Source: Amphiscolops sp. MND2022 | Lineage: Eukaryota | Assembly: GCA_964187785.1 (NCBI GenBank) | Contig: OZ076409.1 | Location: 56,856,001 to 56,920,000, forward strand | Length of the DNA: 64,000 nucleotides | Reading direction: 5' to 3' | In this document: positions 1 through 64,000 of the stretch, in pieces | Layout: each line of letters begins with the position of its first letter | Position numbering within the stretch: position 1 is the first letter of the stretch | Notes under the pieces: model-generated | The model's database searches: none | Told to the model about the DNA's origin: nothing | The model's input: only the letters and a program-made list of their open reading frames with translations | Program-made: the position numbers and the translations under genes

Positions 1-1187
1 TTGCCCAAGATGTTCACCTAGCGACCCTAAGTAATATACATGAAAGATACATTGATCGATCCACCACGCGCGGAGTAATGTTTGTTCAAGGCACGCGGGG
101 CCGGACGCGCGGGCCCGACCGATAAAAGACATTTGACTTTGGCTTGTAATACCTCAAACGAACCGGAATAACGAATATAGTCGATTGGTAATAAGAACGG
201 AACAGTATTTGTAACCCATGCGGGGTAACCGCCTTAAGTAAACAAACTATACGCATATCATGTAACGCGAAGACCATTGACCCTAGGATGAGATAACGTG
301 GCATATAGCAACCTTGGACGAGGACAAATAACTTCAAGGTCACAGACGAACCTCAAGGTCATTTGAGATGCAGTCCCTGAACATTGAGAAACGTACGGTA
401 GAACAGGTAAATCAGCGTCGTTGAGCGATAATTTATGCATTTCAGTCAGGCGAGAGAATTCGCGATGCATTGCGCCCAAAAGGACGGAAAAGTACCCCTT
501 ACGCGTAGAGAGCATGTAAACCATGTAACTGAAGGTCATTGAAAGATTGCCTCGATATTAGAAATATCTCGGGTGACTTGAATTATTATTGAAATGTGAA
601 CTTGGTACAACCATTGTTGAATTATTTGTCGTTGGCGGCGAAGAATGTTTGACCGAAAAATTACTAGGGCGTTTGCTATGCCATAAACGGAATATGTAAA
701 TATGAAGGTAAAAACAATGGTAAATTGAAACACCGACGCCATACAAGAGAAATGTCAAAAACGAGGTGGAACCAAATGATAATTGAATAGACACAACCGA
801 GTTAGAGAGCTACAAGCAAGTTGAGCCTCGAGACGGGGGCAAGAAACTTGGCTTCGCTAAAAGAACTGGTTTGTCGTTAGCTCTAGAGATAGAAATTCTA
901 CAAGTCCGGGACTTGCGTTTTGCGCTTTGAATTAGTTGGCTGAATCGCGAATAGTTGTTAACTATTGTTGTTAAAGAACCAGATTTGACTTTCTTTATAA
1001 AAATTAATTCGATTATTACTTCAACTTTTTTAGTCAATTCAAGAGAGCAGAATAACTTGAGTACTGGAGAGACTTTGGATAAGCGAGAACACGATAGAAA
1101 AACCGAACTTACTCACCAAAAATACTTTTTCTGATAGAGTTAGATTCTTGGGAATTCTCTCCGCCCTCGAATTCTAAATTTTCTACA
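1..1187 (+). repeat. 5' LTR of element A (partial)
   Basis: Direct repeat of 4923-6109, ends in CA, followed after 1 nt by TGG-PBS; TATAAAA near 996. Confidence 0.9.
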
Positions 1188-1188
1188 G

Positions 1189-1206
1189 TGGCGCTCCTGG
1201 GTGGGC
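1189..1206 (+). promoter_or_regulatory. Primer-binding site, tRNA-Asn-like
   Basis: TGGCGCTCCTGGGTGGGC is complementary to GCCCACCCAGGAGCGCCA, close to the eukaryotic tRNA-Asn 3' end as I recall it (...GCCCACCCAGGGACGCCA). Confidence 0.75.
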
Positions 1207-1273
1207 ATTTCGTTAATTTGCTATCGTGTTACAACTTGTTACTTTGATTTTGCTTTTACTGGCTGTTTGGGAG

Positions 1274-2175
1274 ATGAATCCAAACGAGAAACGAGATTTG
1301 CTGGAAGTGGCCATGCAGGCCGTTGGAAGGGTGCTGAACGATCAGCAGAACCGTATGTTCAGCAATGGAGCACTCAGACCAGATCAATTCCCCTCTGATG
1401 CCTTTCCAAACTGGGTCCAATGGAAATTACACTTCGTTGCAGTGGCAGAGACTAACCGGTGGACCCAAATACAAGCTATTAATGCACTTCCAGTTTGTAT
1501 CAGTGGGAATGCGCTAGATGAGTTTCATGCTGCACCGGCCGAGCTGAAACAGCATGTCAACGGAGAACCAGTCCCCACATTGCAGGCACTCTTTGAACAT
1601 TTGGACAGAGCCTTGGGTGTGCTGCGAAACGACCGACGGGGGAGAAGTGAGTTTGAAGCACTGGCGCAGAAAAGGGATGAGAGCCTCAGGGACTTTGCGC
1701 GCAGAGTGCGGAATACCGGCATGTTGGTGTACGCCAACGTGGATGCTGAACAACGAGATGAACAGTTTCGTGAGCGTTTCGTTGAAGGTTTGTTCAATCC
1801 GGAGCTGCTCGAAGTATTACTAAGAGAAGACAACAGGACCTTCAGGGAGACAGTTGATAGAGCAGTTGCCTTAGAAAATATTGCCGAATCTTTACGCAGC
1901 CGACCCAACAAGCGCGTAGATGCAATCAAGATGACTCAAGAGGCGGGTACAATGAACAGCATCTCGGAGATGAACAAGATGAAACAGCAACTGAAAAGAT
2001 TGACTGATGAAATGAACAGTCTGACAGATATGATGACCCAATTTGTCAAAGGGTGACCCCAGTGCAGTTTGTTGGTGCCTCCCGATCGAAAAAGTCAGTT
2101 CAATGTTATGTGTGCGGGTTAGATGGGCACATTGCAAGGGAATGCACACGAAGAAGAAATCATTTAAACGAATGA
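1274..2175 (+). pseudogene. gag: Gag of element A, one frameshift near 2052
   Basis: ATG 1274; capsid-like segment (LAQKRDESLRDFARRVR); restoring one G at aaagggtga joins it to CYVCGLDGHIAREC (CX2CX4HX4C, 2104-2145); stop 2173-2175. Confidence 0.8.
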
Positions 2176-3322
2176 GGGCCGGGGGACCATCGCAGGAGTT
2201 AATTCTCCCGCGCCAACACGAACCCTTTTACAACCGCAAGCTGAGGAAATTGTGAAAGCTGCAGCAGGGAGGTTAGCTGTAAAAGCAGTTCGCCACGGAG
2301 GCGCCAGTGACCAGTATCTAGACGAACAGATGCACGTGGAAAGATTAGGAGTGGCTTTTGAAACGCTGTCCCCGAGCAACAGCTTTGTTTGGCAACCACG
2401 AACACTTGCGTCGCAAGAGGATAAATTCTGTGCAATACGAGAGCCGGCAACGGCAAGAAGTCATGAACAAGAGAGTTATTTGGAAGTTGTGTTAAACGCG
2501 GACGACTGTTATTGCGAGGCGGCGACTTCTGCTACTGCAAGTGATGATCGAGCTCTAGCGGGACCCCATGGCCCAGCTTTGGGATTCGATGCAGAAGGGA
2601 AGCGTGCGCCTCACAAAGCTGTGATGACGTGTTCTCCATTGACGAGCGACTTTGAAGTGCTTGTTCGGGGTCGAGAGACCGTTGTTGAAGATATAAACTG
2701 GGAACAGGGGCAGTTGACAGAAGTGTTGGTCGTCGAACATCAACACCAGAGACTGATGGAGGAGCGTTGGAATCCAGCAACTTCCGCTGTGAAAGACGTT
2801 GACGATGCAATGATAGATATAATGTTGAAAGCGATTGAAGAGCTCGATGAATCACATGAACTGTCCGAGGAGGATGAAGCAATCATTGACGCTCTATTAG
2901 AAGAATTGGATCTGGAAAACGCAGACCAAGATAGAGGCGGACGGTCTGAGCTTCTTGAATTGGAACGAGTCATTGTACATGGCAATGGTGTTCACAAGAT
3001 GTTGACTGAAAGTGTCTGTGATGTCACCAAGGCAACCGGCAGATCAGAGACGGACATCGAAGCAGAATGGAAGCGCTTCTTCCCAAGTACTGAGGCGAAA
3101 GGCAGTCTTGAGCGACATTGCTGCCACACCCTTGATGAAGCTATCCCCCAACGCCCAGCTCTCACCCAAGAAGGCGATTCTGGGTACCCCACAGGAAGCG
3201 TTGTAGACGCAGAACGGAAGATCAGCAAAAGGGATTGCAACGACGGAGTTGGCCGACCCACCGAAAGCATGGCAGATGGAAAGCTGTCAAACAGATGGGA
3301 CAACCGCCGCAGCTGCAACTGA
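2168..3322 (+). CDS. ORF2 of element A, acidic protein of unknown function in the position of pol
   Basis: Frame open 2168-3322 (about 385 codons); Glu/Asp-rich; no D[ST]G, YxDD or DDE motif seen. Confidence 0.55.
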   Translation, partial: TNEGRGTIAGVNSPAPTRTLLQPQAEEIVKAAAGRLAVKAVRHGGASDQYLDEQMHVERLGVAFETLSPSNSFVWQPRTLASQEDKFCAIREPATARSHEQESYLEVVLNADDCYCEAATSATASDDRALAGPHGPALGFDAEGKRAPHKAVMTCSPLTSDFEVLVRGRETVVEDINWEQGQLTEVLVVEHQHQRLMEERWNPATSAVKDVDDAMIDIMLKAIEELDESHELSEEDEAIIDALLEELDLENADQDRGGRSELLELERVIVHGNGVHKMLTESVCDVTKATGRSETDIEAEWKRFFPSTEAKGSLERHCCHTLDEAIPQRPALTQEGDSGYPTGSVVDAERKISKRDCNDGVGRPTESMADGKLSNRWDNRRSCN

Positions 3323-4206
3323 GATCAGATGGGGCACGTCGCTGGCGCAGTCAGAGGAAGAGAGTAAAGTGGAAAAGCGGAAAGCGAGCTGACGGCAAAG
3401 CGTGCCACCCAGACGACGCGGCGATGTACGTGAAACTCCATCCACCGAACACTTGAGTAATAAATTTGACAAAACTGAATAGGAAACACTAACCTTTTCC
3501 TTTTATATTCATTTGTTAAATAAGTATATTTCTTGCTGTCGGGCAGATTGAAGTTCGCCGATGCTAAGTTATGCAAGAAGATGAGACTGTTTCGATTTTT
3601 TCAAGAGTAACCTTGCTTGGACTCGAGGCCAAACTTCGAAGAACCTGTTTCTTGTTTTTAGTTTCTTTTTCTTTAAATTTTCCGACCCAACCCTGACCCC
3701 AACCAGTTTTTATTATTGGTGCTTCCACAAACATACCCACACCCTTAATCCCCTGTTGCGATTCTCACTAAAGTGCTACTCGTTTAGTAGCGCGTGAAAA
3801 AACCAACGGATGAAAATAATTTCAGGTAGGTTTTATGAATAATTAAATAGAATGAATTAGAGAATAATAGTGTTATTCAATAGAAGTTCAATTCTATAAA
3901 GAATGATATTTTTCAAGATTTTAGATTTTTGCTTTTCCTATATTTCAGTTTTTCCCAATAGGTTTTATTGTTGATCTTATTTAGTATAATGGCGCTATTA
4001 CGTTTACTAGTGTTCGATACGCCTATTTTGTTTTTTGATGTTTTACTGTTTTACTATTTGGCCATTATTGTAGATTTCATCAACGGTGGTGCTAATGAAG
4101 TTTTTGACCAATGCCCAACCCATTATCAAAACGTGTAAGTTTAACCCAGATCCCACGGTTCAGCCAACGAAAGCGACGTCAAGTTTTTTCGTGAGAATAA
4201 AAGTCC

Positions 4207-4218
4207 AGAAGGGAAGAG
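4207..4218 (+). promoter_or_regulatory. Polypurine tract of element A
   Basis: AGAAGGGAAGAG immediately before TGTGGAATTTTTGAATT, an imperfect inverted match to the LTR end AATTCTAAATTTTCTACA. Confidence 0.8.
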
Positions 4219-6109
4219 TGTGGAATTTTTGAATTTTTGGCGTTTTAGAAAAATCCTAACATTTTTGCGCGAAGTACATACGATAGACAGAACTATGTTG
4301 ATTATGTTTTTAGACCTCCGGAATAGTGAAAACAGCTGAAACGGCTGGCAATAGCATGCTTCGATATGGCTTATTTGGCAAACTATGTATTTACTTAGTT
4401 AAGGAAACTTTTTAGGCAAAAATTAATGAGTTAGTGATTGGCGTCAGCGATGAAATGACTCGAATCGGCTAAGTCAGAGTCAATCTCTGAGAGCGAATTT
4501 TACTAAGTCCCACTTAAGAGCGAAAATATTCTTAGATACCACCCAGGAAAACCAAGTGTGACAAAAGCGAAAACCCCCCCAGTCAGGTTTTTCTCAAAGA
4601 TTATGAATCGTAGAGACCTGAAATTTGGCACACGTATACCTGAGCTGTCATGCTACGGATCTTTGAAAACAGAACCGAGCTGAGGCCCCCCAGCCCCGGG
4701 CTACTAGCACCGGAAGTGACCTAGGTCGACCCCCCCCATGAACTCGTCGGCGAAGCACGAAATAAGTCATATAAAATATGGAATTGATAGCCCATAGGAT
4801 ATTAGGCCGTTTGCGCATATTTTCGAAACCCTACGTCGCGCGTAGGAGGAGCACGGACCTTATGTAAAAAAAACACGGACTGTTATGTAAATAGCCAAGA
4901 GATGACCCGAAGATCATGAAACTTGCCCAAAATGTTCACCTAGCGACCCTAAGTAATATACATGAAAGATACATTGATCGATCCACCACGCGCGGAGTAA
5001 TGTTTGTTCAAGGCACGCGGGGCCGGACGCGCAGGCCCGACCGATAAAAGACATTTGACCTTGGCTTGTAATACCTCAAACGAACCGGAATAACGAATAT
5101 AGTCGATTGGTAATAAGAACGGAACAGTATTTGTAACCCATGCGGGTTAACCGCCTTAAGTAAACAAACTATACGCATATCATGTAACGCGAAGACCATT
5201 GACCCTAGGATGATATAACGTGGCATATAGCAACCTTGGACGAGGACAAATAACTTCAAGGTCACAGACGAACCTCAAGGTCATTTGAGATGCAGTCCCT
5301 GAACATTGAGAAACGTACGATAGAACAGGTAAATCAGCGTCGTTGAGCGATAATTTATGCATTTCAGTCAGGCGAGAGAATTCGCGATGCATTGCGCCCA
5401 AAAGGACGGAAAAGTACCCCTTACGCGTAGAGAGCATGTAAACCATGTAACTGAAGGTCATTGAACGATTGCCTCGATATTAGAAATATCTCGGGTGACT
5501 TGAATTATTATTGAAATGTGAACTTGGTACAACCATTGTTGAATGATTTGTCGTTGGCGGCGAAGAATGTTTGACCGAAAAATTACTAGGGCGTTTGCTA
5601 TGCCATAAACGGAATATGTAAATATGAAGGTAAAAACAATGGTAAATTGAAACACCGACGCCATACAAGAGAAATGTCAAAAACGAGGTGGAACCAAATG
5701 ATAATTGAATAGACACAACCGAGTTAGAGAGCTACAAGCAAGTTGAGCCTCGAGACGGGGGCAAGAAACTTGGCTTCGCTAAAAGAACTGGTTTGTCGTT
5801 AGCTCTAGAGATAGAAATTCTACAAGTCCGGGACTTGCGTTTTGCGCTTTGAATTAGTTGGCTGAATCGCGAATAGTTGTTAACTATTGTTGTTAAAGAA
5901 CCAGATTTGACTTTCTTTATAAAAATTAATTCGATTATTACTTCAACTTTTTTAGTCAATTCAAGAGAGCAGAATAACTTGAGTACTGGAGAGACTTTGG
6001 ATAAGCGAGAACACGATAGAAAAACCGAACTTACTCACCAAAAATACTTTTTCTGATAGAGTTAGATTCTTGGGAATTCTCTCCGCCCTCGAATTCTAAA
6101 TTTTCTACA
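4219..6109 (+). repeat. 3' LTR of element A (about 1891 bp)
   Basis: TG...CA termini with imperfect inverted repeat; 4923-6109 matches 1-1187. The start is inferred from the PPT. Confidence 0.85.
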
Positions 6110-8739
6110 GCTTGCCATTGCTGAATTCCTATTACTTTTTGTTCTCATTTTTGCTCATTATTTCGATTTCAAACGCCGTTCAATTGAACAAAAGTCTTTT
6201 CAAAGGTTGTTTTAATCAATCCTGAATCATGAAAAAAGTTTAAATGTTTTCATCTCGTGTTTTATGAGTGCTCCATACTCTCAGATTTTAATATTTTTCT
6301 ACATTAGTCTATGTTCCATTGTAGAATGATAGCAATGACAGCTAAAGTTTGTGATTTTTTAGTAGGCGCTTTATGATAAAAATGTGACTCTTATAATGGC
6401 TTTTCGTCGTGCCTTTTGTTTCAATCCGGTCGAAGATACCATAAACTTCAACTGTCTAGCTTTTGCTCATTTGCAAACTATGAAAATGATTTTTAACATG
6501 TATTCCAAATGACAGAAAACTTGTAATCAAAACGAAACATTGTAATAAATTATATATTCTTCACTAAGTTTATGAAAAACTGAAGTTTTCAGTTGGCAAC
6601 TTGATGATTGTAGTCTTGGCTTTGGTTTGAAACATGTGTTAACACTTATCAAAGAAAGTGAAACAATTGAAGATAACACGAAACGGGAAACATCTTTTCA
6701 TCCTCATTCAAATACGAACGCCTTCATTTTCAAGTTGAGAACTAGAAGCATTCTTTGATAGAATCTCGAGTGTGAAAAAACCAGTTTGGAATTGTTCAAA
6801 GAACTTGATTTCATACAACGCAGAGTAAAAAATATAAAAGCATAGTCAAAATTTGAGACCACCAAAAACAGCGGAGTTTAGGAAAGTTTTGAAAGTCACT
6901 GGAATCAAATTCGCGTTCTTTGAATATTTGTCCAAAAAGAAGTCGTTGGGATTTTTTGATTTTTTGTTCTTTAGAATTCAACATATCGAACTTTCTGATA
7001 TCTAACAAAAAATAAGCGGAACAGTTTTTTAAAGTTCGCGAAGCATCACTTGAGCGCATGAAAAAACGATAAAAATAGTATGACGCAAAAATTGGTGACT
7101 GAAACGAAGTGTCAATGACCTTGACAAACAATGGACTGGAGTCTCATTTGGCTTGCTTTAAGAAACCTTTTTAGCCGACCATTGAAGCATCTAAGCATTT
7201 AGGTTTTATTGTTACCGATTACAGCTGGAAGTAATTTCAATTTGCCTCAAGTCAAGTTCTTTGTTTCAATGCTTACAGAAATGTTACGATGAAAATAATG
7301 ATTAGTTTTTTTTTATTTACGCCTGATTTTTCAATCTGTTTTTTTTTGTAAAAAAAAGTGCCCGGCTATTAACTGGACTCGTTTTTTCCTCCAGACTAGT
7401 GTCCAAGACAAAAGTGTTTTTTCCTCCAAGACAAAGTGTCCCTCTTCGGATTTTTGCTCCGCTTCTTTGTGAGATTTGTTTTGATGCTTTGCAACATCGA
7501 GGAACCTAAAGAGCCCATTGACTTCTTTTTTCTATATATTCGAGGATGTAGAAAATATTTCGGGCTTTTCTACAAATCATTTCAAAATGAAATTGAAGAA
7601 CTTTGAAATTTTGGAGTCTTCAGTCGTTGTGAGCTTGTCAATTCCATGAAGGTTCGTTACCTTGGCTTCGGATAAATATGAATCGGAACTAAAACTAAAG
7701 AAATCAATATAGAATTGTTGGCAAAAATGTGCTTACTTTATTGCGTTTTTCAAAGCTGAGATCATCTAAAAAGTAGCGAAGTTTCAACTGTCTGAAATCT
7801 GCAACTTAAGTTTTTTAAATAAAGGATTTTTTCACAATGACAGACCTTTTCGATTTTTTAAACATGAGCTGATCATCAAAACAGTTTGTGATTACATCTT
7901 TTTTCACTCGTCTTAAAATTAACAACGGCTTAGCGTATATTTCACATCCGTTCTATTCAATGTTTAAAATAGAGTACATTTGATTACAACTTTGTGAGGA
8001 AAATTAACAGGAACCCAAGATCAAATTACTTCCGGATTGAATCCACATAAGTCCTCTCTGAAGCGTTTCTATCTTGGCTGCCTAATGGATTCGATCCCAC
8101 GTCATTGGACGGAGAGACGGCTGAACGAAAACAAAATGTGAGGGGATGAAAGTCACCATTAAAAGAATGCCCTAGCTAAGTGCTAATGAGATTAAGTAAT
8201 CTATTCATCTCCAGACAAGCCTAAGGGTTTTTCAAAACTAGATTTCACGGAAAAATGACAAAAAATTAATTTTTAGGAAAATGAACAGAGAATAAACAAG
8301 CCTTTTGCGATTGCTTTGTTTTTTTTGTCAATGTGTTTGTACTATACGAGACACGAAAAAAACACCGTGTTCATCTATTTGATTAATAATACCATGGGAT
8401 AACGGCCCGTATAATAATACCATGTATGCCATTCACCTTCATATGTACCTTGTGTCTTTTTATCACTTTCTAAAAGTTGAAACAATATTTCTATACACAT
8501 GAAACTAAGAAAACTAGATCTCCTTGACGAAATGCATTCGATCAGTAAGTACCTTCATCTAGAAACCTGATTACTTTTAATGGTCGACTTTTTGGGACCG
8601 TTTGCAAAAAACACCCATGCTGAGGTTCCATCAATACTAATTCATTGCTTCTACGGTGCGTCTATGGAACATTTATTTGAAAAGTTTTCTATTCACACTC
8701 AATAGATTTCCATTTTAAGAAACTTTTAAACTCTTGCAT

Positions 8740-9523
8740 TGTAACGGCAAGCTGTGGCACAGCAATATCAACCGATTTTGCAACTTTGACATGTTCAGAA
8801 ATTTTGTCAAGAATTCTAATCCGATGTGTGACGTGGCAGTGAGCATGTGATTGCTCTTTTCGCTGTTTCCACGAAATTGGCAGGTACTTCGACAACAAAG
8901 AGCAAGAACGAGCAAAAACACGGGCGCGCCGCCATGACAGAAGCCAGAGACGGCAAGAACATCTGAAAATAGACTCTTTTTGATGTGCTAACCCCGGTTT
9001 TTATCGATTTTCAGCATTATGCTACCCTATGTAGCAGAAACCGGTAAAATGAGTCTTTTTGCTTAATTGTCCTTGTTTGGTGCTTGGAGCCCCTGCGCCC
9101 CAGCTTTTTAGCTGTGTGGTTTGCCATTCCGATGTGTGCTTTGATGTATTTTTGCTGGATTTAGCCGTTTGAACTAGCGCTAGCGCTAGTTTGTGCAATA
9201 TTTGATCTTATTCCCCATTTTAGATATTATTCCGATATCAGATGGAAAATGGAATTTTACACTGTTTATTCTTGGCATTGTTTTTAAAGGCTGTCTAAAC
9301 GGTGGTCCCAGGCAAAGGGCCGAGACGGATGCCCGTTATTCTCAGCAGTTACAGACTGGGACCAGGCCAGAAAGCGTCCTACAAGACGGTTCCCCCACCT
9401 TGGGACTGGCTCCTTCGGAGGGAAAATGAGCTAGGGCTGCGGAGATCTAGGTCCCGGATCCTATTCGCTGTTCTAGTTCCTCCATTCTAAGTTGCGGTTC
9501 AAGCGCCAGCGCTTATTGTTACA
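8740..9523 (+). repeat. 5' LTR of element B (784 bp)
   Basis: About 99% direct repeat of 16293-17077; TGTAAC/GTTACA termini. Confidence 0.92.
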
Positions 9524-9538
9524 TAGAAACTCGTTTTT

Positions 9539-9556
9539 TGGCGACCACAGAGGGAT
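9539..9556 (+). promoter_or_regulatory. PBS, tRNA-Arg(TCG)-like, 15 nt downstream of the LTR
   Basis: TGGCGACCACAGAGGGAT resembles the complement of the tRNA-Arg(TCG) 3' end as recalled (TGGCGACCACGAAGGGA). Confidence 0.65.
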
Positions 9557-11429
9557 CGTCTTGGGAGGCTTTCCCTAGCGGTTTTTAAAACATCTGGCCC
9601 CCTGGTGTTTGACGCCAAGAACGATTGGACTCTGGAAGGAGACGTTTACCCAGAGTTTTTCCACACTTTTTAGATATTATAATGTTATATTTTGGTATTT
9701 TTCCATTCTTTCAGGGGATTTTTCCGAGTACCTTTGGTATGTTTTGATAACAGGTACTTGTTGACAGATAAAGTCTAAAATGGCAAGGTTCCCATCAGCG
9801 GGTCCTCTTTTTAGAAGCGTAGTGGACAGTAGCACGTCGCTACTGGTGTTAAACAGGTTTTTCTAGCTGTTTTCAGTGATTTGCGCTTATGTACGAGAGG
9901 TGAAATTGATGGTTGAACCACAATCCATCCGATCGATAGATGAGCCGAAACGAGTGTTCCCGACTCACCTCTCTCATTTCTCCTACAGACGTCATAGAAG
10001 GATCGGATTTGGTGGAAAGGTAGAACAAGTGCTAACGTTGCCGACGGTGCAAACCGTTTTTCTCTGGCTGGTCTGGATGTTGAGATAAAAGACGGCGAAG
10101 GTACCACCCCTCAATCCGGAAAAATCGACATTTTGGAGTGTGGTATGAAAAATTTTTTCGATTGCGTACTTTTTGATGAGGAATCGTTTGGTCAGGTTAG
10201 TTCTTCCGTATTGCAACTCAGTGTGTGCTTTTGCAGCTGTTTTCAGTGAGAAAAGTCCGATTTTAGGTGCAAAACTAGAAAAAACGTCGTTTTTGGCATT
10301 TTTGAGTGTTTTCCGTAATACGAGCGCGAGCGCTCAAAGTATTAGCCACAGAAGTTGCAAAAATGGTTGTAAAGCAGCTCAAAACCTCTAGAGTGCTGCT
10401 ACATAACGTAACGAGTACCAGAAAAGCCGTTGGAAACCTTTTTGAGACGTATTTTGCACGAAAAAACTCGGTTTTTAGCGAAATTGGCAAAAAACCACTA
10501 TGAAATGCCACTGGGAGAGTGCTAGATTGTGATGAAACTGCCTCTTCCGGGCTGCTGTTAGTTTGGGGCCTACTCCACAGTACCAAAAATAGGATTTAAG
10601 AAAGTTTGTAACGTCTTCTTAGTGAGAACAGGTCGAAAAACCTTGATTTTTGGCCAGTTTCAGGAGTGCCAGAGTGCATCATTAAAACCTCTGGGGCACT
10701 CAAGGTTTTCGTAACCTGGGAGCTTGCGCGCTCTCTTTTTCTGTTTTTGTAGTAAAAATAACGCGTGGTGGTGAAAACCGCGTGTAAAAATTCCCATTCA
10801 GTGCTGAGAAAAGTGGAAAAACGCACTCAATTTGACCAATTTTCCACAAAACCGGACTGTCTCTGAGCTAGGGTCGGGTCATCGATTCCTGAACCCTAGC
10901 CAAAAAGTGGTTACATTTTCGTAACCGCCACCAAAATAAACGCTAGTGCCGAAAATTTGGTGAGCGTATCGCTCACCAAAGTCGAGAAAAGCTCTCTGAC
11001 GTTTTGACTTCAGAGCAGCGCAAAAAGCCGAAAAAAATCCAAAACTGTAGGACTGTCAGTGCCTTATACCTAACGGGCACAACCCATTGAGGGTTTATCC
11101 CAGTGCAGCGGACAGTGGGCAACACGGTGGTCCCTTTTTGCCAGCCGTATCACTTCCTGAGGTGATCCTCTTAGTCAATTTGTGAGAAAAGTAGTCGAAA
11201 ACAGTGTTTTTCGCGTGCAACGTCCATACCGGGTCGAAACCTTAAATAAGCGCTCGCGCTTCAATTCGACCATATCAGTGGCATTATAGGTGCCCACTGG
11301 CATAGACTACCAAGTTTGGTGCCGATCTGTGTGATACTTGTTGAGAAAATAAGAAAAACGTGGCACCCAAAAAGGTGCGCAAAAAGGCAGTTTTTTCTTA
11401 ATTTTTCCGAGTAACCCGGGTACCTTAGT

Positions 11430-12960
11430 CGACGGGTGGGGCTATATTGCAGCCCACCATCGTAATTTCGTAATTTGTGCTGGTTTCTACGTTGCTGCAG
11501 AGACTTTGAGCTTGCTAGCTCATTCCAGTGGACCGCAATCTTGAAAAAGACGTGAAAAACAGTGCATTTCGGTACATAGTGGTACCGCACGTCTGTACCT
11601 AGGTGAAACGGTGTAGAAGGGGCGCAGCTCAAAACTGTGTTCACTTTCGTAAACTTACGTGTACCTAAGAGCTGCTGGTTAATTTTGGGCTTGATACGGC
11701 GCTTCCAGCGCACATACGAGCCTTCTGAGTGTTGTTGTGCGATTTTTGGAATTTCCAAAAATTCTTTGAAACTCTTCCTGTGGGTGACTGAAGACTTTTT
11801 GTCCCAGACCAGGTTGATTTTCTGGCCCAGTGTGCTTGTGGGAAAGCGCTGTGCAAATTTGAACAGCCTACGAGCCTTAGAACGTGTTTTGAAAAATCTT
11901 GGACGTTGAAAAACATCAATTTTCTTAAGTCCTCACCGAGACGAACAGAGAGATCCAAATCCTTGCTCGCCAAATTTAGGGTCAATTGGTACTGTATCTG
12001 TTGAGGAATTGACTAAAACAAATCGTACAAGAAGGTGCACAAGAAGGTGCGAATTCTACGAAGTCTTGTGGGATTGCCTGAACACCTTATTCAAAGAGTG
12101 GGGCCAAATTGCTGCCCACTATCGTGACCAGTGCAAGTTTATCGTATTGTTGCCGAAAAAACGAGCGTGAGCGCTCTTTGCAGTTCGCCAGAATCTGGGT
12201 TGACACGTGAAAAACAGTACATCTTGGAACACAGTGATACCGAACGTCTGTACTGTGTTGAAATTTCACCTAAACACCTCAGCACCAATCAGTTATTACT
12301 CCCTTGTACCTCAATCTACGTGGGGTTGTGTGGTTGATTTCGAAGCCGATCCTGCGTTTCTAGCGTTAGCGCTAGCCACTTGAGTTTGTTTCAAGTGAAT
12401 CTGAAAAACCCGAAAAATAAAAAAAAACCTCTGAACTGTGACTGCATCCCAATACCCCGATTCGGGATTCTCTTTTCAAGTCAGTGTATCAGTCCTGAAG
12501 TGCTGTATACGTTTCAGCTAGCTAGGACTCTTGGAATTACTTTCGTCCTGCTGGATCATAGCATTTTGTGACTTGAAGTTGTGATATCCCTTGTATTGTA
12601 ACGACTTGGACCATCTTTTGTTGGAACTGTCGGCGCACCTTATTGGAAAGTTGGGATAACTTTGCCCTGGACTATTCCTATTGGTGTCAGTTGGTGCACC
12701 GTTGCTGAAAAAAAAAGAGCTCGAGAGCTCAGCACTGTGGACGAGAGTCTTTGATTGCATGCGAAAAATCGTGTCAATCGAGACGCGGTGATACGGAACG
12801 TCCGTACCAGATCTAAATCTTGCCCAGTGGTCTGAATTCTTATTGTTTTTGTAGTGTAGCTGACTGTACGTGTGATCGCGTGATCAATTTTGAGCCCGAA
12901 ATCACGTTTCCAGCACTTGAACAAGCCACTTGAGTAATTTTCAGAAAAAAGTTGAAAAAT
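11430..12960. repeat. Three diverged internal repeats in element B (spacing about 655 and 554 bp)
   Basis: Shared core at 11551 (cgtgaaaaac...gtggtaccgcacgtctgtacc), 12206 (cgtgaaaaac...gtgataccgaacgtctgtact) and 12760 (tgcgaaaaat...gtgatacggaacgtccgtacc), with alignable flanks. Confidence 0.7.
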
Positions 12961-13974
12961 CAAAAAATCGTTGAAAAAGGCTCTAGCTTGGAGCTGGAGA
13001 CAATTATCAGCTACGGAAGGTAATTTCTCTGACTTGTGTGGCTGACAAATTGTGCTGTGTCATTTTGTACCCAGTACGATTGATAAAACTGAACTTGACT
13101 CTGTTCAGACACACGTTTTGAACAAAATTAAAATAAAAACAAAACACCAGAAAATCTATCATTGTAAATCTTCAATACTTCCGCTGTACAAGAGGCAGAT
13201 CCACAAAGCCTTCATTTTCCAACGGAAGGGGCCCAGTAGACCTTCCTGGGTGCAAACGAGGCAAATCCCACAGTTCAAAAAATTTGCCGGCCGGGGTCAT
13301 AAATTTTAGATTCTTCTGGGACTTCGAAATTTGATTCTGAATAGTTCAAGTCAGCACTTTTAAGTGCCTGCGACGCACTCTGGACTACATTTTTCCAAAC
13401 GAAAATCTCTAGGAGTTACCTTGAGCAGGGTTTTCGATATCCAAAAGAGACCCTGAGTGTTCCGACTTAGCCAAAATCACGAGATTTTGGGAGGAGCAAC
13501 TTCCTAGTGACGAAAAAGTTGACCGGATTGCCCGAGTGTGACACCTTTTTGAACACTCTGGTGCCTCATTTTGGTGTTATTCCGTTGTATCGAGTAGCAT
13601 CATCGCCGAATATTACGCCAAATTTGCAGAGAACTCTTTTGGGTAATTGCAAAATACACAAATCTCGTGAGGTTGAGAGGTCGACAAACCGCTCGACTGT
13701 CTGTTTGGTGCGCACTATCCAACTTGGCTGCAGCAATTTGCTCTAGAGCAAAATTTTCTAGTCCACTGAGCAGTGTGCAAAGTGTTGAGCAGTTTTCAGC
13801 ACGCTGTGATTGCTAGAAATTCTCTTGACTTTGACCCTGACACTGAACTTGGGTACACAGGTTGTTCTAGTGATGCAGTTCGGAACCTCTAAAGCTAAAA
13901 TTAAACATGGGAAAACCTCCGGCCGCCTCCGTTCCTTTTTAAAAGGTTGAAGGAGTGTCCGTGCAGCACAACCA

Positions 13975-15185
13975 ATGGATTTTCATGATGTTCAACCTCA
14001 AAATGAATCCCAAATGGTAGATGAACATGACCGATCGTCGAAGTTAGAGGATTTGAACTTGGAAGATTGGCCTTTGGAAGATAGTTTCAAACCTGTCTCC
14101 AATTCTCTAGACTCAATGCCATCCAACTCTCAGGATACCGAGCCGGAGAGGAGCATAAGGATTCCCAGTCCTAGTTCAGCATCGTCGTCTAAAAGATCTC
14201 TCTCCTTGAAGCCAGTATTCAGTTTTATCAGAAACAGGACCATTAATTAGAGGCCCTGGAGCAGCAGATGGATGAGATATCAGTCTTTTTGGCACAAAGC
14301 ACGCTTCGCAGGGAGAAATTGCTAGCGCGAGCGCTAGCACAAATGCAGTCGATAAATGCGGAAGTACAGATACACCTCAGAAATGCCGATATCAATATTT
14401 CAAACTGCGTCGAATCAGAACCATTGACACCGCCGACAAAAGACAGGGGGGTGGACCCAACACCTTTGGACACTACAACCGTAGGTTTTGCTGACACTTT
14501 GCCTGAATATCACGCTGGTGATAATGGGTTGCGCGAGCGCAACCTCTACTCAAGTGATACGAAGAGTGAACGAATATCAATTTCACCCTCTACTTCCTTA
14601 TCACAAGAATCTTTAAGCAACTCTCACTTCCCTGGAACAAAGTCCCTAATATCAACTACGAAGTTGCTACCGAATTCGCTGAAAGACTCCTTTGAGCCGC
14701 ATTCTGCTACACAGGAGCTACAGGATTTTATTCAGGTGGACCTGCCAGTCTTTATCAATTGGTTGCCTGGTGGTTCAGCTAAAACTCAACCAACTGGTCA
14801 TAGACGTGGTCGACCACCGTGCACAGACTGTGAGCACTCATGGCAAAAAGTTCTGTTGTCCCTTCATGATGGACGTCGCCGTGGCCGTCCACCACGCCAA
14901 GTTCTACCATGGTCACATCGACCGAAGGGACATAGGCGTGGCCGTCCTCCGAACAACTATTCCAGCCTTGAGACAGACCCAGTCTCCACAGTTTTCTTTA
15001 TTGGATTTCCTGATGCTTCATGCTTGTTGCATGTCCTGCTGCTATTGGATGGTGCTGTCTACCCAGTCCAAACAACACTCCATTTCTTTTCAAGGGGGGA
15101 TGAGGTGTCGTCAACGCTTAATTTTTCCCGCTGCATTTTTGTGTCAGGCATTCAATTTTGTCCATTTCTCACTATCCTCATGTGA
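13975..15185 (+). CDS. Ser-rich, coiled-coil protein with three AT-hook-like motifs, split by a 1-bp frameshift near 14247
   Basis: ORFs 13975-14250 and 14268-15185 join if one T is restored (aat tta gag gcc: RTINLEALEQQMDE); GHRRGRPP, GRRRGRPP and GHRRGRPP at 14796-14951. Confidence 0.55.
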
Positions 15186-16276
15186 AAGAAAGTGGCAAAC
15201 GATTAAGGCCCGGGGAGTCGACTAAGGCCCGTTGAGTTCAGTGGAGGATAACAGCACTTCCTTCAACCTCATTGTAAACTGACAACGCCCTGAGGATTTC
15301 ACTACCTTTGGTAAGGGACACTTGGCAGTGTGATGCCTTTTCAAGCAGCTATTTATCAATCTTGCCGCCAAAACCTTAGTTTTAGTCGTGTAAACGTCGT
15401 CATATTTTTGTTTCTCTGCCTCTTTGAGAAGTCTAACTCAAAATACTTCTATAAATGTAATAAGTAACCCAAAAATTCTACATGTATCTCTTCGCCCGAA
15501 AGGTGCGATTTTTGTTTTTTTTTCAAAGATTTCCAGTAGTTTCCTCCAAATTTCTGCGTGGTATCCAGAAAAAACGGGAGCTCGCGCGCTCCAGATATCA
15601 AAACTGCAGGATTTTGTCTCTTTTCGGCTACTTTACTCCAGTGCTTATGCTTATGAGCAGTTCGTAGTTTGCTTCTGATGGGTTCCTTGACAGATGCTAC
15701 TGAACTCTATACAGGTATGGAGCTTCACATCAGTGCGTGTTGCCCAAACCAAGCCGAACTGTAAAAAAAAGTATCGAAGAAACAGCCTGTTTTCCTTTTA
15801 AACAATGGTTTTTCCACTGAAAAAAATTTTTAGCGAAAAGAACTTTTAACTGTGCTGCAAACTGAAATTTTATTGCCGTGGAAAAGATGTTTTTCATGAG
15901 AACCACGTGCGTTTTGGAGCCTGAGCGCTCCGCAAAAGAAATTTTAGGCGTCCAAAGACAATGTGATAGCAAGATCCTACTCAAATTTGGTGCAGAAAAC
16001 TCGTGCTAAAAAAGTGGTGCTTTTTTGATTGATGTATGGAATCTTGGATTTGATCAATTTCAAGGTGCATTTTTGAGTACTGGTTCTCTAGCTCTCGAGC
16101 TAGCTCTGTTTAAACAGTTTCTGGACGATGCAGGTTCTCTGGATGGCAAGAAGCAAGACCTCAGGGTTGCCCAATCAGCAAAAGATGACAGTGCCACTGA
16201 ACCGTTGCAACATCACCAGTTTGATGTTGCGATGTATTCAATGCCAGCCTTTCAGCATGACAGGGACGTCATGCTT

Positions 16277-16292
16277 AAAGCCCGGGGAGTGA
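16277..16292 (+). promoter_or_regulatory. PPT-like tract of element B
   Basis: AAAGCCCGGGGAGTGA directly before the 3' LTR. Confidence 0.65.
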
Positions 16293-17077
16293 TGTAACGG
16301 CAAGCTGTGGTACAGCAATATCAACCGATTTTGCAACTTTGACATGTTCAGAAATTTTGTCAAAAATTCTAATCCGATGTGTGACGTGGCACTGAGCATG
16401 TGATTGCTCTTTTCGCTGTTTCCACGAAATTGGCAGGTACTTCGACAACAAAGAGCAAGAACGAGCAAAAACACGGGCGCGCCGCCATGACAGAAGCCAG
16501 AGACGGCAAGAACATCTGAAAATAGACTCTTTTTGATGTGCTAACCCCGGTTTTTATCGATTTTCAGCATTATGCTACCCTATGTAGCAGAAACCGGTAA
16601 AATGAGTCTTTTTGCTTAATTGTCCTTGTTTGGTGCTTGGAGCCCCTGCGCCCCAGCTTTTTAGCTGTGTGGTTTGCCATTCCGATGTGTGCTTTGATGT
16701 ATTTTTGCTGGATTTAGCCGTTTGAACTAGCGCTTGCGCTAGTTTGTGCAATATTTGATCTTATTCCCCATTTTAGATATTATTCCGATATAAGATGGAA
16801 AATGGAATTTTACACTGTTTATTCTTGGCATTGTTTTTAAAGGCTGTCTAAACGGTGGTCCCAGGCAAAGGGCCGGAGACGGATGCCCGTTATTCTCAGC
16901 AGTTACAGACTGGGACCAGGCCAGAAAGCGTCCTACAAGACGGTTCCCCCACCTTGGGACTGGCTCCTTCGGAGGGAAAATGAGCTAGGGCTGCGGAGAT
17001 CTAGGTCCCGGATCCTATTCGCTGTTCTAGTTCCTCCATTCTAAGTTGCGGTTCAAGCGCCAGCGCTTATCGTTACA
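16293..17077 (+). repeat. 3' LTR of element B (785 bp)
   Basis: Matches 8740-9523. Confidence 0.92.
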
Positions 17078-17408
17078 CATATTTTCATATATTTCTGCCT
17101 ACTCTTGAGAAGGTAATTAAGATACTGTCTGTTTTGGCTTCAGAGGAAAGTCATTTTTTTACAAATGGCGACCTTTTGTAATAATTTCATTAAGGGTCTA
17201 AGGAGAAGAATGATTTTTCAAAAAGAGCAGTAGTACTGTTTGAAACCACTTTGCCTTTGTTATTTTCCGACCCCACATTTTAAAAATGGGGGAGGAAAAT
17301 CATGACCTGTGACGCGTTTTTTTCCAAATTTTGCCAAATCTCCATAATCTCCACCTTTTGATTAATTGACTATTTTATATAGTTACTAGTAACTAAAATA
17401 GCATACAG

Positions 17409-17540
17409 CGGGAATAATATCTAAAGTCAAAAAAGGGAATACGATCTAAAATTTCAGGGCGGGAATAAGATCTAAAAGGAATAAGGTCTAAAATCACTAA
17501 ATTTTAGATATTATTCTTTAGATCCTATTCCTCCCTCCCA
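17409..17540. repeat. Short foldback-like repeat of GGAATAAGATCTAAA units
   Basis: Tandem units switch to their reverse complement (TTTAGATCTTATTCC) within the repeat; related inverted copies at about 26614-26806 and 38629-38782. Confidence 0.6.
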
Positions 17541-19779
17541 AAATAGCTATGGCTCAGTTGTTGAAGGCGAACAGGGCGGAAAATATCCCGTTGCTCAGCG
17601 GGCGTCATGTTTGCTCTACAATCTTCATAATTTTTTTGTTACTAGCGTAGACTGTACAACATGCAGCGCTTTTTTGAAGTCTTTTTTCTCCATGTTGAAA
17701 AGATTGACACTTGTTTCGCGTTTGAGGTCAAAAACGTTCGTTGGTGGATACCAGGGTTGATTGAATTTCAAGGGAAATTTTTAGTCAATTTCACGGAGGA
17801 AAACGTCAGAATCCACGCAAAACTTTACGGTACCTTGCAGAAAACACGCAATTGTCACGGATTCCTGCATATCTAGTTTTTCACGCACATGTCACGATTT
17901 TACACGCCATAGTTTTCTGCCATGTCTGGTGGACATTATGTCAACGCAGTAATTTAGGAAGCCGTTCGTATAAAGCCGATCTCTGGTTGAACGACGAAAT
18001 TAGCAAACTACCACCTTGACGTTCATTTTCTCTTACCGATTGCAAAGTTACATGATAGTTTCATCATTCAAACCTCACTGTCGGATGGAACGACCAATCA
18101 CAATTAAGAATTCGATTCGGTTTTGTTATAACTTTTTCTGCATTAATACCGTTCGGCTATACAGCCTACCACCAGTAATTTGCGCTATGTAAATGGAGGC
18201 GATCGGTCACACATAGCTGATGTTATTAACTGTCAAATTTGTAATTCATGTAATGTCTCACTAAGTCGCTTTTCATCGTTCGTTCCAAGGACACGACACT
18301 AGTCCAGTCTTCAAAGAAGAAGAAGAAGCTTTGTCGTTTTTTCTGCGGTTTGCTATTTGTCAAATTTTGCTGATGGCAAGATTTCATAGAACGAACCTCT
18401 TAGGTGACTGAAGTAAAAGTTCAATAATTACTTAAGACACAAAATTTTAGTTATGATTGTTTTTAAACAGTTTTTTTTTCCATTTACAGTCTTAAAGAGG
18501 AATCGTCTTAAAGTTTAAGAGAAGTTCAAGTTTTAAAGTGGAAGTTTATCATCTTTTTCTGGAGTGGTCGTTAGTTTTCCAATCGATTTTCTAATGAATC
18601 AATTGGAGACAGGCTCGCTTCCATGTCTGAATTTGACCTTGAAAAAAGCATGACGTCTGGAAAAAGTATTGTCTATTCACATCTTTTAAGTGCTTCATTT
18701 TGTTTCCCAGTTTGTTCACGAATTGTTCCCAAGTCTACTTGCGTCTCAATTATACAGGTGAATGCAAATCTCATCTCAAAGAAACGCCCAAAGCGAGTCA
18801 ACTGACAATTCCACAATTAATTGGATGGCCAAATAAAAGAGAACGCTTTCAATCAATTTGAACATTTTGAATGCGCAAGTAGGCTCAAATTAAATTGTTT
18901 CTTCAAGTCCATTGTTGTTTTCCTACAAGCAATTCACGTTGACAAGCAAATTGAGAGCTATGGCATTTTGACATTTTTTTCTCAATAAATAACACGTGAA
19001 GTTCTTTTTCCCCGCCATATTTCAAGTCCCCGGGAATTTAAGCCAATCATTTGGACCAGATGTGCTATGTTCTTGAACTTACAATAATAAAAATTGACAA
19101 TTGACACAGCCAAAAAGTGATGACTTATGAAATCGATCAACACTAAAACCTATCATGAAACGCTATCTTTTTGCATTTTCAAGATGTTTAGACTTGAATT
19201 ATCGAACAGAAGAGTTTGCAAAACATATAGGGTCATTTTTGTCTGATGTCAAATGGGAAACCAATTTTCTTCACTTCAAAGAAAACACCGAAAAAATTAG
19301 ATGACGGAAGAACCTTTCAGAAGAGAAAACTGTTTTTGTTACAATAGAAAAAGCGCCCGAAAACAAAAAAATTTTCTCCAGTTTTGACAACCTCTCGCGT
19401 TTTTCTTGAAAATTTTTCGTGGATATAATTTTTTACAAAGTTCCAACAAGAAAATTGTTTTGAAAAGAATCAACCCTGTTTTTTAAAACAACAAATTGCT
19501 CAAAAAAGACTAAAAGTGCCAAAATTTGCCAGCGCTCGACATTACAAATATGCTGTGAAATCTCTGCACGTTTTTGTGGCTATGTGGTGGAATGCTAAAA
19601 GAGCGGTTGTAACTTTGACAACCACCTGTCAACGAACGAAATGTTTCAGGAAACGACAAAAAACCATCATAAAGGTCAGAGAATCAACATTCAACTGCTA
19701 TATTCACACTCTCTTTTAGGACTAGCCTTTAACTATTACATGGTGCTGCGAAATGAAATGAAAACCAACCTGTGTTAGG

Positions 19780-21190
19780 AATACCAGTATTATGGCAAGA
19801 TCCTTCAACTGAAATCCAACATTCATGGAGCAGACGGATAGAATTATTCGAAGCAACACTCATGGCGAAATCTTCAATATCATTGGAAAAATTGACGAGA
19901 GGCGATACAGGAAAGCCCAGGAAAAAATAACTAATAAGCGGAGCAGAAGAAGACATAGCCCAGAAAAACAGAACAAAGCTGTCAGTTTTTTATACATAGC
20001 TATCGAAAACGCCACATGAAAAACGTTATTGGAACGGATGTCAAAGGTAGATATAAAAACGACAAACTTGGAAAACCTACTCCAAACATGCAACGAAGAT
20101 TTACAAACGAACAGGAAGAGGCTCATGGATTTTAACAAAATCCTAAGTAGCAAACAGAAAGCCCACGAAAGTCTTAAACAATTTTAGCACGCTCTAAACG
20201 GTCTGGCGGCAAATTGTGACTCTGGAACACAAACCACCGGGTTAGTTTACGACATTTTCGCACCTAAAATGAAGAACACTTTGGCCCAGGAAAGATTATT
20301 CACTGAGCCCAAAGACAACTCGGAGGAAGCCTTGAAGTTCTCCATACCCTATGAATAAGGTGCTCGACAGAAGAAATAACTTGTATATAAAACAACGAAC
20401 ATCAAAGAGAAGCCTGTTTTTGCTGAAGAGAAAAACAACGAAAGCTACAAGAGAGGGGAAAACCGTTCACCGTTCAAAAATAGATAGTAGAAAAGTACAA
20501 CTGAAACATGAAAGTGCGAAAAACGGAAAGGGACTGGCTTGGTAGTAGGAATCTCAGAAAACGGATAAACCGCAAAACAACAATATAACAGGATAGCGGA
20601 AAAATAAAACCAGGAAGTCTGAAGGACCTAATGTCCTACCTTGGGGCGGAAAATTAGCTATTAAAAGTTATACCATGTTCACCTCAAAAAAACATAACCC
20701 TTCAGAAATCTATCAAAGAAAGAAGGGCAAAGGGAGTGGAAGGGAAAACATATTTTGGTTTTTAACCAGGTACAAAAGAGCGTTCAGGAGATTATCAAAT
20801 TGTCGCGTTTTAAAACAAATTGCGGAATATTGTTTGCGATGCTGTCCACGAAAGACTAGGTGCCCTGTTAATACAAAAAAACGACATTCAAAACTGAGAC
20901 CCGATGTCGCGGCTGTCAGTATATCTCATTGATTACGAAAAAGAAGATTGCACAGATGAGCTTGAGTTACGCGCTATAGTTTAGAATATTTCCGAAAGTA
21001 CATTTACGGATTAAAACTTGTAGTGGTCTCGGACCATAAAGCCATGGAAACCGCCTTAAAAAGTAACTACAGGAATGAAACACACTCCCCAGAAGACTAG
21101 ATTGATCGATAGGCTTTTTCCGTTCGACATGGAAGTTGCTCAATGACCAGGCCGGACAATGCGATTAGCCATTATTTGTCCCGGCCTTCA
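19780..21190 (+). pseudogene. Degraded Ty3/Gypsy relic (gag and RNase H fragments)
   Basis: Manual translation gives gag-like ELFEATLMAKSSI and ESLKQF*HALNGLAANCD, and RNase H-like LELRAIV...VVSDHKAME...DRLFPFDMEV...PGRTM, with many stops and frameshifts. Confidence 0.7.
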
Positions 21191-22349
21191 AACCATTATA
21201 ACGTGAGCGAATCGTTGAAAAGTACGCACAAACGTTGGCAAAAGTGGTTTGTCGTTAATTCCGTGTAGGGCGTTAATAGAAACAACGATAACAACAAAAA
21301 CTACTCGCCAATTAGAGAATGAACAAATTGTTCATTCAGCCGGAAGAATTACAGGAAAATGAGCGATCGAAAGAAGGAAGTAAGAATGTAGAACGCATTG
21401 ACTGTGGAAACAAACACTCCAAAACGAGTCGAATACAAATTGGCCGTGAAAGAAACGCTACGTGTCAGTTACTCAGGTCCTCGAAAAACGTGAAAACTGA
21501 ACAATATGTTCATTCAAAAGATTCCCTAACAAAACCTTCTCACCTGCAATCGATTGTTACTTCCGTAGAAAAAAGTTCGAAATCAAACCACCCAACCGCT
21601 ACGGACTACAAGTCTTTTTTTGCGGATTAGAGAAGAAATCAGAAGGCTGAAGCCTACTAGAAACTAACTAGAGTTGAACTTTTAAAAACGTTTTTAAAAC
21701 TGTTGTAGTGGTTTCCATCAATACATTACCGCTGCCTTAAACTGTACAGTTTGTGCTCTGATTCATCTTAATACTTATCATTGTATTTTTACCATTCTCT
21801 TGGGAATTTCCCAACTGTACAGTTGCTGCCGGGAGACCGTGGTAGAATACTAAAACTGAAAGAGCAGTTGTCATTTTGACAAATACCTGCCAACGAACAA
21901 AGTATGTGAGAAAACGATCGAAGACCACCATCAAGGTCTTAATGAATTACTTTTCAGTTGCTAAATTCACACTCTCTTTTAACACTAGCTGTTAGTTTTT
22001 ACATGCTATGAATATCCACAACAAGACATTAACGTCTAAAGTTGCCGCTATACCTAAAGCTCAAAAACCGCAGTTGTTAGCATATTCCCAGGAGGTTTTC
22101 TTGAAAAACTCAGACAAAAGTTTCGAAACTCAAAAAGGGTGCAATTCGTGCTCGGAAAACGCTTCAAAAGCATGTGCCGTAAAGGAGCTGTCTTAGGTCT
22201 TTTTCCTTCTGGTTCGCGCAAATTGCAGTCTGACCATTTTGATGAAAAAGAACATATTAGGCCCTTTTTTGGTGTAGAAAGACTCCATAGAAGTTCTTTC
22301 AAATCGTAAAGTGTTTGAGAAAATCTAGTCAAACTTTTTTGATCAATTT

Positions 22350-22620
22350 TGGACTAACTTTGGCTTTGGTTCTCAGATACCAGTCATACGATTTTGATGC
22401 CAATGCACTTATAAGACTCTAATATGGTGTAGAATGACTGTAGAAAATTTCGTTCGAATGGTATGGAGAGTTTTTTAGAAAATCGAAAAAAGTTGAAAAA
22501 TGGCTGTTTCTTGGCCACTTTTGGCTAATTTTGGCTACGCTTCTCAGATCCCAGCCATACGATTTTGAAGGCAGTGCGCACATATGAGCTCGTTTGGGTA
22601 CAGAGCGACTACTGTGCAAA
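22350..22620. repeat. Diverged tandem repeat, about 170-bp period
   Basis: ttctcagataccagtcatacgattttgatgcca (about 22370) recurs as ttctcagatcccagccatacgattttgaaggca (about 22541). Confidence 0.55.
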
Positions 22621-22719
22621 TTTTTATGGAGATCGCATGGACAGTTTTTTTGAGAAATTCGAAATTTTCATTGGAAGGTCGGTAGAAAAACTTATTAGTG
22701 GAAACTATTGAGAAAACTC

Positions 22720-23130
22720 AATATCAAAAAAGTGAGAATTTTGAACATTCTCATAGTGCCAAAAAATGTAAAAGGGGAACCTTTGAGATTTTTCAACATC
22801 CGTTCTGTTGCGAAATATCAAAACAATTGAAGGGAACCCTTTGGAAACATTGAAGATGTTTGAAAAAAGAACGAAAAGCGAGAATTTTGAACAGTTTCAT
22901 AATGCCGAAAGATGCAAAAGGGGAACCTTTGGAATTTTTTATCATTCATTCTGTTGCAGAAATCAAAAAAATGAAGGGGACCTTTAGGAGACTCTTAAAA
23001 ATTTTTATTTAAAAAAGTCTCACAGTGCCGAAAAATTGCAGAGGCATTTAATCTCGTTCGGTTTTGTATGTTACGTTAACAAAGGAAAACATTAAAGGGA
23101 CCCTTTGCATTAACTTAGATGCGTTTCCGT
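22720..23130 (-). repeat. Internal fragment of the HINE-like repeat family
   Basis: Repeated gtgccgaaaa...aaaggggaaccttt units as in 28811-29430 and 56779-57468; termini absent. Confidence 0.6.
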
Positions 23131-24216
23131 TTTTTAAATTCTCTGCAGTCTTGTCTTTGCATGAACGAACATTTCTAGATCTTTCTTGTGTAACGTTTTG
23201 CAAACACTATCGTATTCATCAATGGGTTATTACAAGGTGTATATGAATTTGTTTCTGTTTTTGTTTTTTTTCTCTCTGTCGATGAAGATTGATTCAGAGA
23301 AGTTCTGAAACCTCTACTTATAATACTCTGCTGATATATACTTGTGCGAAAAACAAAAAAATTGTTATAACATTTTTTTTGTTTTTCGCACAAGTATACA
23401 ATGCTATAACACATTTTAACACGAGTATAACATGCATGCTATAACAAAGTAGACATATGTGTATTTGAATTAATCCTAATTTGAAAGTATTTTCTTTCTT
23501 AGTTACTGTTAATGATATCAAATATCTTGGATTTAAATAAATACCCTGGTTGAAACTTCTTGAACTTTTTGCATGTACTTTAATGTTGCCAGCAACTTTT
23601 ATTATGATTTTCTAAAACTTTTACGGAAACTTCAATGCGAAAATATTTACCTGTTGTATTCGACTTTTATCAAGCTGCTTGAAAGATTCATCAAAGTTTT
23701 GGCGGCAATTTTAGTCCTTGAAGTTTTGCAGGTTTCTTAAAGAAGCTGTTCTAATTTTAAAAGCAAATAAATCGCTCTTAGTTCAACAGCCATTTTAATG
23801 CAAAATAACTTCAGTCACGTAATAAACTGCAAAGTAGCGTCATGTTTAGCGTCCTATTTGAAAAGCGGTGATCACATCAGATGAGTTGTTGAGAAAACAA
23901 AGTGTAAATACAAAATGGTCGTGTCGGTGATGATGTTGTATTTATTTTCAAATTTAATTGCAGTAGTGGAAAATGCAGTGTAATTCTACAAGATTTACCG
24001 CCTGAAATGTCACTGAATTTTCTAGGTTTTATAAAAAATTACCCTGCATGCAGGCCTGCAGCATGTAAAAAGTTACTGCAGTCTCAACTAGGGTAGTTAA
24101 TAACCTTCAATGACTCTTGAATCGGGAAGCTTAATTAGTTAATTATTTATTTAAGAGCTCCATCATATATAAGCTTCTTTCACAGAAAGGGAAAAAACAA
24201 TTTCATATACTACTTG

Positions 24217-24354
24217 TACCTTCTGTTTGAAGCTCACGATAATAGATTAAAATAAGAACATGAAAGATCTCCGATGCAATTACACGTGTAATTGCATCGG
24301 AGATCTTTCATGTTATTATTTTAAACTATTATCGTGATCTTCAAACAGAAAGTA
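24217..24354. repeat. 138-bp loopless palindrome
   Basis: Centred on 24285/24286 (ACAC|GTGT); perfect over 24257-24314 and four mismatches over 69-bp arms. Confidence 0.95.
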
Positions 24355-26480
24355 TGTACACTTTCGATATAATTACGTACTTGATACGTTTTTCAAAAAA
24401 AAAATAAAATTTGACAACCGAGGGAAAAAATTACAACAGTTTATTTTGTCATTACGATAATTCAACATTTTTGAAACACCAAAATGCCGAATTCATCCTC
24501 TTGTTAAATAATGATTTGGTTCAACTTTCTTTTGGTTCCCAACCAAAGTTTCTCTGAAAGAACATTCTGCTCTGAGTCAGTTGAGTGGAGCCAATTTTCG
24601 CGTATTGCTTTTTTGTTGAGAATTGGTGGTCCAAAATGGCGCAAAATGCAAAACTTAATTATTCAACACGCATTTTTCAAAAACATTCAATTCAACATTT
24701 ACGGCAGTGGTCCCGATATAAAGAATAACAAGCTTAAGATTGAAATGAGTGCAGCCGACTCCCGAGATCTTGCTTTGATTTTGAGATCTTTTCAAATAGA
24801 CCTAAATTGAATGATTTTGATAGGTGGATTTATTCACGTGGACCCATTTAATGCATTTGTACATAATTTTTATGTTCATATAACAGTAGTTTTTGTCTGA
24901 GATTTACAATCATATTTATCGGCAATGGTCTCACACGAAAGTGAATCACCGTTGAAACGACTAGAGGAAAGCCAATCTGTGACATTTTGATTTGTTTTGA
25001 ATCTAACTAAGAAAATCAGTTGTATTCTAAGAAAGTCGAAAATCGTTTTTCTCCAAATTGAAAAATTGGTTTCAGTCTGTCAAACCGTGGGATGTGATTT
25101 TCCTCGTACTCCGATCGCTTCTGCTACCTGAGTTCTCGGGAGCCTTCATTATTTCGAATGAAGTTTTAAACTAATTCAGATTTTGGATTCCTGAGAAGCT
25201 TTTGACAAAGTTTTGGGAAAGAAGTTTTCGATAAACAACCTTTTGGACAACACTCAAACCCTATGCCTGGTTTGAACTGTCTAGAAAAACGTTCCCCTCT
25301 GTCGATTGCAAAAGCATTTCGCCTCTGGTTTTCAAATAGCTAACGCAAACATTTCTAAGACCAAAAATTGCCAAGAACAAACATTTCTAGAAAAATGATT
25401 TAAAAACTATGTTGCTCGACCCACTCTTTCTGGAAGGTCATCATTCCGAAAGACCTGTTTTTTCTAACATTCCTGGTCGGTCATGGTAAATACTTCGCAT
25501 CAAAATTTTGTATGACCTATTGGACGCCAATATGCAAATGAAGAGCAGTAAAACTAGAAACTTCTGTCTTTATTGATAAGTTTTATATTGACGCAGCGAA
25601 GTTTTTATGAAACAAATGGTATAAAATGGGAAGATAAAACTACATGGCAATTTTCTGGGGCGTGTCGCCTGCAAAAAACTTATCAGGCCCATTTTTTATA
25701 CCAGTTGTCTCCTCTGAAGTTGATACGCTTCGTATAATTCAGTCTCATTAGAATTTTGTAGACCTCTTTTGAGACAAAAAAGACTCGAAAATGAGTTATG
25801 GTGTAATAGAGTACGTCTCGAGAATTCGAAATTAGTCTAATTCTAATGATAAAAGCATTGAACAAACCTTCCACAAATGCAACAGTGACCGACACAAACT
25901 TTTTTCCATCCGGTGCAAAGTAAACGAGGCTTATGGAAAATGAAAAACTTGAAATGAAAATTTAGTCTAGTTCCAAACGTTTGATGGAAAAAGTAAACTT
26001 CAAGAAAATAATTTTGCCAAAGTTGTCTGGTGATGGAATTTCGAAATTCCATTGCCAGACATCTTTGAAAAGAGTCTGATATGGTAGCATATCATTCAAT
26101 TTTCAATTGCTTCAAACTGGAGCAAAAACTGGAGTTACTTTAATTTACATACATAATCTACTGTGTTGCTTCTGAGACGGTTAAAAGCGCCAGAGTCATA
26201 TGCGCGCCAATCAAAGGCAACTGGGGATTTGGTGATTCTTTGCTACCTACCCCAGCTTGAATTTCCTCACTTTGTTAATTAGTGATGAGTTTTTCATTTT
26301 AAATCAATACATCATAAATTGTTTCACTGAAAAATTCGAATATTTTGTTCAGAAATACCACAACTAGCTGGATAGGTGGTTTTAAATTTGAAAATACCAA
26401 ACTTGGCACCACCAGTGAGTGTTCATCAGATAGCTTTAATCAGGTTTGAATAGAATTGAGAAAAGTTAGCTCGAACTTAA

Positions 26481-27446
26481 TGTAACGTCATCCTCTAGTA
26501 CACCAGAATCAATCGATATTGAAATTTGAAAATGTTCAAAAATTTGATGAAAAATTCCAATTCGATGTGTGACGTGGCTCTAAGCATGTGATTGCTCTTT
26601 TAGCTGTTTCCACCGGGAGGGAAGAATAAAATCTAAAATAAGAAGATCTAAAATTGTGACATGCTCAACCTCGAAAAGGGGAATAACATCTAAACTTTTG
26701 CCAGTGGATCTTATTCCCGTCCTGAAATTTTAGATCTTATTCCCTTTAGATCGTGTTTCCTTTTTTGACTTTAGATCCTATTCTTTAGATCTTTTCCCCC
26801 CTTTAGTTGCCGCCATTTTCAATGCAAAACGAGGACGAGAGCAGACCGATCGAGGACAGAGAGAACGAGATAGCCTGAGAGCCCATAGAGACTGTGAAAA
26901 CCTCGAGAAAGACTCTTTTTTAGTGCAAACACTCGGTTTTTATTGATTTTCAGGAATATGCTACCCTACGTAGCGAGAAGCGGAGAAATGAATATTTTTG
27001 TTTACACATCCTTGTATGGTCCTTGGAGCCCCTGCGCCCCAGCTTGCAGCTGCGTGGTCTGCCATATTATTGCGTGCTTTGATGTATTTTAACTGTTATT
27101 AGCTGTATTTACTAGCCGGAAAACTAGTGTTTGCCGTGTTACACGTTATTCCCATGTCACCCTGACAAAGGAATTTTACACTGTTCATTTTTGGAACATT
27201 TTTAAGAACGATTCTTACGCGATGGTCCTGAGAAGAAAGCTAGATGCCCGTATTTTGTAGCAGTAAAAGACCGCACTAAGGTTGGAGAGCTTTTTCAGAA
27301 GACGGTTCCCCCTTCTCGGGACCGGCATCTTTGGGAGGGAAAATGGATAGATGCGTCGAAGCTGTCAGACCCGGACATCATACGTTTCCGTACTTATTCC
27401 GCCATCTTTTAATGTGATAAGCGACCTATCACTGCTTGCCGTTACA
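26481..27446 (+). mobile_element. Diverged solo LTR of the element B family, interrupted by a foldback-like insert at about 26614-26806
   Basis: TGTAACG...CGTTACA termini; collinear with LTR B (gatgtgtgacgtggc, ttggagcccctgcgccccagctt, aagacggttcccc); flanked by TAA on both sides. Confidence 0.85.
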
Positions 27447-27456
27447 TAATTTTACA

Positions 27457-27580
27457 TTGGGGCGCTTTTGACAGGGCGCTTATGACTATAATATAGGCGC
27501 TTCTAACTGTGGCGCTTATGACTATAAAAAATGAGCACTTTTGACCGGGGCGCCTTTGTCTAGGGCGGTTTTGTCTGTAC
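27457..27580. repeat. Degenerate minisatellite (GGCGCTT[T/A]TGAC units)
   Basis: About 6-7 imperfect copies visible directly. Confidence 0.65.
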
Positions 27581-27652
27581 GTCGCCCTGTCTGAGATGCC
27601 TTGTTATCTAGGATCGAAAGAGAGGGAAAATTTCAACAATATTACACCACAC

Positions 27653-27736
27653 CTAAAATACAGTGCCCTGAAATCAAGGGTGAAGCAATGTTCCTCTACA
27701 TGACCAATATCAGGTTTGATCAGGACAAAGACTGAT
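27653..27736 (-). CDS. Candidate host-gene exon 3 (SVFVLIKPDIGHVEEHCFTLDFRALYF)
   Basis: Pyrimidine tract plus AG acceptor; phase matches the 28062-28212 exon; donor GTGTGG is weak and the frame otherwise stops at 27604. Confidence 0.35.
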
Positions 27737-28061
27737 CTATTGGGGTGGAAGAACGGCAAAAGAAGATTTATACAACCAATTTTTGTTTCTAAATTTTGAT
27801 TATTCATATTCTTTGATCCTGTTCAATTCAATCCTAAATGTTTCTACCCTACATAAGTTGGTTGCAATTTTCCCAATTTTCGATTCTAAATTATTCAAAT
27901 CTGAAGAGGCAACTCTTGTTTTTTACTGAATCACTTTTCTAGGAGAACTACATTTATCGACAGTCCAGGCTAATGTTTAGGTAGAGAAACACCACGACAA
28001 TATTCTTTCCGAATTTACAGCCATTTGAATCAGTGATTGCGATATGACCACGAGTACTCAC

Positions 28062-28212
28062 TCGGTCAGGTTAGCGAACTCAGGCCACGAAGGTAGGAAG
28101 AGGTACTCGACAATGGGCTGATTCTGTGTCGTCACAGGGGTGCTACCGTCCAGGTCTTGTTCCAAGTCACATGTCACGTCCAGCACTTCCAGACGACGCC
28201 AGTTGCTCGGAC
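28062..28212 (-). CDS. Candidate host-gene exon 2 (PSNWRRLEVLDVTCDLEQDLDG...PEFANLT)
   Basis: gtttgtttcgcAG acceptor and GTGAGT donor; GC-richer than the flanks; only one frame is open (phase 1 in, phase 2 out). Confidence 0.5.
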
Positions 28213-28810
28213 CTGCGAAACAAACCGCAACATGTGAACGTTTAATTGTTTGCTTTATTCGGTCGGCGCATTTTGTGTTGAAAAAGCGCCTTTTCACCAC
28301 AGAGTCAGTTAGAAAAATAATCTCCTACTTTCTTGTTGAGCTTGTCAAACTCAATACGTGGAAGTCAAAAAGATATGTTAAACGTCCACTAAACACCGAG
28401 GTATTTTCTTTTCTGCTCATATCTACTCAATTTTACGCCATACTTTCATCATATCGTTCCGAACTTTCGAGAACGTTCTGATTCTAGACTTTTTTCATCA
28501 CGAAGTTTTGACATACCGTAACTGTAACAGCTACAAGGCTAGTTTTTTGTCGTTGAATTCTGTGGTCAGAACTCTATAATCGACAGAGCTCTATCATACA
28601 CAGAACTTGAAGTATAATATAATTAAAGTTAGTAGATAAATTTAGTCTTTCCCACTATTTGACATGGGAAATTAATGGACTAGTACACGAAATCTGAATT
28701 GAATTCAACTCATGTCATGCTGGTACGGCCAAGCATCTACAAACATATAAAACCTGAAAAACACCAAAAATAAAAACAAAACATGGCTTTCACCTGAGCT
28801 TGGTATTTTA

Positions 28811-29430
28811 AATAAGACGGGAACGTCTAAAGTCGGCGCTATATCTAAGGCTCAAGAAGCGCAAAGTTTTCTAAATATGCTCAGGAAGTAATCATGAAAA
28901 GCTTTGAAAACACTTTCGGGACACCCAAAGTGTGCCTTTCATGCTCGATATGACTGGAAAATCATTGTTTCCCGACTGGGAACAAAATTTGAAAAATTTT
29001 TTGAAATTTTTTTTTGAAAAAAAACTTCGAAAATGTCGCATAGTGCCGAAAAATGAAAAGGGGGGACCCTTTGGGATTCATTAACATACATTCTGTTGCA
29101 AAATATCAAAAAACTCGAAGGGGGGACTCTTTTGAGACCTTAAAAAATTTTCGAAAAAAAATTTCGCACAGTGCCGAAAAAAAATTGAAAGGGGGACCCT
29201 TTGGTCTCTTCCGGTTTTGTAGGTTACGTTAAAAAGGTAAAAAATGAAAGGGGGGACCCTTTGCACTAAGTTTTCATTGGCCTGACTTGGCGTGAGTAGT
29301 CTTATCAGTTTCTGTAAAAAGTGGTACATACGCGATGAGCTCTGTGGTCTGACGAAAAAAAAAGAAGAAAAAAACTAGCCACTGTAATAGTCGGGCTTTT
29401 TTCCTTAAAGGAAAAGGCGCCGACTAAAAA
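28811..29430 (-). mobile_element. Helentron-associated (HINE/DINE-1-like) non-autonomous element
   Basis: Subterminal inverted repeats AGTCGGCGC/GCGCCGACT, a stem-loop at one end, a small GC hairpin (agacgggaacgtct) at the other, T-rich termini on the minus strand and internal tandem units. Confidence 0.65.
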
Positions 29431-32400
29431 TAGGAATAGTAGATCCTACTATTACCTCAACAGTGGTTTTGTTCGCCTTTACGAACAAACATTGTTCTCA
29501 ATAAACGAAACCTGAATTTCTAAACGAAGTCGAAAGGACTTCAAGAACCCACGAGTTGTCGTCGAGAAAGAACCTCACGCAGCTGTTTTGAGATTCGGTT
29601 ACTCTCATCGCAAACAGTTTTACGCTCGGAACATCTCCGAAGTTTCGAACTAAGTTTCGTACGAGGAAATAAGCGAAAGATATCAGATACTCGTCGTTGC
29701 ATTTATTAAATTTCAAATCAAGTCGTTAAAAGACTGCACTGACTTATTTTGCAGTCATATCGTCGAGAACGAAACAAGCTGTTTTTCGAGTTCATTTAAA
29801 ATTCGTTAAGTTCACTTTTAAACACTAAAACTAAACACAAATTGTAGCTCATAGATTTTTAGTGTTTAACTTGATAAATTTTAAATGCACTCGAAAAACT
29901 GCTACAATTAATAGTCTCGACGAAAAGAATTGATATTTTGATGAGTTTCGACTTGCACTCAAAATCCTCGTTTTGCACACCTCAGATTCTAAGAGCAAAA
30001 AATTATAGCTTGATCAATGAAACACGTCATGGCGCTTCCAATGAATCTTTCTGCAACACCCTCTGTGCTCAATTTTTCTCTTTCTTGAGTTTTTTGAAAA
30101 TTTGAAAAAAAGTGTCGTTGCATGCAAGTCCTGGGTGTGAAGAAATTACTTTCTCTTTATTCCTTGATTACTCTAGAAATGAGCCTTAAGATTTCAATAG
30201 TACTTTCAGCCAGAGTTATTTGAGATCTCGTTGAATCGAGACAAGACAACCGCTAAAAACCGAAATGTTCGCATTAAAATGCTTGCTGTTAATTTTTCGG
30301 AATTTACCACTTTTTGAACTCTAATTGTGCTGTTGCTAGATTTACATTGTGATATAACAATTTCGATTGTTTCAAAAATCAAAATGCTCGACGATATTTT
30401 CGTATGAAAACTACGTTTCGCATTTAGTCATGCATTATCAAGAAAAAATGACTGTGAGTGAGAGGAAGCCTAAAGGTATTGATGTCATCTTCACTTCAAG
30501 TTGATGTAAGCAGAAGCGTAAAATTCAAAACCGGCTGTTTTTCAAGAGACCCATGACATTTCCAGTATATGTTTGGCATGCACGATTACCACAAAACGTT
30601 GTCTATTCTTCGTTTGTGGCATAAAATTAGCATAGGCACAAAATTCCAGCACTGCTTTTGATAATGACTGCCATCCAATTAGATGTCAGTCAGTTGGCCA
30701 ACAACACATGTTGGAAATTGTTCATTTTCCGCCCACATTTCCCCATTGGAGAAGAAAACAACTAAGAGTGCCACGCTTTTTTGTTTTTCCAAAATTTGCC
30801 ATGATCCAATTTTATAATAAAAATGATAGATATTTTTCCATAGGATCCAACTACCAGAAACAATGGACCGCAGCAAATGCATTTGTGGAGATTTTCGAAT
30901 TTTTTTCCAAATTTCGACCTTTTTTACACAATTTCTGTGTAATTTTTGAAGGTTTAAAATGAATCGTGAACGAGTTTTAAAAATCTAGAGTTGAACGAGG
31001 GCATACTGCTATTTTTGTCAAGAAAAAGATAAATTAAACCAAAAAGTGTTTTCAAATTTTCGAATTTAGAGCTTTTATGCAAGTTTGCAGTTTATTGGCT
31101 ACTTTCGAGACCTAAAAATATATCGTCGCTAAAATAATTGAAACAGAAAAATTCCGATTCCTAGCTGGTGTCTGTTTTCGGCAAAATTTCTCAGTTTGAG
31201 CATTTCTCAGTCCACAGAAAAGATGTTCAACTGATAACCCAGTTGAACTAAATTACTGTTAATCCTGTTGAAAATTCACCATCCTAAGAACAACCTATTG
31301 CTCATTTGAACTTTCTTGACATCTGCTTGAAACCGACTAAGATGTCACAGCATATGCGAAGAGTGAGAATTGCGTAACTGATGCTAGATCAAAGATAATT
31401 ACCTTGTTGCTTCTGCTTTCTGCATTTCGATTTTGCGGAATAACTTTTCGTCACATACAATGTTTCTCCAGAAACAGCGATGAACTAAAGTCCGTGTACT
31501 GAATAAACCTCCACTATACGGGCTCTAAATTAGGCTCTGCAGAAAATCACGCGGCCTGAAATTGTGTAATCGCCCGAATTATCTACCATCCAAATTTCAG
31601 CGTGTCACAGGTGGTAAAAGCGTGAAATGACTCAATTTTTATTGTTTACCGCCCGTATTTCATATGGGAAAAATGTTTAATTCAAACGTTTTTTTACAAA
31701 ATTTGCCAAGCACCAAATTTATATTCAACTTTAAGGGTGTTACCCATAGAATTCAACATATAAAGTTCAGCCTCGTGCGATATGTAATTTTAGGTTTTGC
31801 AATTTTTGGGACTGACAAAATCGACCCCATAATGACCCAAAATGACCCCGAAATGAACAAAAATTCCTTTTATTTTTAATCTTTTTATGGATTTTTTGTC
31901 ACATTTTCAAAAATCATTATGAATAAAAATGTTGAAAACGCTCAACATGGCAGGAATTCTTTGTCCGTAGGTTTTTCCTAAGAAATAAATGCTGTTTTCT
32001 ATTTGAAGAAATCTCAAATTGACACCGAAAATGACGACAAAACCAAAAGTTTTCCAATTTTTTAAGTTTGTAAGCAATTTTTGTCAAATTTTCGACACAT
32101 TTCGTACATTGAAATGTTAGAAAGGGTCAACAAGGACTGAATATGTTGTCCAGTGTACTTAGTGAAGAGATAAAAGCAGTTTTTTTTAAAAAATGTCTGG
32201 AATTGACATCGAAAAAGACAAAATTCAAAAAGTTTCCAATTTTCAGCAATGTTTTTCACTTTTTTTAAAATCATAGATTGACTTCTTCGTGGACTACAAT
32301 AATAAAACCCCTAAAAATGGAAAAATACTTGTTTTCCAGTGAACCTTTGTCGAGCAATGAACACAATTTGTTATAGAAAAATGCCTGGATTGACCAAGAA

Positions 32401-35400
32401 AATGTCGAAAAATTTGAAGTTTCTGTCAGTTTCGTAATATCTCTACAATTTTCGAGGGCTTTCGTTAAAAGATTCAACACAATCAAAAACGAAAGAACGA
32501 GTTATGCAGTACATGTTTTTAGGAGAACGTTGCTGTATTTTCTTCACAAACACGTCAGAATAAATCCAAATGAGTCAGAAAAACGAAAAACTTCAATATC
32601 TTTGTTTTTTTTTGCAACTTATAAGTACTTTTCGAATCGTTTTGGAGTCAGAATGATGACCTTCAGAAGGTCCAACAAAGATTGAAATCATAATCCTTTC
32701 GGCTTTCGATGAAAAAGTTGCAGCCATTGATTGGAAAATGGCTCAAAATGGGCCGCAAAAGTTGAAAAAGTCAAGTTTTGCCAACTGCTGATATTTTTGT
32801 TAAACTTCATTTTAGATTATAAGTTTTTGGAAAAATAATAGCTTCGAAACGCTCGTTTTGACAAAACTAGGTCCTCGAAACGTTTTGTAATGAGAATTTT
32901 TCGGAATATATTTCGGAAAAAATTTTCCCTCAGAATGACCTAGATAATGCAACAACTAGAACGAGAATGTTCATTTTAAATAATCTTTTTTGCCGTTTTT
33001 GTACAACTTTTGATCTACTTTTTTGCATAAAATGATTTCAAAACTCAGGACTGACTTTTGTGGCATCCAGTAGGCGTTTTTGAAAATATAACTGCTTTGT
33101 TTTTTGGTTTTGGCCTCAAAAACACCCAAAAAAATAAAAGCACGTTTTTTGACAAATTAAAACCCAATTTTTGTCCGAACTACGAACGTTTTAATGAAGT
33201 ATACTTTCCTTTGACTTGAACGTTGAAGCAACAGGATATTCAAAGCGCAGTTTAGGAAAGAATGGGATTAAGTTACTGACAATAACGGTGTAGAAGTTTC
33301 CGAGTTTTCTCTTTTGTCGACAACATAGACCCAATTAAGGACCATATCGAAATGTTTACTTCAATATGCTTACACCCATGCTTACACCCATAGCCTCAGG
33401 ATTGAAACGAAACGTTTAGCTACCGGTAGCTTTCGATAAGATATTTTATTTGCCAGCAAAAAATTTACTTGAAAAGGTATATTTCTTTTTATTCCTTCTC
33501 TGTCAAATATTTAATCTGCAATAAGCTCCAAGCTAAACCGCTAAATGTGAAGTACATCTTCAAAAGGAAAATGGTTTCGCAGTTTCCCACCTAGGAAGAA
33601 AACCTTAGAATGATTCAAAAATCATTTTTTTTGACGTTTTCTAACAGTTGTTCTGGAAATTGTCTAAGATACTTCGTGGGTTAGTTTGGTTTAAACATTC
33701 AACAACATTTAATCTCGGTGTCGAGTAGGCTTATTTTGGAAGAGACATCTGTAGTTTCATGTTGAAAAAATTTCTCAAATTTACGCCAAGGTTGTCGAAA
33801 ATATCAAAGTTTTCCATTTTTTGGCACTTCTGGTGAAACTATGTGCAGTAATATTTTGAGCCGGAACCGGCCAAAGTTGGCGCCCCAACTTGCGAAAGAC
33901 CCTAGTTTCAAACTGTTACTGTTTTCTCAGTACTAAAAGTTATCCCAACAATTACGCTTGATTCTCGGAAACCACTTTTTCTACGACAGGAATTACAAAA
34001 AGTTCAGTTTTTTAAAAAATATATTCAGAAAACTTCCATGATGGCGAGGGGCTTTTCTCAAGCTGAAATCAGCTATGGAAGCGAGGGGGATCCTTCGATC
34101 AAATGAAAGTTTCGGAAAGACGCACAGATCCGGAAAAAACTGAAAAAAATGTGTTCCACAATCATAAAGGAATTTCATCAGTTCCACAGGATCAAAAGTA
34201 ACAAAGAAGTCACCCTGAAGACTCGGGAAACTTACTTCCTTTACAGAATACCTCAAAACCTAAAACTTGCGAAAGATTGTTTACGATTACATGAAATGAT
34301 GTGAAATTGTGGAAAAATACAAAAACTATCACTATGTTGGCTAAAAAAGTTTGTTTTGTTGTTTAATGATTAAATAAATAAATCTTTTGCAGTCAACGGT
34401 TGGCAGTTTCAAACCAAAACCAAAGAAAAATGCGTGAAATTGGATCATAATTAGCGTGACACAGAAGGTTCACTGGTTCACAAGCGTGATTTTCTGTAGA
34501 GTCTGAGTAGACCTTAATTGTAAACTATTCGCCCCAGACGTTGACTTGTAAACTCCCCCACCGAAAAACAGCTAATACTGAGATGTGTTCATTCAGATTT
34601 CATCAGAAACAACAATTTCTATGGAAGATGAAACATGGAAGATGTTCTGCAGATGAACATGAAAAAAGTTTTCTAGTGAATTGTCCAGAGCGACATTTCT
34701 CAAGCCTATCGCCATTTAGACAAACATCCATCCCTTCTTCTCTTCGTGGTGGTATATACACTAACCAATCAATTGTTTATTCAGGTGATTCTAATCAAAA
34801 CATGGTAATTTGGAACAGATCCTTCAAAATTCGTGTAATTGATAACTGTCTTTACGACAATTAAGTAGATAAACAACCTAGATTTGTTGTAAGCTTCAAA
34901 GTTTGTATCTCTATTCTTCACGCTATTTTCAGAGAGTTTTCCAGTTCTGTTTTTCAATGAATTGTACCAGCATTTGTTCAGCACACGCGGTTTAGAAATA
35001 CAAATTTTGATTCGGGCAATTGAGTACTTAGCCAAGCAATTTTCAAGCTCTGATAACCCTATCAACATAGCAACTTCAAAGAATTCATCGTTTAGTTTCG
35101 AAAAAGTTAGATATTTTAGTATTTTCACAGTTTAGAAACAACTAGGCTACCAAAATTTGTATGAGTTCCAAATTATTGTCTTCATTACGAGGAAAATAAA
35201 CAGCTCAATGTGATAGTTTCGCTTCAAAACATTGTATCCTAAAATTTTCAGATCACATTAATACTAAAGGTATTATCGCTGGAGCGCGGCAATAAAATGT
35301 CTGAAATGGGAATTTCTAAGCTGTAAAAGACGGAAAATCTCGAATGTTGCAAGAGTGAGAAAAGGCAGAAACCCCTTTCAACTCAATTGCTTGCACGGAT

Positions 35401-36309
35401 ATAGCTTTAAGGTTGCATTTCGAATGCAACTATTTGTCAAGAACGCGTGTTGACCCTCAAACCAAGTCGTAGTAAGATCTTAGTACTGTCGTGTCACGAT
35501 TCGTGATTTTGTAGTACGATCTTACCATGAAACGTATGGTCGTATTCGTATACAATGCCCATAGCCCTCTTTGCTTTAGCTTGTTAGTTCTAAAAAAACA
35601 TCTGTAGAATTGATACATGGGAACCTGGCGCAATGTGAAAACAAGAGGCATGGCGACACTGTGATATATTACGTATACAGTGACAAGTCGCTTCTAAGAA
35701 AAAACCCGACCCTTATAAAGCTCAATTGTTGGACAAAGAAAAACCAGCCAAATAATTTTAACTTTGCATGCAATCAGGCACTCCTGTATGAATGTATGAA
35801 CTGTTCCGAACTGGCAATTTACAAAATAGCGTTTCCACCGGCAATCTCCTTGGCCATGCATAAATCGAAGAAAAATCATTAAACCGGATATACTTCCAAT
35901 TTTTAGCCGGCGTTTTTGGAATCGAAGAAAAGAACAGCCTATAGCAGTGGCTTTTCTAAAAACCGTCAGTGGCCGACTGACTAATTTTTTAAAGCAATTG
36001 TTAAAGCACTTCAATTAGTTAGTATACAAGTTAGTTAGTCCCACTTGCACTTGGCCTAGTGGTTAATGTGCATTTCCTTCTTGTTGGCCAGTTCTGAGAG
36101 GGAGGAACCGTGGGTACGAGCCTCGCACGAAACCATTTTTTTAATGCTAGCAAAAGTAGAGGGAAGACCAAAAGGTTTTTTTTCGACAGTTTTTTTTTCG
36201 AAGACCAAAAGGTTTTTTTTCGACAGATGTAATTTTTCATCTTACGTTTTAAAACTCAAATCCCCTTCAAAAGTTTTTAGCCGAAACTAAGCTAAATCTG
36301 GCTTCTGAA

Positions 36310-37560
36310 TCACCATATTTTGAAAAAAGGAAATTCCCCAATAAGTACAGAGCGATTCAGATTACATGTGCACTATCGATGATCTTTGAAACATTTTGAA
36401 GGAACAAATACATCGTTTCTTAAAAAATACAACCTTTTAAGTCATTCACAGTTTGGTTTCCGAGAAAGGTTTTCAACAACTGATGCTCTATTATCTGCTA
36501 CTGAAAACATACGAAGTGACATCGACTCAAATTTGTCTCTGCTGCTTTCATTGATCTCTCCGAAGCATTTGACTCCATGTCTCATGAAAAATTTATAGAT
36601 AAATTAAAATGTATGAATTTCGGCGATAAAGCCATCTCAATGATAAAGACATATCTTCAAAATTGGATAGAGAAGGTTATCCTTCCATCATCTTCTTCCG
36701 AGTGGATAAAACTGTACTAAGGTGTACCACAAGGAACTCTAATGGGCACCCTTCTATTTAACATTTTTGTTAATTTTATGAGATCCTCTGTGCAGAGAGC
36801 AATGCAGTTGGTACAGTATGCTGACGAAACCTTTCTCTATTCAGCAAGTGGAAAGCTGGAGCATTCCATGAAAGACCTTGAAACCAAAGTAAAAACGTGA
36901 AACTTTTCTTTGAAAGACACCGCTTCAATATAAACACTGGCAAAACAGAAATGAGAGTTTATGAAGTGACAAAGAGTTTACGATCTTTTGTGAAAAGTTG
37001 CAGAATCATATAGCTATTAATCGGCAATTGAAGGTTAAAAATGAATTCATTGAACAATCCAAATCTGCAAAATATTTAGGCGTTTATCTAGACCAATACC
37101 AAATGGAGGTGGAAAACATCCTCCGTAAAATGGCTAAAGGTATAAAAGTTTTATTTTCTATCCGCAACATTCTACCTGAAAAAACACGTGTTCCACTGCT
37201 GAATTCACTAGTTCTAAGTCATCTTCATTACATTTCTGTTTTGATAAATGAAATTTCGCAGATCCTCCGGATTACTTTATAGAAGCAATTAAGATGGGCA
37301 GTTAAAGCTTGCCTTCACAAGAAGAAATACGACTCACTGAGATATCTCAAGTCACAGTACAAATTTTTACCTGTGGGCGTTTTTGGACTTGAAAGCTGTT
37401 CTTTATTTCTGGAAATATCAAAATAATTCTTTACCGGTCTAGCAACATCAGGTAATGACAACAGCAAAACTAAATGCAGTCAAAAGGTCAAATTGCTTGG
37501 TGTATGACTCAATGAAAAAGTTGCTCCCCTGTGGAATAACCTTCCTTCTGAAATAAAAAC
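36310..37560 (+). pseudogene. Degraded, 5'-truncated non-LTR (LINE) reverse transcriptase
   Basis: Motifs SQFGFR...STTDAL, FIDLSEAFDS, GVPQG, QYADET and KYLGVYLD in order, with stops and frameshifts. Confidence 0.85.
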
Positions 37561-37829
37561 AAAAAATGGACATATGATACTATCAAAATTATATTCAAAG
37601 ACTTTTTCCAAGACTAATTTAAAGATCAAACTGACACACCAGAATTTGACAAGAAATGTTGGACGGACTACCGGTTTCTTTAATTTCTCTAATTTCATCT
37701 TTATTTAGAATTTATAAATTCTGTGTGAGTTATCAGGTATTCTTTCAAGTTTGAACTTGTACACTGTTTTTTTAAGGAAAGCATTGATTTTTTCTTATAT
37801 TAGGGAAATTCAGAGTTTTTATAAAGGGT

Positions 37830-38312
37830 TTAGCGAGCCTAGAGGGCCACTTTGGGATTTTTCGCGCACAATGCGCCTAAACGAAGAAGTAAAAAACTGT
37901 TGTCCGAGACCTGAAGGTGACCTCTTTGATTAATTTTTGGTCTGTGGAATTGGTGAGGAGTTTTTAAATAATTGAGGAAACGACATATCGTTTTTTCGGC
38001 TCTGTGCGACCTTTCTTTGGAGAATTTGGGCAAAGGATACATTCATAAATGTGTTCGGCCTGAAAAGAGCGTTTGGCGAGCTTGAAGCACCTTTTTCGGC
38101 ACTATGAGGCTCTTCCAGAAATTTTTTTTTAAAAATACACCTTTGAATCTTTCAGTGTTTTGATGCTTCCAGTTAGGGAAAAAGCAGTTTTGGAATCTTA
38201 CGGTGTCTCTTCGGGTCACAGTAAATATCTCGAAACACTCAGAATAGTGTCTCTTTGCATTTAAAAAAAATTGTGAACCTTGAGATGGGCGTTGACTTGG
38301 GCCGTTGGTATT
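37830..38312 (+). repeat. Diverged partial HINE-like copy
   Basis: ttttcggcactatgag units; the end gatgggcgttgacttgggccgtt resembles the family 3' end. Confidence 0.45.
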
Positions 38313-38968
38313 ATTATATTCTTTTATCCGGAATATGGTTTTATTATAGATCAACTTGAAACTTCAACACTGACTATGTCTCGTGAATGACTTTTTTTAA
38401 TAGATGCGAATACCTGCCTACCTCCAGGAGAGATCTAAGAGATTTCCTAAAGAAATAACGTCAATAGTTTAGGTATGGCGTTTTAACAGAATACGGTATT
38501 TTATTAGTGTAATTTTCAAAAAGATAGAAGTTCGTTAGATACACTTCTTAGATACAAACAAGACGCCCGCTAAGCACCGGGAGTTTTTCCGCCTTCTTCA
38601 CCTTCACCAACTGAGCCATGGCTATTTTAGGAGTGGGGAATAGTATTTTAAGTATAAGATATAAAATTCAGTGATTTTAGATCTTAATCCCTTCAGATAT
38701 TATTCCCGTCCTGAAAGTTTAGACCTTATTCCCTTTAGATCTTATTACCGTTTTTACTTTAGATATCATTCCGCCCTCTAAGTTGTTTTAGTTACTTGAC
38801 TATTTACCTAACTAGTAACTGAAGTATTCAAGTAGCTATATAAAATAATCAAGAAGTTGAGTCGACTGAGGACCTGGAAGGAGATTTGGCAGAATTTCGA
38901 GAAAAAACGCAACACAGATCATGATTTTCCTCCCCTATTAAATGTGGTCGGAAAACAAAAATCATAAT

Positions 38969-40463
38969 TGTAAGAACTTTGACCCGTGGTCTCTCTTAGA
39001 TCTCCCACAGATCGTGAATCTTTCTTTGCAATCTTTGTTTTAGGCCCAGATGCGTTTTCCCTATTTTCCTGGCTACTAGGGGACGAACTGGCCTCGGTGT
39101 CCCTGTGCCTCGTAGAGGACATTGAGTTAGCAATGTTTTGAATTTCTGGAATGACTCTTTCAGCTATAGCTGTTGTAATAGCTCTATTTATTTGACTATG
39201 CATCATTGACATCATAGAGTCCATTTCTTGAGATAATCCGAGGTTAAATTCATTTGAGAAAGTTTCAAAGAACTGTCTGACTTCATTTTGTCTCAGTAAG
39301 TCATTTTCATGCGAGTAATCTCTATATTCATTTTCTAGGTACGCGTTTGTATCAACGTCCCCGTGGGTCGACGACTGATCTATTGCTTCAGCTAATTCCC
39401 TTTTTATGGGATTATTATTGCTATTTCCCACCATCACGTCTAAGTTTTCAAAGTCGGACATCATGTCCATTTCTCTAGATTTCCTAGCTTTCGCTTTCTG
39501 ACGTCTAGTAGAAGGCATAAGAGATTATTGCAAGAGGTAAGAATTTAAATTAAGTTCTCAAGCTTGCAAACAGAGTTTATTTGAACGGTTTTAACAAACT
39601 GGTTCTAACGGTATCAAACAGTTGTTCCCCGGGGCTACGTGTCCCGGCTATATATACATGAATTTACATGACATTCAGTATTTCAACAGTCATGAGCTAA
39701 AAATAGCCTTAAGGGCTTTCTAAATATAGACTCAGCTATAAATAGCAACAATGACATTATCGTGACGTCACTCAGTTCAAAGGACTCCCCTGTTGGATGT
39801 TATGGCGGGAAGCCCGTGAGTCCGCAAATGCAATAAACAGCATACATGTATGAAATAAAACAGATTACATGCGTTTCAACATTTAACTGCTTTTCATGGC
39901 ATTGTAAGTAATAGCACTCTGTCTTGCATCATTCATGAGTCCTTTTGGGACTAATTATGTATATTGTAAGTTATTAGAGCATCATCAATTACGTAAGCAA
40001 TAGCACTTACTGGTTAGCACCTTTAATTTAATTGTGGACTCAGTGTCCGAGTGACACGAGCGGACTAGCACTTTATCGACCGACGGCATATGGCCGTCTA
40101 GTCCTTTGATTAAATAACTCAGTACAGCAACAAATGAAAGTATTACTGCACTCTGATTGGATAACGAGTTAATTGGACTGGTAGACCAAGGCGACAGGCA
40201 AGAAATCATTCGAACGCGTTTCCTTTACCTGTACGCCTTGGTGTCCAATTAACTTACGTATTAACACCAGTATATTAACTTTACATGTGATTATATAATA
40301 CCAAACATATTGTGATATAAAATATGAGGTTTGCATGACTTCTTAAGATAATTTTAAGAGTTTTGTCTGTATGTTTATTTTAGAGGAAGTGTGTAGGGCT
40401 GCACTTTCTTATAATTGTGGCAAATTGAATATACATTCCCATCACAGGCGGACGCCTGGGACA
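38969..40463 (-). repeat. 3' LTR of element C (1495 bp)
   Basis: Matches 53881-55375; TG...CA termini; contains a second copy of the gag 5' part (ORF 38919-39518). Confidence 0.95.
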
Positions 40464-41214
40464 CTCCCCCTGGAATCAGCATAAAACAGCCCACTCTCAA
40501 TCTTTCCAGGAGGGCCAGTCTTCTTGCGTTGAACTGCTCGGCTGATTCTCCCCGTATGGCCGTTTTATGAAGGTAATCAATGACTGCCTCATCTTGAATT
40601 TGTTCCTCAGATTTCCCGCAAACGAGGCAATCTGTACAGCCTGAGATATAGGGGTTGTCACCGCCATTCGGTCCCCTGAAGTGGATGCCGTTGGAATGTT
40701 GCTGACTGTTACTAGTAGTGGCTTCTGCTGCTATCCTCCAGTCGCCTGACGGGTATTTATCCCTGGCTGGGGGTGACATGGGCGTGTCGACCATGGGAAT
40801 TAGTTGGCTGCATAAATTGATTGGGTGGTCATTTCTTAGCCGTGAGTCTCTCGCAATTGGTCCTCTGCCCATTCCCAAGTCAAAGTAGCCAGCATCGAAC
40901 ATAGGCCCAGGGATGTACGGTAGCCTGGGAGTTGCAGCACGAGCCACTTCTTGTTTACTGGCAGTAGAGGGAATTGGAATACTTTCTGAAGTTGACGGTA
41001 ATTCCATCTGCCTCTCCACACACTGAGCCAGGAGGGCCACCTCGTCGTCATCGGACAGGCTTTCCAAATCGTCAACAGATGCACTGCTAGCGCATTCCAT
41101 GTCGTCGTCTGAGGAAATGTAGATTACCCCGTCTCCGGGTGCTGCCCCTTGGAAGTCCTCAGGGTAATATTCCGGGGACTCAGAGTCAAAGTGGCTTGAC
41201 AAGAATTTATCCAT
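40375..41214 (-). CDS. Accessory sense ORF of element C (279 aa; acidic N-terminus, SIM-like VIYISSDDD, CxxCxxC), last 89 nt inside the 3' LTR
   Basis: Intact ATG-to-TAA ORF, GC-richer than the flanks; reads through the PPT (IPGGVSQA); no signal peptide or TM segment evident. Confidence 0.75.
   Translation of the reverse strand: MDKFLSSHFDSESPEYYPEDFQGAAPGDGVIYISSDDDMECASSASVDDLESLSDDDEVALLAQCVERQMELPSTSESIPIPSTASKQEVARAATPRLPYIPGPMFDAGYFDLGMGRGPIARDSRLRNDHPINLCSQLIPMVDTPMSPPARDKYPSGDWRIAAEATTSNSQQHSNGIHFRGPNGGDNPYISGCTDCLVCGKSEEQIQDEAVIDYLHKTAIRGESAEQFNARRLALLERLRVGCFMLIPGGVSQASACDGNVYSICHNYKKVQPYTLPLK
40464..40473 (-). promoter_or_regulatory. PPT of element C
   Basis: Minus strand CCAGGGGGAG abutting the TGTCCC LTR start. 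Confidence 0.8.
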
Positions 41215-42493
41215 GATCAATTTCTTGGCTATTTTGGAATTGACTGAAGGTTTTCAAGTTTTGACTTTCTGAAGAGTTGCTGATTTTTGAGAATGAAACT
41301 GAAACAATGGCGATTTTACTCTCCGTCGACTTGCGGGAGTTTTCGTTTGAGTTTCCCGGGGTTTTACTCTTCCTTGCTGACTAAATTTTCAATAACAAAA
41401 TTCCTTCCTTCTAGAACCTTTCAACTAGCCGCTCGGTCTTCTTTGAAAATGCCGACCGAGGCTTTGTTGACTTACATCACCTCTATCAACACTCCCATAT
41501 TAAACGCGTCGCTTCAAGTGTTTATTAACACTCATTTAGCACTTAAGAGTTTCAAGAGGGTGAAGATATGGCATACGGCTACGCCGTCCTTCAGCAGTTT
41601 TGATTAGCCAATAGGAATGCAGCATGATTCTTCCTGAATGAAAATGGCTCCTCAAGGTCGTAAATCCATATAAGGACTAATGTAAAATGACCTTGAAATT
41701 GAATGAAATCTTGGAAAATCATGAAATAATTTGTAAAAATGGTACAGTTTCGAAATAAATAAGTGATTGTAGATATCGCTGGCAGACTCCATCCACATGA
41801 TAATGTAAATTGTAAATAATTGCAAATTTGACACCAAATTGTATAGCCACGAACTCCAATTTTGACACTTTGTCACATTGCCGATTCACCTTTCAATTCT
41901 TTTACATTTGAATTCTCTCCAATTACTCTCTTTGTATTATCGCCAGTATTTAATCTTCTTTAGTCTTCTAGTCTTTGAGTCGTATTTATCCGTACTTTGT
42001 CTGAAGTTTCCATTTATATTTTCTCCTCGTTACACCTTCTGTGGATTTCTTGGGTCAACCTAGGACAATCGACACTGAGTCCCTTTTGGCAAACCCACCC
42101 ATATTCAGCATTCTCTCCCTCTTTCAAAGAAGAATCTGCTCCTCTCGCTCAGCAGCTGCTGTATAATCACTATTTCGGATCCAAAATACTTCTCCTCTGC
42201 AGATCGACCTCCAGGACTGACAATTCATCCGGCATCCGCAATCTGCACTCAGAACTTTTCTCCTTCAATTTAGTCCGCACAGGTCAGTAGCGTTTCAGGG
42301 GTTTTCATTTCTATCTTTGGTAATGAACTAATTTGAGGCTTGATCAGGGCTCTCATTTCATTCACGTACTTCCTGTCCCGTAACTTAAGCATTCACTTGA
42401 GTTCAAATATCTACTTCCGGAAGGTTTTTTAATGCGGCAATGGACTCTTTTTCAGGAAGTTCTCCGCTTGAATTTATCTTTTTCTATTTAGAC

Positions 42494-45400
42494 ATGTCGT
42501 CCGAAGAGCACAATGAAGTTGTTCCCGCTACCGCTACTGGGACTCTGGTAGAAGAAGAAGTTCCACAACAGTCCGAGGAAACAGTCGTCAACCAGACCGC
42601 CACCGCAATAAAGGACGCTGAGTCCAAGCAGCCTGATCCGCCGAAAGACAGCTCATCTAAGACTGGTCCAACCCCCAGCCCTTCCACCGATGAGAGTATC
42701 TCTGCGTACATTGAGCGTCAGTTGCAGACTCTAGGTTGTCAAGATACTGGACTGGACATCTCTTTCTTGCCTCCTACCACATCTGCCATCGTGGACAATG
42801 TGCTAAAGCCAACCACTGCGAAAGCTTCGGAGTCGGAGCCGATCCCTCACGTCGCAACCGGGCCGGCAGACAAGGAGTCTCCCGAATTTGAGACTGGCCG
42901 AACAATTGACATCGTCAGTGAAGCTGAGTTTTCCGTCACCAAGGCGGATTATTTTCAAACAGACACCAGCGACGTTGAAGAGCTTCTCGATAGTTCTGGA
43001 GCTGAGACTGTCAAACAATCTCCATTCTTACTTACAATAGAGACACAAAGCGCCACCGGGTCCGAGGCCCGTAAGGAGACTGAACAATTGTCCTCAGCAG
43101 GGTTGCCAGACGTCTCTTCCCCAAAGCTTTTTAGTCCTACCAAGCCTCTATCTGCTTCAGCTCGCACTCTCATTAATCAACATTTCAGCGAGACCAATCC
43201 AAGTATCCTTCCAGTAGGACACGCAACAGTAGCCTTCAATCAAGGACAGGTACATTCCATTTTGCGCGCCGTCTCCACTGAGACCATTACCTCTTCTTTA
43301 CACCAAATGAAGAATATACTGGAAGAAGCGATTCGGGTGGGGTCCGTTCCCAAGGCACCTCACAAGGACCCGGTAAACAGCGGATCAAATGTTTCCGCAA
43401 ACAGGCTGACAGCCCTGGACCAGATGGGCAAGATAGCGACATCGGGACTGAGGGGTACACCAGTGGAGCCCTTAGTTCAGAGGATGAGTTTGTCATCAAC
43501 TCACAAAGGACTGGTAAGGAGCTTAACATCATTCATCCCCCAAGTCCTCCTGGCCAGGCTTCGTCCCTGGCGCCTTGGCCGACACCCATGCACCAAGTCC
43601 CCAGTCCAGGTTTCTGCTCAACTGATTATGAGCCGTTGGCCACATTGAGCACTGACCAAGCCTCCGCTTCTAGTCCACCCCGCAAACGTCGCCGTCTTCC
43701 AGGACGCACTGGTAAGATAATGAAGGAGGCTTATTTCAAAGGATCCAATCGACCCGAACATTCGTCACTGGCCCACTCGACCCGGAGCACAACAAGCATA
43801 AATTCTATTGTCAAATATGCAAGACGAATGTTTCCATTTTCACAAAAGGTGCCCGGGAGATTGTCCGTCATTTCCAGTGTGAATCCCATTTCCGCAAGGA
43901 CCAGCGCTGGAGATATGAACATCTGAAGAAGAAGGATAAGGTGACTGGCCGAATCGTCTATGAGGTCAGGGGGAAGAAGGGCCAACTGCTAACACCTCTG
44001 GAACTTGAAAGAGAGAAACCCCTCTTTATGCAGGCTCCTTTAGTAGAAACTGGATGCAGCTACCCATTTTACGAGGACCATATGGCAGGCCTGGGATCCA
44101 TAGCTGGGCAGGAAGAGATCAGACTGTGCGTCCAAATCTCCATGGTTGCACTCTTTGCTCCTCGCTGTGAGGATTTATACACCCTTGAGTTGCTGTGGTC
44201 ACAGATTGGCACTGTAACCAATCTTCAGAGCCTGTTCTCTCCATACGATTGGGGTTCCTCCACATTGACAGTAAGTATCGTTAGTTCCTAGCCTCAGGGT
44301 TCTTCCGTACTAGCATAGCTTAGGTATATTTTCATCCTTGTTGATTTGTTTCAGACAATTTTCCATCACATCTTTCTCTGTGGAATTGCGGACATCGCGT
44401 ATCATGTCAGTGTCACGGGCCAATACTCTTTGGAGTTTGAGATGCGAGGCACCTACAGCTTTGTCTCGATTCGTTTCTGGAAGGGCGAATTCCTCAACGT
44501 CTTCTGTTTACTGCGTTACCGGACTGCTTCAGAGCCTGCTGCCGGTTTCTTGTTGGCACTTTCCCGTCTCCTGTCCGTGTTGTCAACACAGCCCCAAATC
44601 GTGAGTGTGTCTGGATGTCCCGCTGAGCTAATCCCGCTTCTTGAGCGTTCTTGCTTCTTCCAAAAAGGATTTGAGTACCCCTTTCGGTTTGATGCACTTT
44701 CTTTGCCAGACATGATGCACGAACGATGGGGGAAGCGTGTTTGGAACCATCAGCTTTTTTTCACAGCTGAAGTTTCTGGTTGCCTTCTTGGACGGCTGCA
44801 GTGGACAGCCCTGGGCCGCCCTAATGCCTGAATTCGTCAAGGTAAGGGTATTGTCTGTTCGACTGTAGGTCCAAGTTTAGACTGCCTCTAATGCACATAT
44901 TATCTGTAGGCTATGTCTACCCATCGTGTGGAGGTCGCTGCTGTGCCAACCATATGTTCGGAGCTGATTGCGAACTGGAAGTCTGTGCACCAACACTTGA
45001 CAAAAATTGCGCCTCCACAAGTTAATCAGGGGGTCAAGAGCAAGCCCCAAAGTCTCGAGTGGGAAATCATATCTGATGATCTCTTCACCATCAAACTAGA
45101 ATTCTTCGCACGAATTGTTCGTGATTGTTAGTATTTTGATCTTTTCTTTCTGTTCTGAGGACACAATGTCTCAGTTTTATTTGCCATTGAATAAAGTTCA
45201 TACAAGGTGTAGCAGATTGACATATTTGGTCCAATGACGTCGTTAGGACCAGGTGGGACAATAATATATTTTGTTTTCCAGACACCAAGAGCTTTGAGAG
45301 TCAGTTTGCACAACGAAGGGATAGCGGTTTCTACACTTTCCGCGAATTTCATACCTTCATCCGAAAACTGGCTGCCCGGGCTCTTCTCCCCAAACACGTA

Positions 45401-48400
45401 CCTGAGATGCTGGACTGGAAGTCGCTATGTGACTTACAAGGACAGGACTGGCGACAGCTGTCAAATCGCGATTTCTTGAGTCGGTTGAAACTCAAAGAGA
45501 ATCTGGATGCTGCATGCCTCGTTCGTGTCAAGAAGGTCTACAGTGAGAAACAGCCGTCCCCCGAAGGAATAGAAGCAGCGGTTGAGGCCACACGGGACGA
45601 TTTCGCCACCAAGGCTCGAGGTTACCTCGTGCATCTTTTGAAAGTCTTCCTTGCTGTCCTCAGCAGGGTTGCCAGACGTCTCTTCCCCAAAGCTTTTTAG
45701 TCCTACCAAGCCTCTATCTGCTTCAGCTCGCACTCTCATTAATCAACATTTCAGCGAGACCAATCCAAGTATCCTTCCAGTAGGACACGCAACAGTAGCC
45801 TTCAATCAAGGACAGGTACATTCCATTTTGCGCGCCGTCTCCACTGAGACCATTACCTCTTCTTTACACCAAATGAAGAATATACTGGAAGAAGCGATTC
45901 GGGTGGGGGTCCGTTCCCAAGGCACCTCACAAGGACCCGGTAAACAGCGGATCAAATGTTTCCGCATACAGGCTGACAGCCCTGGACCAGATTGGCAAGA
46001 TAGCGACATCGGGACTGAGGGGTACACCAGTGGAGCCCTTAGTTCAGAGGATGAGTTTGTCATCAACTCACAAAGGACTGGTAAGGAGCTTAACATCATT
46101 CATCCCCCAAGTCCTCCTGGCCAGGCTTCGTCCCTGGCGCCTTGGCCGACACCCATGCACCAAGTCCCCAGTCCAGGTTTCTGCTCAACTGATTATGAGC
46201 CGTTGGCCACATTGAGCACTGACCAAGCCTCCGCTTCTAGTCCACCCCGCAAACGTCGCCGTCTTCCAGGACGCACTGGTAAGATAACGAAGGAGGCTTA
46301 TTTCAAAGGAATCCAATGGACCCGAACATTCGTCACTGGCCCACTCGACCCGGAGCACAACAAGCATAAATTCTATTGTCAAATATGCAATACGAATGTT
46401 TCCATTTTCACAAAAGGTGCCCGGGAGATTGTCCCTCATTTCCAGTGTGAATCCCATTTCCGCAAGGACCAGCGCTGGAGATATGAACATCTGAAGAAGA
46501 AGGATAAGGTGACTGGCCGAATCGTCTATGAGGTCAGGGGGAAGAAGGGCCAACTGCTAACACCTCTGGAACTTGAAAGAGAGAAACCCCTCTTTATGCA
46601 GGCTCCTTTAGTAGAAACTGGATGCAGCTACCCATTTTACGAGGACCATATGGCAGGCCTGGGATCCATAGCTGGGCAGGAAGAGATCAGACTGTGCGTC
46701 CAAATCTCCATGGTTGCACTCTTTGCTCCTCGCTGTGAGGATTTATACACCCTTGAGTTGCTGTGGTCACAGATTGGCACTGTAACCAATCATCAGAGCC
46801 TGTTCTCTCCATACGATTGGGGTTCCTCCACATTGACAGTAAGTATCGTTAGTTCCTAGCCTCAGGGTTCTTCCGTACTAGCATAGCTTAGGTATATTTT
46901 CATCCTTGTTGATTTGTTTCAGACAATTTTCCATCACATCTTTCTCTGTGGAATTGCGGACATCGCGTATCATGTCAGTGTCACGGGCCAATACTCTTTG
47001 GAGTTTGAGATGCGAGGCACCTACAGCTTTGTCTCGATTCGTTTCTGGAAGGGCGAATTCCTCAATGTCGTCTGTTTACTGCGTTACCGGACTGCTTCAG
47101 AGCCTGCTGCCGGTTTCTTGTTGGCACTTTCCCGTCTCCTGTCCGTGTTGTCAACACAGCCCCAAATCGTGAGTGTGTCTGGATGTCCCGCTGAGCTAAT
47201 CCCGCTTCTTGAGCGTTCTTGCTTCTTCCAAAAAGGATTTGAGTACCCCTTTCGGTTTGATGCACTTTCTTTGCCAGACATGATGCACGAACGATGGGGA
47301 AGCGTGTTTGGAACCATCAGCTTTTTTTCACAGCTGAAGTTTCTGGTTGCCTTCTTGGACGGCTGCAGTGGACAGCCCTGGGCCGCCCTAATGCCTGAAT
47401 TCGTCAAGGTAAGGGTATTGTCTGTTCGACTGTAGGTCCAAGTTTAGACTGCCTCTAATGCACATATTATCTGTAGGCTATGTCTACCCATCGTGTGGAG
47501 ATCGCTGCTGTGCCAACCATATGTTCGGAGCTGATTGCGAACTGGAAGTCTGTGCACCAACACTTGACAAAGATTGCGCCTCCACAAGTTAATCAGGGGG
47601 TCAAGAGCAAGCCCCAAAGTCTCGAGTGGGAAATCATATCTGATGATCTCTTCACCATCAAACTGGAATTCTTCGCACGAATTGTTCGTGATTGTTAGTA
47701 TTTTGATCTTTTCATTCTGTTCTCAGGACACAATGTCTCAGTTTTATTTGCCACTGAATAAAGTTCATACAAGGTGTAGCAGATTGACTTATTTGGTCCA
47801 ATGATGTCGTTAGGACCAGGTGGGACAATAATATATTTTGTTTTCCAGACACCAAGAGCTTTGAGAGTCAGTTTGCACAACGAAGGGATAGCGGTTTCTA
47901 CACTTTCCGCAAATTTCATACCTTCATCCGAAAACTGGCTGCCCGGGCTCTTCTCCCCAAACACGTGCCTGAGATGCTGGACTGGAAGTCGCTATGTGAC
48001 TTACAAGGACAGGACTGGCAACAGCTGTCAAATCGCGATTTCTTGATTCGGTTGAAACTCAAAGAGAATCTGGATGCTGCATGCCTCGCTCGTGTCAAGA
48101 AGGTCTACAGTGAGAAACAGCCGTCCCCCGAAGGAATAGAAGCAGCGGTTGAGGCCACACGGGACGATTTCGCCACCAAGGCTCGAGGTTACCTCGTGCA
48201 TCTTTTGAAAGTCTTCCTTGCAGACATCAGCCTCAATGCTGGTATCGTAAGAGGCTTGGTCAGTTTTGATCCAGTAGCCCTCCTGAGTCTGCCGCTTGAA
48301 CAGGCCACATATTGTTTCTCCGCTTTATATCGATCCTTCAGTTTGCGAGGATGGTTGGAGAATTCCCCCGAGGCCGATGCCCGAGACGAGTACATTGATT

Positions 48401-49104
48401 TTGTGGAGCACTTCCGTCAAGCAAATTCTGGAGCCAAGGACACCCCGGAGGTCTTCTCCGACATGATTGCCTTTCTGATGGACATGCTCGAATTGAAGTT
48501 GCGTAAGCATTTGTTCTACATCTTCCAGTTGAGTTGTCTGTGTCTGACTTCTAAATTGCCAGAGCTCCCAGCTATCAAATTCTCTGGAGTTGACTGCAAT
48601 GATCCCCGGAGTAGGCTTTTCGATGTCATCATGCCTGCACAGTCCTACCTCGCTAATGTGGCTAATTCAGTAGCTGTGTGTACTACAGAAGCTTCCCTGG
48701 ATACTTTCAAGGATTTGGAGTTTCGTTTCAGTAGCGGCAACGTCCCAGGAGATCCTTGGACTCACGTAGACAGTTTCGGCAAGGCCAATTTGCATAAGAT
48801 CTTGATCTCAGTTTACAAGGCTCTGGGCAAGAGTGTTCGTCTTGACAACGAGTCCATTTCCAGTTCTTCGTCTAAAGAAGGGGGAAACATCGTAAGCAGT
48901 CCCCCGATAAAGGCAAGAAAGTTAGCTTTCGGATGGTTAGCGGAACTGAAGCCACAAAGTCCTCCGATGGAAACACCCCCGGAACTTCTAAATCTTAAAT
49001 GTACAAATGTACATTTGTTTCTAGACTGTAATTGTTGTAAACTGTTTCGTATTTATTTCATCTATTTGTTGATATGTTCGTGGCCTTGTATCATTCGCCA
49101 CTGA
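42494..49104 (+). pseudogene. Antisense spliced gene inside element C: about 1,200-1,250 aa zinc-finger protein with hAT-transposase-like motifs, disrupted here by a tandem duplication
   Basis: Reconstructed exons 42494-43088+45655-46838, 46923-47408, 47477-47693 and 47849-49104 (or 48998 with a late frameshift); GT-AG introns 46839-46922, 47409-47476 and 47694-47848 all preserve frame; CQIC-x16-H-x5-H finger; NLS-like PPRKRRR. Confidence 0.8.
43089..48221 (+). repeat. Head-to-tail duplication, 43089-45654 and 45655-48221 (about 2.57 kb, about 99% identical)
   Basis: Junction ...gtcttccttgc|tgtcctcagcagg at 45654/45655; ORF pairs are duplicated; the first copy carries three extra 1-bp indels. 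Confidence 0.95.
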
Positions 49105-49228
49105 GTCTTCTTTACTGTATATAATTATTTCAAGTAGAAAAACTAGTCGGAAATGTCCCAAGTAAAAATAAATGTCCTGATGGACTGGTAGTCAAAGTAA
49201 AGAAGGGACTATTAATTCAAGTTTCTGG

Positions 49229-52200
49229 CTAGTATCTGTATTCTTCAGTGAAGTTGGGGTTGGGGTTAGGTCGAAGATTGTATCTCCCTCCTCTAGAGTT
49301 TTCTTCAGAATTTTCTTTTTCCGATATTCCGGGCACGGTAATATCTGCGCCTCTATATGAAACATTTCCTGCATCTTGTAAATCATTAGTGACGTCATTT
49401 TCATTTTGCGTACTATTAATCTTTTCATCCCATAGTGACGACACGTCTCGGCTATTACGCGATTGCGTTCGCGTTTCGTTCTCGTTGACGTCATCCTCGT
49501 TAGAGCGTTCGCTGTGTCCTTCATTCTCGCTTGCGCTGCCACGTTCATTCTCGATGACGTACTTTTCTACGCTGCCGTCCTCAGTGTCGGTCGGCCGGCG
49601 TGTGGCCACGTCGGTCCAATCGACTTTTCTCGGTTCAAATAATTCGTATTCGAAATCCACTTCCCATGAGATACTGTACAAGTCGTCCTGTGGTACTACA
49701 ATCTCATTGTCAGGTTGTAATTTTTCGCCATCATATTTGTCCTCTAAGGGGGCATTTGGAGCGAATTTCTTTCGTCTAATACGATGGAGTATTTGCGTTT
49801 TATTAGTATTCAATCGACGCACAATGTAATTGTCATTGGACAATACTGTCTGAACGACAGAGGGGCCAATCCAGCGGTATTCCCTAAATGGGATTTTTGA
49901 TGCTTGGTTATCCGCTTTAGGTTGTAAAACGAAGCAATAATCCTTCTCTTCAAGCGGAGCGGCTTTGGCCTTTCGGTCGTAATAGTCTTTGTTTTTTAAA
50001 TAGGACTGCATAATGTTCTTTTTAGTCTGGACAATGAGGATTTGTGTCCTCTGTTGTACTTCCTCCGCAAATTCCGTAGTTGGCAAGAAATTTTTATTGG
50101 GGTTATTTCCCAATTTGTGATCTAGGACGTTAAAAGGAATTCTGCCATGAAAGATTTTACTCGGCTCACATCCAATACTGGAGTGGTATGTAGTATTGTA
50201 GTTGAGCACGGCCAATGGCAAATATTTATGCCACTGACGTCGATATTCCCCTGAGGCCATTTTCAAGTTGGTCTTGAGTGAGGCGTGCGTCCTCTCGAGC
50301 TTGCCAATTGTTTGCGTGTGCTTTGTAGTGGCGCATTTGAGTGTTATGCCTAAAAGTTGAGTTATCTCAGCTATGATGGTTGATGTAAATGCGGACCCTT
50401 TGTCCGTAATAAGAGTTGTCGGTAAATATGAATGTTTCGTCATAATGTCTATTATTACTTTGGCTACACTTGTGGCTGTTGCCTCAATTAGCGGGTAGGC
50501 GAATAGGTATCTTGAAAAAACATCAATAGCTGTCATTACTGTTTGGTAGCCTCCACTGGTCGGTAGATTTGGTAACAAATCAATTTGCATGGCGTCTTCA
50601 GGACCGAGGTCCCATTCGGGCAGATTTAGCAATTCCGGTGTAATAGTATTATTAGGGACTCTTTTGTCTCTGGCACACGTTTCGCAGCCTTCTACCCATT
50701 TTTTGACATGTTTAGCTATTCCGGGATAGTAGTATTTTTGGCGAATTTCTTGTAGCATTTTAGATATGCCTGGGTGTCGGTGTGCCATGCCATGTATTGC
50801 TTGTAGTAATTCTTTCAACAAATGTTTTGGCAGTAGAATCTGGTGGTATTTGATTTGGCCTGTTTCATCATAGTATTTCCAGTCACGATTTCGTCTTTGA
50901 GGACAATTCGGTCTAGGTTATTCAAATAATGTCTATACCGAATGTCTTGATGGAGGATTTCTTCAGAGTATTCCTCATTCCGAATTTTTGCTTTTTATTG
51001 AAGCAAGATCGGATCTTTGGATTGTTCTAGCAGTATTTGGTTAGTTCTGCGTAGTTTCTGCGTGAAATTAGTATATTCTTCTACAACGTTTCCAGATATG
51101 GCATCAATCTGGATGGCGGTCTCTGCGACCTTGAGTCCTGTTTTCGACTGCCTTTTTCGTTCCCAAATTTGTACTTCCGTTTCATTGTCTTCCTCAGTAA
51201 AGAATACTTGTTCTACTTCGGACACACCGGCCGATTGTACATTGACCTCAATAGGTTGTGTTTCAACGTCCGCACGAATCTTCAGGACTAACTTTTCATT
51301 AGGGTCCATTTCCATACGGGACAAGTAGTCTGCCGCTGTACTGTTTTTGCCTGGAATGTGAGCTATAGTGAAATTGAACTTAATGACAAAATCACAAGCA
51401 TTCCATAATGGCGGCGGTACGATCTTGGTCTGGAAGAACCTTGTGACCGATTTGTTGTCCGTAAGGATAATTACCGGTTTGGGTGTCCCCCAGAATGTAT
51501 GTCCGAATTCTTTAAATGCGTAATATATAGCGAGAAATTCTTTCGCATATATCGACATTTTGAGTTGGGAAGGAATAAAAGTTTTCGAACCATAAGCAAT
51601 AGGCGCGTAGGATTTCTTGACAGAAGTGAATTTCTGGTTTGGGTCGTCTTCAGTGAGTATAGCGAATCCTGCTGCCGTAAAGCTGGCATCTGTCATCAGG
51701 ACTAGCTGTCGATTCGGCAGTGGTTGCCTCAGGGCTAACTGCCTACATCGATCCAGGTCTCTATTGATTTCGTTAAATTGTTCGATTAACTCGGATGTCA
51801 CTAAGACCTTCTCGTCCTTCTTGAGTAATTGAAAGAAGGGTACCAATTTTTCTGAAAGTCTCGGTATGTAGTTTCTGTAGTAATTGAGGAATCCGAGGTA
51901 TCTTTGCAAGGCCTTTTTGGATTTCGGGAATTTAGTTTTTTCTAGGAAGTTTGTAATAGCTTCCTTTTGAGGTTTGACGCCCTCAGGGGTGATTGTTCTT
52001 CCCAGAAAGTCTATTTCGGTTGCGCCGAAATGGCATTTGTGCTTAGTCAATTTTAATCCAGCCTCTCTGATGCATTCAAATGTGGCTCGGAGGTTTTTGA
52101 TCAAGTGTTCAGCATCATTTGCCGCTATGCCAATATCATCGACATATTGCGCACATTGATCAGCCTTGATAACTCGGTCCAAGGATTCCCTCAAAAAACT

Positions 52201-52752
52201 GGAGAAGGCCGACAGGGCTCTACTGAGTCCTTGAGCCAATCTTCTGTAAGCAAAGGTTCTGCTGGCAAAATTGGAGGCCAGCATTTCAATAGACCTTTGG
52301 TCTGCCATTTGAAGGCAGTGATATGCCTGTGAGCAATCGAGTTTGCAAAAAAGCTTCTTCCCGGCCATATGTTGCGCAGCATCCGTCAAGGTACTAACTC
52401 GGTGGTTATTATTAATATAATCATCGGAGATCAAATTGTTGATCTTCCTAAGGTCTACTAATACCCGAAGCTTCCCATTTGGCTTCTTTTGCGCAAAAAT
52501 AGGACTGGCGTGTTTTGAGAATGGTAATGTGGTTAAGATACCGTATTTGTGGAGTAACGCCAACTCAACCAGGATATCCTCTTTTAAATTGATGGGAGTC
52601 GGTAAGCTTTGGCTATAGGCAGGTGAGTCGTCCTTCGGGGTCAGTTTGACCGTGAACTCCTCGTTCATCCCAATATCAAACCTATGGCGGGCGAATATGT
52701 CGTGAAATTCTACTAAGAGAGCTTCTATTTGTTTGATTTCATGCTGCTGTAG
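49229..52752 (-). pseudogene. pol: Pol of element C: RT, RNase H, integrase; protease missing; stop at 50995 and frameshift near 50880
   Basis: RT: LRVLVDLRKIN, KLDCSQAYH, LAQGL, QYVDD, DFLGRTI. RNase H: TDAS, AKEF, TDNK, ADYLSR. Integrase: H-H-CETC, IDLL, ITDKGSAF, GKLERTH and GPY/F-like WIGP. Confidence 0.95.
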
Positions 52753-54430
52753 TCAGTCTTTTTGGTATTGGTTTGGCTTGAACTAGTAGCCGTCGAGTCA
52801 CTGGTTGTTTTAGATTTGCCTTCCGAGGTTGAAGCATTTGCATCCTTTTGCTCTGTCTGCAGTCTCTTGGGACGCAGGTGGGCACCAGCGCCCTGCCAAC
52901 ATCTTTCAATTGAATGGTTCTCTTTTTCCCGCATGTGTCACATGGTGGGTAAGTTGGGCGCTGTGGTTTTTTGCCATCTTTTTCCTCCCTTTCTTTTTTT
53001 TTCTTGAGTTTAGGACAGCTCTTGTAATAGTGTCCCGTTGCTTTACAATAGGAGCATTGGGCATCTTTGTTGGTATTGATGCCATTAGACAGCAAATTGC
53101 TCTGATTCGTGGACGCCGAGGCCATAGTGGCCATTGGCAAGTCATCTGACTCTTCTAGTGCATTGAGTTCTAGTTCTTTTTCGAGATGAGCAACAATTTC
53201 TTCGTACGTTCCGTTCTCCAACCGGGCCATGTTGACAGATTGTTTTAGTTTTGGTGGAAGTTTTGCGTATAGTAAGCTGTCAATCATGCTTTTGGCATTT
53301 TCGCCAAAAGCCTTTTCAGCCCCTTGGTTCAATTCTTCTAAGAAGTCCGGCAATTTCATGGTACTTGGGTCAAACGTCAGTCGGTGCCATTTGTGTTTTG
53401 CCGTTGCTTGGGATTCCGGTTTAACATACTTTCTCCGGAATATGACCAGTACGTCCTCCAGAGTCTGACGGTTGGTGGAATTTATGTTCCTGAATGTCTG
53501 TAATGCCCCTTTTCGTAACAATGAAAGAAAATGATTGATTTTCATCTGTTCTGTCATTGTAGGTTGCATTTTGATCATCGTATGGAACAAGTCCTCGAAA
53601 AGCTCAAATTTTTCGTTTTTCCCGTCGAATGTCATTGGCGTTGTTTGGACAGGTCTAATGGTCATATTGTGAGGTTTGTTCTGTAAATTGACTAATACAT
53701 CAGCCAATCTATTAAGCGGGTCCTGAGATGTCTCTGGGACCTCGAGGTCCGGGGCTGTCAGAGTCGCATCCAGAGAGACATTGTGGTTAGATTGTTGCCT
53801 CTCCAGGTTGGGGATTGAGTGGATTCGTCCAGTCAGAAATTCAGGGATTTGCTGTTGGGTGTAAATAGCTCCTGTCACCATGTAAGAACTTTGACCCGTG
53901 GTCTCTCTTAGATCTCCCACAGATCGTGAATCTTTCTTTGCAATCTTTGTTTTAGGCCCAGATGCGTTTTCCCTATTTTCCTGGCTACTAGGGGACGAAC
54001 TGGCCTCAGTGTCCCTGTGCCTCGTAGAGGACATTGAGTTAGCAATGTTTTGAATTTCTGGAATGACTCTTTCAGCTATAGCTGTTGTAATAGCTCTATT
54101 TATTTGACTATGCATCATTGACATCATAGAGTCCATTTCTTGAGATAATCCGAGGTTAAATTCATTTGAGAAAGTTTCAAAGAACTGTCTGACTTCATTT
54201 TGTCTCAGTAAGTCATTTTCATGCGAGTAATCTCTATATTCATTTTCTAGGTACGCGTTTGTATCAACGTCCCCGTGGGTCGACGACTGATCTATTGCTT
54301 CAGCTAATTCCCTTTCTATGGGATTATTATTGCTATTTCCCACCATCACGTCTAAGTTTTCAAAGTCGGACATCATGTCCATTTCTCTAGATTTCCTAGC
54401 TTTCGCTTTCTGACGTCTAGTAGAAGGCAT
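52725..54430 (-). pseudogene. gag: Gag of element C, starting inside the 5' LTR; frameshift in the second zinc knuckle near 52920
   Basis: 563-aa ORF with FDGKNEKFELFEDLF capsid-like region and CSYCKATGHYYKSC; CDTCGKK/NHSIERC is split across frames. Confidence 0.9.
53869..53880 (-). promoter_or_regulatory. PBS of element C, tRNA-Leu-like
   Basis: TGGTGACAGGAG directly after the LTR CA; one mismatch to TGGTGTCAGGAG, the complement of the tRNA-Leu(CAG) 3' end as recalled. Confidence 0.6.
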
Positions 54431-55375
54431 AAGAGATTATTGCAAGAGGTAAGAATTTAAATTAAGTTCTCAAGCTTGCAAACAGAGTTTATTTGAACGG
54501 TTTTAACAAACTGGTTCTAACGGTATCAAACAGTTGTTCCCCGGGGCTACGTGTCCCGGCTATATATACATGAATTTACATGACATTCAGTATTTCAACA
54601 GTCATGAGCTAAAAATAGCCTTAAGGGCTTTCTAAATATAGACTCAGCTATAAATAGCAACAATGACATTATCGTGACGTCACTCAGTTCAAAGGACTCC
54701 CCTGTTGGATGTTATGGCGGGAAGCCCGTGAGTCCGCAAATGCAATAAACAGCATACATGTATGAAATAAAACAGATTACATGCGTTTCAACATTTAACT
54801 GCTTTTCATGGAATTGTAAGTAATAGCACTCAGTCTTGCATCATTCATGAGTCCTTTTGGGACTAATTATGTATATTGTAAGTTATTAGAGCATCATCAA
54901 TTACGTAAGCAATAGCACTTACTGGTTAGCACCTTTAATTTAATTGTGGACTCAGTGTCCGAGTGACACGAGCGGACTAGCACTTTATCGACCGACGGCA
55001 TATGGCCGTCTAGTCCTTTGATTAAATAACTCAGTACAGCAACAAATGAAAGTATTACTGCACTCTGATTGGATAACGAGTTAATTGGACTGGTAGACCA
55101 AGGCGACAGGCAAGAAATCATTCGAACGCGTTTCCTTTACCTGTACGCCTTGGTGTCCAATTAACTTACGTATTAACACCAGTATATTAACTTTACATGT
55201 GATTATATAATACCAAACATATTGTGATATAAAATATGAGGTTTGCATGACTTCTTAAGATAATTTTAAGAGTTTTGTCTGTAAGTTTAATTTAGAGGAA
55301 GGGTGTAGGGCTGCACTTTCTTATAATCGTGGCAATGTGAATATACATTCCCATCACAGGCGGACGCCTGGGACA
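53881..55375 (-). repeat. 5' LTR of element C (1495 bp)
   Basis: Matches 38969-40463; TATATATA at about 54568-54561 and AATAAA at 54493-54488 on the minus strand, upstream of the gag ATG at 54430. Confidence 0.95.
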
Positions 55376-55550
55376 ATAATGTAGTAATAAGATTTTATTG
55401 TCTTTCTTAATACTTTGAAAATCTTTTTTTTTCATTTCACTTACCAAGAGGTTTGAGTAAAACATGAAAAATAATCTGAGTAGAACAAATAAAATGTGCG
55501 ATGATTGACTCTGAATTTAGGAGATTCTAATCGCAGCTAAGTATAAAATG

Positions 55551-56025
55551 TTTTTAGTCGGCGCTTCTGGAAGTGAAGCGCGACTATTATAGTGACTTTT
55601 TTCAATCCGCAGGAACTTATCAAAATAGTTCTACGAAGTTCATGTCAAATTGAATCATTTGGCCTAGCGAACTGAGCCAAAAGGTTTCCCCTCTTTTTCC
55701 GCGTAACATACAGTACAGAGCGAGACTAGAAATTCCCCGTTTCAGTTTTTCGTCATTGTGAGACTTTTTTTTCGAAAAAATGTCTTCCATTCAATTTTTT
55801 TGATGTTTAACGACAGAATGGATGTTGAAAAATCCCAAAATCCCTTTCAGTTTTTTTTCGGCAATGTGAAACTTTTAAAAAAAATTTCCCCAAACGGTCG
55901 CTTCAATTTTTTTATGTTTTGCAACAACGGTTGTTAAAAAATCCCAAAGGGTCCCCTTTCAGCGCGCCTTTTGCTATTTTTGAGTCTTGGATATGGCGTC
56001 GACTTATGCCGTTCCCCGGCTTGTT
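55551..56025 (+). mobile_element. HINE-like element
   Basis: Starts TTTTTAGTCGGCGC...GCGCGACT (stem-loop); ends GGCGTCGACTT, then the hairpin GCCGttcccCGGC, then TTGTT. Confidence 0.65.
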
Positions 56026-56064
56026 GAGGTATATTTTGGGTATTTGTAACCTATTAACGTACCT

Positions 56065-56158
56065 GATGAGTTGTCGCTGTTCCCAGTTGATATGAGAAAT
56101 CGCTTGATAAGAGTTGTCGCCTTTTTGGATTGATATGAGTTGTCGTCTGATATGAACT
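56065..56158. repeat. Degenerate minisatellite (GATATGAGTTGTCG units)
   Basis: About 5 imperfect copies visible. Confidence 0.6.
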
Positions 56159-56386
56159 TACACAATTTTTGTCAGAATAAGCCGCGTTTCAATTGTTACT
56201 TGAAATATTTGATTCTGAAACTTATTAACATATACTTGTAGGTTTAAAATGATTCGAACCCTCGATTAGTCAAGCATTTTTACACCTTATTCGTTCCTTT
56301 CTTCTATATTGCTGATGATGCCTGACAGACATAATTATTGACTAGTTGCTTACACTTGATATTTTTTTCAACAGAGCTTCACTGAC

Positions 56387-56745
56387 CTTTGAAGTATAAG
56401 AAAGAGAGTTCGATGAAGACATCTTCTTCCTTGCTAGATGTTTCCTCCATAATTTGCAGCACCTGTTGCAGTCCTTCAGGGTCTATGATGGCCAAGTAGT
56501 CCTTGGAAGTGCTTTTGAGTAGACCAACCTCGCAGTCGCCGATGCTGCCCAGAGTGAAATAGGAATACGTGCATTGACACATCTCGCTCACTCGTCCCGT
56601 GGAAAACATCAACAGCAACACTGGAACAACATCGATCAACATATCTATGCACGATGCATGCAAAACATCACGAAAAGTATCATCACTATCGCAATCCAAA
56701 AATGGGTTTGTTTTACCAAATGGTGATTGGTGGCAGGTATTTTTC
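56387..56745 (-). CDS. Candidate host-gene exon 1 (119 codons, KNTCHQSPF...ELSFLYFK)
   Basis: atctgcAG acceptor and AAAG|GTCAGT donor; open GC-richer frame (ORF 56379-56780); the phase-1 end fits exon 28062-28212. Product not recognised. Confidence 0.45.
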
Positions 56746-56778
56746 CTGCAGATAAGTTGGCATTTGTTGGATGAAAAC

Positions 56779-57468
56779 AAACAAGCCGAGAACGGCCAAA
56801 GTCGGCGCTATATCTAAGGCTCAAAAAGTGCAAAATTTTCAAAATATGCTCATGACGTTTTTTTATGAAAAACTGGCAAAAAAGTTTCACCCAAAGGAAG
56901 CCTTCCGTGCTGAGAAAACGCTTCAGAAGTTCGGATATAGCGGCTGGGACAAATGCGAGCACTTGTTTTCGAACCTCCGCCTCCTCCTCAGTGAAACGGA
57001 ATATACTTCGGAAATAACGTCAAAAATTCGCATATAGCGCTTTACTCCGGATACTACGTATTGAGAAAACCTAATGTCAGATGAAAATGACAATTTTGAA
57101 CAGTCCCATAGTGCCGAAAAATCTGAAAGGGGGACCCTTTGGGATTTTCAAACATCTATTATGTTCTAAAATATCAAAAAAATTGAAGGGGGGACCCTTT
57201 GGTACAATCAAAAAATTTTCGAAAAAAAATCTCATAGTGCCGAAAAAAAATCCAAGTTAAAAACACCCAGATAGCCAAAGTGGGGATCCTTAGTTGTTTT
57301 CAAGGTTCTGGACATCGGTTTTATAATTTTGGATGAGGTTCTAAGGTTTGCGGTATGTTTTTGTCAAACTGAACAAATGAACAAAAAAGTGGACCTTACG
57401 CGAGTAAAAAAAACTACCCACTGTAAGAGTCGGGCACATTTTCTACTAAAATGCGCCGACTAAAAAAA
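56779..57468 (-). mobile_element. HINE-like element
   Basis: Same termini as 28811-29430: aagccgagaacggcc aaagtcggcgct...agtcgggcacattttctactaaaatgcgccgactaaaaaa. Confidence 0.65.
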
Positions 57469-58967
57469 CGGGAGGTTGTTTTACGGGTTTGTTCATAGAA
57501 TATCATCTTTTATCTTTGAAACTTTTACACAGCGTGTAAAATGATCATGGCTTTTTGACCAGGTCTCAATCGAGTCATAGATAATCAGAACAATTTTTTA
57601 CATTTTCGATGTACTTAGTGATGTACTTAGGCTTATAATACTCGAAAGAATGGGCGACCACTTCTCACATGATTTCCATAAAAAATACATGACATTTTCC
57701 GTTTGTCATATATGGTTTCCACTTTTAAGCAAACAGTGACAGAAACAGAAAAAAAGCAAATTGGAGCGAAAAACAAACAAAACTAAATAGCAAAATCTCA
57801 AATCACGCCCAGTTTGAACGATTTTATGGGAAGATCAATCATTCGACTGCCTTTGATTTCTAATGAGTGGATATAAATTCAAGACAGCCGTCATCTCAAA
57901 TTAAGTTTTCGAGAGGTTTCAAAACCTGAGACTTTCAGAGGAGGACTCAAATTTATAATCTGTGGTCACTAATACGATTTAAACAACTTAACCTGTATTA
58001 AAAACAAAAGATTTGGAAATGATTATCTCAGATATTTCACGTGAATGGTTAAAATCACATGAAATCTCCTTGATTAAAAGAATTGTTAACAACGCGATAA
58101 ATAACCGCTTTAAAATTTGGTTTCCCTGTTTTTGGAGCGCTTTGCCAATCCTGTAAAGAAATCTAACAGAAAACCGATCGAAATAATTACATTTGTATAT
58201 AAGTTGGAACCGCATTTTGACCAGACAATTGAAAGACCAAACCCCATTTTAAAACGACCTTTTTTAAAAATATATTTTTGTCTGGCATAACTCTAAAAGA
58301 TATTCAACACACTGGTAAATAAAAACAGCGAATACGTTTTTCATGGGAACAATTGAAAGTTTTTAGGGAAAATGGGGTTCCAAAAAGTCCAAGTTCTTCT
58401 TTAAATGGTGAATTGAGCGCAACAGACTTCTGATATCGATTTGCTGGGTGAAAAGAGAAATGTTTTAATAATATGCAAGCTCGTCAGATAAACTGACGTT
58501 TTCAATAACATGCAAAGTTGGTTACTATTACAGATATTGAATCAGTGATTCGAGTTAGTTTTCCTTCCCGCAAAATCACCTGCATTCAAAAGCACTCCAG
58601 AAATTGTCAGTTTTTACTAAGCGTGTATCACCGACGGATGAACAGAATTTAATAAATAAAATTTAAAATTGATGATAAATTCGAAAACATTCGGTTTCTC
58701 AATTTATTTTCAATTGGTCGGCATAATTGAAATATTTATTTAGGCTTACTGTTTTATCACTTTGATTGATTGACATTTGCCAGAAATTTTGTTTCAATGG
58801 AAAAAATTTTTCGTTTGGAGTGAAAAACATCGAATCGCTCTGAGTTGAAAAGGGTCTCAAGACAACCTAACATTTAGAAGCCGAAACTTACAGCGGTTTT
58901 GGCATCTGCCGAGACGACAATGAAGAACCATGTCATACCTCATAAAGTACCTCAAATTAAATGTATA

Positions 58968-59760
58968 AAACAAGCCGGTATAAGTCGGCGCCATATCTAA
59001 GGCTCAAAAATAGCAAAAGGACATGAAAGTGTCAAAAAACTCAAAGCATCACACTCACAAAAAGTTTCAAAACACTTTCGAAAAACCCAAACGACCGAAC
59101 TGGCGCGCCAGGTGCCCGCTAGCGTGGGCCCCTGGCGCGCTAAAAGGGAGGACCATTTCGGATTTTTAAACATCCATTGGTGCAAAACATCAGAAAATTA
59201 AAGGCGGAAGAACTTTTTTTCGGAAATTTTTTTGGAAAAAAATCTTACAATGCCAAAAAAAACTGAAAGGGGGATCCTTTGGGGTTTTTCAACATCCAAA
59301 ACTTAGTTTGAACTTAGTTTTATACTTCAAACTTAGTTTTATAATCCCCAATACTATCACAACCAACTTTCAGAGGTCAAAAACGTTAGGACAAAACTTA
59401 AACGATGAAAAGTTGCTTAACAACAAGCTTTAACAGCCCCGATGATTTAGATATATCTCAACAACTCATGTTGTTTTTAGTCTGCGCCTTTATGAAATAA
59501 CAAGCCAGGAACAGCCCAAGTCAACGCCATATCTAAGGCTCAAAAGATACACTATTGTTCACTAAAGCTGTTGACAAATGCAATCTCAATTGCTTGTCAA
59601 CTTGTCAACAGCTTTAGTGAACAATAGAGTAGCAAAAGGACTCCAAAGAGTTTTTCTGTTTTCTTCCGAATTTTTTAACATCCATTCTGTAGCAAAATAT
59701 CAAAAAAAAATATGAAGGGGGACCCGTTGCAGACATTAAAAAGCCTCACAAAGGCGAAAC
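58968..59760 (-). repeat. Two truncated HINE-like copies (about 58968-59300 and 59498-59760)
   Basis: Both begin aacaagcc...aagtc(gg/aa)cgccatatctaaggctcaaaa and contain aaagggggaccc-type units. Confidence 0.6.
59550..59629. mobile_element. 80-bp MITE with TA target duplication (Tc1/mariner type)
   Basis: 28-bp TIRs (26 bp perfect: 59552-59577 and 59602-59627), TA on both sides; interrupts the HINE motif that is intact near 59000. Confidence 0.8.
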
Positions 59761-60555
59761 GTGGCACAAAAATTACCCAGGGGACGTGGTTTTAGTATTC
59801 AAAAACAGTCCTGTAGTACTGAAAACCTGACCCTAAAGCTTTACACTGGACTCAAATTACGTAAAATTCTGGGCGGGGGAATCGATAACGTCATACGAGA
59901 AGTGAAAACGGTATATCCGAACTTTGAAAACGCTACATCCGAACTTTGAAAACGATTTTATCCGAATTTATGTTTGTTAGATGTTATGTATGTTCTACAA
60001 GATGATTCTACTATGTCTGCAAATTGAACAAAATGAACAAAATTGATAGAAATTGATAAAATCTGGCATTTCATTGTTCTTGAAAAAAAGCAAGAAACGT
60101 TATATCCGGAATTCGTAAAATCCGGTTTGCGTTAAATCCGGTATGGGTTGGGTAGTTATATCGGGTATACGTTAAATCCGGTATGGGTTGTGTTATTGTC
60201 GAAGGGGACTCCTTTACTGTTCCAAGGTAGTTTGCAGACTGCCAAAATTGAAGGAACGAACTATTTTGGACAGTTCAGGTGTATCGAAAAAAACACAGAC
60301 GAAAACCCATGGCTATATACGACTCTTTTCTCAAGAAATGCAGCAACTAAAACGCAACTGTTATAGTGCCTTTCGAACATTTTTTTCCAATCTACACAAA
60401 CTGGTCAGAATAGTTCTCCGAAAGTTCTACCAAACTCAAAATCTTGAAATGTGGACTTCAGAAAACCTATAGAACTTAGCTGAAGTTTGTTTTCTGTTGT
60501 AAATTTCATTTTTGAAAGCTTCAACTACTCAATTTTCAGTTTCAAACAAGGCGTG

Positions 60556-62997
60556 TGTCACAGCCCGCTCCCGGTCTGGCTTGTTGTTGCTGACGACTGA
60601 AGATCGGGAGAGGACATGGAGGTAATCTGAGATTCCCAAAATCTTATTTTAACTGGTAACTCTAAAACTTCAACTTTAAAATAAACTGTGACTAAAAATG
60701 TAGAAATACGTCTACATTGCGCAAACCTTAAACGAAAATGAAAACAGAGAATGGAATGAGCCAAAATGAGTTCACGCATTTCCGGTAAGACGTATTCGCC
60801 ACGTCAAAATAGCAACATTCGCCACCTGAAAACTAAATTAAAACTAAATACATTCTAAAACAAAGAAATCATAGTCTAATCTAAATGAAAACGTAGTCAA
60901 AATCATCTCCCAAAGAACATCAATCAGATCTAAAATTAAAAAAACACTGAGACGGCACGCCGAAGAAACTAAGCCTTTTCTAAGAAAGGCAGCCTAATTA
61001 CTCTTTGAACAGCAATTAGTGTGGTTTAGGACGTCAATATTACGCTGAGCAAACAAAGCAGCGGAGAAAATAAGAATACATGTATATTTGTCGTCAGTAA
61101 AACGCAGACAAGTTTGGAGGTATACCAATTGACGTCACTGCCTCGTCTATGCGTACCGGAAAATCATTTCAATTATCCGCCCATACTAATAGCATTACTA
61201 GAAATCATTCCAATTTACCGCCACTGTGACGTCACAGCGCCGGCAGCTAAATAAGAAGCCATTCTCAAGATACTCGTCAGCATTGCGTCAAATTAGTCAA
61301 AATCTCTACTCTGCCAAGAAAACTCGTCAACATGACGTTGACAAGTTTATGAAGCTTAAAATCTGCCAAGAAAACTCGTCAACATGACGCTGACAAGTTT
61401 ATGAAATTGGATGATTTAGGTAAATTTGCCCTATTAAACTAAAAAATTACGCTAAAGTAACGTTAAGAACCTATCAAATTCAATTGTTTTAACCTGTCTA
61501 AGATAAGGAAATGGATATTTATCCAAATAAGATCAATATGGGAAGATATATGTTATGAATCAGTTTTAATTAAAAGTGAAGGAGTAACGATTTGCGTCAG
61601 TCTCACGACAATTAAAATATTGTTCACCCGAACCTAAGGCAGAGAATGTTTTCTAACTGGAATTTTTTCAGTACTCTACATGAATAAGAGTCACAGTTTA
61701 TTCTCTTGTTATTAAACAAGTAACCCTGGTTTTGCCACTTGAAGTTTTTTTATATACACTCCAACAGTGCCGTGGAGCCTGGATTTGCAACCTGTTAACT
61801 TATACTAGTGCTTTTTGTATAACGTTAACTATTATTTTTTATGAAAGCGATCATCAGTGTTGAAGCGCATTAATAGCGTAAACGGTAAATTTGATGTTTT
61901 GTTGCCATTGTTATCACTTTTGTAAAAACTTGTCGCACTTGTCGCGACATGTCAATATTGTTGATGATGAATATATTTGGTACTGTGATCTTAATTTTGT
62001 CTCTAACGAAAAGAAAGAGTCCAAATTCATAGAAATATCGTTCCTAGCGTCATTTAAATAATCATAATTTGGAAGTTAGTCATATGTTGCTCATGCTGAA
62101 ATTCAAAATCAGGTATTTTTGTTCACGTCAGCGTCATCTCAGCGTCAATTTCCCGCGAAAAAGCAGTAAAACAGGGAAGCATTTCCGGTTTGACAGACTG
62201 AAGTAATATCTACTTCCTGCTTGGGAGGAAGCGAAAGGACGCCGGGATGAAATGATATGATCATGTTTGATGACTAACACTAAATAAAGTTCAACGTGTC
62301 TTAAAATTTGACGAAATGTCGACGCAAATTTGGGATCTTCGTTATTTTTTCATCAGTAAAACAGGAAGTGACTAATTGTTCGAGGAAAATTAGGGAATAT
62401 AGTCGTGATCAAATGATGCTGGGAGGGTATAAATACAGTAAAATTCGATGATTAGGGGACTCAGTCTTTTCCAATTGTGAAAATCAGTTATTTCATAACT
62501 TGCTCAATTTTCCAATACTTAATCTCAACTCTGTTGAAAATACTCAGAAAGTAAATTGAATTGCCAGAAATCAATTTCTCTCTACATCGAAATGTCGACT
62601 ACCAGAAGCCAGAAAAGAAAGAACAATCAACAAGAAGTTGTTGAAAACGTAAGTGAAGGTTTTGTTTCGCCAGTCTTAGCGGAAAACTCTTGTTCTTTGA
62701 TTCAAGATGTAGTTGTCGCAGGTCCGTCAAAACCTAAATCTCCTAGGGTAGAGAACAGTGTCTTGGAGAGTTTGACAGTCTCTTTAAAAGAGGAGATCAC
62801 ATCTGAGATCAAAAGTCTTCTTATGGAATCCCAAAGAGAAATGTTGAAGCTCCTAAGATCTGAAACAGGAGAAAATGTAAGAAATAGCATAATAGACGAA
62901 ACGGAGAATAAAACGAGGAGCTTCCATACTCCGACGAAAACAGTACGAATCAACTCTACATCAAATCACGACTCTGACACGTATGTAAGTCGTAACA
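60556..62997 (+). repeat. Putative 5' LTR of element D (about 2.4 kb)
   Basis: TGTCAC...GTAACA; TATAAA at 62428 and TCAGT at 62461; 52-bp-period duplication at 61310-61405. The partner LTR is not in the window. Confidence 0.55.
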
Positions 62998-64000
62998 TGG
63001 TGACAGGAGTCCTGACCGACTCCACAAACCACCCGAAAAGACCCAAAATAAGGTCCCTGGGTCAACCTGCGGCCAAAGAACCTCCAGCGGCGGCCAGAAC
63101 ACTATTCGAAGCAGACAAAACTGACTCCACCACACTACATATGACGAGGGCCCTAACGGCATCACTCCCAACCTTCGATGTGAAATCTGACAAATTCGAA
63201 ATCTTCGAAGACCTGTTCTGTAATAACATAAAAATGTACCCACACCTCACGGAACCCCAAAAAATCAACTACTTCCACTCACTGCTAAGAGGAGACGCCC
63301 TACAGGCGTTCTGCAACATTGAAGACTCCAAGAAGGACTCGCTAGACGACATAATGACGATTTTTAAAAGACGATTTGGAGACTATTTATCAATGGCAAA
63401 AACCAGATGTGAGTGGGACTCACTCAAATTTGATCCCGCAACACAAAAACTACATGAATTCCTGGACGTACTCCAAAAAACGGCGAAAGATGCTTTCGGC
63501 TCGGAAGCCCAACAGTTTATCGACAGAGCAATCTACGCGAAAATGCCAGATCATGTAAAGAAAATCCTCAACAGAGAGTATCTTGAGGACAAACCATACA
63601 ATGATACAGTACTCCATTTGGAGCGGGATATGCAACTCAACGGCCTTGGAGCACCAGATGAAGTAACTCTGGTACCACTAAATGAAATATAACCGGCTCA
63701 AACAAAACCAGAGACAAAACAAATCGAGAACACGACGCAGAACACCAAAAAAGGATACTGCTTCTATTGTAACAAATTCGGACACTACAAGGCCGAATGC
63801 AGAAAACTGAAACGCGACAACTGGCAGCAAACCCGGAAAAATAATGGACAAACCAATTACAGCGCTGGCAAACCGCCCAAATGTGACACTTGCGGCAAAC
63901 CCCACAAGACGGAAGATTGTTGGAATGGAGCTAACTCTGCCAACGACCCACGACCCAAACGTCATAACACACAAGAACGAAAGCCGGACTCCTCCGCCCA
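62592..64000 (+). pseudogene. gag: Gag of element D, premature TAA at 63690-63692
   Basis: MSTTRSQKRK start; FDVKSDKFEIFEDLF; reading through the stop in frame gives CFYCNKFGHYKAEC and CDTCGKPHKTEDC knuckles. Confidence 0.9.
62998..63010 (+). promoter_or_regulatory. PBS of element D, tRNA-Leu-like
   Basis: TGGTGACAGGAGT; same first 12 nt as the PBS of C. Confidence 0.65.

Follow-up and report, generated by a model that had tools for sequence, protein, structure and literature searches.

A non-autonomous LTR retrotransposon family with apparent 3-bp target-site duplications and a candidate Ty3/Gypsy-type helper in Amphiscolops sp.

The 64,000-nt stretch of Amphiscolops sp. MND2022 contig OZ076409.1 analysed here (the window) contains an LTR retrotransposon, element B, a solo LTR and an unrelated Gypsy-type element, C, used as a control (Table 1). 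The LTRs of B, previously estimated to be about 99% identical, measure 99.1% (785 columns with six substitutions and one indel; K2P 0.0077). All three LTR copies, the B pair and the 966-nt solo LTR, share the ends TGTAAC..GTTACA. The solo LTR had been assigned to B's own family. Its TAA flanks agree with the junction sequences; it comes from a sister subfamily and not from B's own LTR, being 80-82% identical over the first 133 nt and 69% over 487 nt.

Table 1. Coordinates of the features discussed in the text.
Feature	Positions	Strand	Remarks
CAT, left 3-bp repeat (probable target-site duplication)	8737..8739	+	
Element B, LTR retrotransposon	8740-17077	+	
5' LTR of B, 784 nt, TGTAAC..GTTACA	8740..9523	+	
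LTR-to-primer-site spacer, 15 nt, T-run at its end	9524..9538	+	
PBS-like 18-mer	9539..9556	+	
Leader, about 4.2 kb	9557..13781	+	
B-family ORF	13873..15185	+	N-half up to 14711
Polypurine-tract-like stretch, abutting the 3' LTR	16277..16292	+	
3' LTR of B, 785 nt	16293..17077	+	
CAT, right 3-bp repeat (probable target-site duplication)	17078..17080	+	
Sister-family solo LTR, TAA on either side	26478..27449	+	LTR proper 26481-27446
Element C, unrelated Gypsy-type, control	38964..55380	-	Element body 38969-55375

The PBS-like 18-mer of B begins 15 nt past the LTR, at 9539, in agreement with the offset reported earlier. Its complement has the geometry of a tRNA 3' end (CCA, a discriminator and 7+5 stem bases), presumably that of tRNA-Arg as putative primer; no tRNA genes were found within the window. 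The predicted RNA fold around this site is not better than that of shuffled sequences (z -0.36) and therefore gives no hint of a structure looping out the spacer. No Pfam or Rfam family was found in the leader, and the Rfam scan returned a single sub-threshold match with nothing above. In B the family ORF is broken by a change of frame that falls at about 14160-14199, and its C-half carries three RGRP motifs, which we take to be AT-hook-like; no Pfam family matches it, and an Atlas look-up gave no usable match. No gag or pol Pfam family was detected across the six frames of B, and capsid, RT and integrase are absent. With LTRs, PBS and polypurine tract kept, enzymes missing and LTRs nearly identical, B is the young, non-autonomous element that the sequence-only reading had described. 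Large LARD-type derivatives are non-autonomous LTR elements likewise mobilised in trans.

The junctions of B read CTTGCAT/TGTAAC at 8739/8740 and GTTACA/CATATT at 17077/17078, and those of the solo LTR CTTAA/TGTAAC at 26480/26481 and GTTACA/TAATTT at 27446/27447. Exact 3-bp repeats, CAT and TAA as first reported, abut canonical TG..CA ends in both family insertions (n = 2). They do not extend to 4 bp, which bears out the earlier observation: at these boundaries both insertions match at k = 3 alone, with 2-5 mismatches in the 4-, 5- and 6-mers. Across 49 boundary shifts (+/-3 at both ends, k 2-8), the unshifted k = 3 is the only solution that suits both, two trivial k = 2 sub-matches aside. A random 3-mer would match in local host DNA with a probability of 0.022-0.023 per site, or about 5e-4 for both sites. 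Element C, whose PBS adjoins its LTR, keeps a perfect 5-bp duplication, ATAAT, and the assembly therefore preserves such footprints. A search inside the window for a homologous empty target site of B or the solo LTR found none across a junction. The 3-bp duplication at these two insertions is probably real.

The family ORF provides a route to a candidate helper. Among 6895 candidates, 420 are relatives of the B ORF at E<=1e-3, and 12 of the 13 longer proteins in the database join its N-half to a capsid segment. In Gag-Pol fusions this N-half is 75-96% identical to window positions 13782-14711. Protease PF13975 occurs in three of the 11 longer relatives scanned, and P0133 bears an RT (PF00078). 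Of 120 B-type ORFs, 27 include the pre-capsid segment of P0124; mosaics of this kind would be expected if RNAs are co-packaged and templates are switched. The P0133 RT is 87-94% identical to those of full Pols such as P0142, P0153 and P0182 and groups with them (SH-aLRT 95, in a quick tree of 88 rows with no named references). Polyproteins in this helper lineage are very long, up to 3178 aa. No protein with B's N-half reaches the integrase, Pol tails do not match the 3' region of B, and no LTR-junction peptides were found among 354 proteins; the lineage's LTRs and integrase are provisionally tied to B through proteins alone. Element C does not qualify as the helper of B, since the RTs of C and of the partner lineage are 28-30% identical, its LTRs differ, its PBS adjoins the LTR and its duplication measures 5 bp.

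The best solved match of P0153 is the Ty3 Gag-Pol 7q5b (E 6e-99, first of 46), with which it is collinear across RT, RH, IN and the GPY/F module. Domain order in the helper lineage is Gag-PR-RT-RH-IN (Pfam on P0320 and P0336; architecture scan). The integrase has an HHCC zinc domain (PF17921) and a core (PF00665) with D-D35-E spacing of 35 in six of six helper-lineage proteins checked, while W-x-GP[FYH] is found in 29 of 32 sufficiently long proteins and aligns with the motif of Ty3. The zinc knuckle is CX2CX4HX4C, with a 4-residue spacer in all 71 matches (354 proteins of the helper lineage and its sisters). The RT motif across 120 RT matches is YVDD in 64 and YIDD in 49, with two single variants and five unresolved by the pattern; that of P0133 is YIDD. 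By its YIDD, CX2CX4HX4C, D35E and GPY/F motifs, the B-linked Gag-Pol family is, at the level of sequence, Ty3/Gypsy-like. Duplications of 4-6 bp, usual in Ty3/Gypsy and not its classifying basis, are replaced by 3 bp at B and the solo LTR. The atypical integrase proposed earlier is not visible in these proteins, in which HHCC, D-35-E and GPY/F are all canonical; the sole unusual trait is the stagger that we infer for it. An Atlas look-up with the integrase returned generic rve/H2C2 clusters only. A D-N-A-P/T motif that follows the second catalytic Asp was weighed as an explanation for the short stagger and set aside; a retrovirus with 6-bp duplications carries it too. Assignment of B to BEL/Pao was also rejected, given 3 bp against the 5 bp of Drosophila BEL (PMC3276498) and a helper with Ty3-type RT, RH and IN Pfam families and GPY/F.

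B shares TG..CA ends, a tRNA primer site and a polypurine tract with Ty3/Gypsy elements (Metaviridae; yeast Ty3, Drosophila Gypsy), and its helper's Pol aligns collinearly with Ty3. It differs from them in the 3-bp duplication, the 15-nt spacer and the 4-kb leader, and its helper lineage in the long polyproteins. Published duplications are 5 bp in Ty3 and 4-6 bp in plants; in Drosophila, families known from one or two sites depart from the pattern, with 3 bp in Dm88 (n = 1) and 2 bp in Tirant (n = 2) (PMC3276498), which weighs against reading a family rule from the two insertions seen here. The TRIMs Helenus and Ajax also lack enzymes, keep LTRs, PBS and polypurine tract and are mobilised in trans, but they are shorter than 1 kb, their duplications measure 4-5 bp and their LTR promoters are small-RNA-derived (PMC10886601), whereas B is 8.3 kb long, has an ORF and contains no tRNA or Rfam family. 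IS3-family DDE enzymes are related to LTR integrases and make 3-bp duplications in most subgroups, with 4 bp in IS407 and 5 bp in IS2 (PMC10045372). This variation indicates that the DDE fold allows the stagger to change, although IS3 elements are prokaryotic DNA transposons without LTRs, RT or a primer site.

The status of Troyka as the 3-bp exception, as stated earlier, is confirmed by the literature on these elements, also termed Kuafuorterviruses (Kojima 2025, PMC12440569; Gong and Han 2024, PMC11673190). The 2025 survey gives all other LTR retrotransposons 4-6-bp duplications, classifies Troyka by 3 bp plus CG ends and reports strong conservation of the termini CGCCA..TGGCG (573 and 522 of 603 LTRs) (PMC12440569). 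B resembles Troyka in the 3-bp duplication (two of two insertions, a small sample), LTR architecture and occurrence of non-autonomous members, and the domain order PR-RT-RH-IN is common to both systems. The suggestion that B is Troyka-like nevertheless fails. Its termini, TGTAAC..GTTACA in B and the solo LTR, are not 5'-CG..CG-3', and the LTRs measure 784, 785 and 966 nt against 100-400 bp. B itself has no zinc knuckle, and the likely helper has CX2CX4HX4C in place of CX2CX8-10HX4C, Y[IV]DD in place of IADD, VADD or LADD, and the W-x-GP[FYH] that Troyka integrases lack. No Troyka-like proteins occur among the database matches, and Troyka is the only 3-bp LTR-element group in the literature searched.

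We consider it moderately probable that B belongs to a high-copy family of non-autonomous elements that a Gypsy-lineage integrase mobilises in trans with a 3-bp stagger, independently of Troyka. B would be a recent insertion. Its RNA would retain the signals needed in cis, namely LTRs, tRNA primer site, long leader and polypurine tract, and would rely for packaging, reverse transcription and integration on a Ty3/Gypsy-type Gag-Pol of the same genome. The DDE integrase would link both CA-3' ends to target phosphates that lie 3 bp from each other, not 4-6, and gap repair would then produce the 3-bp duplication, possibly as a family rule. With the primer site 15 nt past the CA, the cDNA end would bear a 15-nt extension, presumably trimmed before or after joining. 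The solo LTR may record another, independent integration event, carried out by this integrase or by a relative of it.

The pattern is unlikely to come from a Gypsy family of the ordinary 4-bp kind, or one mixing 3 and 4 bp, in which both sites would be short variants or would have lost a junction base. Drosophila Gypsy families make 4-bp duplications, as animal Gypsy families mostly do, and the off-mode lengths in Drosophila (1.8% of target-site duplications) mostly differ by +/-1 (PMC3276498); one Troyka insertion has 4 bp, not 3, so the stagger can slip (PMC12440569), and the solo LTR, taken alone, would also suit a 4-bp TAAT repeat were its first T assigned to the host. However, with off-mode insertions at about 2% each, the probability of two independent ones is at most 3e-4; moving the boundary does not suit B and disrupts the 7-bp terminal inverted repeat, and the youth of B leaves a short time for junction mutation. 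Recombined or misassembled copies that lost their true duplications and match over 3 bp by luck are very improbable: unmatched flanks do occur in two of three distant metagenome elements with both flanks (L058 and L081; L062 has 5 bp), but the joint probability stays near 5e-4 even given both losses, element C is intact in the same window, and the LTRs of B are nearly identical.

It is about as improbable as the 4-bp alternative that the 3 bp is real and due to another helper, either a lineage with B's LTRs or a Troyka-type integrase acting in trans, with the Gag-Pol fusions as recombination side products. The Gag-Pol helper is known from proteins, its LTRs being unseen, close RT relatives such as P0138 have a different N-terminus, and a published 3-bp precedent is offered by Troyka only. 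Against this stand the difference between the conserved Troyka ends and TGTAAC..GTTACA, the two-way mosaics linking B-type RNA to Gypsy-type gag, and the lack of Troyka-like proteins among the matches.

If the Gypsy-lineage integrase does make this cut, a TG..CA family with 3 bp would break the 4-6-bp rule of the Troyka survey and uncouple stagger length from Troyka's CG ends. The family, with hundreds of copies, would be under-called by structure-based LTR finders that demand at least 4 bp, their default minimum for target-site duplications. It would also form with Ty3 a natural pair of like sequence, 5 bp versus 3 bp, for finding what sets the spacing of the cuts in an intasome; target bending and active-site distance are the proposed factors (PMC10045372).

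More tentatively, the helper lineage could represent a deep branch, not described before, of giant Gypsy-type elements with a 3-bp staggered cut on TG..CA ends, which would be a second independent origin of the 3-bp duplication. The traits of this proposed branch are long leaders, spacer-offset primer sites and polyproteins of 2000-3000 residues. The LTR motif common to B and the solo LTR had no matches in viral_contigs or metagenome_contigs, and its sole match in genome_contigs (L001), 22 nt long and in a bacterial bin, was put down to chance. Searching viral_contigs with Pol yielded no relatives. None of 80 metagenome loci (80 of 558 confirmed) has DNA similarity to the window, and no LTR pair was found in the closest of them. 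Relatives in other metagenomes have RT identities of 48-60%. One distant relative, L005, whose LTR end is defined from one copy, shows the same plan as B: CA, a 7-nt T-run spacer, a similar PBS-like motif, a leader of ~3.9 kb and then gag.

Element B and the solo LTR, a separate lone LTR, are bordered by exact 3-bp repeats, CAT/CAT and TAA/TAA, as the sequence-only reading had proposed, and share no other boundary or length. On both sides, LTR identity in B breaks off precisely at TG and CA; the LTR ends form inverted repeats of 6-7 bp. In a scan of both elements over 49 boundary shifts and lengths of 2-8, the unshifted 3-mer was the only common fit besides two trivial 2-mers; 4-6-mers at the boundaries carry 2-5 mismatches. 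In local host DNA a 3-mer would match at random with a probability of 0.022 for each element and ~5e-4 for both jointly. Element C, in the same window, retains a perfect 5-bp duplication.

The LTRs of B, put at about 99% identity by the sequence-only reading, measured 99.1% (6 substitutions and one indel); their K2P distance is 0.0077. The solo LTR, placed earlier in the same family, is 80-82% identical to B's LTR over 133 nt and 69% over 487 nt and represents a sister subfamily.

Features of the window, with coordinates and strand where assigned
Feature	Coordinates	Strand	Remarks
Element A	1-6110		paired LTRs, at least 1188 nt, 99.3% identical; left one truncated by window edge
Element B, whole	8740-17077		
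B LTRs	8740-9523 and 16293-17077		
B ORF, upstream piece	13873-14160		different frame from main ORF
B ORF	14247-15185		
Purine run then TGTC	15092-15110		inside B
Second copy of PPT motif	15208-15217		GCCCGGGGAG
B right flank	17257-17613		
Solo LTR	26481-27446		
Extra stretch in solo LTR	about 26700-26800		~200 nt, includes GATCTTATTCCC-type host repeat
GATCTTATTCCC-type host repeat	17412-17539 and 38674-38764		
C left flank	38555-38961		
Element C	38969-55375	-	16.4 kb, Gypsy-type, LTRs 1495 nt (99.3%)
Tandem duplication in C	43089-48231		2.57 kb, 98.9%
gag-like ORF	62538-63692	-	

Published duplications are longer in the portions of the sources available: 4 bp for Drosophila Gypsy (PMC3276498, Table 3), 5 bp for Ty3 (bioRxiv 2021.07.27.453949), 4-5 bp for Helenus and Ajax (PMC10886601), and, among LTR elements of plants (PMC6317226), 5 bp (93.4%), 4 bp (6.2%) or 6 bp (0.4%); the partial texts of PMC9911081 and PMC12859917 add nothing on target-site duplications. 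In searches of the open-access literature, no Gypsy family with TG..CA ends turned up for which 3 bp is the rule, and Troyka supplements may hold cases. Both sites could instead be independent off-mode duplications, and the available Drosophila data show that a family known from one or two insertions may give a misleading length (Dm88, 3 bp, n=1; Tirant, 2 bp, n=2; PMC3276498). Such events would nevertheless be rare: off-mode duplications make up 1.8% in that source, and two independent ones have a joint probability of at most 3e-4. Among three distant metagenome elements having both flanks, two show no duplication. We consider a 3-bp rule for the LTR family of B and the solo LTR quite probable, and hold the full reading, which adds a Gypsy helper, with less assurance though still in its favor.

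The sequence-only reading had also suggested a Troyka-like lineage. In the parts of the sources available, Troyka elements are defined as duplicating 3 bp, ending in CG..CG, having LTRs of 100-400 bp and a CX2CX8-10HX4C knuckle, and lacking GPF/Y (Kojima 2025, PMC12440569), with I/V/LADD in their RT (Gong and Han 2024, PMC11673190). The 3-bp duplication is the only one of these traits that B shares, so membership was rejected. In its workings B resembles a non-autonomous element that depends on Gypsy, with a footprint of Troyka length, and it is probably a new form of such elements.

The PBS-like 18-mer begins 15 nt past B's LTR, the offset reported previously, and its complement shows tRNA 3'-end geometry; the primer may be tRNA-Arg. 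A Pfam scan of the 6.8-kb interior in six frames, with stops read as X, found no gag or pol family and a single unrelated match below cut-off, in keeping with the non-autonomous status first proposed. Of 6895 candidates, 420 are relatives of the B ORF; the 120 listed are 73-100% identical and, the window's own aside, all from ENA assemblies. B thus belongs to a large non-autonomous family. Three GRP motifs occur in 102 of the 120 listed ORFs. The purine run and the TGTC after it look like the relic of a PPT-LTR junction; a second copy of the motif in B's real PPT lies at 15208.

Searching for longer versions of the B ORF yielded 13 proteins, in 12 of which B's N-terminal half is joined to a capsid segment. 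P0122, P0124 and P0133 run on into protease, P0133 also into RT, and P0284 extends as far as fragments of RT and RNase H; the pre-capsid segment of P0124 matches the start of 27 of the 120 listed ORFs. Two-way mosaics of B-type ORF and Gag-Pol would be the expected trace of template switching between co-packaged RNAs. The Gag-Pol lineage is a likely helper for B. Counting against this assignment, none of the proteins carrying B's N-half extends to integrase, B's 3' region is matched by no Pol tail, close relatives such as P0138 carry another N-terminus, and no helper DNA was seen. L005, a distantly related metagenome locus (RT 52% identical), has a putative LTR end whose layout fits B's plan: CA is followed by 7 nt of spacer that closes with a T-run, then by a similar PBS-like motif, with ~3.9 kb before gag.

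The RT of P0133 shares 87-94% identity with several high-copy Pols, whose clusters number 208-693 members. It is placed with them in a quick tree from an unfinished search with 88 unnamed rows, rows with <170 aligned residues being excluded. Helper-lineage Pols have the order Gag-PR-RT-RH-IN, with D-35-E spacing in all six checked, W-x-GP[FYH] in 29/32 and the CX2CX4HX4C knuckle in 71/71 knuckle matches. Ty3 Gag-Pol is the best of 46 solved matches and is collinear through the integrase C-terminal module. P0153, P0161 and P0182 bear long tails after integrase, with a conserved C-x2-C-x4-C-x-C cluster and RGRP motifs that are presumably AT-hook-like; three RGRP motifs also close B's ORF, and no alignable similarity was found between that ORF and these tails. 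Giant relatives (L004 386-17672, L005, L006, L008, L009) exceed 18 kb, with a Gag of ~900-990 aa, and a Pol of ~2700 aa whose C-terminus weakly matches a Macro domain (PF01661, E 1e-3, below cut-off). Their third ORF, of 1500-1900 aa, weakly matches IBR.

In integration by LTR integrases, CA-3' ends become linked to target phosphates in a staggered arrangement, and gap repair yields the duplication, whose length follows active-site spacing and target bending (available text of PMC10045372). The helper lineage may cut its target at positions staggered by 3 bp, and the 15-base stretch that is copied from the primer to CA would be lost at 3' processing or as a repair flap. The integrase sequence gave no hint of the cause of a 3-bp stagger.

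The host seems to be an animal, perhaps an acoel worm, whose genome is AT-rich and dense in LTRs. The right flank of B and left flank of C match each other in inverted orientation (72%) as copies of a single host repeat; both elements thus inserted within or next to members of the same family of repeats. The gag ORF of C begins within its LTR, and its long opposite-strand ORFs match no Pfam family above cut-off. Element A, with a gag-like ORF (PF03732, below cut-off) and no pol seen, is probably another non-autonomous family. The separate gag-like ORF near the window's end resembles C's gag as judged by eye.

Follow-up and report, generated by a model that had tools for sequence, protein, structure and literature searches.

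What does the open reading frame that crosses the polypurine tract (PPT) of this retrotransposon and ends inside its 3' LTR encode, and what could its product do for the element? An earlier note on this DNA had described the frame (here ORF2) as intact in an otherwise mutated element, had likened its position to that of HIV nef or MMTV sag, and had proposed a transactivator or anti-silencing factor. The window, that is the whole 64-kb stretch of DNA analysed, carries ORF2 on its minus strand within a 16.4-kb gypsy-type LTR retrotransposon:

55376-55380 and 38964-38968, target-site duplication ATTAT (5 bp)
53881..55375, minus strand, 5' LTR, 1495 bp, TG...CA ends
53863..53880, minus strand, primer-binding site (PBS), beginning TGG immediately after the 5' LTR
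52739..54430, minus strand, gag, with its ATG at LTR nt 946, reading through the PBS
50995..52752, minus strand, reverse transcriptase (RT) / RNase H
49229..50917, minus strand, integrase (H2C2 zinc domain and rve), with a break between integrase and RT
40464..40473, minus strand, PPT, read in frame as P-G-G
38969..40463, minus strand, 3' LTR, 1495 bp, TG...CA ends

An accessory gene that enters the LTR

Among the Ty3/gypsy criteria, TG...CA LTRs, target duplication, PBS and PPT were all seen, and the Pfam order in pol (RVT_1, RT_RNaseH, Integrase_H2C2, rve) is RT, RNase H, integrase. The best PDB matches of the RT were 7ksf/7kse (E 2e-27) and 8r0s, then 4ol8 and Ty3-G 7q5b (E 2e-23 to 6e-23). 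The two LTRs differ at 10 positions over 1495 bp; no tRNA gene that could name the primer was found in the 64-kb window. A protease D[TS]G motif is absent from all minus-strand frames of the whole element in the window copy, where gag abuts RT, and the element is therefore called gypsy-type and not a complete Ty3/gypsy member; an internal deletion in this copy is the probable cause. The position of the gag ATG places the start of gag inside the 5' LTR, so that the LTR is coding at both ends, with the first 550 nt of gag and the last 29 codons of ORF2.

ORF2 and its parts lie as follows:

40375..41214, minus strand, ORF2, accessory gene, 279 aa, ATG start
41101..41127, minus strand, forward SIM-like motif VIYISSDDD (residues 30-38) with CK2-type serines
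41029..41049, minus strand, second, reversed SIM-like motif DDEVALL (residues 56-62)
40768..40827, minus strand, conserved H-P-I-x-x-C (residues 130-135) and D-T-P-x-S-P-P (residues 143-149), the latter like a proline-directed phosphosite
40492..40629, minus strand, CxxC knuckle followed by a two-helix hairpin (residues 196-241), pLDDT 79-96 by 10-residue block
40375..40463, minus strand, LTR-internal end of ORF2, 29 codons plus stop (89 nt), including the conserved C257

Its strand, together with the orientation of the LTRs and the element, makes ORF2 sense to gag-pol, as had been claimed. The codons at the PPT/LTR junction are CCA GGG GGA G|TG TCC (P-G-G-V-S), with the start of the LTR splitting the Val codon; the reading of the PPT as PGGV and the stop 89 nt into the LTR were thus borne out, the name U3 for the overlapped part being an assumption. 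Intactness as such was correctly observed and gag-pol of this copy does carry 2-4 lesions in 5.2 kb, but an 840-nt stretch would escape these with P = 0.5-0.7, which makes it a weak argument on its own. By chance, about 0.009 stop-free frames of 279 codons are expected per window. The window copy deviates at 6 residues from at least 85% of 36 close copies (range 0-16 across all 37), and the only further trace of ORF2 in the 64 kb is the 89 nt in the 5' LTR.

Stronger evidence comes from the family. At 90% identity it comprises 78 protein clusters with 1,052 member sequences, and at 50% identity 236 representatives with E<=0.001; 90 of the 146 members listed are 255-290 aa long. Relatives of no more than about 25-30% identity still share its length, start, stop and motifs, and the frame with its SIM-like and Cys motifs is kept in hundreds of copies and many subfamilies, which answers the conservation check suggested earlier. 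Relatives were found in 2 of 44 candidate stretches from metagenome contigs and in none of 36 from viral contigs. Comparing the window with the metagenome relative L001, pS is 0.78 and pN 0.44. Over the first nine codons inside the LTR, eight residues are identical to L001, five of them with a silent change; for a second metagenome relative, L002, seven of nine are identical and four of these silently changed. Amino acids are kept there while silent sites change, and conservation within the LTR is, judged from the codons, at the protein level. The idea of a non-functional frame, open by chance or because the PPT and the end of the LTR are constrained in cis, could draw on the unremarkable intactness of one copy and on the V/L-S dipeptide at the LTR start, which is dictated by the LTR's TGTC; it is refuted by the conservation of length, start, stop and motifs at low identity and by saturated silent sites with amino acids kept, the LTR part included. 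On these sequence comparisons, ORF2 is almost certainly a real gene under selection and a genuine accessory gene within a large family of gypsy-type elements.

No known family accommodates it in the collections searched. Pfam gave no family for ORF2, with scattered weak matches for 32 aligned members (best E 0.011), PDB sequence profiles gave nothing better than E 0.03, and the ESM Atlas gave no usable match, which in itself is no sign of novelty. A literature search, mainly of papers outside the subscription journals, found no paper on the family, which may be catalogued in repeat databases or supplements, and no description of a SIM-bearing accessory protein of an LTR retrotransposon.

SIM-like motif, cysteines and predicted structure

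A hydrophobic core followed by Ser and acidic residues is the SIM pattern. As noted earlier, ORF2 contains VIYISSDDD, here placed at residues 30-38; the N-terminus around it is acidic (net charge -18 across residues 1-75; median -16 over the first 80 residues of 157 ORF2 proteins). The regular expressions used describe a short and loose motif; shuffled proteins match by chance in about 5% of cases, and the six other ORFs of the element (2,955 aa in total) gave no match. At 70% identity, the forward pattern occurs in at least half of the members in 17 of 28 clusters, and in 13 of the 15 clusters with two or more members. The remaining two multi-member clusters have lost it and show the reversed pattern (6/7 and 4/4 members), while 8 of 13 singleton clusters have neither. 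In the window's subfamily the reversed motif lies within a weakly predicted helix and is therefore doubtful as a SIM. The Ser-Ser-acidic part is kept in 23 of 28 clusters versus 17 of 28 for the hydrophobic core, and since it is the more widespread the motif may be mainly a CK2/acidic patch. The features of a phospho-SIM are present together: hydrophobic core, flanking Ser/acidic run, conservation, and predicted disorder (AlphaFold pLDDT below 50 around the motif). We consider it fairly likely that the motif binds SUMO.

The claimed CTDCLVC motif is present at residues 193-199; its CxxC (C196, C199) is conserved in the family and its first Cys (C193) is not. Four cysteines are conserved (135, 196, 199 and 257), as are the C-terminal Cys block, the TPxSP site and, at the extreme C-terminus, a P-x-T-L/I-P motif. 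The C-terminal module probably binds zinc through these four cysteines, although the AlphaFold model leaves the site unresolved (C-terminal 167 aa: mean pLDDT 62, pTM 0.36). With a mean pLDDT of 46 at full length, ORF2 is predicted to be a mostly disordered 31-kDa protein, in which residues 196-241 would be the sole confidently folded part. No significant fold match emerged from Foldseek against PDB (best E 4.4), from BFVD (best E 0.72) or from VIA-align (best Z 5.0; 46 residues at rmsd 3.0). Recurrent hits to RNA-polymerase chain J / subunit N were rejected, being explained by the CxxC-plus-helix pattern alone. A SUMO-targeted ubiquitin ligase (SIM plus RING) was likewise set aside: the potential ligands, four conserved Cys and two partly conserved His, are widely spaced and do not show the eight-ligand spacing of a RING.

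The divergent partner gene

Upstream of ORF2 lies a second accessory gene, ORF1, in head-to-head arrangement:

41215..42439, spacer of 1.2 kb that separates the two divergent start codons, of ORF2 and of ORF1
41515..41613, minus strand, candidate internal promoter (inverted CCAAT and a CACT(T/C)(G/A) cluster), 300-400 nt upstream of the ORF2 ATG
42440..49104, plus strand, ORF1, antisense accessory gene, broken in the window copy by frameshifts and a tandem duplication
43089-45664 and 45655-48231, tandem duplication in ORF1, 2.57 kb
46839-46922 and 47409-47476, GT..AG intron-like segments of ORF1, with duplicates of both

Together with LTRs coding at both ends, this gene pair in the 3' region gives the element an unusual layout. 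ORF1 is antisense and intron-bearing, with a Ser/Thr/Glu-rich N-terminus, a C2H2-type finger (a weak Pfam match, E 0.002, below the cut-off) and a conserved last exon. Its copy profile parallels that of ORF2 (858 members), and the contigs with relatives of the one and of the other coincide in length in four short cases, with matching divergence; over all 10 coinciding lengths their identities are uncorrelated (rho -0.07), two large contigs disagreeing. ORF1 appears to travel together with ORF2. Upstream, CACT(T/C)(G/A) occurs in four copies in each of 3 of 3 relatives versus 0.5-0.8 expected, L001 and L002 having a cluster like that of the window; the shuffle p-values (0.002-0.006) are optimistic, as the motif was chosen after viewing the three sequences. 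The shared cluster suggests an internal promoter; the earlier note mentions neither this nor the divergent placing of the two genes.

hAT transposases have a BED-type finger, an RNase H-like DDE core and a C-terminal dimerisation domain. ORF1 may resemble a catalytically dead member of this group, with apparent loss of the catalytic acids, a likeness of pattern for which Pfam and PDB gave no support. No relatives of greater length were found, which is weak evidence, and in the ESM Atlas a relative matched only unnamed clusters at 0.91-0.92, which is no sign of novelty. No convincing terminal inverted repeats flank ORF1 among the best (longest) 25 of 101 pairs, which disfavours a recent nested DNA transposon.

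Candidate functions of ORF2

The favoured reading retains the transactivator or anti-silencing role of the earlier note as a candidate function. ORF2 would probably be expressed from an internal divergent promoter common to ORF1, and its product would most likely dock non-covalently on SUMOylated chromatin or silencing factors; once docked, it could counter SUMO-dependent silencing, recruit co-activators, or both, and so raise the element's own transcription. The window protein has no evident NLS (an NLS-like pattern occurs in 13 of 157 ORF2 proteins) and no evident DNA-binding region, and for want of the latter it would depend on a partner for targeting; the zinc-finger product of ORF1 is a speculative candidate for this part. 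The effect could run in either direction, since SIMs recruit repressors as readily as activators. We put the whole mechanism, with ORF2 as an acidic nuclear regulator that docks on SUMO and activates the element or counters its silencing, at a probability of roughly 0.4.

Known systems resemble parts of it. HIV nef and MMTV sag overlap the PPT and U3, Nef being myristoylated at Gly-2 and Sag a type II membrane anchor protein; the likeness claimed to them holds for position and fails for the protein, as ORF2 starts M-D-K, with no Gly-2 myristoylation site, and has no transmembrane segment. VANC of the VANDAL (Mutator-like) transposons is transposon-encoded and proposed to undo the silencing of its own family; it belongs to a plant DNA transposon and causes sequence-specific loss of DNA methylation. 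Foamy virus tas/bet overlap the 3' LTR and encode an acidic activation domain, and Tas binds DNA directly; ORF2, in contrast, has no evident basic DNA-binding region. Both tas and bet are likewise non-env regulatory genes at the 3' end with an internal promoter, Tas activating both LTR and internal promoter. Foamy viruses are, however, retroviruses with env, while the partner gene of ORF2 is antisense and divergent, and no sequence or fold link between ORF2 and Tas/Bet was shown.

The plant elements Retand, Grande and RIRE2 likewise carry family-wide extra ORFs of unknown function between pol and the 3' LTR, within a long 3' internal region; in Grande an antisense ORF is driven by a promoter of its own and its product is nuclear, and Retand has a transposase-28-like domain (PMC7264820; PMC11963269). 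The present element differs in coming from an animal, in a sense ORF that runs through the PPT into the LTR and carries a SIM-like motif, and in a head-to-head gene pair with an intron-bearing antisense member; the words 'SUMO' and 'intron' do not occur in the text of PMC11963269. In HCMV IE2, CK2 serines come right after a hydrophobic core of four residues (CIVI), a motif that the protein needs for full transactivation; phosphorylation of these serines increases its affinity for SUMO 8-fold and also increases transactivation (bioRxiv 10.1101/655282). The motif type alone is in common: IE2 has SUMO acceptor lysines beside its SIM, whereas the window ORF2 has no psi-K-x-E/D site. In Drosophila, piRNA-guided transposon silencing through SetDB1 requires SUMO (10.1101/533091).

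An unlikely alternative is that ORF2, like Rev or the Cer1 protein CERV of C. elegans, binds unspliced genomic RNA directly or via an adaptor, oligomerises by its Cys module and, controlled by phosphorylation, lets the RNA leave the nucleus. The accessory protein CERV is nuclear, Cys-rich and regulated by phosphorylation, with a possible C4 finger; it is needed for export of genomic RNA and not for transcription, and has no recognised RNA-binding motif and no homologues outside its lineage (PMC10309623). In ORF2, too, four Cys and a TPxSP site are conserved, and the genomic RNA exceeds 13 kb. However, CERV has 517 aa, a G-protein-like domain and a transcript spliced from exons shared with gag, whereas ORF2 has 279 aa and an unspliced coding region at the 3' end. 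ORF2 is also strongly acidic, and an Arg-rich stretch (at least 5 Arg in 12 residues) occurs in 3 of 157 proteins, which still leaves room for export, since CERV has none either; the intron-like segments are antisense to the genomic RNA, which lessens the need for an export factor.

Self-restraint, in which the SIM brings SUMOylated, SETDB1-type repressors to the element or dampens the promoter and so limits copy number or timing, is improbable. It rests on the same motifs as the favoured reading; SetDB1 is recruited by SUMO-SIM contacts (10.1101/533091), and foamy-virus Bet suppresses basal internal-promoter activity (PMC13220597). Against it, the N-terminus, acidic and with aromatic and hydrophobic residues scattered through it, resembles, by composition and general knowledge, an activation domain, and the family is very abundant. 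Similarly improbable is a cofactor that rides the virus-like particle or pre-integration complex, with the SIM serving nuclear import or steering integration to SUMO-rich chromatin in the manner of Vpr/Vpx or a chromodomain. In the Pfam search no chromodomain follows the integrase core, P-x-T-L/I-P could be a docking peptide, and retroviral accessory proteins help nuclear import (PMC7264820); but no homology to Vpr/Vpx-like or chromodomain-like proteins was found, and a promoter shared with a nuclear-looking zinc-finger gene would better suit a regulatory cassette. An env-like protein, or a small membrane protein serving spread from cell to cell, to which the sense position between pol and 3' LTR would be suited, is largely refuted: the acidic N-terminus is not signal peptide-like, maximal hydropathy is 1.35 (19-residue windows) and exceeds 1.6 in only 3 of 132 relatives, and no N-glycosylation sequon is present, in agreement with the reported lack of env hallmarks.

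The SUMO-docking regulator can be extended to a two-gene divergent cassette, in which a domesticated, catalytically dead transposase-like ORF1 recognises the element's DNA and ORF2, as SUMO-binding effector, disarms piRNA/SETDB1-type silencing. We regard this extension as rather unlikely; if true, an animal retroelement would encode its own anti-silencing system, targeted by sequence, and this could help account for the family's very high copy number.

The function of non-env accessory genes of LTR retrotransposons is mostly unknown, and to our knowledge element-encoded counter-silencing is poorly documented in animals. ORF2 defines an old, abundant and clearly selected family whose motif points at SUMO, a pathway needed for transposon silencing. 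It offers hundreds of natural variants, among which some lineages seem to have exchanged the forward SIM for a reversed one, and ORF2 may be the element's way to counter silencing by its host.

ORF2 at the junction with the 3' LTR

The 279-aa ORF2 runs in the sense of gag-pol at the 3' end of a 16.4-kb element with the following features:

55375-53881 and 40463-38969, minus strand: LTRs, direct repeat of 1495 bp by self-comparison, 99.3% identical
41214-40375, minus strand: ORF2, 279 aa
42440-49104, antisense: ORF1, C2H2-type finger (weak Pfam match) with GT..AG intron-like segments

The LTRs start with TGT, end with ACA and carry ATTAT on both flanks; a primer-binding site (PBS) beginning with TGG follows directly after the 5' LTR, and CCAGGGGGAG stands directly before the 3' LTR. 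The Pfam order is that of gypsy elements (gag with weak DUF1759 and zinc-knuckle matches, RT, RNase H, integrase), and Ty3-G is among the best solved relatives of the RT. No protease motif was found in this copy, including at 52739-52960 where gag gives way to RT; an internal deletion probably accounts for this.

As the earlier note described, ORF2 crosses the polypurine tract (CCA GGG GGA G/TG TCC, P-G-G-V-S, slash at the LTR start), and its stop codon lies 89 nt into the LTR. Because gag begins at LTR nt 946 of 1495 (window 53881-54430), open through the PBS, both LTR ends are coding. The 199-aa ORF at 38919-39518 is merely the copy of this gag start within the 3' LTR. Six of the ten differences between the LTRs cluster within the first 92 nt (40372-40425 vs 55284-55337, P about 1e-5), in the ORF2-coding part, possibly by gene conversion from another copy or local assembly error.

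VIYISSDDD and CTDCLVC are both present in the protein. It has no transmembrane-like window (maximum hydropathy 1.35) and no sequon, in agreement with the lack of env hallmarks stated before, and an env-like protein is very improbable. The earlier note also stressed an intact ORF in a mutated element; ORF2 is intact, but the argument is weak, because an 840-nt frame escapes the gag-pol lesion density by chance with P 0.5-0.7. Of 36 close copies, at least 85% differ from this one at each of six residues, inside the range of 0-16 over all 37.

The window contains other elements too. Direct repeats of at least 1188 bp (1-1188 and 4923-6110, 99.3%) enclose two ORFs, one gag-like (1217-2056) and one acidic (2168-3322); 1-6110 looks like a non-autonomous LTR element. 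A third element (8740-17077) has direct repeats of 785 bp (99.1%), and its ORFs are all fragmentary; an older related repeat is at 26480-27200. A dispersed AT-rich family of 60-86% identity (21900-23100, 28800-29270, 56780-57250, 59500) probably represents non-autonomous DNA elements.

Family and selection

The protein search with ORF2 returned 78 clusters at E<=0.01 among 1,453 candidates (1,052 member sequences summed). Searched exhaustively, the family had 236 representatives at 50% identity, 150 of them listed; lengths of 255-290 aa were found for 90 of the 146 members listed. The members examined, from ENA plus one from JGI, included no named protein. Conservation across copies, a check proposed earlier, was borne out: down to 23-30% identity the alignments keep H-P-I-x-x-C135, D-T-P-x-S-P-P, C196-x-x-C199-G, a two-helix segment, S-Q-x-x-x-C257-D-G and the C-terminal P-x-T-L-P. 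The proposed Cys motif survives in part, as C193 is not conserved.

DNA relatives were found on two independent metagenome contigs, L001 and L002 (2 of 44 candidates). Silent sites are saturated against both (pS 0.76-0.82), with pN at 0.44-0.51. Over the first nine codons in the presumed LTR, 8/9 residues are identical to L001, five of the eight with a silent change, and 7/9 to L002 (silent change in four of seven). Residues kept through silent changes show that the protein itself is constrained there, in addition to any constraint on the integrase attachment DNA. The junction phase is shared by both relatives (...GGGGAC/TGTC and ...GGGAG/TGTC), and the overlap is therefore old; that LTRs start at these points in L001 and L002 is inferred, since both contigs end soon afterwards. 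Judged by these comparisons, ORF2 is a real, selected protein-coding gene, and a non-functional frame is the least probable explanation.

SIM-like motif and predicted structure

The SUMO-interacting motif (SIM) was surveyed in 157 of the 366 proteins from the ORF2 search, those of 240-300 aa (28 clusters at 70% identity), with forward and reversed patterns that we take to represent SIMs. The forward pattern occurred in at least half of the members in 17/28 clusters and in 13/15 clusters with two or more members. In the other two, the P0225 and P0226 groups, the core is lost and the reversed motif is present in 6/7 and 4/4 members. Eight of 13 singleton clusters have neither pattern; at least one, P0071, begins downstream of the motif. 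By chance a pattern is expected in ~5% of shuffled proteins, and none occurred in a further six ORFs from the element, 2,955 aa in all. Against a SIM, the Ser-Ser-acidic part is kept in 23/28 clusters and the hydrophobic core in fewer, and the reversed motif of the window's ORF2 sits in a helix weakly predicted by AlphaFold. In the 157 proteins the N-terminal 80 residues have a strongly acidic composition (median net charge -16); NLS-like (13/157) and Arg-rich (3/157) patterns are both rare.

The closest characterised motif type is the phospho-SIM of HCMV IE2, outlined in 10.1101/655282: CK2 serines adjoin a CIVI core, and their phosphorylation makes SUMO affinity 8-fold higher and increases transactivation. 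ORF2 probably binds SUMO, in a manner that CK2 would enhance.

With 32 sequences AlphaFold modelled the full-length protein poorly (mean pLDDT 46); residues 113-279, modelled with 89 sequences, were confident only in the CxxC knuckle and helical hairpin (193-241). The four conserved Cys point to a single zinc site, a putative feature absent from the model.

Antisense gene and possible function

ORF1 starts 1,226 nt upstream of ORF2 on the opposite strand. Frameshifts break it in the window, as does a recent 2.57-kb tandem duplication (43089-48231) with copies 98.9% identical. Antisense introns outlast reverse transcription, and the intron-like segments of ORF1 would thus persist. ORF1 presumably resembles a hAT transposase with its catalytic acids lost, an identity that none of the computational tools used confirmed. 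Its last exon matched 68 clusters (858 members), none of the relatives named. The copy profiles of the two genes are alike: counting only clusters of 4 or more, members at >=70, 60-69 and <60% identity number 422/35/343 for ORF1 vs 468/49/462 for ORF2. The two match tables (76 and 67 distinct values) have ten 'longest contig' values in common; in the four shorter than 50 kb (out of 21 and 13) identities match (71/77, 76/74, 45/51, 90/81), whereas over all ten they are uncorrelated and two large contigs disagree. This suggests that ORF1 and ORF2 may travel together.

Upstream of ORF2, a CACT(T/C)(G/A) cluster comes after an inverted CCAAT in the window and in both contigs:

window 41515-41613: CACT(T/C)(G/A) cluster
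L001 1-130: CACT(T/C)(G/A) cluster
L002 200-330: CACT(T/C)(G/A) cluster

Each holds 4 copies vs 0.5-0.8 expected, for a motif picked after inspecting the sequences; CCAAT alone is not enriched. The clusters, which we take to look like NK2-homeodomain sites, could be candidate binding sites of the element's own ORF1 finger. The simplest reading is a divergent internal promoter between the genes; alternatively, ORF2 may be expressed by splicing or trans-splicing onto its leader.

Extra 3' ORFs in LTR retrotransposons are an already known kind. In layout ORF2 comes closest to foamy-virus tas/bet, and the additional ORFs of plant Retand/Grande are, in what PMC7264820 and PMC11963269 outline, also family-wide and unexplained; by the tests run it belongs to none of tas/bet, IE2 and Retand/Grande. 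An overview-level literature search found neither the ORF2 family nor the head-to-head pair nor the selected LTR read-through, although supplementary repeat libraries may already list the family; the portion of PMC9911081 on repeat content describes no LTR families. CERV of Cer1, as outlined in PMC10309623, is another retrotransposon accessory protein for comparison, and a CERV/Rev-like role in RNA export is unlikely, though the least so among the rivals. Self-repression and a particle or integration cofactor are each slightly less probable, and all other explanations together account for little.

The observation in the earlier note was confirmed, and its interpretation as a candidate transactivator or anti-silencing factor is supported in part. 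In Drosophila, piRNA-guided SetDB1 silencing requires SUMO, according to the summary in 10.1101/533091. We tentatively favor, at a probability of roughly 0.4, a nuclear ORF2 protein that would dock on SUMOylated targets, either chromatin or silencing factors, and there counter silencing or activate the element; more speculatively, ORF1 might supply its DNA targeting.

Follow-up and report, generated by a model that had tools for sequence, protein, structure and literature searches.

An antisense, intron-containing accessory gene of probable transposase descent in a Gypsy retrotransposon clade of Amphiscolops sp.

In a 64,000-nucleotide stretch of the Amphiscolops sp. MND2022 genome (contig OZ076409.1; hereafter the window), a Ty3/Gypsy LTR retrotransposon carries an intron-containing gene antisense to gag-pol, and comparison with other copies showed that this gene is a real, fixed, and selected part of a large Gypsy clade. 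The layout is known from antisense accessory genes of LTR retrotransposons, whereas the probable transposase donor would be new. Judging from the sequences compared, we favor, at a probability of roughly 0.5, the reading that a hAT-like gene captured by the Gypsy element now acts as a nuclear regulator that binds the DNA of its own element and keeps the family transcribed. If true, a transposase origin would have been traced here for the first time for an antisense accessory gene of a retrotransposon, and the transposase would have been domesticated by a second mobile element instead of a host.

The host element lies on the minus strand between a 5′ LTR (53881..55375) and a 3′ LTR (38969..40463), which are each 1,495 bp long, 99.3% identical, and bounded by TG..CA ends. 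The LTR pair is flanked by the 5-bp target site duplication (TSD) ATAAT, at 38964..38968 on the left and 55376-55380 on the right. Pfam searches placed gag (52739..54430), the reverse transcriptase (RT) and RNase H part of pol (50995..52752; RVT_1 and RT_RNaseH), and the integrase part (49229..50917; Integrase_H2C2 and rve) in this order on the minus strand, and a TGG-starting primer-binding site (PBS) and a short purine tract adjoin the LTRs. The TSD-bounded Gypsy element with an antisense gene that a sequence-only reading of the window had described was therefore recovered. Because gag starts within the 5′ LTR, from which it runs through the PBS, the 3′ LTR repeats its first ~183 codons. Compared with other copies, the window element is missing ~1.6 kb from the interval separating gag and RT. 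A second accessory ORF, ORF4 (40375..41214, minus strand, 279 aa), is read in gag-pol sense, divergent from the antisense gene; its product has an acidic N-terminus with V/IYISSDDD and a CxxC pair, its last codons fall within the LTR, and a Pfam search of it returned no match. The family contains many recent copies, since 16 of 29 LTR pairs are at least 99% identical, and candidate matches number roughly 7,700.

All 37 elements retrieved, which were chosen by the presence of the antisense gene, have it tail-to-tail with pol, even where last-exon identity between lineages falls to 33-52%. The tail-to-tail arrangement with integrase was seen in 30/30 short loci (the window among them), in 20/20 close 20-kb regions, and in 17/17 diverged regions, where the gap was 151-275 bp. 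Four intron sites are common across lineages, with intron lengths of 66-255 bp, and 72 of the 73 predicted introns would disrupt the frame if retained. Intron calling in 21 elements excluded the first 380 residues, as the aligner had called false introns in the N-terminus, where matching is poor. Across three pairs with dS of 0.24-1.2, dN/dS was 0.043-0.058 in the core (bootstrap limits 0.023-0.075) and 0.15-0.19 in the N-terminus, and RT in the same pairs gave 0.013-0.105. The RT tree and the accessory-gene tree have an identical deepest split (8 versus 12 rows), with support of 100/100 in both, as expected of genes inherited together. The sequence-only reading had proposed a comparison of position, introns, and dN/dS across copies, and the constant position in 37/37 elements, the shared intron sites, and a core dN/dS of ~0.05 agree with its expectation. 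Its suggestion that the gene was domesticated by the retrotransposon is strongly supported by the fixed position, the common introns, purifying selection, and the lack of terminal inverted repeats (TIRs).

In the window, the gene runs on the plus strand from an ATG at 42494 and has the three previously read GT-AG introns of 84, 68, and 155 bp (phases 0, 0, and 1). The upstream intron regarded as likely, a 209-bp 5′ UTR intron at 42283..42491, has GT-AG ends in 19/19 close copies. In the window itself, a duplication and four frameshifts disrupt the gene. The tandem duplication is 2,567 bp long and 98.9% identical (43089-45655 against 45655-48221), is private to this copy (found in 0/20 other close copies), and consists of a first unit at 43089..45654 and a second at 45655..48221; each coding intron is therefore present twice. 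In the first unit, coding exon 1 (42494..44270) opens with the ATG and an S/T/E-rich N-terminus and has frameshifts near 43338 and 43739; the introns lie at 44271-44354, 44842-44909, and 45127-45281, with a third frameshift near 44736. From the second unit onward follow intron 1 (46839..46922, 84 bp, phase 0), the site of which is common to 21/21 aligned elements; exon 2 (46923..47408); intron 2 (47409..47476, 68 bp, phase 0; site in 19/21); exon 3 (47477..47693), inside which 17/21 elements have an extra phase-0 intron and the window lineage has none; intron 3 (47694..47848, 155 bp, phase 1; site in 16/21); and the last exon (47849..49104), with the fourth frameshift near 48887. The earlier claim of a gene of ~1,200 aa holds for the family, in which 9/19 complete close copies read open (1,189-1,223 aa) and 10/19 do not; it fails for 42283-49104, which is duplicated and frameshifted, a state that went unmentioned in the sequence-only reading.

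The broken window copy and the 10/19 complete close copies that are not open would suit a nested DNA transposon or a passenger of no use to the retrotransposon. We regard such a passenger as highly improbable, given the same position in 37/37 elements, the strong purifying selection between lineages, and the apparent loss of catalytic residues. No inverted repeats around the gene rose above chance, the longest being 10 bp, a length of at least which 77/200 shuffles reached; this is in line with the TIRs not having been seen before. In every copy compared, the sequences on either side of the gene aligned colinearly with the LTR element.

The second unit encodes an NLS-like PPRKRRR (46242..46262) and a CX2C-X16-H-X5-H zinc finger (46377..46457), the four ligands of which are invariant in 16/16 rows; the motifs GQYSLEFE, GIVRGLVSFDP, and ARDEYIDF, likewise reported earlier, are also present. 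A basic run at the NLS region occurs in 20/21 aligned products by a loose pattern, and no part of the protein is better conserved between lineages than the finger segment (49-61%, against 33-53% for exon 2). The finger and exon 2 were modelled as a C2H2 finger followed by an RNase H-like core of the order helix-b1-b2-b3-aA-b4-aB at pLDDT 65-83, within a structure model that has a mean pLDDT of 58.6 and includes 30 intron-derived residues. RNase H-like chains fill the structural match lists for this part. In Foldseek, Hermes took 6 of the 8 top rows, with a best E of 1.2e-3, which misses 0.001, and TM-scores of ~0.2. In Atlas, 7/7 listed rows bearing a Pfam family were hAT-related (scores 0.86-0.88). 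For the finger, Atlas gave rows with zf-BED and zf-C2H2_12, and Pfam gave a sub-threshold zf-C2H2_ZN292 alone. VIA-align scored Pelota, retroviral integrases, and an Argonaute complex at Z 7.2-7.9 and Hermes at a lower Z of 6.4; as non-hAT folds rank above Hermes there, the fold alone is generic. The last exon was modelled as an all-helical domain (pLDDT 74) with a low-complexity tail; it had no fold match in PDB, a PDB-wide search, or BFVD, its Atlas matches were weak Sey1/GBP helical bundles alone, and hATC (PF05699) was not detected in it.

These results support a DDE-transposase origin of the N-terminal half by fold and Atlas features, below formal significance, and we consider a hAT origin of the accessory protein to be likely. 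The part of the earlier hAT proposal that stands is this N-terminal half, for which Hermes was the best Foldseek match of the finger and exon 2 model, as the suggested modelling and Foldseek search had been meant to reveal; the last exon stayed unmatched, the C-terminal motif matches on which that proposal relied were confirmed by no tool, and the ZNF862-like assignment was not borne out by any tool.

Sequence searches with the accessory protein gave no significant hAT link in Pfam, no match to Pfam TRP28, and no significant match among PDB sequences. Against hATs of its own genome, an HMM search of the frames reached a best E of 0.08 (not significant), profile-profile comparison was no better than shuffled controls, and pairwise profiles gave no significant link. 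The family search is insensitive, since it missed DUF4371 in genome G000 although a DUF4371 frame exists there. No full-length relatives (729-2,080 aa) were found among 4,160 candidates, a weak test. When 1.84 billion representatives were searched with the profile, 823 matched; the best 150 of these were all 116-418 aa long, and the 10 looked up are unnamed ENA singletons. A metagenome scan gave 78 pattern matches and 0 confirmed relatives. For the divergent relatives P0221, P0161, and P0125, searches of G000 at stringent cut-offs (1e-90 to 1e-150) found nothing, and these three may come from another genome.

The absence of a significant link to own-genome hATs, the higher VIA-align placing of retroviral integrase cores, and the presence of at least four spliceosomal introns, which would fit a host-gene stage, are the points in favor of a real accessory role with a non-hAT donor, namely another DDE superfamily, a transposase-derived host gene, or a remodelled integrase. 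Integrase cores lack a long helical insertion, which counts against the last of these. We consider a non-hAT donor unlikely overall, as Foldseek and Atlas independently indicate hAT, and as the order of finger, helical domain, RNase H core, and long helical region is that known for hATs (see PMC10368747).

Within exon 2, a near-invariant Glu at 47001-47003 occupies the inferred first catalytic position, and a Gly at 47181-47183 the inferred second. The catalytic site was mapped from structural-alignment range offsets and the usual residue numbering. On this mapping, Glu stands at the first position in 106 of the 122 rows that have a residue there, and Asp in 6, so that the first Asp, earlier described as lost, seems instead to be replaced by a near-invariant Glu. 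The inferred position of the second catalytic Asp is Gly in 128/133 rows. The CxxH positions read RF(E/D)(E/A) in 133 rows, with no Cys-x-x-His pair after the core; no conserved Glu follows the CLCL motif beyond the adjacent one (32/42), and the stretch expected to form the Glu helix is Pro-rich and variable. The D-D-E triad appears incomplete, with neither the second Asp nor the catalytic Glu nor the CxxH motif retained, and the accessory protein is probably not a working transposase. The Glu/Asp at the first position, together with a last-exon Asp139 that is invariant (42/42) and a Glu179 present in 39/42, would be compatible with a protein that is more than a pure binder and keeps a remodelled site for metal binding or nuclease activity; with the second Asp position occupied by Gly, the Cys-x-x-His pair missing, and the Glu-helix stretch variable, we hold this to be improbable.

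Under the favored reading of a captured hAT-like regulator, an ancestor of the Gypsy clade would have acquired a transposase gene with introns, of DDE type and most likely hAT-like, which came to lie between pol and the 3′ LTR in antisense orientation and was retained. Antisense introns escape splicing from retroelement genomic RNA, and because that splicing leaves them, they are copied along with the element. Transcription of the gene would start in integrated copies at an internal promoter that also serves the divergent ORF4, and the transcript would be spliced. A candidate for this promoter is a conserved noncoding block between the two divergent genes (41600..41900, no strand assigned), which is 84-96% identical to four other copies, with flanks mostly at 72-86%; within it, TAGCCACGA at 41844 is conserved in 11/13 lineages. 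The 5′ UTR intron contains three GGAAGT-type cores, at 42368, in a palindrome at 42414-42423, and at 42454. The palindrome core is kept in 35/37 elements, and the two flanking cores lie ~45 and 41 bp off. The cores fit the consensus of a host ETS factor at least as well, which counts against reading them as a site of the accessory protein. The protein would have given up its cutting chemistry and retained the nuclear signal, finger, and RNase H-like scaffold, and most likely would act as a multimer on own-element DNA, for example at the candidate GGAAGT cluster. Its acidic, low-complexity N-terminus would recruit or repel chromatin factors, such that the family stays transcribed through a transactivator or anti-silencing factor. 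Somewhat more tentatively, the hAT-like transposase may have been domesticated with its introns as a sequence-specific factor for its own element and, together with a SIM-bearing ORF4, may form a counter-silencing/integration module that helped the clade reach thousands of copies.

A protein of the same origin could instead work at integration, binding new cDNA or the integrase complex for nuclear import or chromatin tethering. The nuclear signal, finger, and transposase-like scaffold would fit such a role, as would the LTRs, in which several 8-9-mers are conserved above shuffles (ATTTGAAC in 12/13 lineages, shuffle maximum 7); according to PMC10368747, Hermes BED domains bind subterminal repeats and build the transpososome. 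The strongest conserved cis-cluster, however, is internal and away from the element ends. A 5-bp TSD was present in 23/29 other elements having an LTR pair, all 23 TSDs differ, and A/T runs were the sole common feature of the insertion flanks of 13 elements (a weak targeting test). We view a role at integration as unlikely.

Among known systems, the accessory gene resembles the antisense additional ORFs termed aORF-3R, which share its place and orientation, occur in most copies, and are conserved like core genes, the copies compared here having been chosen by the gene. A 2020 review gave the aORF-3R origin as unknown, with no similarity to other TEs or viruses, and mentioned a 'transposase 28' domain in Retand (PMC7264820). 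The aORF-3R gene23 is nuclear, has its own promoter, and has a proposed DNA-binding regulatory role. Unlike aORF-3R, the Gypsy gene here is interrupted by four to five spliceosomal introns and encodes ~1,200 aa with a recognizable finger and RNase H-like core. The gene brtn of Boty/BcGypsy1 from Botrytis cinerea (Zhao et al. 2011, as cited in PMC8365987 and PMC7264820) is also an antisense extra gene of a non-plant Gypsy element. The bdelloid rotifer Vesta/Juno ORF3 genes (DEDDy exonuclease, GDSL esterase) are likewise enzyme-derived, non-env third genes of animal LTR elements, probably exchanged between mobile elements; their catalytic residues are intact, unlike here, and the main text of PMC5408684 never mentions an intron or a transposase. 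HTLV-1 HBZ, an antisense, element-encoded nuclear regulator of its own element (PMC11963269), offers a functional analogy alone. hAT transposases (Hermes and the ZBED5/FAM200, DUF4371, DUF659, and ZBED1 groups) are alike in a C2H2-type finger, helical part, RNase H-like core, and long helical region. In contrast to hATs, the accessory gene lacks TIRs, the catalytic triad, CxxH, and a detectable hATC, has a 400-aa low-complexity N-terminus, and moves by reverse transcription within the LTR element. VANC proteins, the anti-silencing proteins of VANDAL/MuDR elements and likewise nuclear regulators of the element that encodes them, are a functional analogy alone, with no homology expected. Searches of openly accessible main texts brought up no LTR element described as carrying an antisense gene of transposase descent. 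Since this family offers a probable donor, strong and long-standing purifying selection, recent copies, and a candidate binding site, the origin and function of such an accessory gene now become testable.

Three intron losses were identified in the family; all are gap-free, and each absence is confined to one clade. Occasional recombination between the reverse transcript and the spliced mRNA could have produced such precise losses. If so, they would be a record of recombination between genomic cDNA and spliced antisense mRNA, and the family would preserve naturally occurring cases of precise intron loss in a genome that is reverse-transcribed. One open frame of 818 aa, at first taken for a possible intronless copy, proved to carry an internal in-frame deletion.

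Direct repeat comparison placed the minus-strand Gypsy element between LTRs at 38969-40463 and 53881-55375, a 1,495-bp pair that is 99.3% identical, with TG..CA termini and the target site duplication (TSD) ATAAT. Pfam analysis identified gag-like, reverse transcriptase (RT), RNase H, and integrase (IN) parts, and two divergent genes lie between pol and the 3' LTR: a plus-strand antisense accessory gene (42283-49104) and ORF4, a 279-aa gene in the gag-pol sense (40375-41214, minus strand). The gag frame starts ~550 bp inside the 5' LTR (53881-54430, minus strand), as in diverged lineages; therefore, the gag N-terminus is present in both LTRs and the PBS is translated. The window element lacks ~1.6 kb between gag and RT. 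The introns, intron phases, motifs, and finger that the sequence-only reading had described are all present in the window. The gene of ~1,200 aa that it proposed is open in other natural copies, from which the gene model was taken, but the window copy is broken by a 2,567-bp tandem duplication, with a short common stretch at the junction, and by four frameshifts, of which three lie in the first duplication unit and the fourth in the last exon.

A search of the genome (1.07 Gb) with the last exon (47849-49104) gave 7,700 first-look candidates, 116 of which were scored (identity 88-100%). Integrase sequence lay directly beyond the gene end in 30/30 loci returned, the window among them. Copies were chosen by presence of the accessory gene and top score; therefore, solo copies and gene-less sister elements lie outside the sample. 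In 20-kb regions around 20 close copies, the order ORF4, spacer, gene, IN was found in 19, the remaining one being truncated upstream, and the window's duplication was absent from all 20. All four introns had GT..AG borders in the 19 complete close copies, and nine of these kept the gene open for 1,189-1,223 aa. Using P0112, P0054, and P0040 as queries, we reached 17 diverged elements, which shared 33-52% identity with the window in the last exon and 72-91% in RT. The gene ended 151-275 bp from pol in all 17; RT and gag were visible in 16, and one reached Ns. An LTR pair was found in 29/37 elements, with a 5-bp TSD in 23 of the 29 and at least 99% identity in 16 pairs. These results show that the accessory gene is a fixed part of the element family among elements selected by carrying it. 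Three divergent last-exon relatives (P0221, P0161, and P0125) had no close match in this genome at strict cut-offs; they may represent the family in a different genome.

The accessory gene is under selection. Comparisons across subfamilies, using naturally open copies, gave dN/dS values of 0.043-0.058 in residues 400-1,150 and 0.15-0.19 in the N-terminus, resembling those of RT (three pairs, and a separate comparison of 36 pairs). Introns antisense to a retroelement persist through retrotransposition. A spliced protein-to-DNA aligner recovered the same four intron codon sites in 21, 19, 17, and 16 of 21 elements, with lengths of 66-255 bp, and retention would disrupt the frame for 72/73 introns. 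Among copies that carry the gene, its constant position (37 elements), conserved intron sites, and dN/dS<1 agree with the check proposed earlier. Wherever an intron was missing, the protein alignment was gap-free. Accessory and RT trees were built from 20 rows (L097 was left out because it has no RT) and midpoint-rooted. In the accessory-gene tree, the absence of each intron was restricted to a single supported clade, and both sides of the root had all four sites. On this root, the simplest reading would be a four-intron ancestor with three precise losses, and this precision suggests that a spliced transcript took part in recombination during reverse transcription. The two trees share their deepest split but conflict inside a 12-row clade, suggesting module swapping.

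Sequence searches (Pfam and PDB sequences) assigned the accessory protein to no family. We modelled the structure of a natural open frame of element L091 that covers the finger and exon 2 (46923-47408) and reads through a 90-bp intron. Mean pLDDT was 58.6; exon 2 was predicted as helix, three antiparallel strands, helix, strand, and helix at pLDDT 65-83. Foldseek against 350,542 chains returned Hermes at the top (E 1.2e-3, probability 0.99) and in six of the eight best rows. VIA-align gave Z 7.2-7.9 for Pelota, integrases, and an Argonaute complex and 6.4 for Hermes (rmsd 4.1 over 118 aligned positions, at most 15 of them intron-derived), which confirms that the predicted fold is RNase H-like while leaving the family unconfirmed. 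The three best Atlas rows (recognition 2335) were unnamed (0.88-0.90), and among the rows listed all seven with a family were DUF4371, FAM200-ZBED5, DUF659, Hermes DBD, or ZBED1/zf-BED, at scores (0.86-0.88) that are leads only on the tool's own scale. Descent from a DDE transposase is very probable. The hAT origin proposed earlier is likely, given the fold, the Foldseek ranking, and the Atlas families, but hAT frames of this genome gave no significant HMM or profile match to the accessory protein. A non-hAT donor, one of the two main rivals, fits that last result and sits poorly with the Hermes and Atlas matches; it appears unlikely and would be compatible with the functional readings. The last exon was confidently predicted as all-helical and matched no family, and the ZNF862-like C-terminal motifs found no confirmation. 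The genome contains several 600-700-aa hAT transposase frames (L128-L142), with a split DUF4371/PF05699-type copy in L135.

Catalytic positions (numbered D64 and D180) were mapped from offsets between aligned ranges, pairing model residue 245 with integrase 57 and model 211-335 with Hermes 138-264, rather than by residue-level superposition. On this mapping, the first acidic position would be the Glu of YSLEFE (window 47001), and the second is Gly in 128/133 rows; the CxxH position would read RF(E/D)(E/A), and a Pro-rich stretch falls where the Glu helix is expected. Because the latter three are not kept and the first is Glu, the protein does not class as an active hAT transposase. The first catalytic Asp, read earlier as lost, seems to be replaced rather than simply lost: of the 122 rows with a residue at the mapped position, 106 have Glu and 6 have Asp.

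ORF4 (~275 aa) was recognizable in nearly all lineages, with dN/dS ~0.07-0.08 (two non-saturated pairs) and no Pfam match. It carries a SUMO-interacting-like V/IYISSDDD motif and a CxxC pair, and its conserved C-terminal block terminates inside the LTR.

The 5' intron in the 5' UTR (42283-42491) was better conserved than the following exon in four comparisons (86-98% versus 69-95% per 100 bp). It contains the palindrome CTTCCGGAAG, whose 9-base core was present in 35/37 elements and 13/13 lineages (shuffle maximum 5) and occurred nowhere else in the window. Two further GGAAGT-type cores usually lie ~45 and ~41 bp from the palindrome. The conserved cluster (42360-42465 and 41844) comprises three such cores, a T-run then GCGG past the palindrome, TGATCA, and TAGCCACGA, and is retained across lineages with 33% protein identity. 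The cores, which fit the ETS consensus, may belong to an internal promoter and serve host ETS factors, or they may be candidate targets of the finger that the gene itself encodes. According to PMC10368747, the BED domain of Hermes binds AAGT beside AT-rich DNA and does so cooperatively on a quasi-palindrome.

The gene thus combines fixed position, selection, conserved splice sites, a finger, and an RNase H-like fold. We propose, at a probability of roughly 50%, that it would be expressed from an internal promoter and that its product would enter the nucleus, bind its own element's DNA, and transactivate the element or counter its silencing. The other main rival, that the protein serves as an integration cofactor, seems improbable. 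The antisense layout is already known: plant elements and Boty share the site of their antisense ORFs with this gene, and PMC7264820 gives those ORFs an unknown origin and no similarity to other TEs; Retand TRP28 is treated in PMC11963269 and brtn is cited in PMC8365987. The rotifer captures described in PMC5408684 are sense-type enzymes. Within the main texts searched, no match was found for the gene size, the introns conserved and precisely lost, the probable transposase origin, or the paired ORF4.

Last-exon matches recur every ~14 kb at C9:14.566-14.622 Mb (five), C5:3.368-3.397 Mb (three), and C11:38.66-38.69 Mb (three), suggesting head-to-tail arrays of whole elements. In L109 (327-6547; 3,110 bp), L065, L018, and L020, the accessory region is also privately duplicated or rearranged internally, suggesting frequent template switching there. 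In L115 (reverse strand, 3901-6354), an in-frame internal deletion takes out the finger and core, leaving an 818-aa open frame. The window's other repeat-bounded elements (1-6110, 8740-17077, and 62538-63692; 1,188-bp and 785-bp direct repeats, ~99% identical) gave no match to the accessory profile; they include a gag-like frame (1217-2056) and, at 62538, a related gag. A spacerless 69-bp inverted repeat, 94% complementary, lies at 24217-24354.

Follow-up and report, generated by a model that had tools for sequence, protein, structure and literature searches.

The locus described here raises the question of whether the gag gene of an LTR retrotransposon can start inside the 5′ LTR and be translated through the LTR end and the primer-binding site (PBS), as a preliminary description of the sequence had claimed. 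The element, called C below, lies in a stretch of 64,000 nucleotides from Amphiscolops sp. MND2022 (contig OZ076409.1, positions 56,856,001 to 56,920,000), which was analysed as a whole and is referred to as the window; all coordinates are positions in it.

Element C and its gag start codon

Self-comparison of the window and reading of the sequence placed C on the minus strand, flanked by two 1,495-bp LTRs with TG...CA ends that differ by 10 substitutions (99.3% identity); paired LTRs, TSD, PBS and PPT were all present (Table 1). Pfam profiles for RT, gypsy-type RNase H and integrase were matched in this order, with PF17917, PF17919 and PF17921 above the cut-off. Ty3 Gag-Pol was among the top matches of pol in a search of solved structures (E 6e-23), and the Atlas gave clusters with the same families. 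There was no Pfam match to a Pao-specific pol family, the pol profiles being gypsy-type, and membership of Ty1/copia, in which integrase precedes RT, was rejected on the RT-RNase H-integrase order found. The Gag protein matched DUF1759, a BEL/Pao-type family, weakly (below the cut-off in C and above it in a second element of the window, D), and one relative matched Ty3_capsid weakly. By its sequence, C can be assigned to the Ty3/gypsy-type LTR retrotransposons, with a small doubt left by the weak DUF1759 match. No Pfam match to env was obtained in the ORFs scanned between integrase and the 3′ LTR.

Table 1. Positions of the features of element C, and of gag in element D, in the window
Feature	Position	Strand	Evidence
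5′ LTR of C, 1,495 bp, TG...CA	53881..55375	-	LTR pair comparison
3′ LTR of C, 1,495 bp	38969..40463	-	holds the same 183 gag codons
TSD, 5 bp, 5′ side	55376..55380		sequence
TSD, 5 bp, 3′ side	38964..38968		sequence
PBS, adjoining the 5′ LTR end, translated in the gag frame	53869..53880	-	sequence
Short PPT, adjoining the 3′ LTR, translated within the conserved PGGVS motif	40464..40471	-	sequence
LTR-coded gag N-terminus, 183 codons	53881..54430	-	ORF, homologs and model
gag ORF, capsid-like core at ~aa 266-430, then zinc knuckles	52739..54430	-	ORF, homologs
RT-RNase H frame, starting directly at the gag end	50995..52752	-	Pfam, structure and Atlas searches
Integrase frame (H2C2 finger, rve core)	49229..50917	-	Pfam
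Accessory ORF, 279 aa, over the PPT, ending 89 nt inside U3 of the 3′ LTR	40375..41214	-	ORF, homologs
Candidate TATA-like run, 138 nt upstream of the gag ATG	54561..54568	-	motif
AATAAA, candidate poly(A) signal, 63 nt upstream of the gag ATG	54488..54493	-	motif
Second AATAAA, within the gag coding part of the LTR	54104-54099	-	motif
Element D gag, same layout as C	62592..63692	+	ORF, homology

This copy of C is defective (~52750 and ~52920, minus strand): a frameshift interrupts gag near the second zinc knuckle, RT and integrase sit in different frames, and no aspartic protease was found between gag and RT, where the gag end joins the pre-RT region directly. Of the 10 differences between its LTRs, six lie within the first 92 nt of U3 (55284-55337 versus 40372-40425; post-hoc p 9e-6), and this clustering suggests recombination or conversion with a related copy. 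Inside C, at 42400-49100, antisense ORFs (plus strand) with a C2H2-like finger, for which there was no confident Pfam family, were observed together with a 2,567-bp tandem duplication (98.9% identity), and these may represent cargo or a nested insertion.

The first ATG of gag, at 54430, corresponds to LTR position 946 and precedes the LTR end by 550 nt (183 codons plus 1 nt). Sequence and homologs agreed that the frame runs from there through the LTR end and the PBS, as had been claimed. The junction reads tAC ATG GTG ACA GGA (Y-M-V-T-G) across the att end and the PBS, and a second in-frame ATG does stand on the boundary. The PBS is identical at 11 of 12 nt to the tRNA-Leu(CAA) 3′ end listed in the PMC13524379 supplement, an end that may not be that of the host. 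No tRNA genes were found in the 64-kb window, and Rfam gave no match in 38000-64000. The same 183 codons recur in the 3′ LTR, followed by 16 codons into the flanking DNA (ORF 39518-38919), and the gag coding parts of the two LTRs differ at only 2 codons, one change being synonymous and the other not. The other five frames of the segment contain 8-26 stops, and a 183-codon open frame in any sense frame appeared in 1 of 10,000 dinucleotide-Markov shuffles.

A TATA-like run and an AATAAA had been reported upstream of the start codon. Both are present, but the counts of such motifs were not above chance (AATAAA, 2 seen versus 1.7 expected; TATAWA, 3 seen versus 2.2 expected). The coding stretch had been labelled as U5; that the LTR encodes part of gag stood, whereas the label is not established, as it is the position of the poly(A) site that would make the stretch U5 or, at least partly, R. 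Two AATAAA are present in C, and none lies between the TATA box and the gag ATG of D. According to PMC3601003, locating a poly(A) site needs RNA sequencing.

Conservation and selection across the gag family

The gag search yielded 2,328 proteins among 8,000 scored candidates. Among the best 120 listed, 112 start at the same N-terminus, a count to be read with the homologs being gene calls ranked by similarity, which are biased toward open frames and related rather than independent. As the LTR ends in ACA, the codon before the junction Met must be NAC, coding for Y, H, N or D. One of these four residues preceded the internal MVTG in 236 of 238 proteins (388 examined), relatedness inflating the independence of this count; in representatives at 50% identity it did so in 21 of 21, with all four states present, against a background of 17%. 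MVTG itself was nearly invariant (118 of 120).

Since 3′ and solo LTRs end in flanking DNA, frames read out of them should diverge after residue 183, with a next codon starting with A. Early loss of homology was seen in 27 representatives that start in the LTR part; 18 of them break at 182-190, 11 exactly at 183, and the remaining nine break elsewhere. All 18 read-out frames (43-95% identity) continue with an ANN-compatible residue, where 43% would be expected (p 2.6e-7). The dual coding that had been proposed for the att/PBS junction was thus borne out by both the residue rule and the position of the breaks. It is extremely improbable that the long LTR of C arose as an artefact, either in this copy or in the assembly, such as through a duplicated gag 5′ end. 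Although C is rearranged elsewhere, with no protease and a 2.57-kb internal tandem duplication, TSD are found at both outer ends, PBS and PPT directly adjoin the LTRs, and the same break point occurs in the 18 read-out proteins and in D; a copy-specific artefact is ruled out by these family-level data.

In D, the gag ATG lies 406 nt before the inferred LTR end (62997), and the 12-nt PBS (62998-63009) is identical to that of C and in the same frame; a TATA and an Inr-like motif are found at -164 and -131 relative to the gag ATG, and there is no second D LTR in the window. C and D are 44% identical in the capsid. Their LTR-coded N-termini, as types, align over the first 13 residues only, and no local match between their upstream regions was convincing: the one obtained lay at different offsets in the two elements, and 26 of 1,000 shuffles scored as high. 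In two D-family Gags, P0205 and P0208, the residue at the LTR end jumps straight into the capsid, in frame, possibly through internal deletions anchored at the LTR boundary. The window also holds two further LTR elements (1-6110 and 8740-17077), the first of which has an ordinary layout, with a gag-like ORF that starts at 1274, downstream of LTR and PBS. A 138-bp near-perfect palindrome (24217-24354) and a 30-bp inverted repeat (59548-59631) are probably small DNA transposons.

The breadth of the layout was assessed in 30 proteins whose capsid core is preceded by at least 90 residues: in 24 the junction motif is internal, three start at the motif and three are without it. In the capsid tree, every main branch had motif carriers, which reached down to 45% core identity. 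The pre-junction segments, which were chosen for the motif, fall into 12 clusters; their common lengths are 93-223 aa, and the N-terminus is basic in most. All families use the frame containing the junction ATG. No related loci were found in metagenome or viral contigs. Taken at the level of sequence, the gag-in-LTR layout is confirmed as real, conserved, selected and family-wide.

The AlphaFold2 model of Gag was of low confidence overall (mean pLDDT 52.8). Its most confident part was a long helix at aa 69-134, with blocks at 81-130 reaching pLDDT 77-89, and residues 136-237, including the junction, were mostly below 50; the first 16 residues form a basic tail. For the LTR-coded segment, Pfam gave no family above the cut-off, and the Atlas no usable match for residues 1-190. 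Foldseek gave nothing at E<=0.001, its top row being the PNMA2 capsid (E 0.12). With VIA-align, only the long helix was matched, and its partners were other, unrelated long helices (Z<=6.7), an uninformative result. The N-terminal helix would be matrix-like and is likely to oligomerise.

Selection was followed at the protein level, in place of dN/dS, by contrasting substitutions shared by at least five of 121 aligned proteins, as representing active lineages, with singletons, which are mostly post-insertion decay; the protein set is biased toward open, similar frames. Singletons were evenly spread (0.65-0.92 per site across regions, the 4-residue junction excepted). In contrast, shared substitutions per site amounted to 0.33 for the basic tail and 0.47 for the helix, against 1.80 for the intervening linker; the capsid stood at 0.02 and the LTR part as a whole at 0.83. 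Their depletion in tail plus helix versus linker was significant (Fisher p 2.6e-4). Within the LTR part, shared changes clustered spatially (p 2e-4) and were of a more conservative kind than singletons (p 1.4e-4): mean BLOSUM values were 1.30 (tail) and 0.50 (helix), compared to -0.35 and -0.59 for singletons. Indels were scarce at residues 70-119, and many in-frame indels were found in the linker parts. Because shared changes are depleted, conservative and clustered while singletons are even, the LTR-coded part of Gag is, as judged from these alignments, under purifying selection as a protein, much weaker than that in the capsid.

These data also bear on whether the LTR frame is open through RNA- or DNA-level constraints or by chance and encodes nothing useful, which we regard as very unlikely. 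The high divergence and many in-frame indels of the linker parts would fit such a reading, as would the lack of a Pfam family above cut-off or an Atlas match for the segment, but a frame of this length would be open by chance at ~1e-4, the shared substitutions in tail and helix are conservative, indels are scarce at 70-119, and the inferred leader-to-PBS region showed no unusual RNA structure when folded (z -1.4).

Start codons, the coding U3 end and a proposed mechanism

In neither C nor D is there an ATG between the TATA-predicted start and the gag ATG, and in C the first gag ATG and the junction ATG are separated by 15 ATGs (10 in frame, 5 out). Two Gag isoforms, the shorter one from the junction ATG, had been suggested beforehand. 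This part of the preliminary description was not supported: a product from the junction ATG is unlikely, because any CA followed by TGG creates that ATG automatically and it stands behind 15 others. The first ATG of gag has a weak context by the vertebrate rule, and that of Met17 is strong. Met17, at 54382 on the minus strand, thus offers a strong start context after a weak first ATG. Leaky scanning to Met17, which would give a Gag without the basic tail, is a likelier source of an isoform than the junction ATG.

It could also be argued that gag truly starts at the junction ATG, or at both, with the LTR frame as a minor or alternative extension. In favour of this, the junction ATG is followed by G at +4, MVTG is nearly invariant, 13 database proteins begin at MVTG (5 in one homolog set and 8 in another), and every family uses this frame. 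However, the att and PBS sequence dictates both the junction ATG and MVTG, database starts at MVTG are gene-caller choices, the 15 upstream ATGs block scanning, the frame upstream is under protein-level constraint, and with a TSS close to the LTR end strand transfer would have no R region to use. We therefore hold a start at the junction to be improbable.

The other end of the LTR is coding as well. The 279-aa accessory ORF falls in a set of 78 clusters including itself, the others at 29-93% identity, and has conserved Cys/Pro motifs; PGGVS lies on the PPT/U3 junction in 39 of the 51 homologs that cover it. The ORF had no match to Pfam or to a known family, and its model was of low confidence (pLDDT 49). 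The shared motif suggests that the homologs occupy the same place in their own elements. This conserved gene, which runs over the PPT into U3, is an addition to the gag-in-LTR observation. Counting both LTRs, 639 of the 1,495 LTR positions (43%) belong to a coding part in at least one of them. As read from its frames, the LTR would encode about one-third of Gag and the tail of a second protein, and both priming sites and both integrase ends of C lie within reading frames.

According to the mechanism that we propose, the LTR promoter would start transcription ~110 nt upstream of the gag ATG, making it the first AUG, and the genomic RNA would be translated from there through the att end and the PBS. 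With the gag ATG on the genomic RNA, minus strong-stop DNA would be at least 550 nt long and, with tRNA-Leu-type priming, probably ~660 nt; this DNA would copy the gag 5′ end into both LTRs in each round. The U3 end would be dual-coded likewise by the accessory gene. Dual coding would cost little because the fixed DNA signals fall in a flexible linker: the DNA-constrained junction (~6 codons) lies in the predicted disordered linker between helix and capsid. We consider it highly probable that this is a Ty3/gypsy lineage whose gag start codon lies in the 5′ LTR, downstream of the LTR promoter, and that works in this way.

As to the origin of the layout, the primer site may have moved downstream into the gag linker, the LTR swallowing the old gag start, for which we would put the chances at about even. 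Alternatively, with slightly less than an even chance, gag began at the ATG formed by CA plus TGG and grew upstream over R/U5. In four Gags (P0248, P0349, P0271 and P0262), the junction motif is found two to three times in frame, which suggests tandem duplication of the att/PBS unit and bears on the origin by a PBS shift. Genome compaction was rejected as the cause, the LTR being 1.5 kb long and the genome repeat-rich.

A further, speculative consequence, which we think unlikely, is that every 3′ or solo LTR acts as a portable cassette (promoter, ATG and stop-free 183-codon Gag N-terminus with basic tail and long helix) that is read into host DNA and seeds the host with truncated Gag, as dose-dependent assembly inhibitors or as helix tags on host proteins. 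If true, inhibition by Gag fragments would be a copy-number control growing with LTR number.

Comparison with known elements

Retroviral genes that run into U3 are well known, such as nef of HIV, sag of MMTV and bel/bet of foamy viruses, and in these viruses gag stays downstream of the PBS. The accessory ORF of C resembles them in crossing the PPT and ending within U3 of the 3′ LTR; in contrast, only one LTR end is coding in those retroviruses, and both are in C.

The closest parallel for gag is Ty1 of Saccharomyces cerevisiae. PMC7969010 gives a 53-nt 5′ UTR, and PMC4974528 places the PBS at nt 94-104, 'localized in GAG ORF'. In Ty1, GAG thus starts inside the LTR and the PBS is translated, as in C, but the overlap, computed from the published positions, is ~13 codons compared to 183 in C, where it includes a predicted helical domain. 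Ty1 also belongs to a different superfamily (Ty1/copia, Pseudoviridae, versus Ty3/gypsy-type), its strong-stop DNA is ~90 nt long against an inferred 660 nt, and its primer is tRNAiMet rather than Leu-type. The statement made beforehand that gag normally begins downstream of the PBS has a known exception in Ty1.

Animal Ty3/gypsy elements (Metaviridae) have the same pol order and Pfam set as C. Among them are echinoderm GAG-POL elements with a tRNA-Leu(CAA) PBS, and their LTRs measure 0.7-1.7 kb in part 1 of the two-part supplement of PMC13524379. In part 1 of its table, gag lies downstream of the LTR in 29 of the 32 rows with LTR coordinates, if the anchor (3001) is the gag start, as we infer; with the same anchor, three sponge rows may overlap the LTR by 4-19 nt. 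Part 1 contains no large gag/LTR overlap, and the 1,512-row table, covered by keyword search, may hold similar cases. A literature search, which spanned titles and the beginnings of abstracts and had most subscription papers outside its scope, retrieved no account of a Ty3/gypsy element with a long gag segment encoded in its LTR, and the accessible parts of PMC7175516, PMC7197481 and PMC5014426 contain nothing on one.

The principle is known from Ty1. What is new is the superfamily, the scale of the overlap, which takes in a whole predicted domain, and the fact that both LTR ends are coding. The family shows that a complete predicted domain of a protein can become part of an LTR, and that dual coding can extend to both priming sites of reverse transcription across a diversified lineage, outside compact genomes. 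Annotation that seeks gag only between the LTRs would shorten these Gags by 110-220 residues, and LTR dating would take in a segment under selection in active lineages. The family would also offer a natural test of LTR boundary movement, of the length limit of minus strong-stop DNA and of Gag fragments from solo LTRs.
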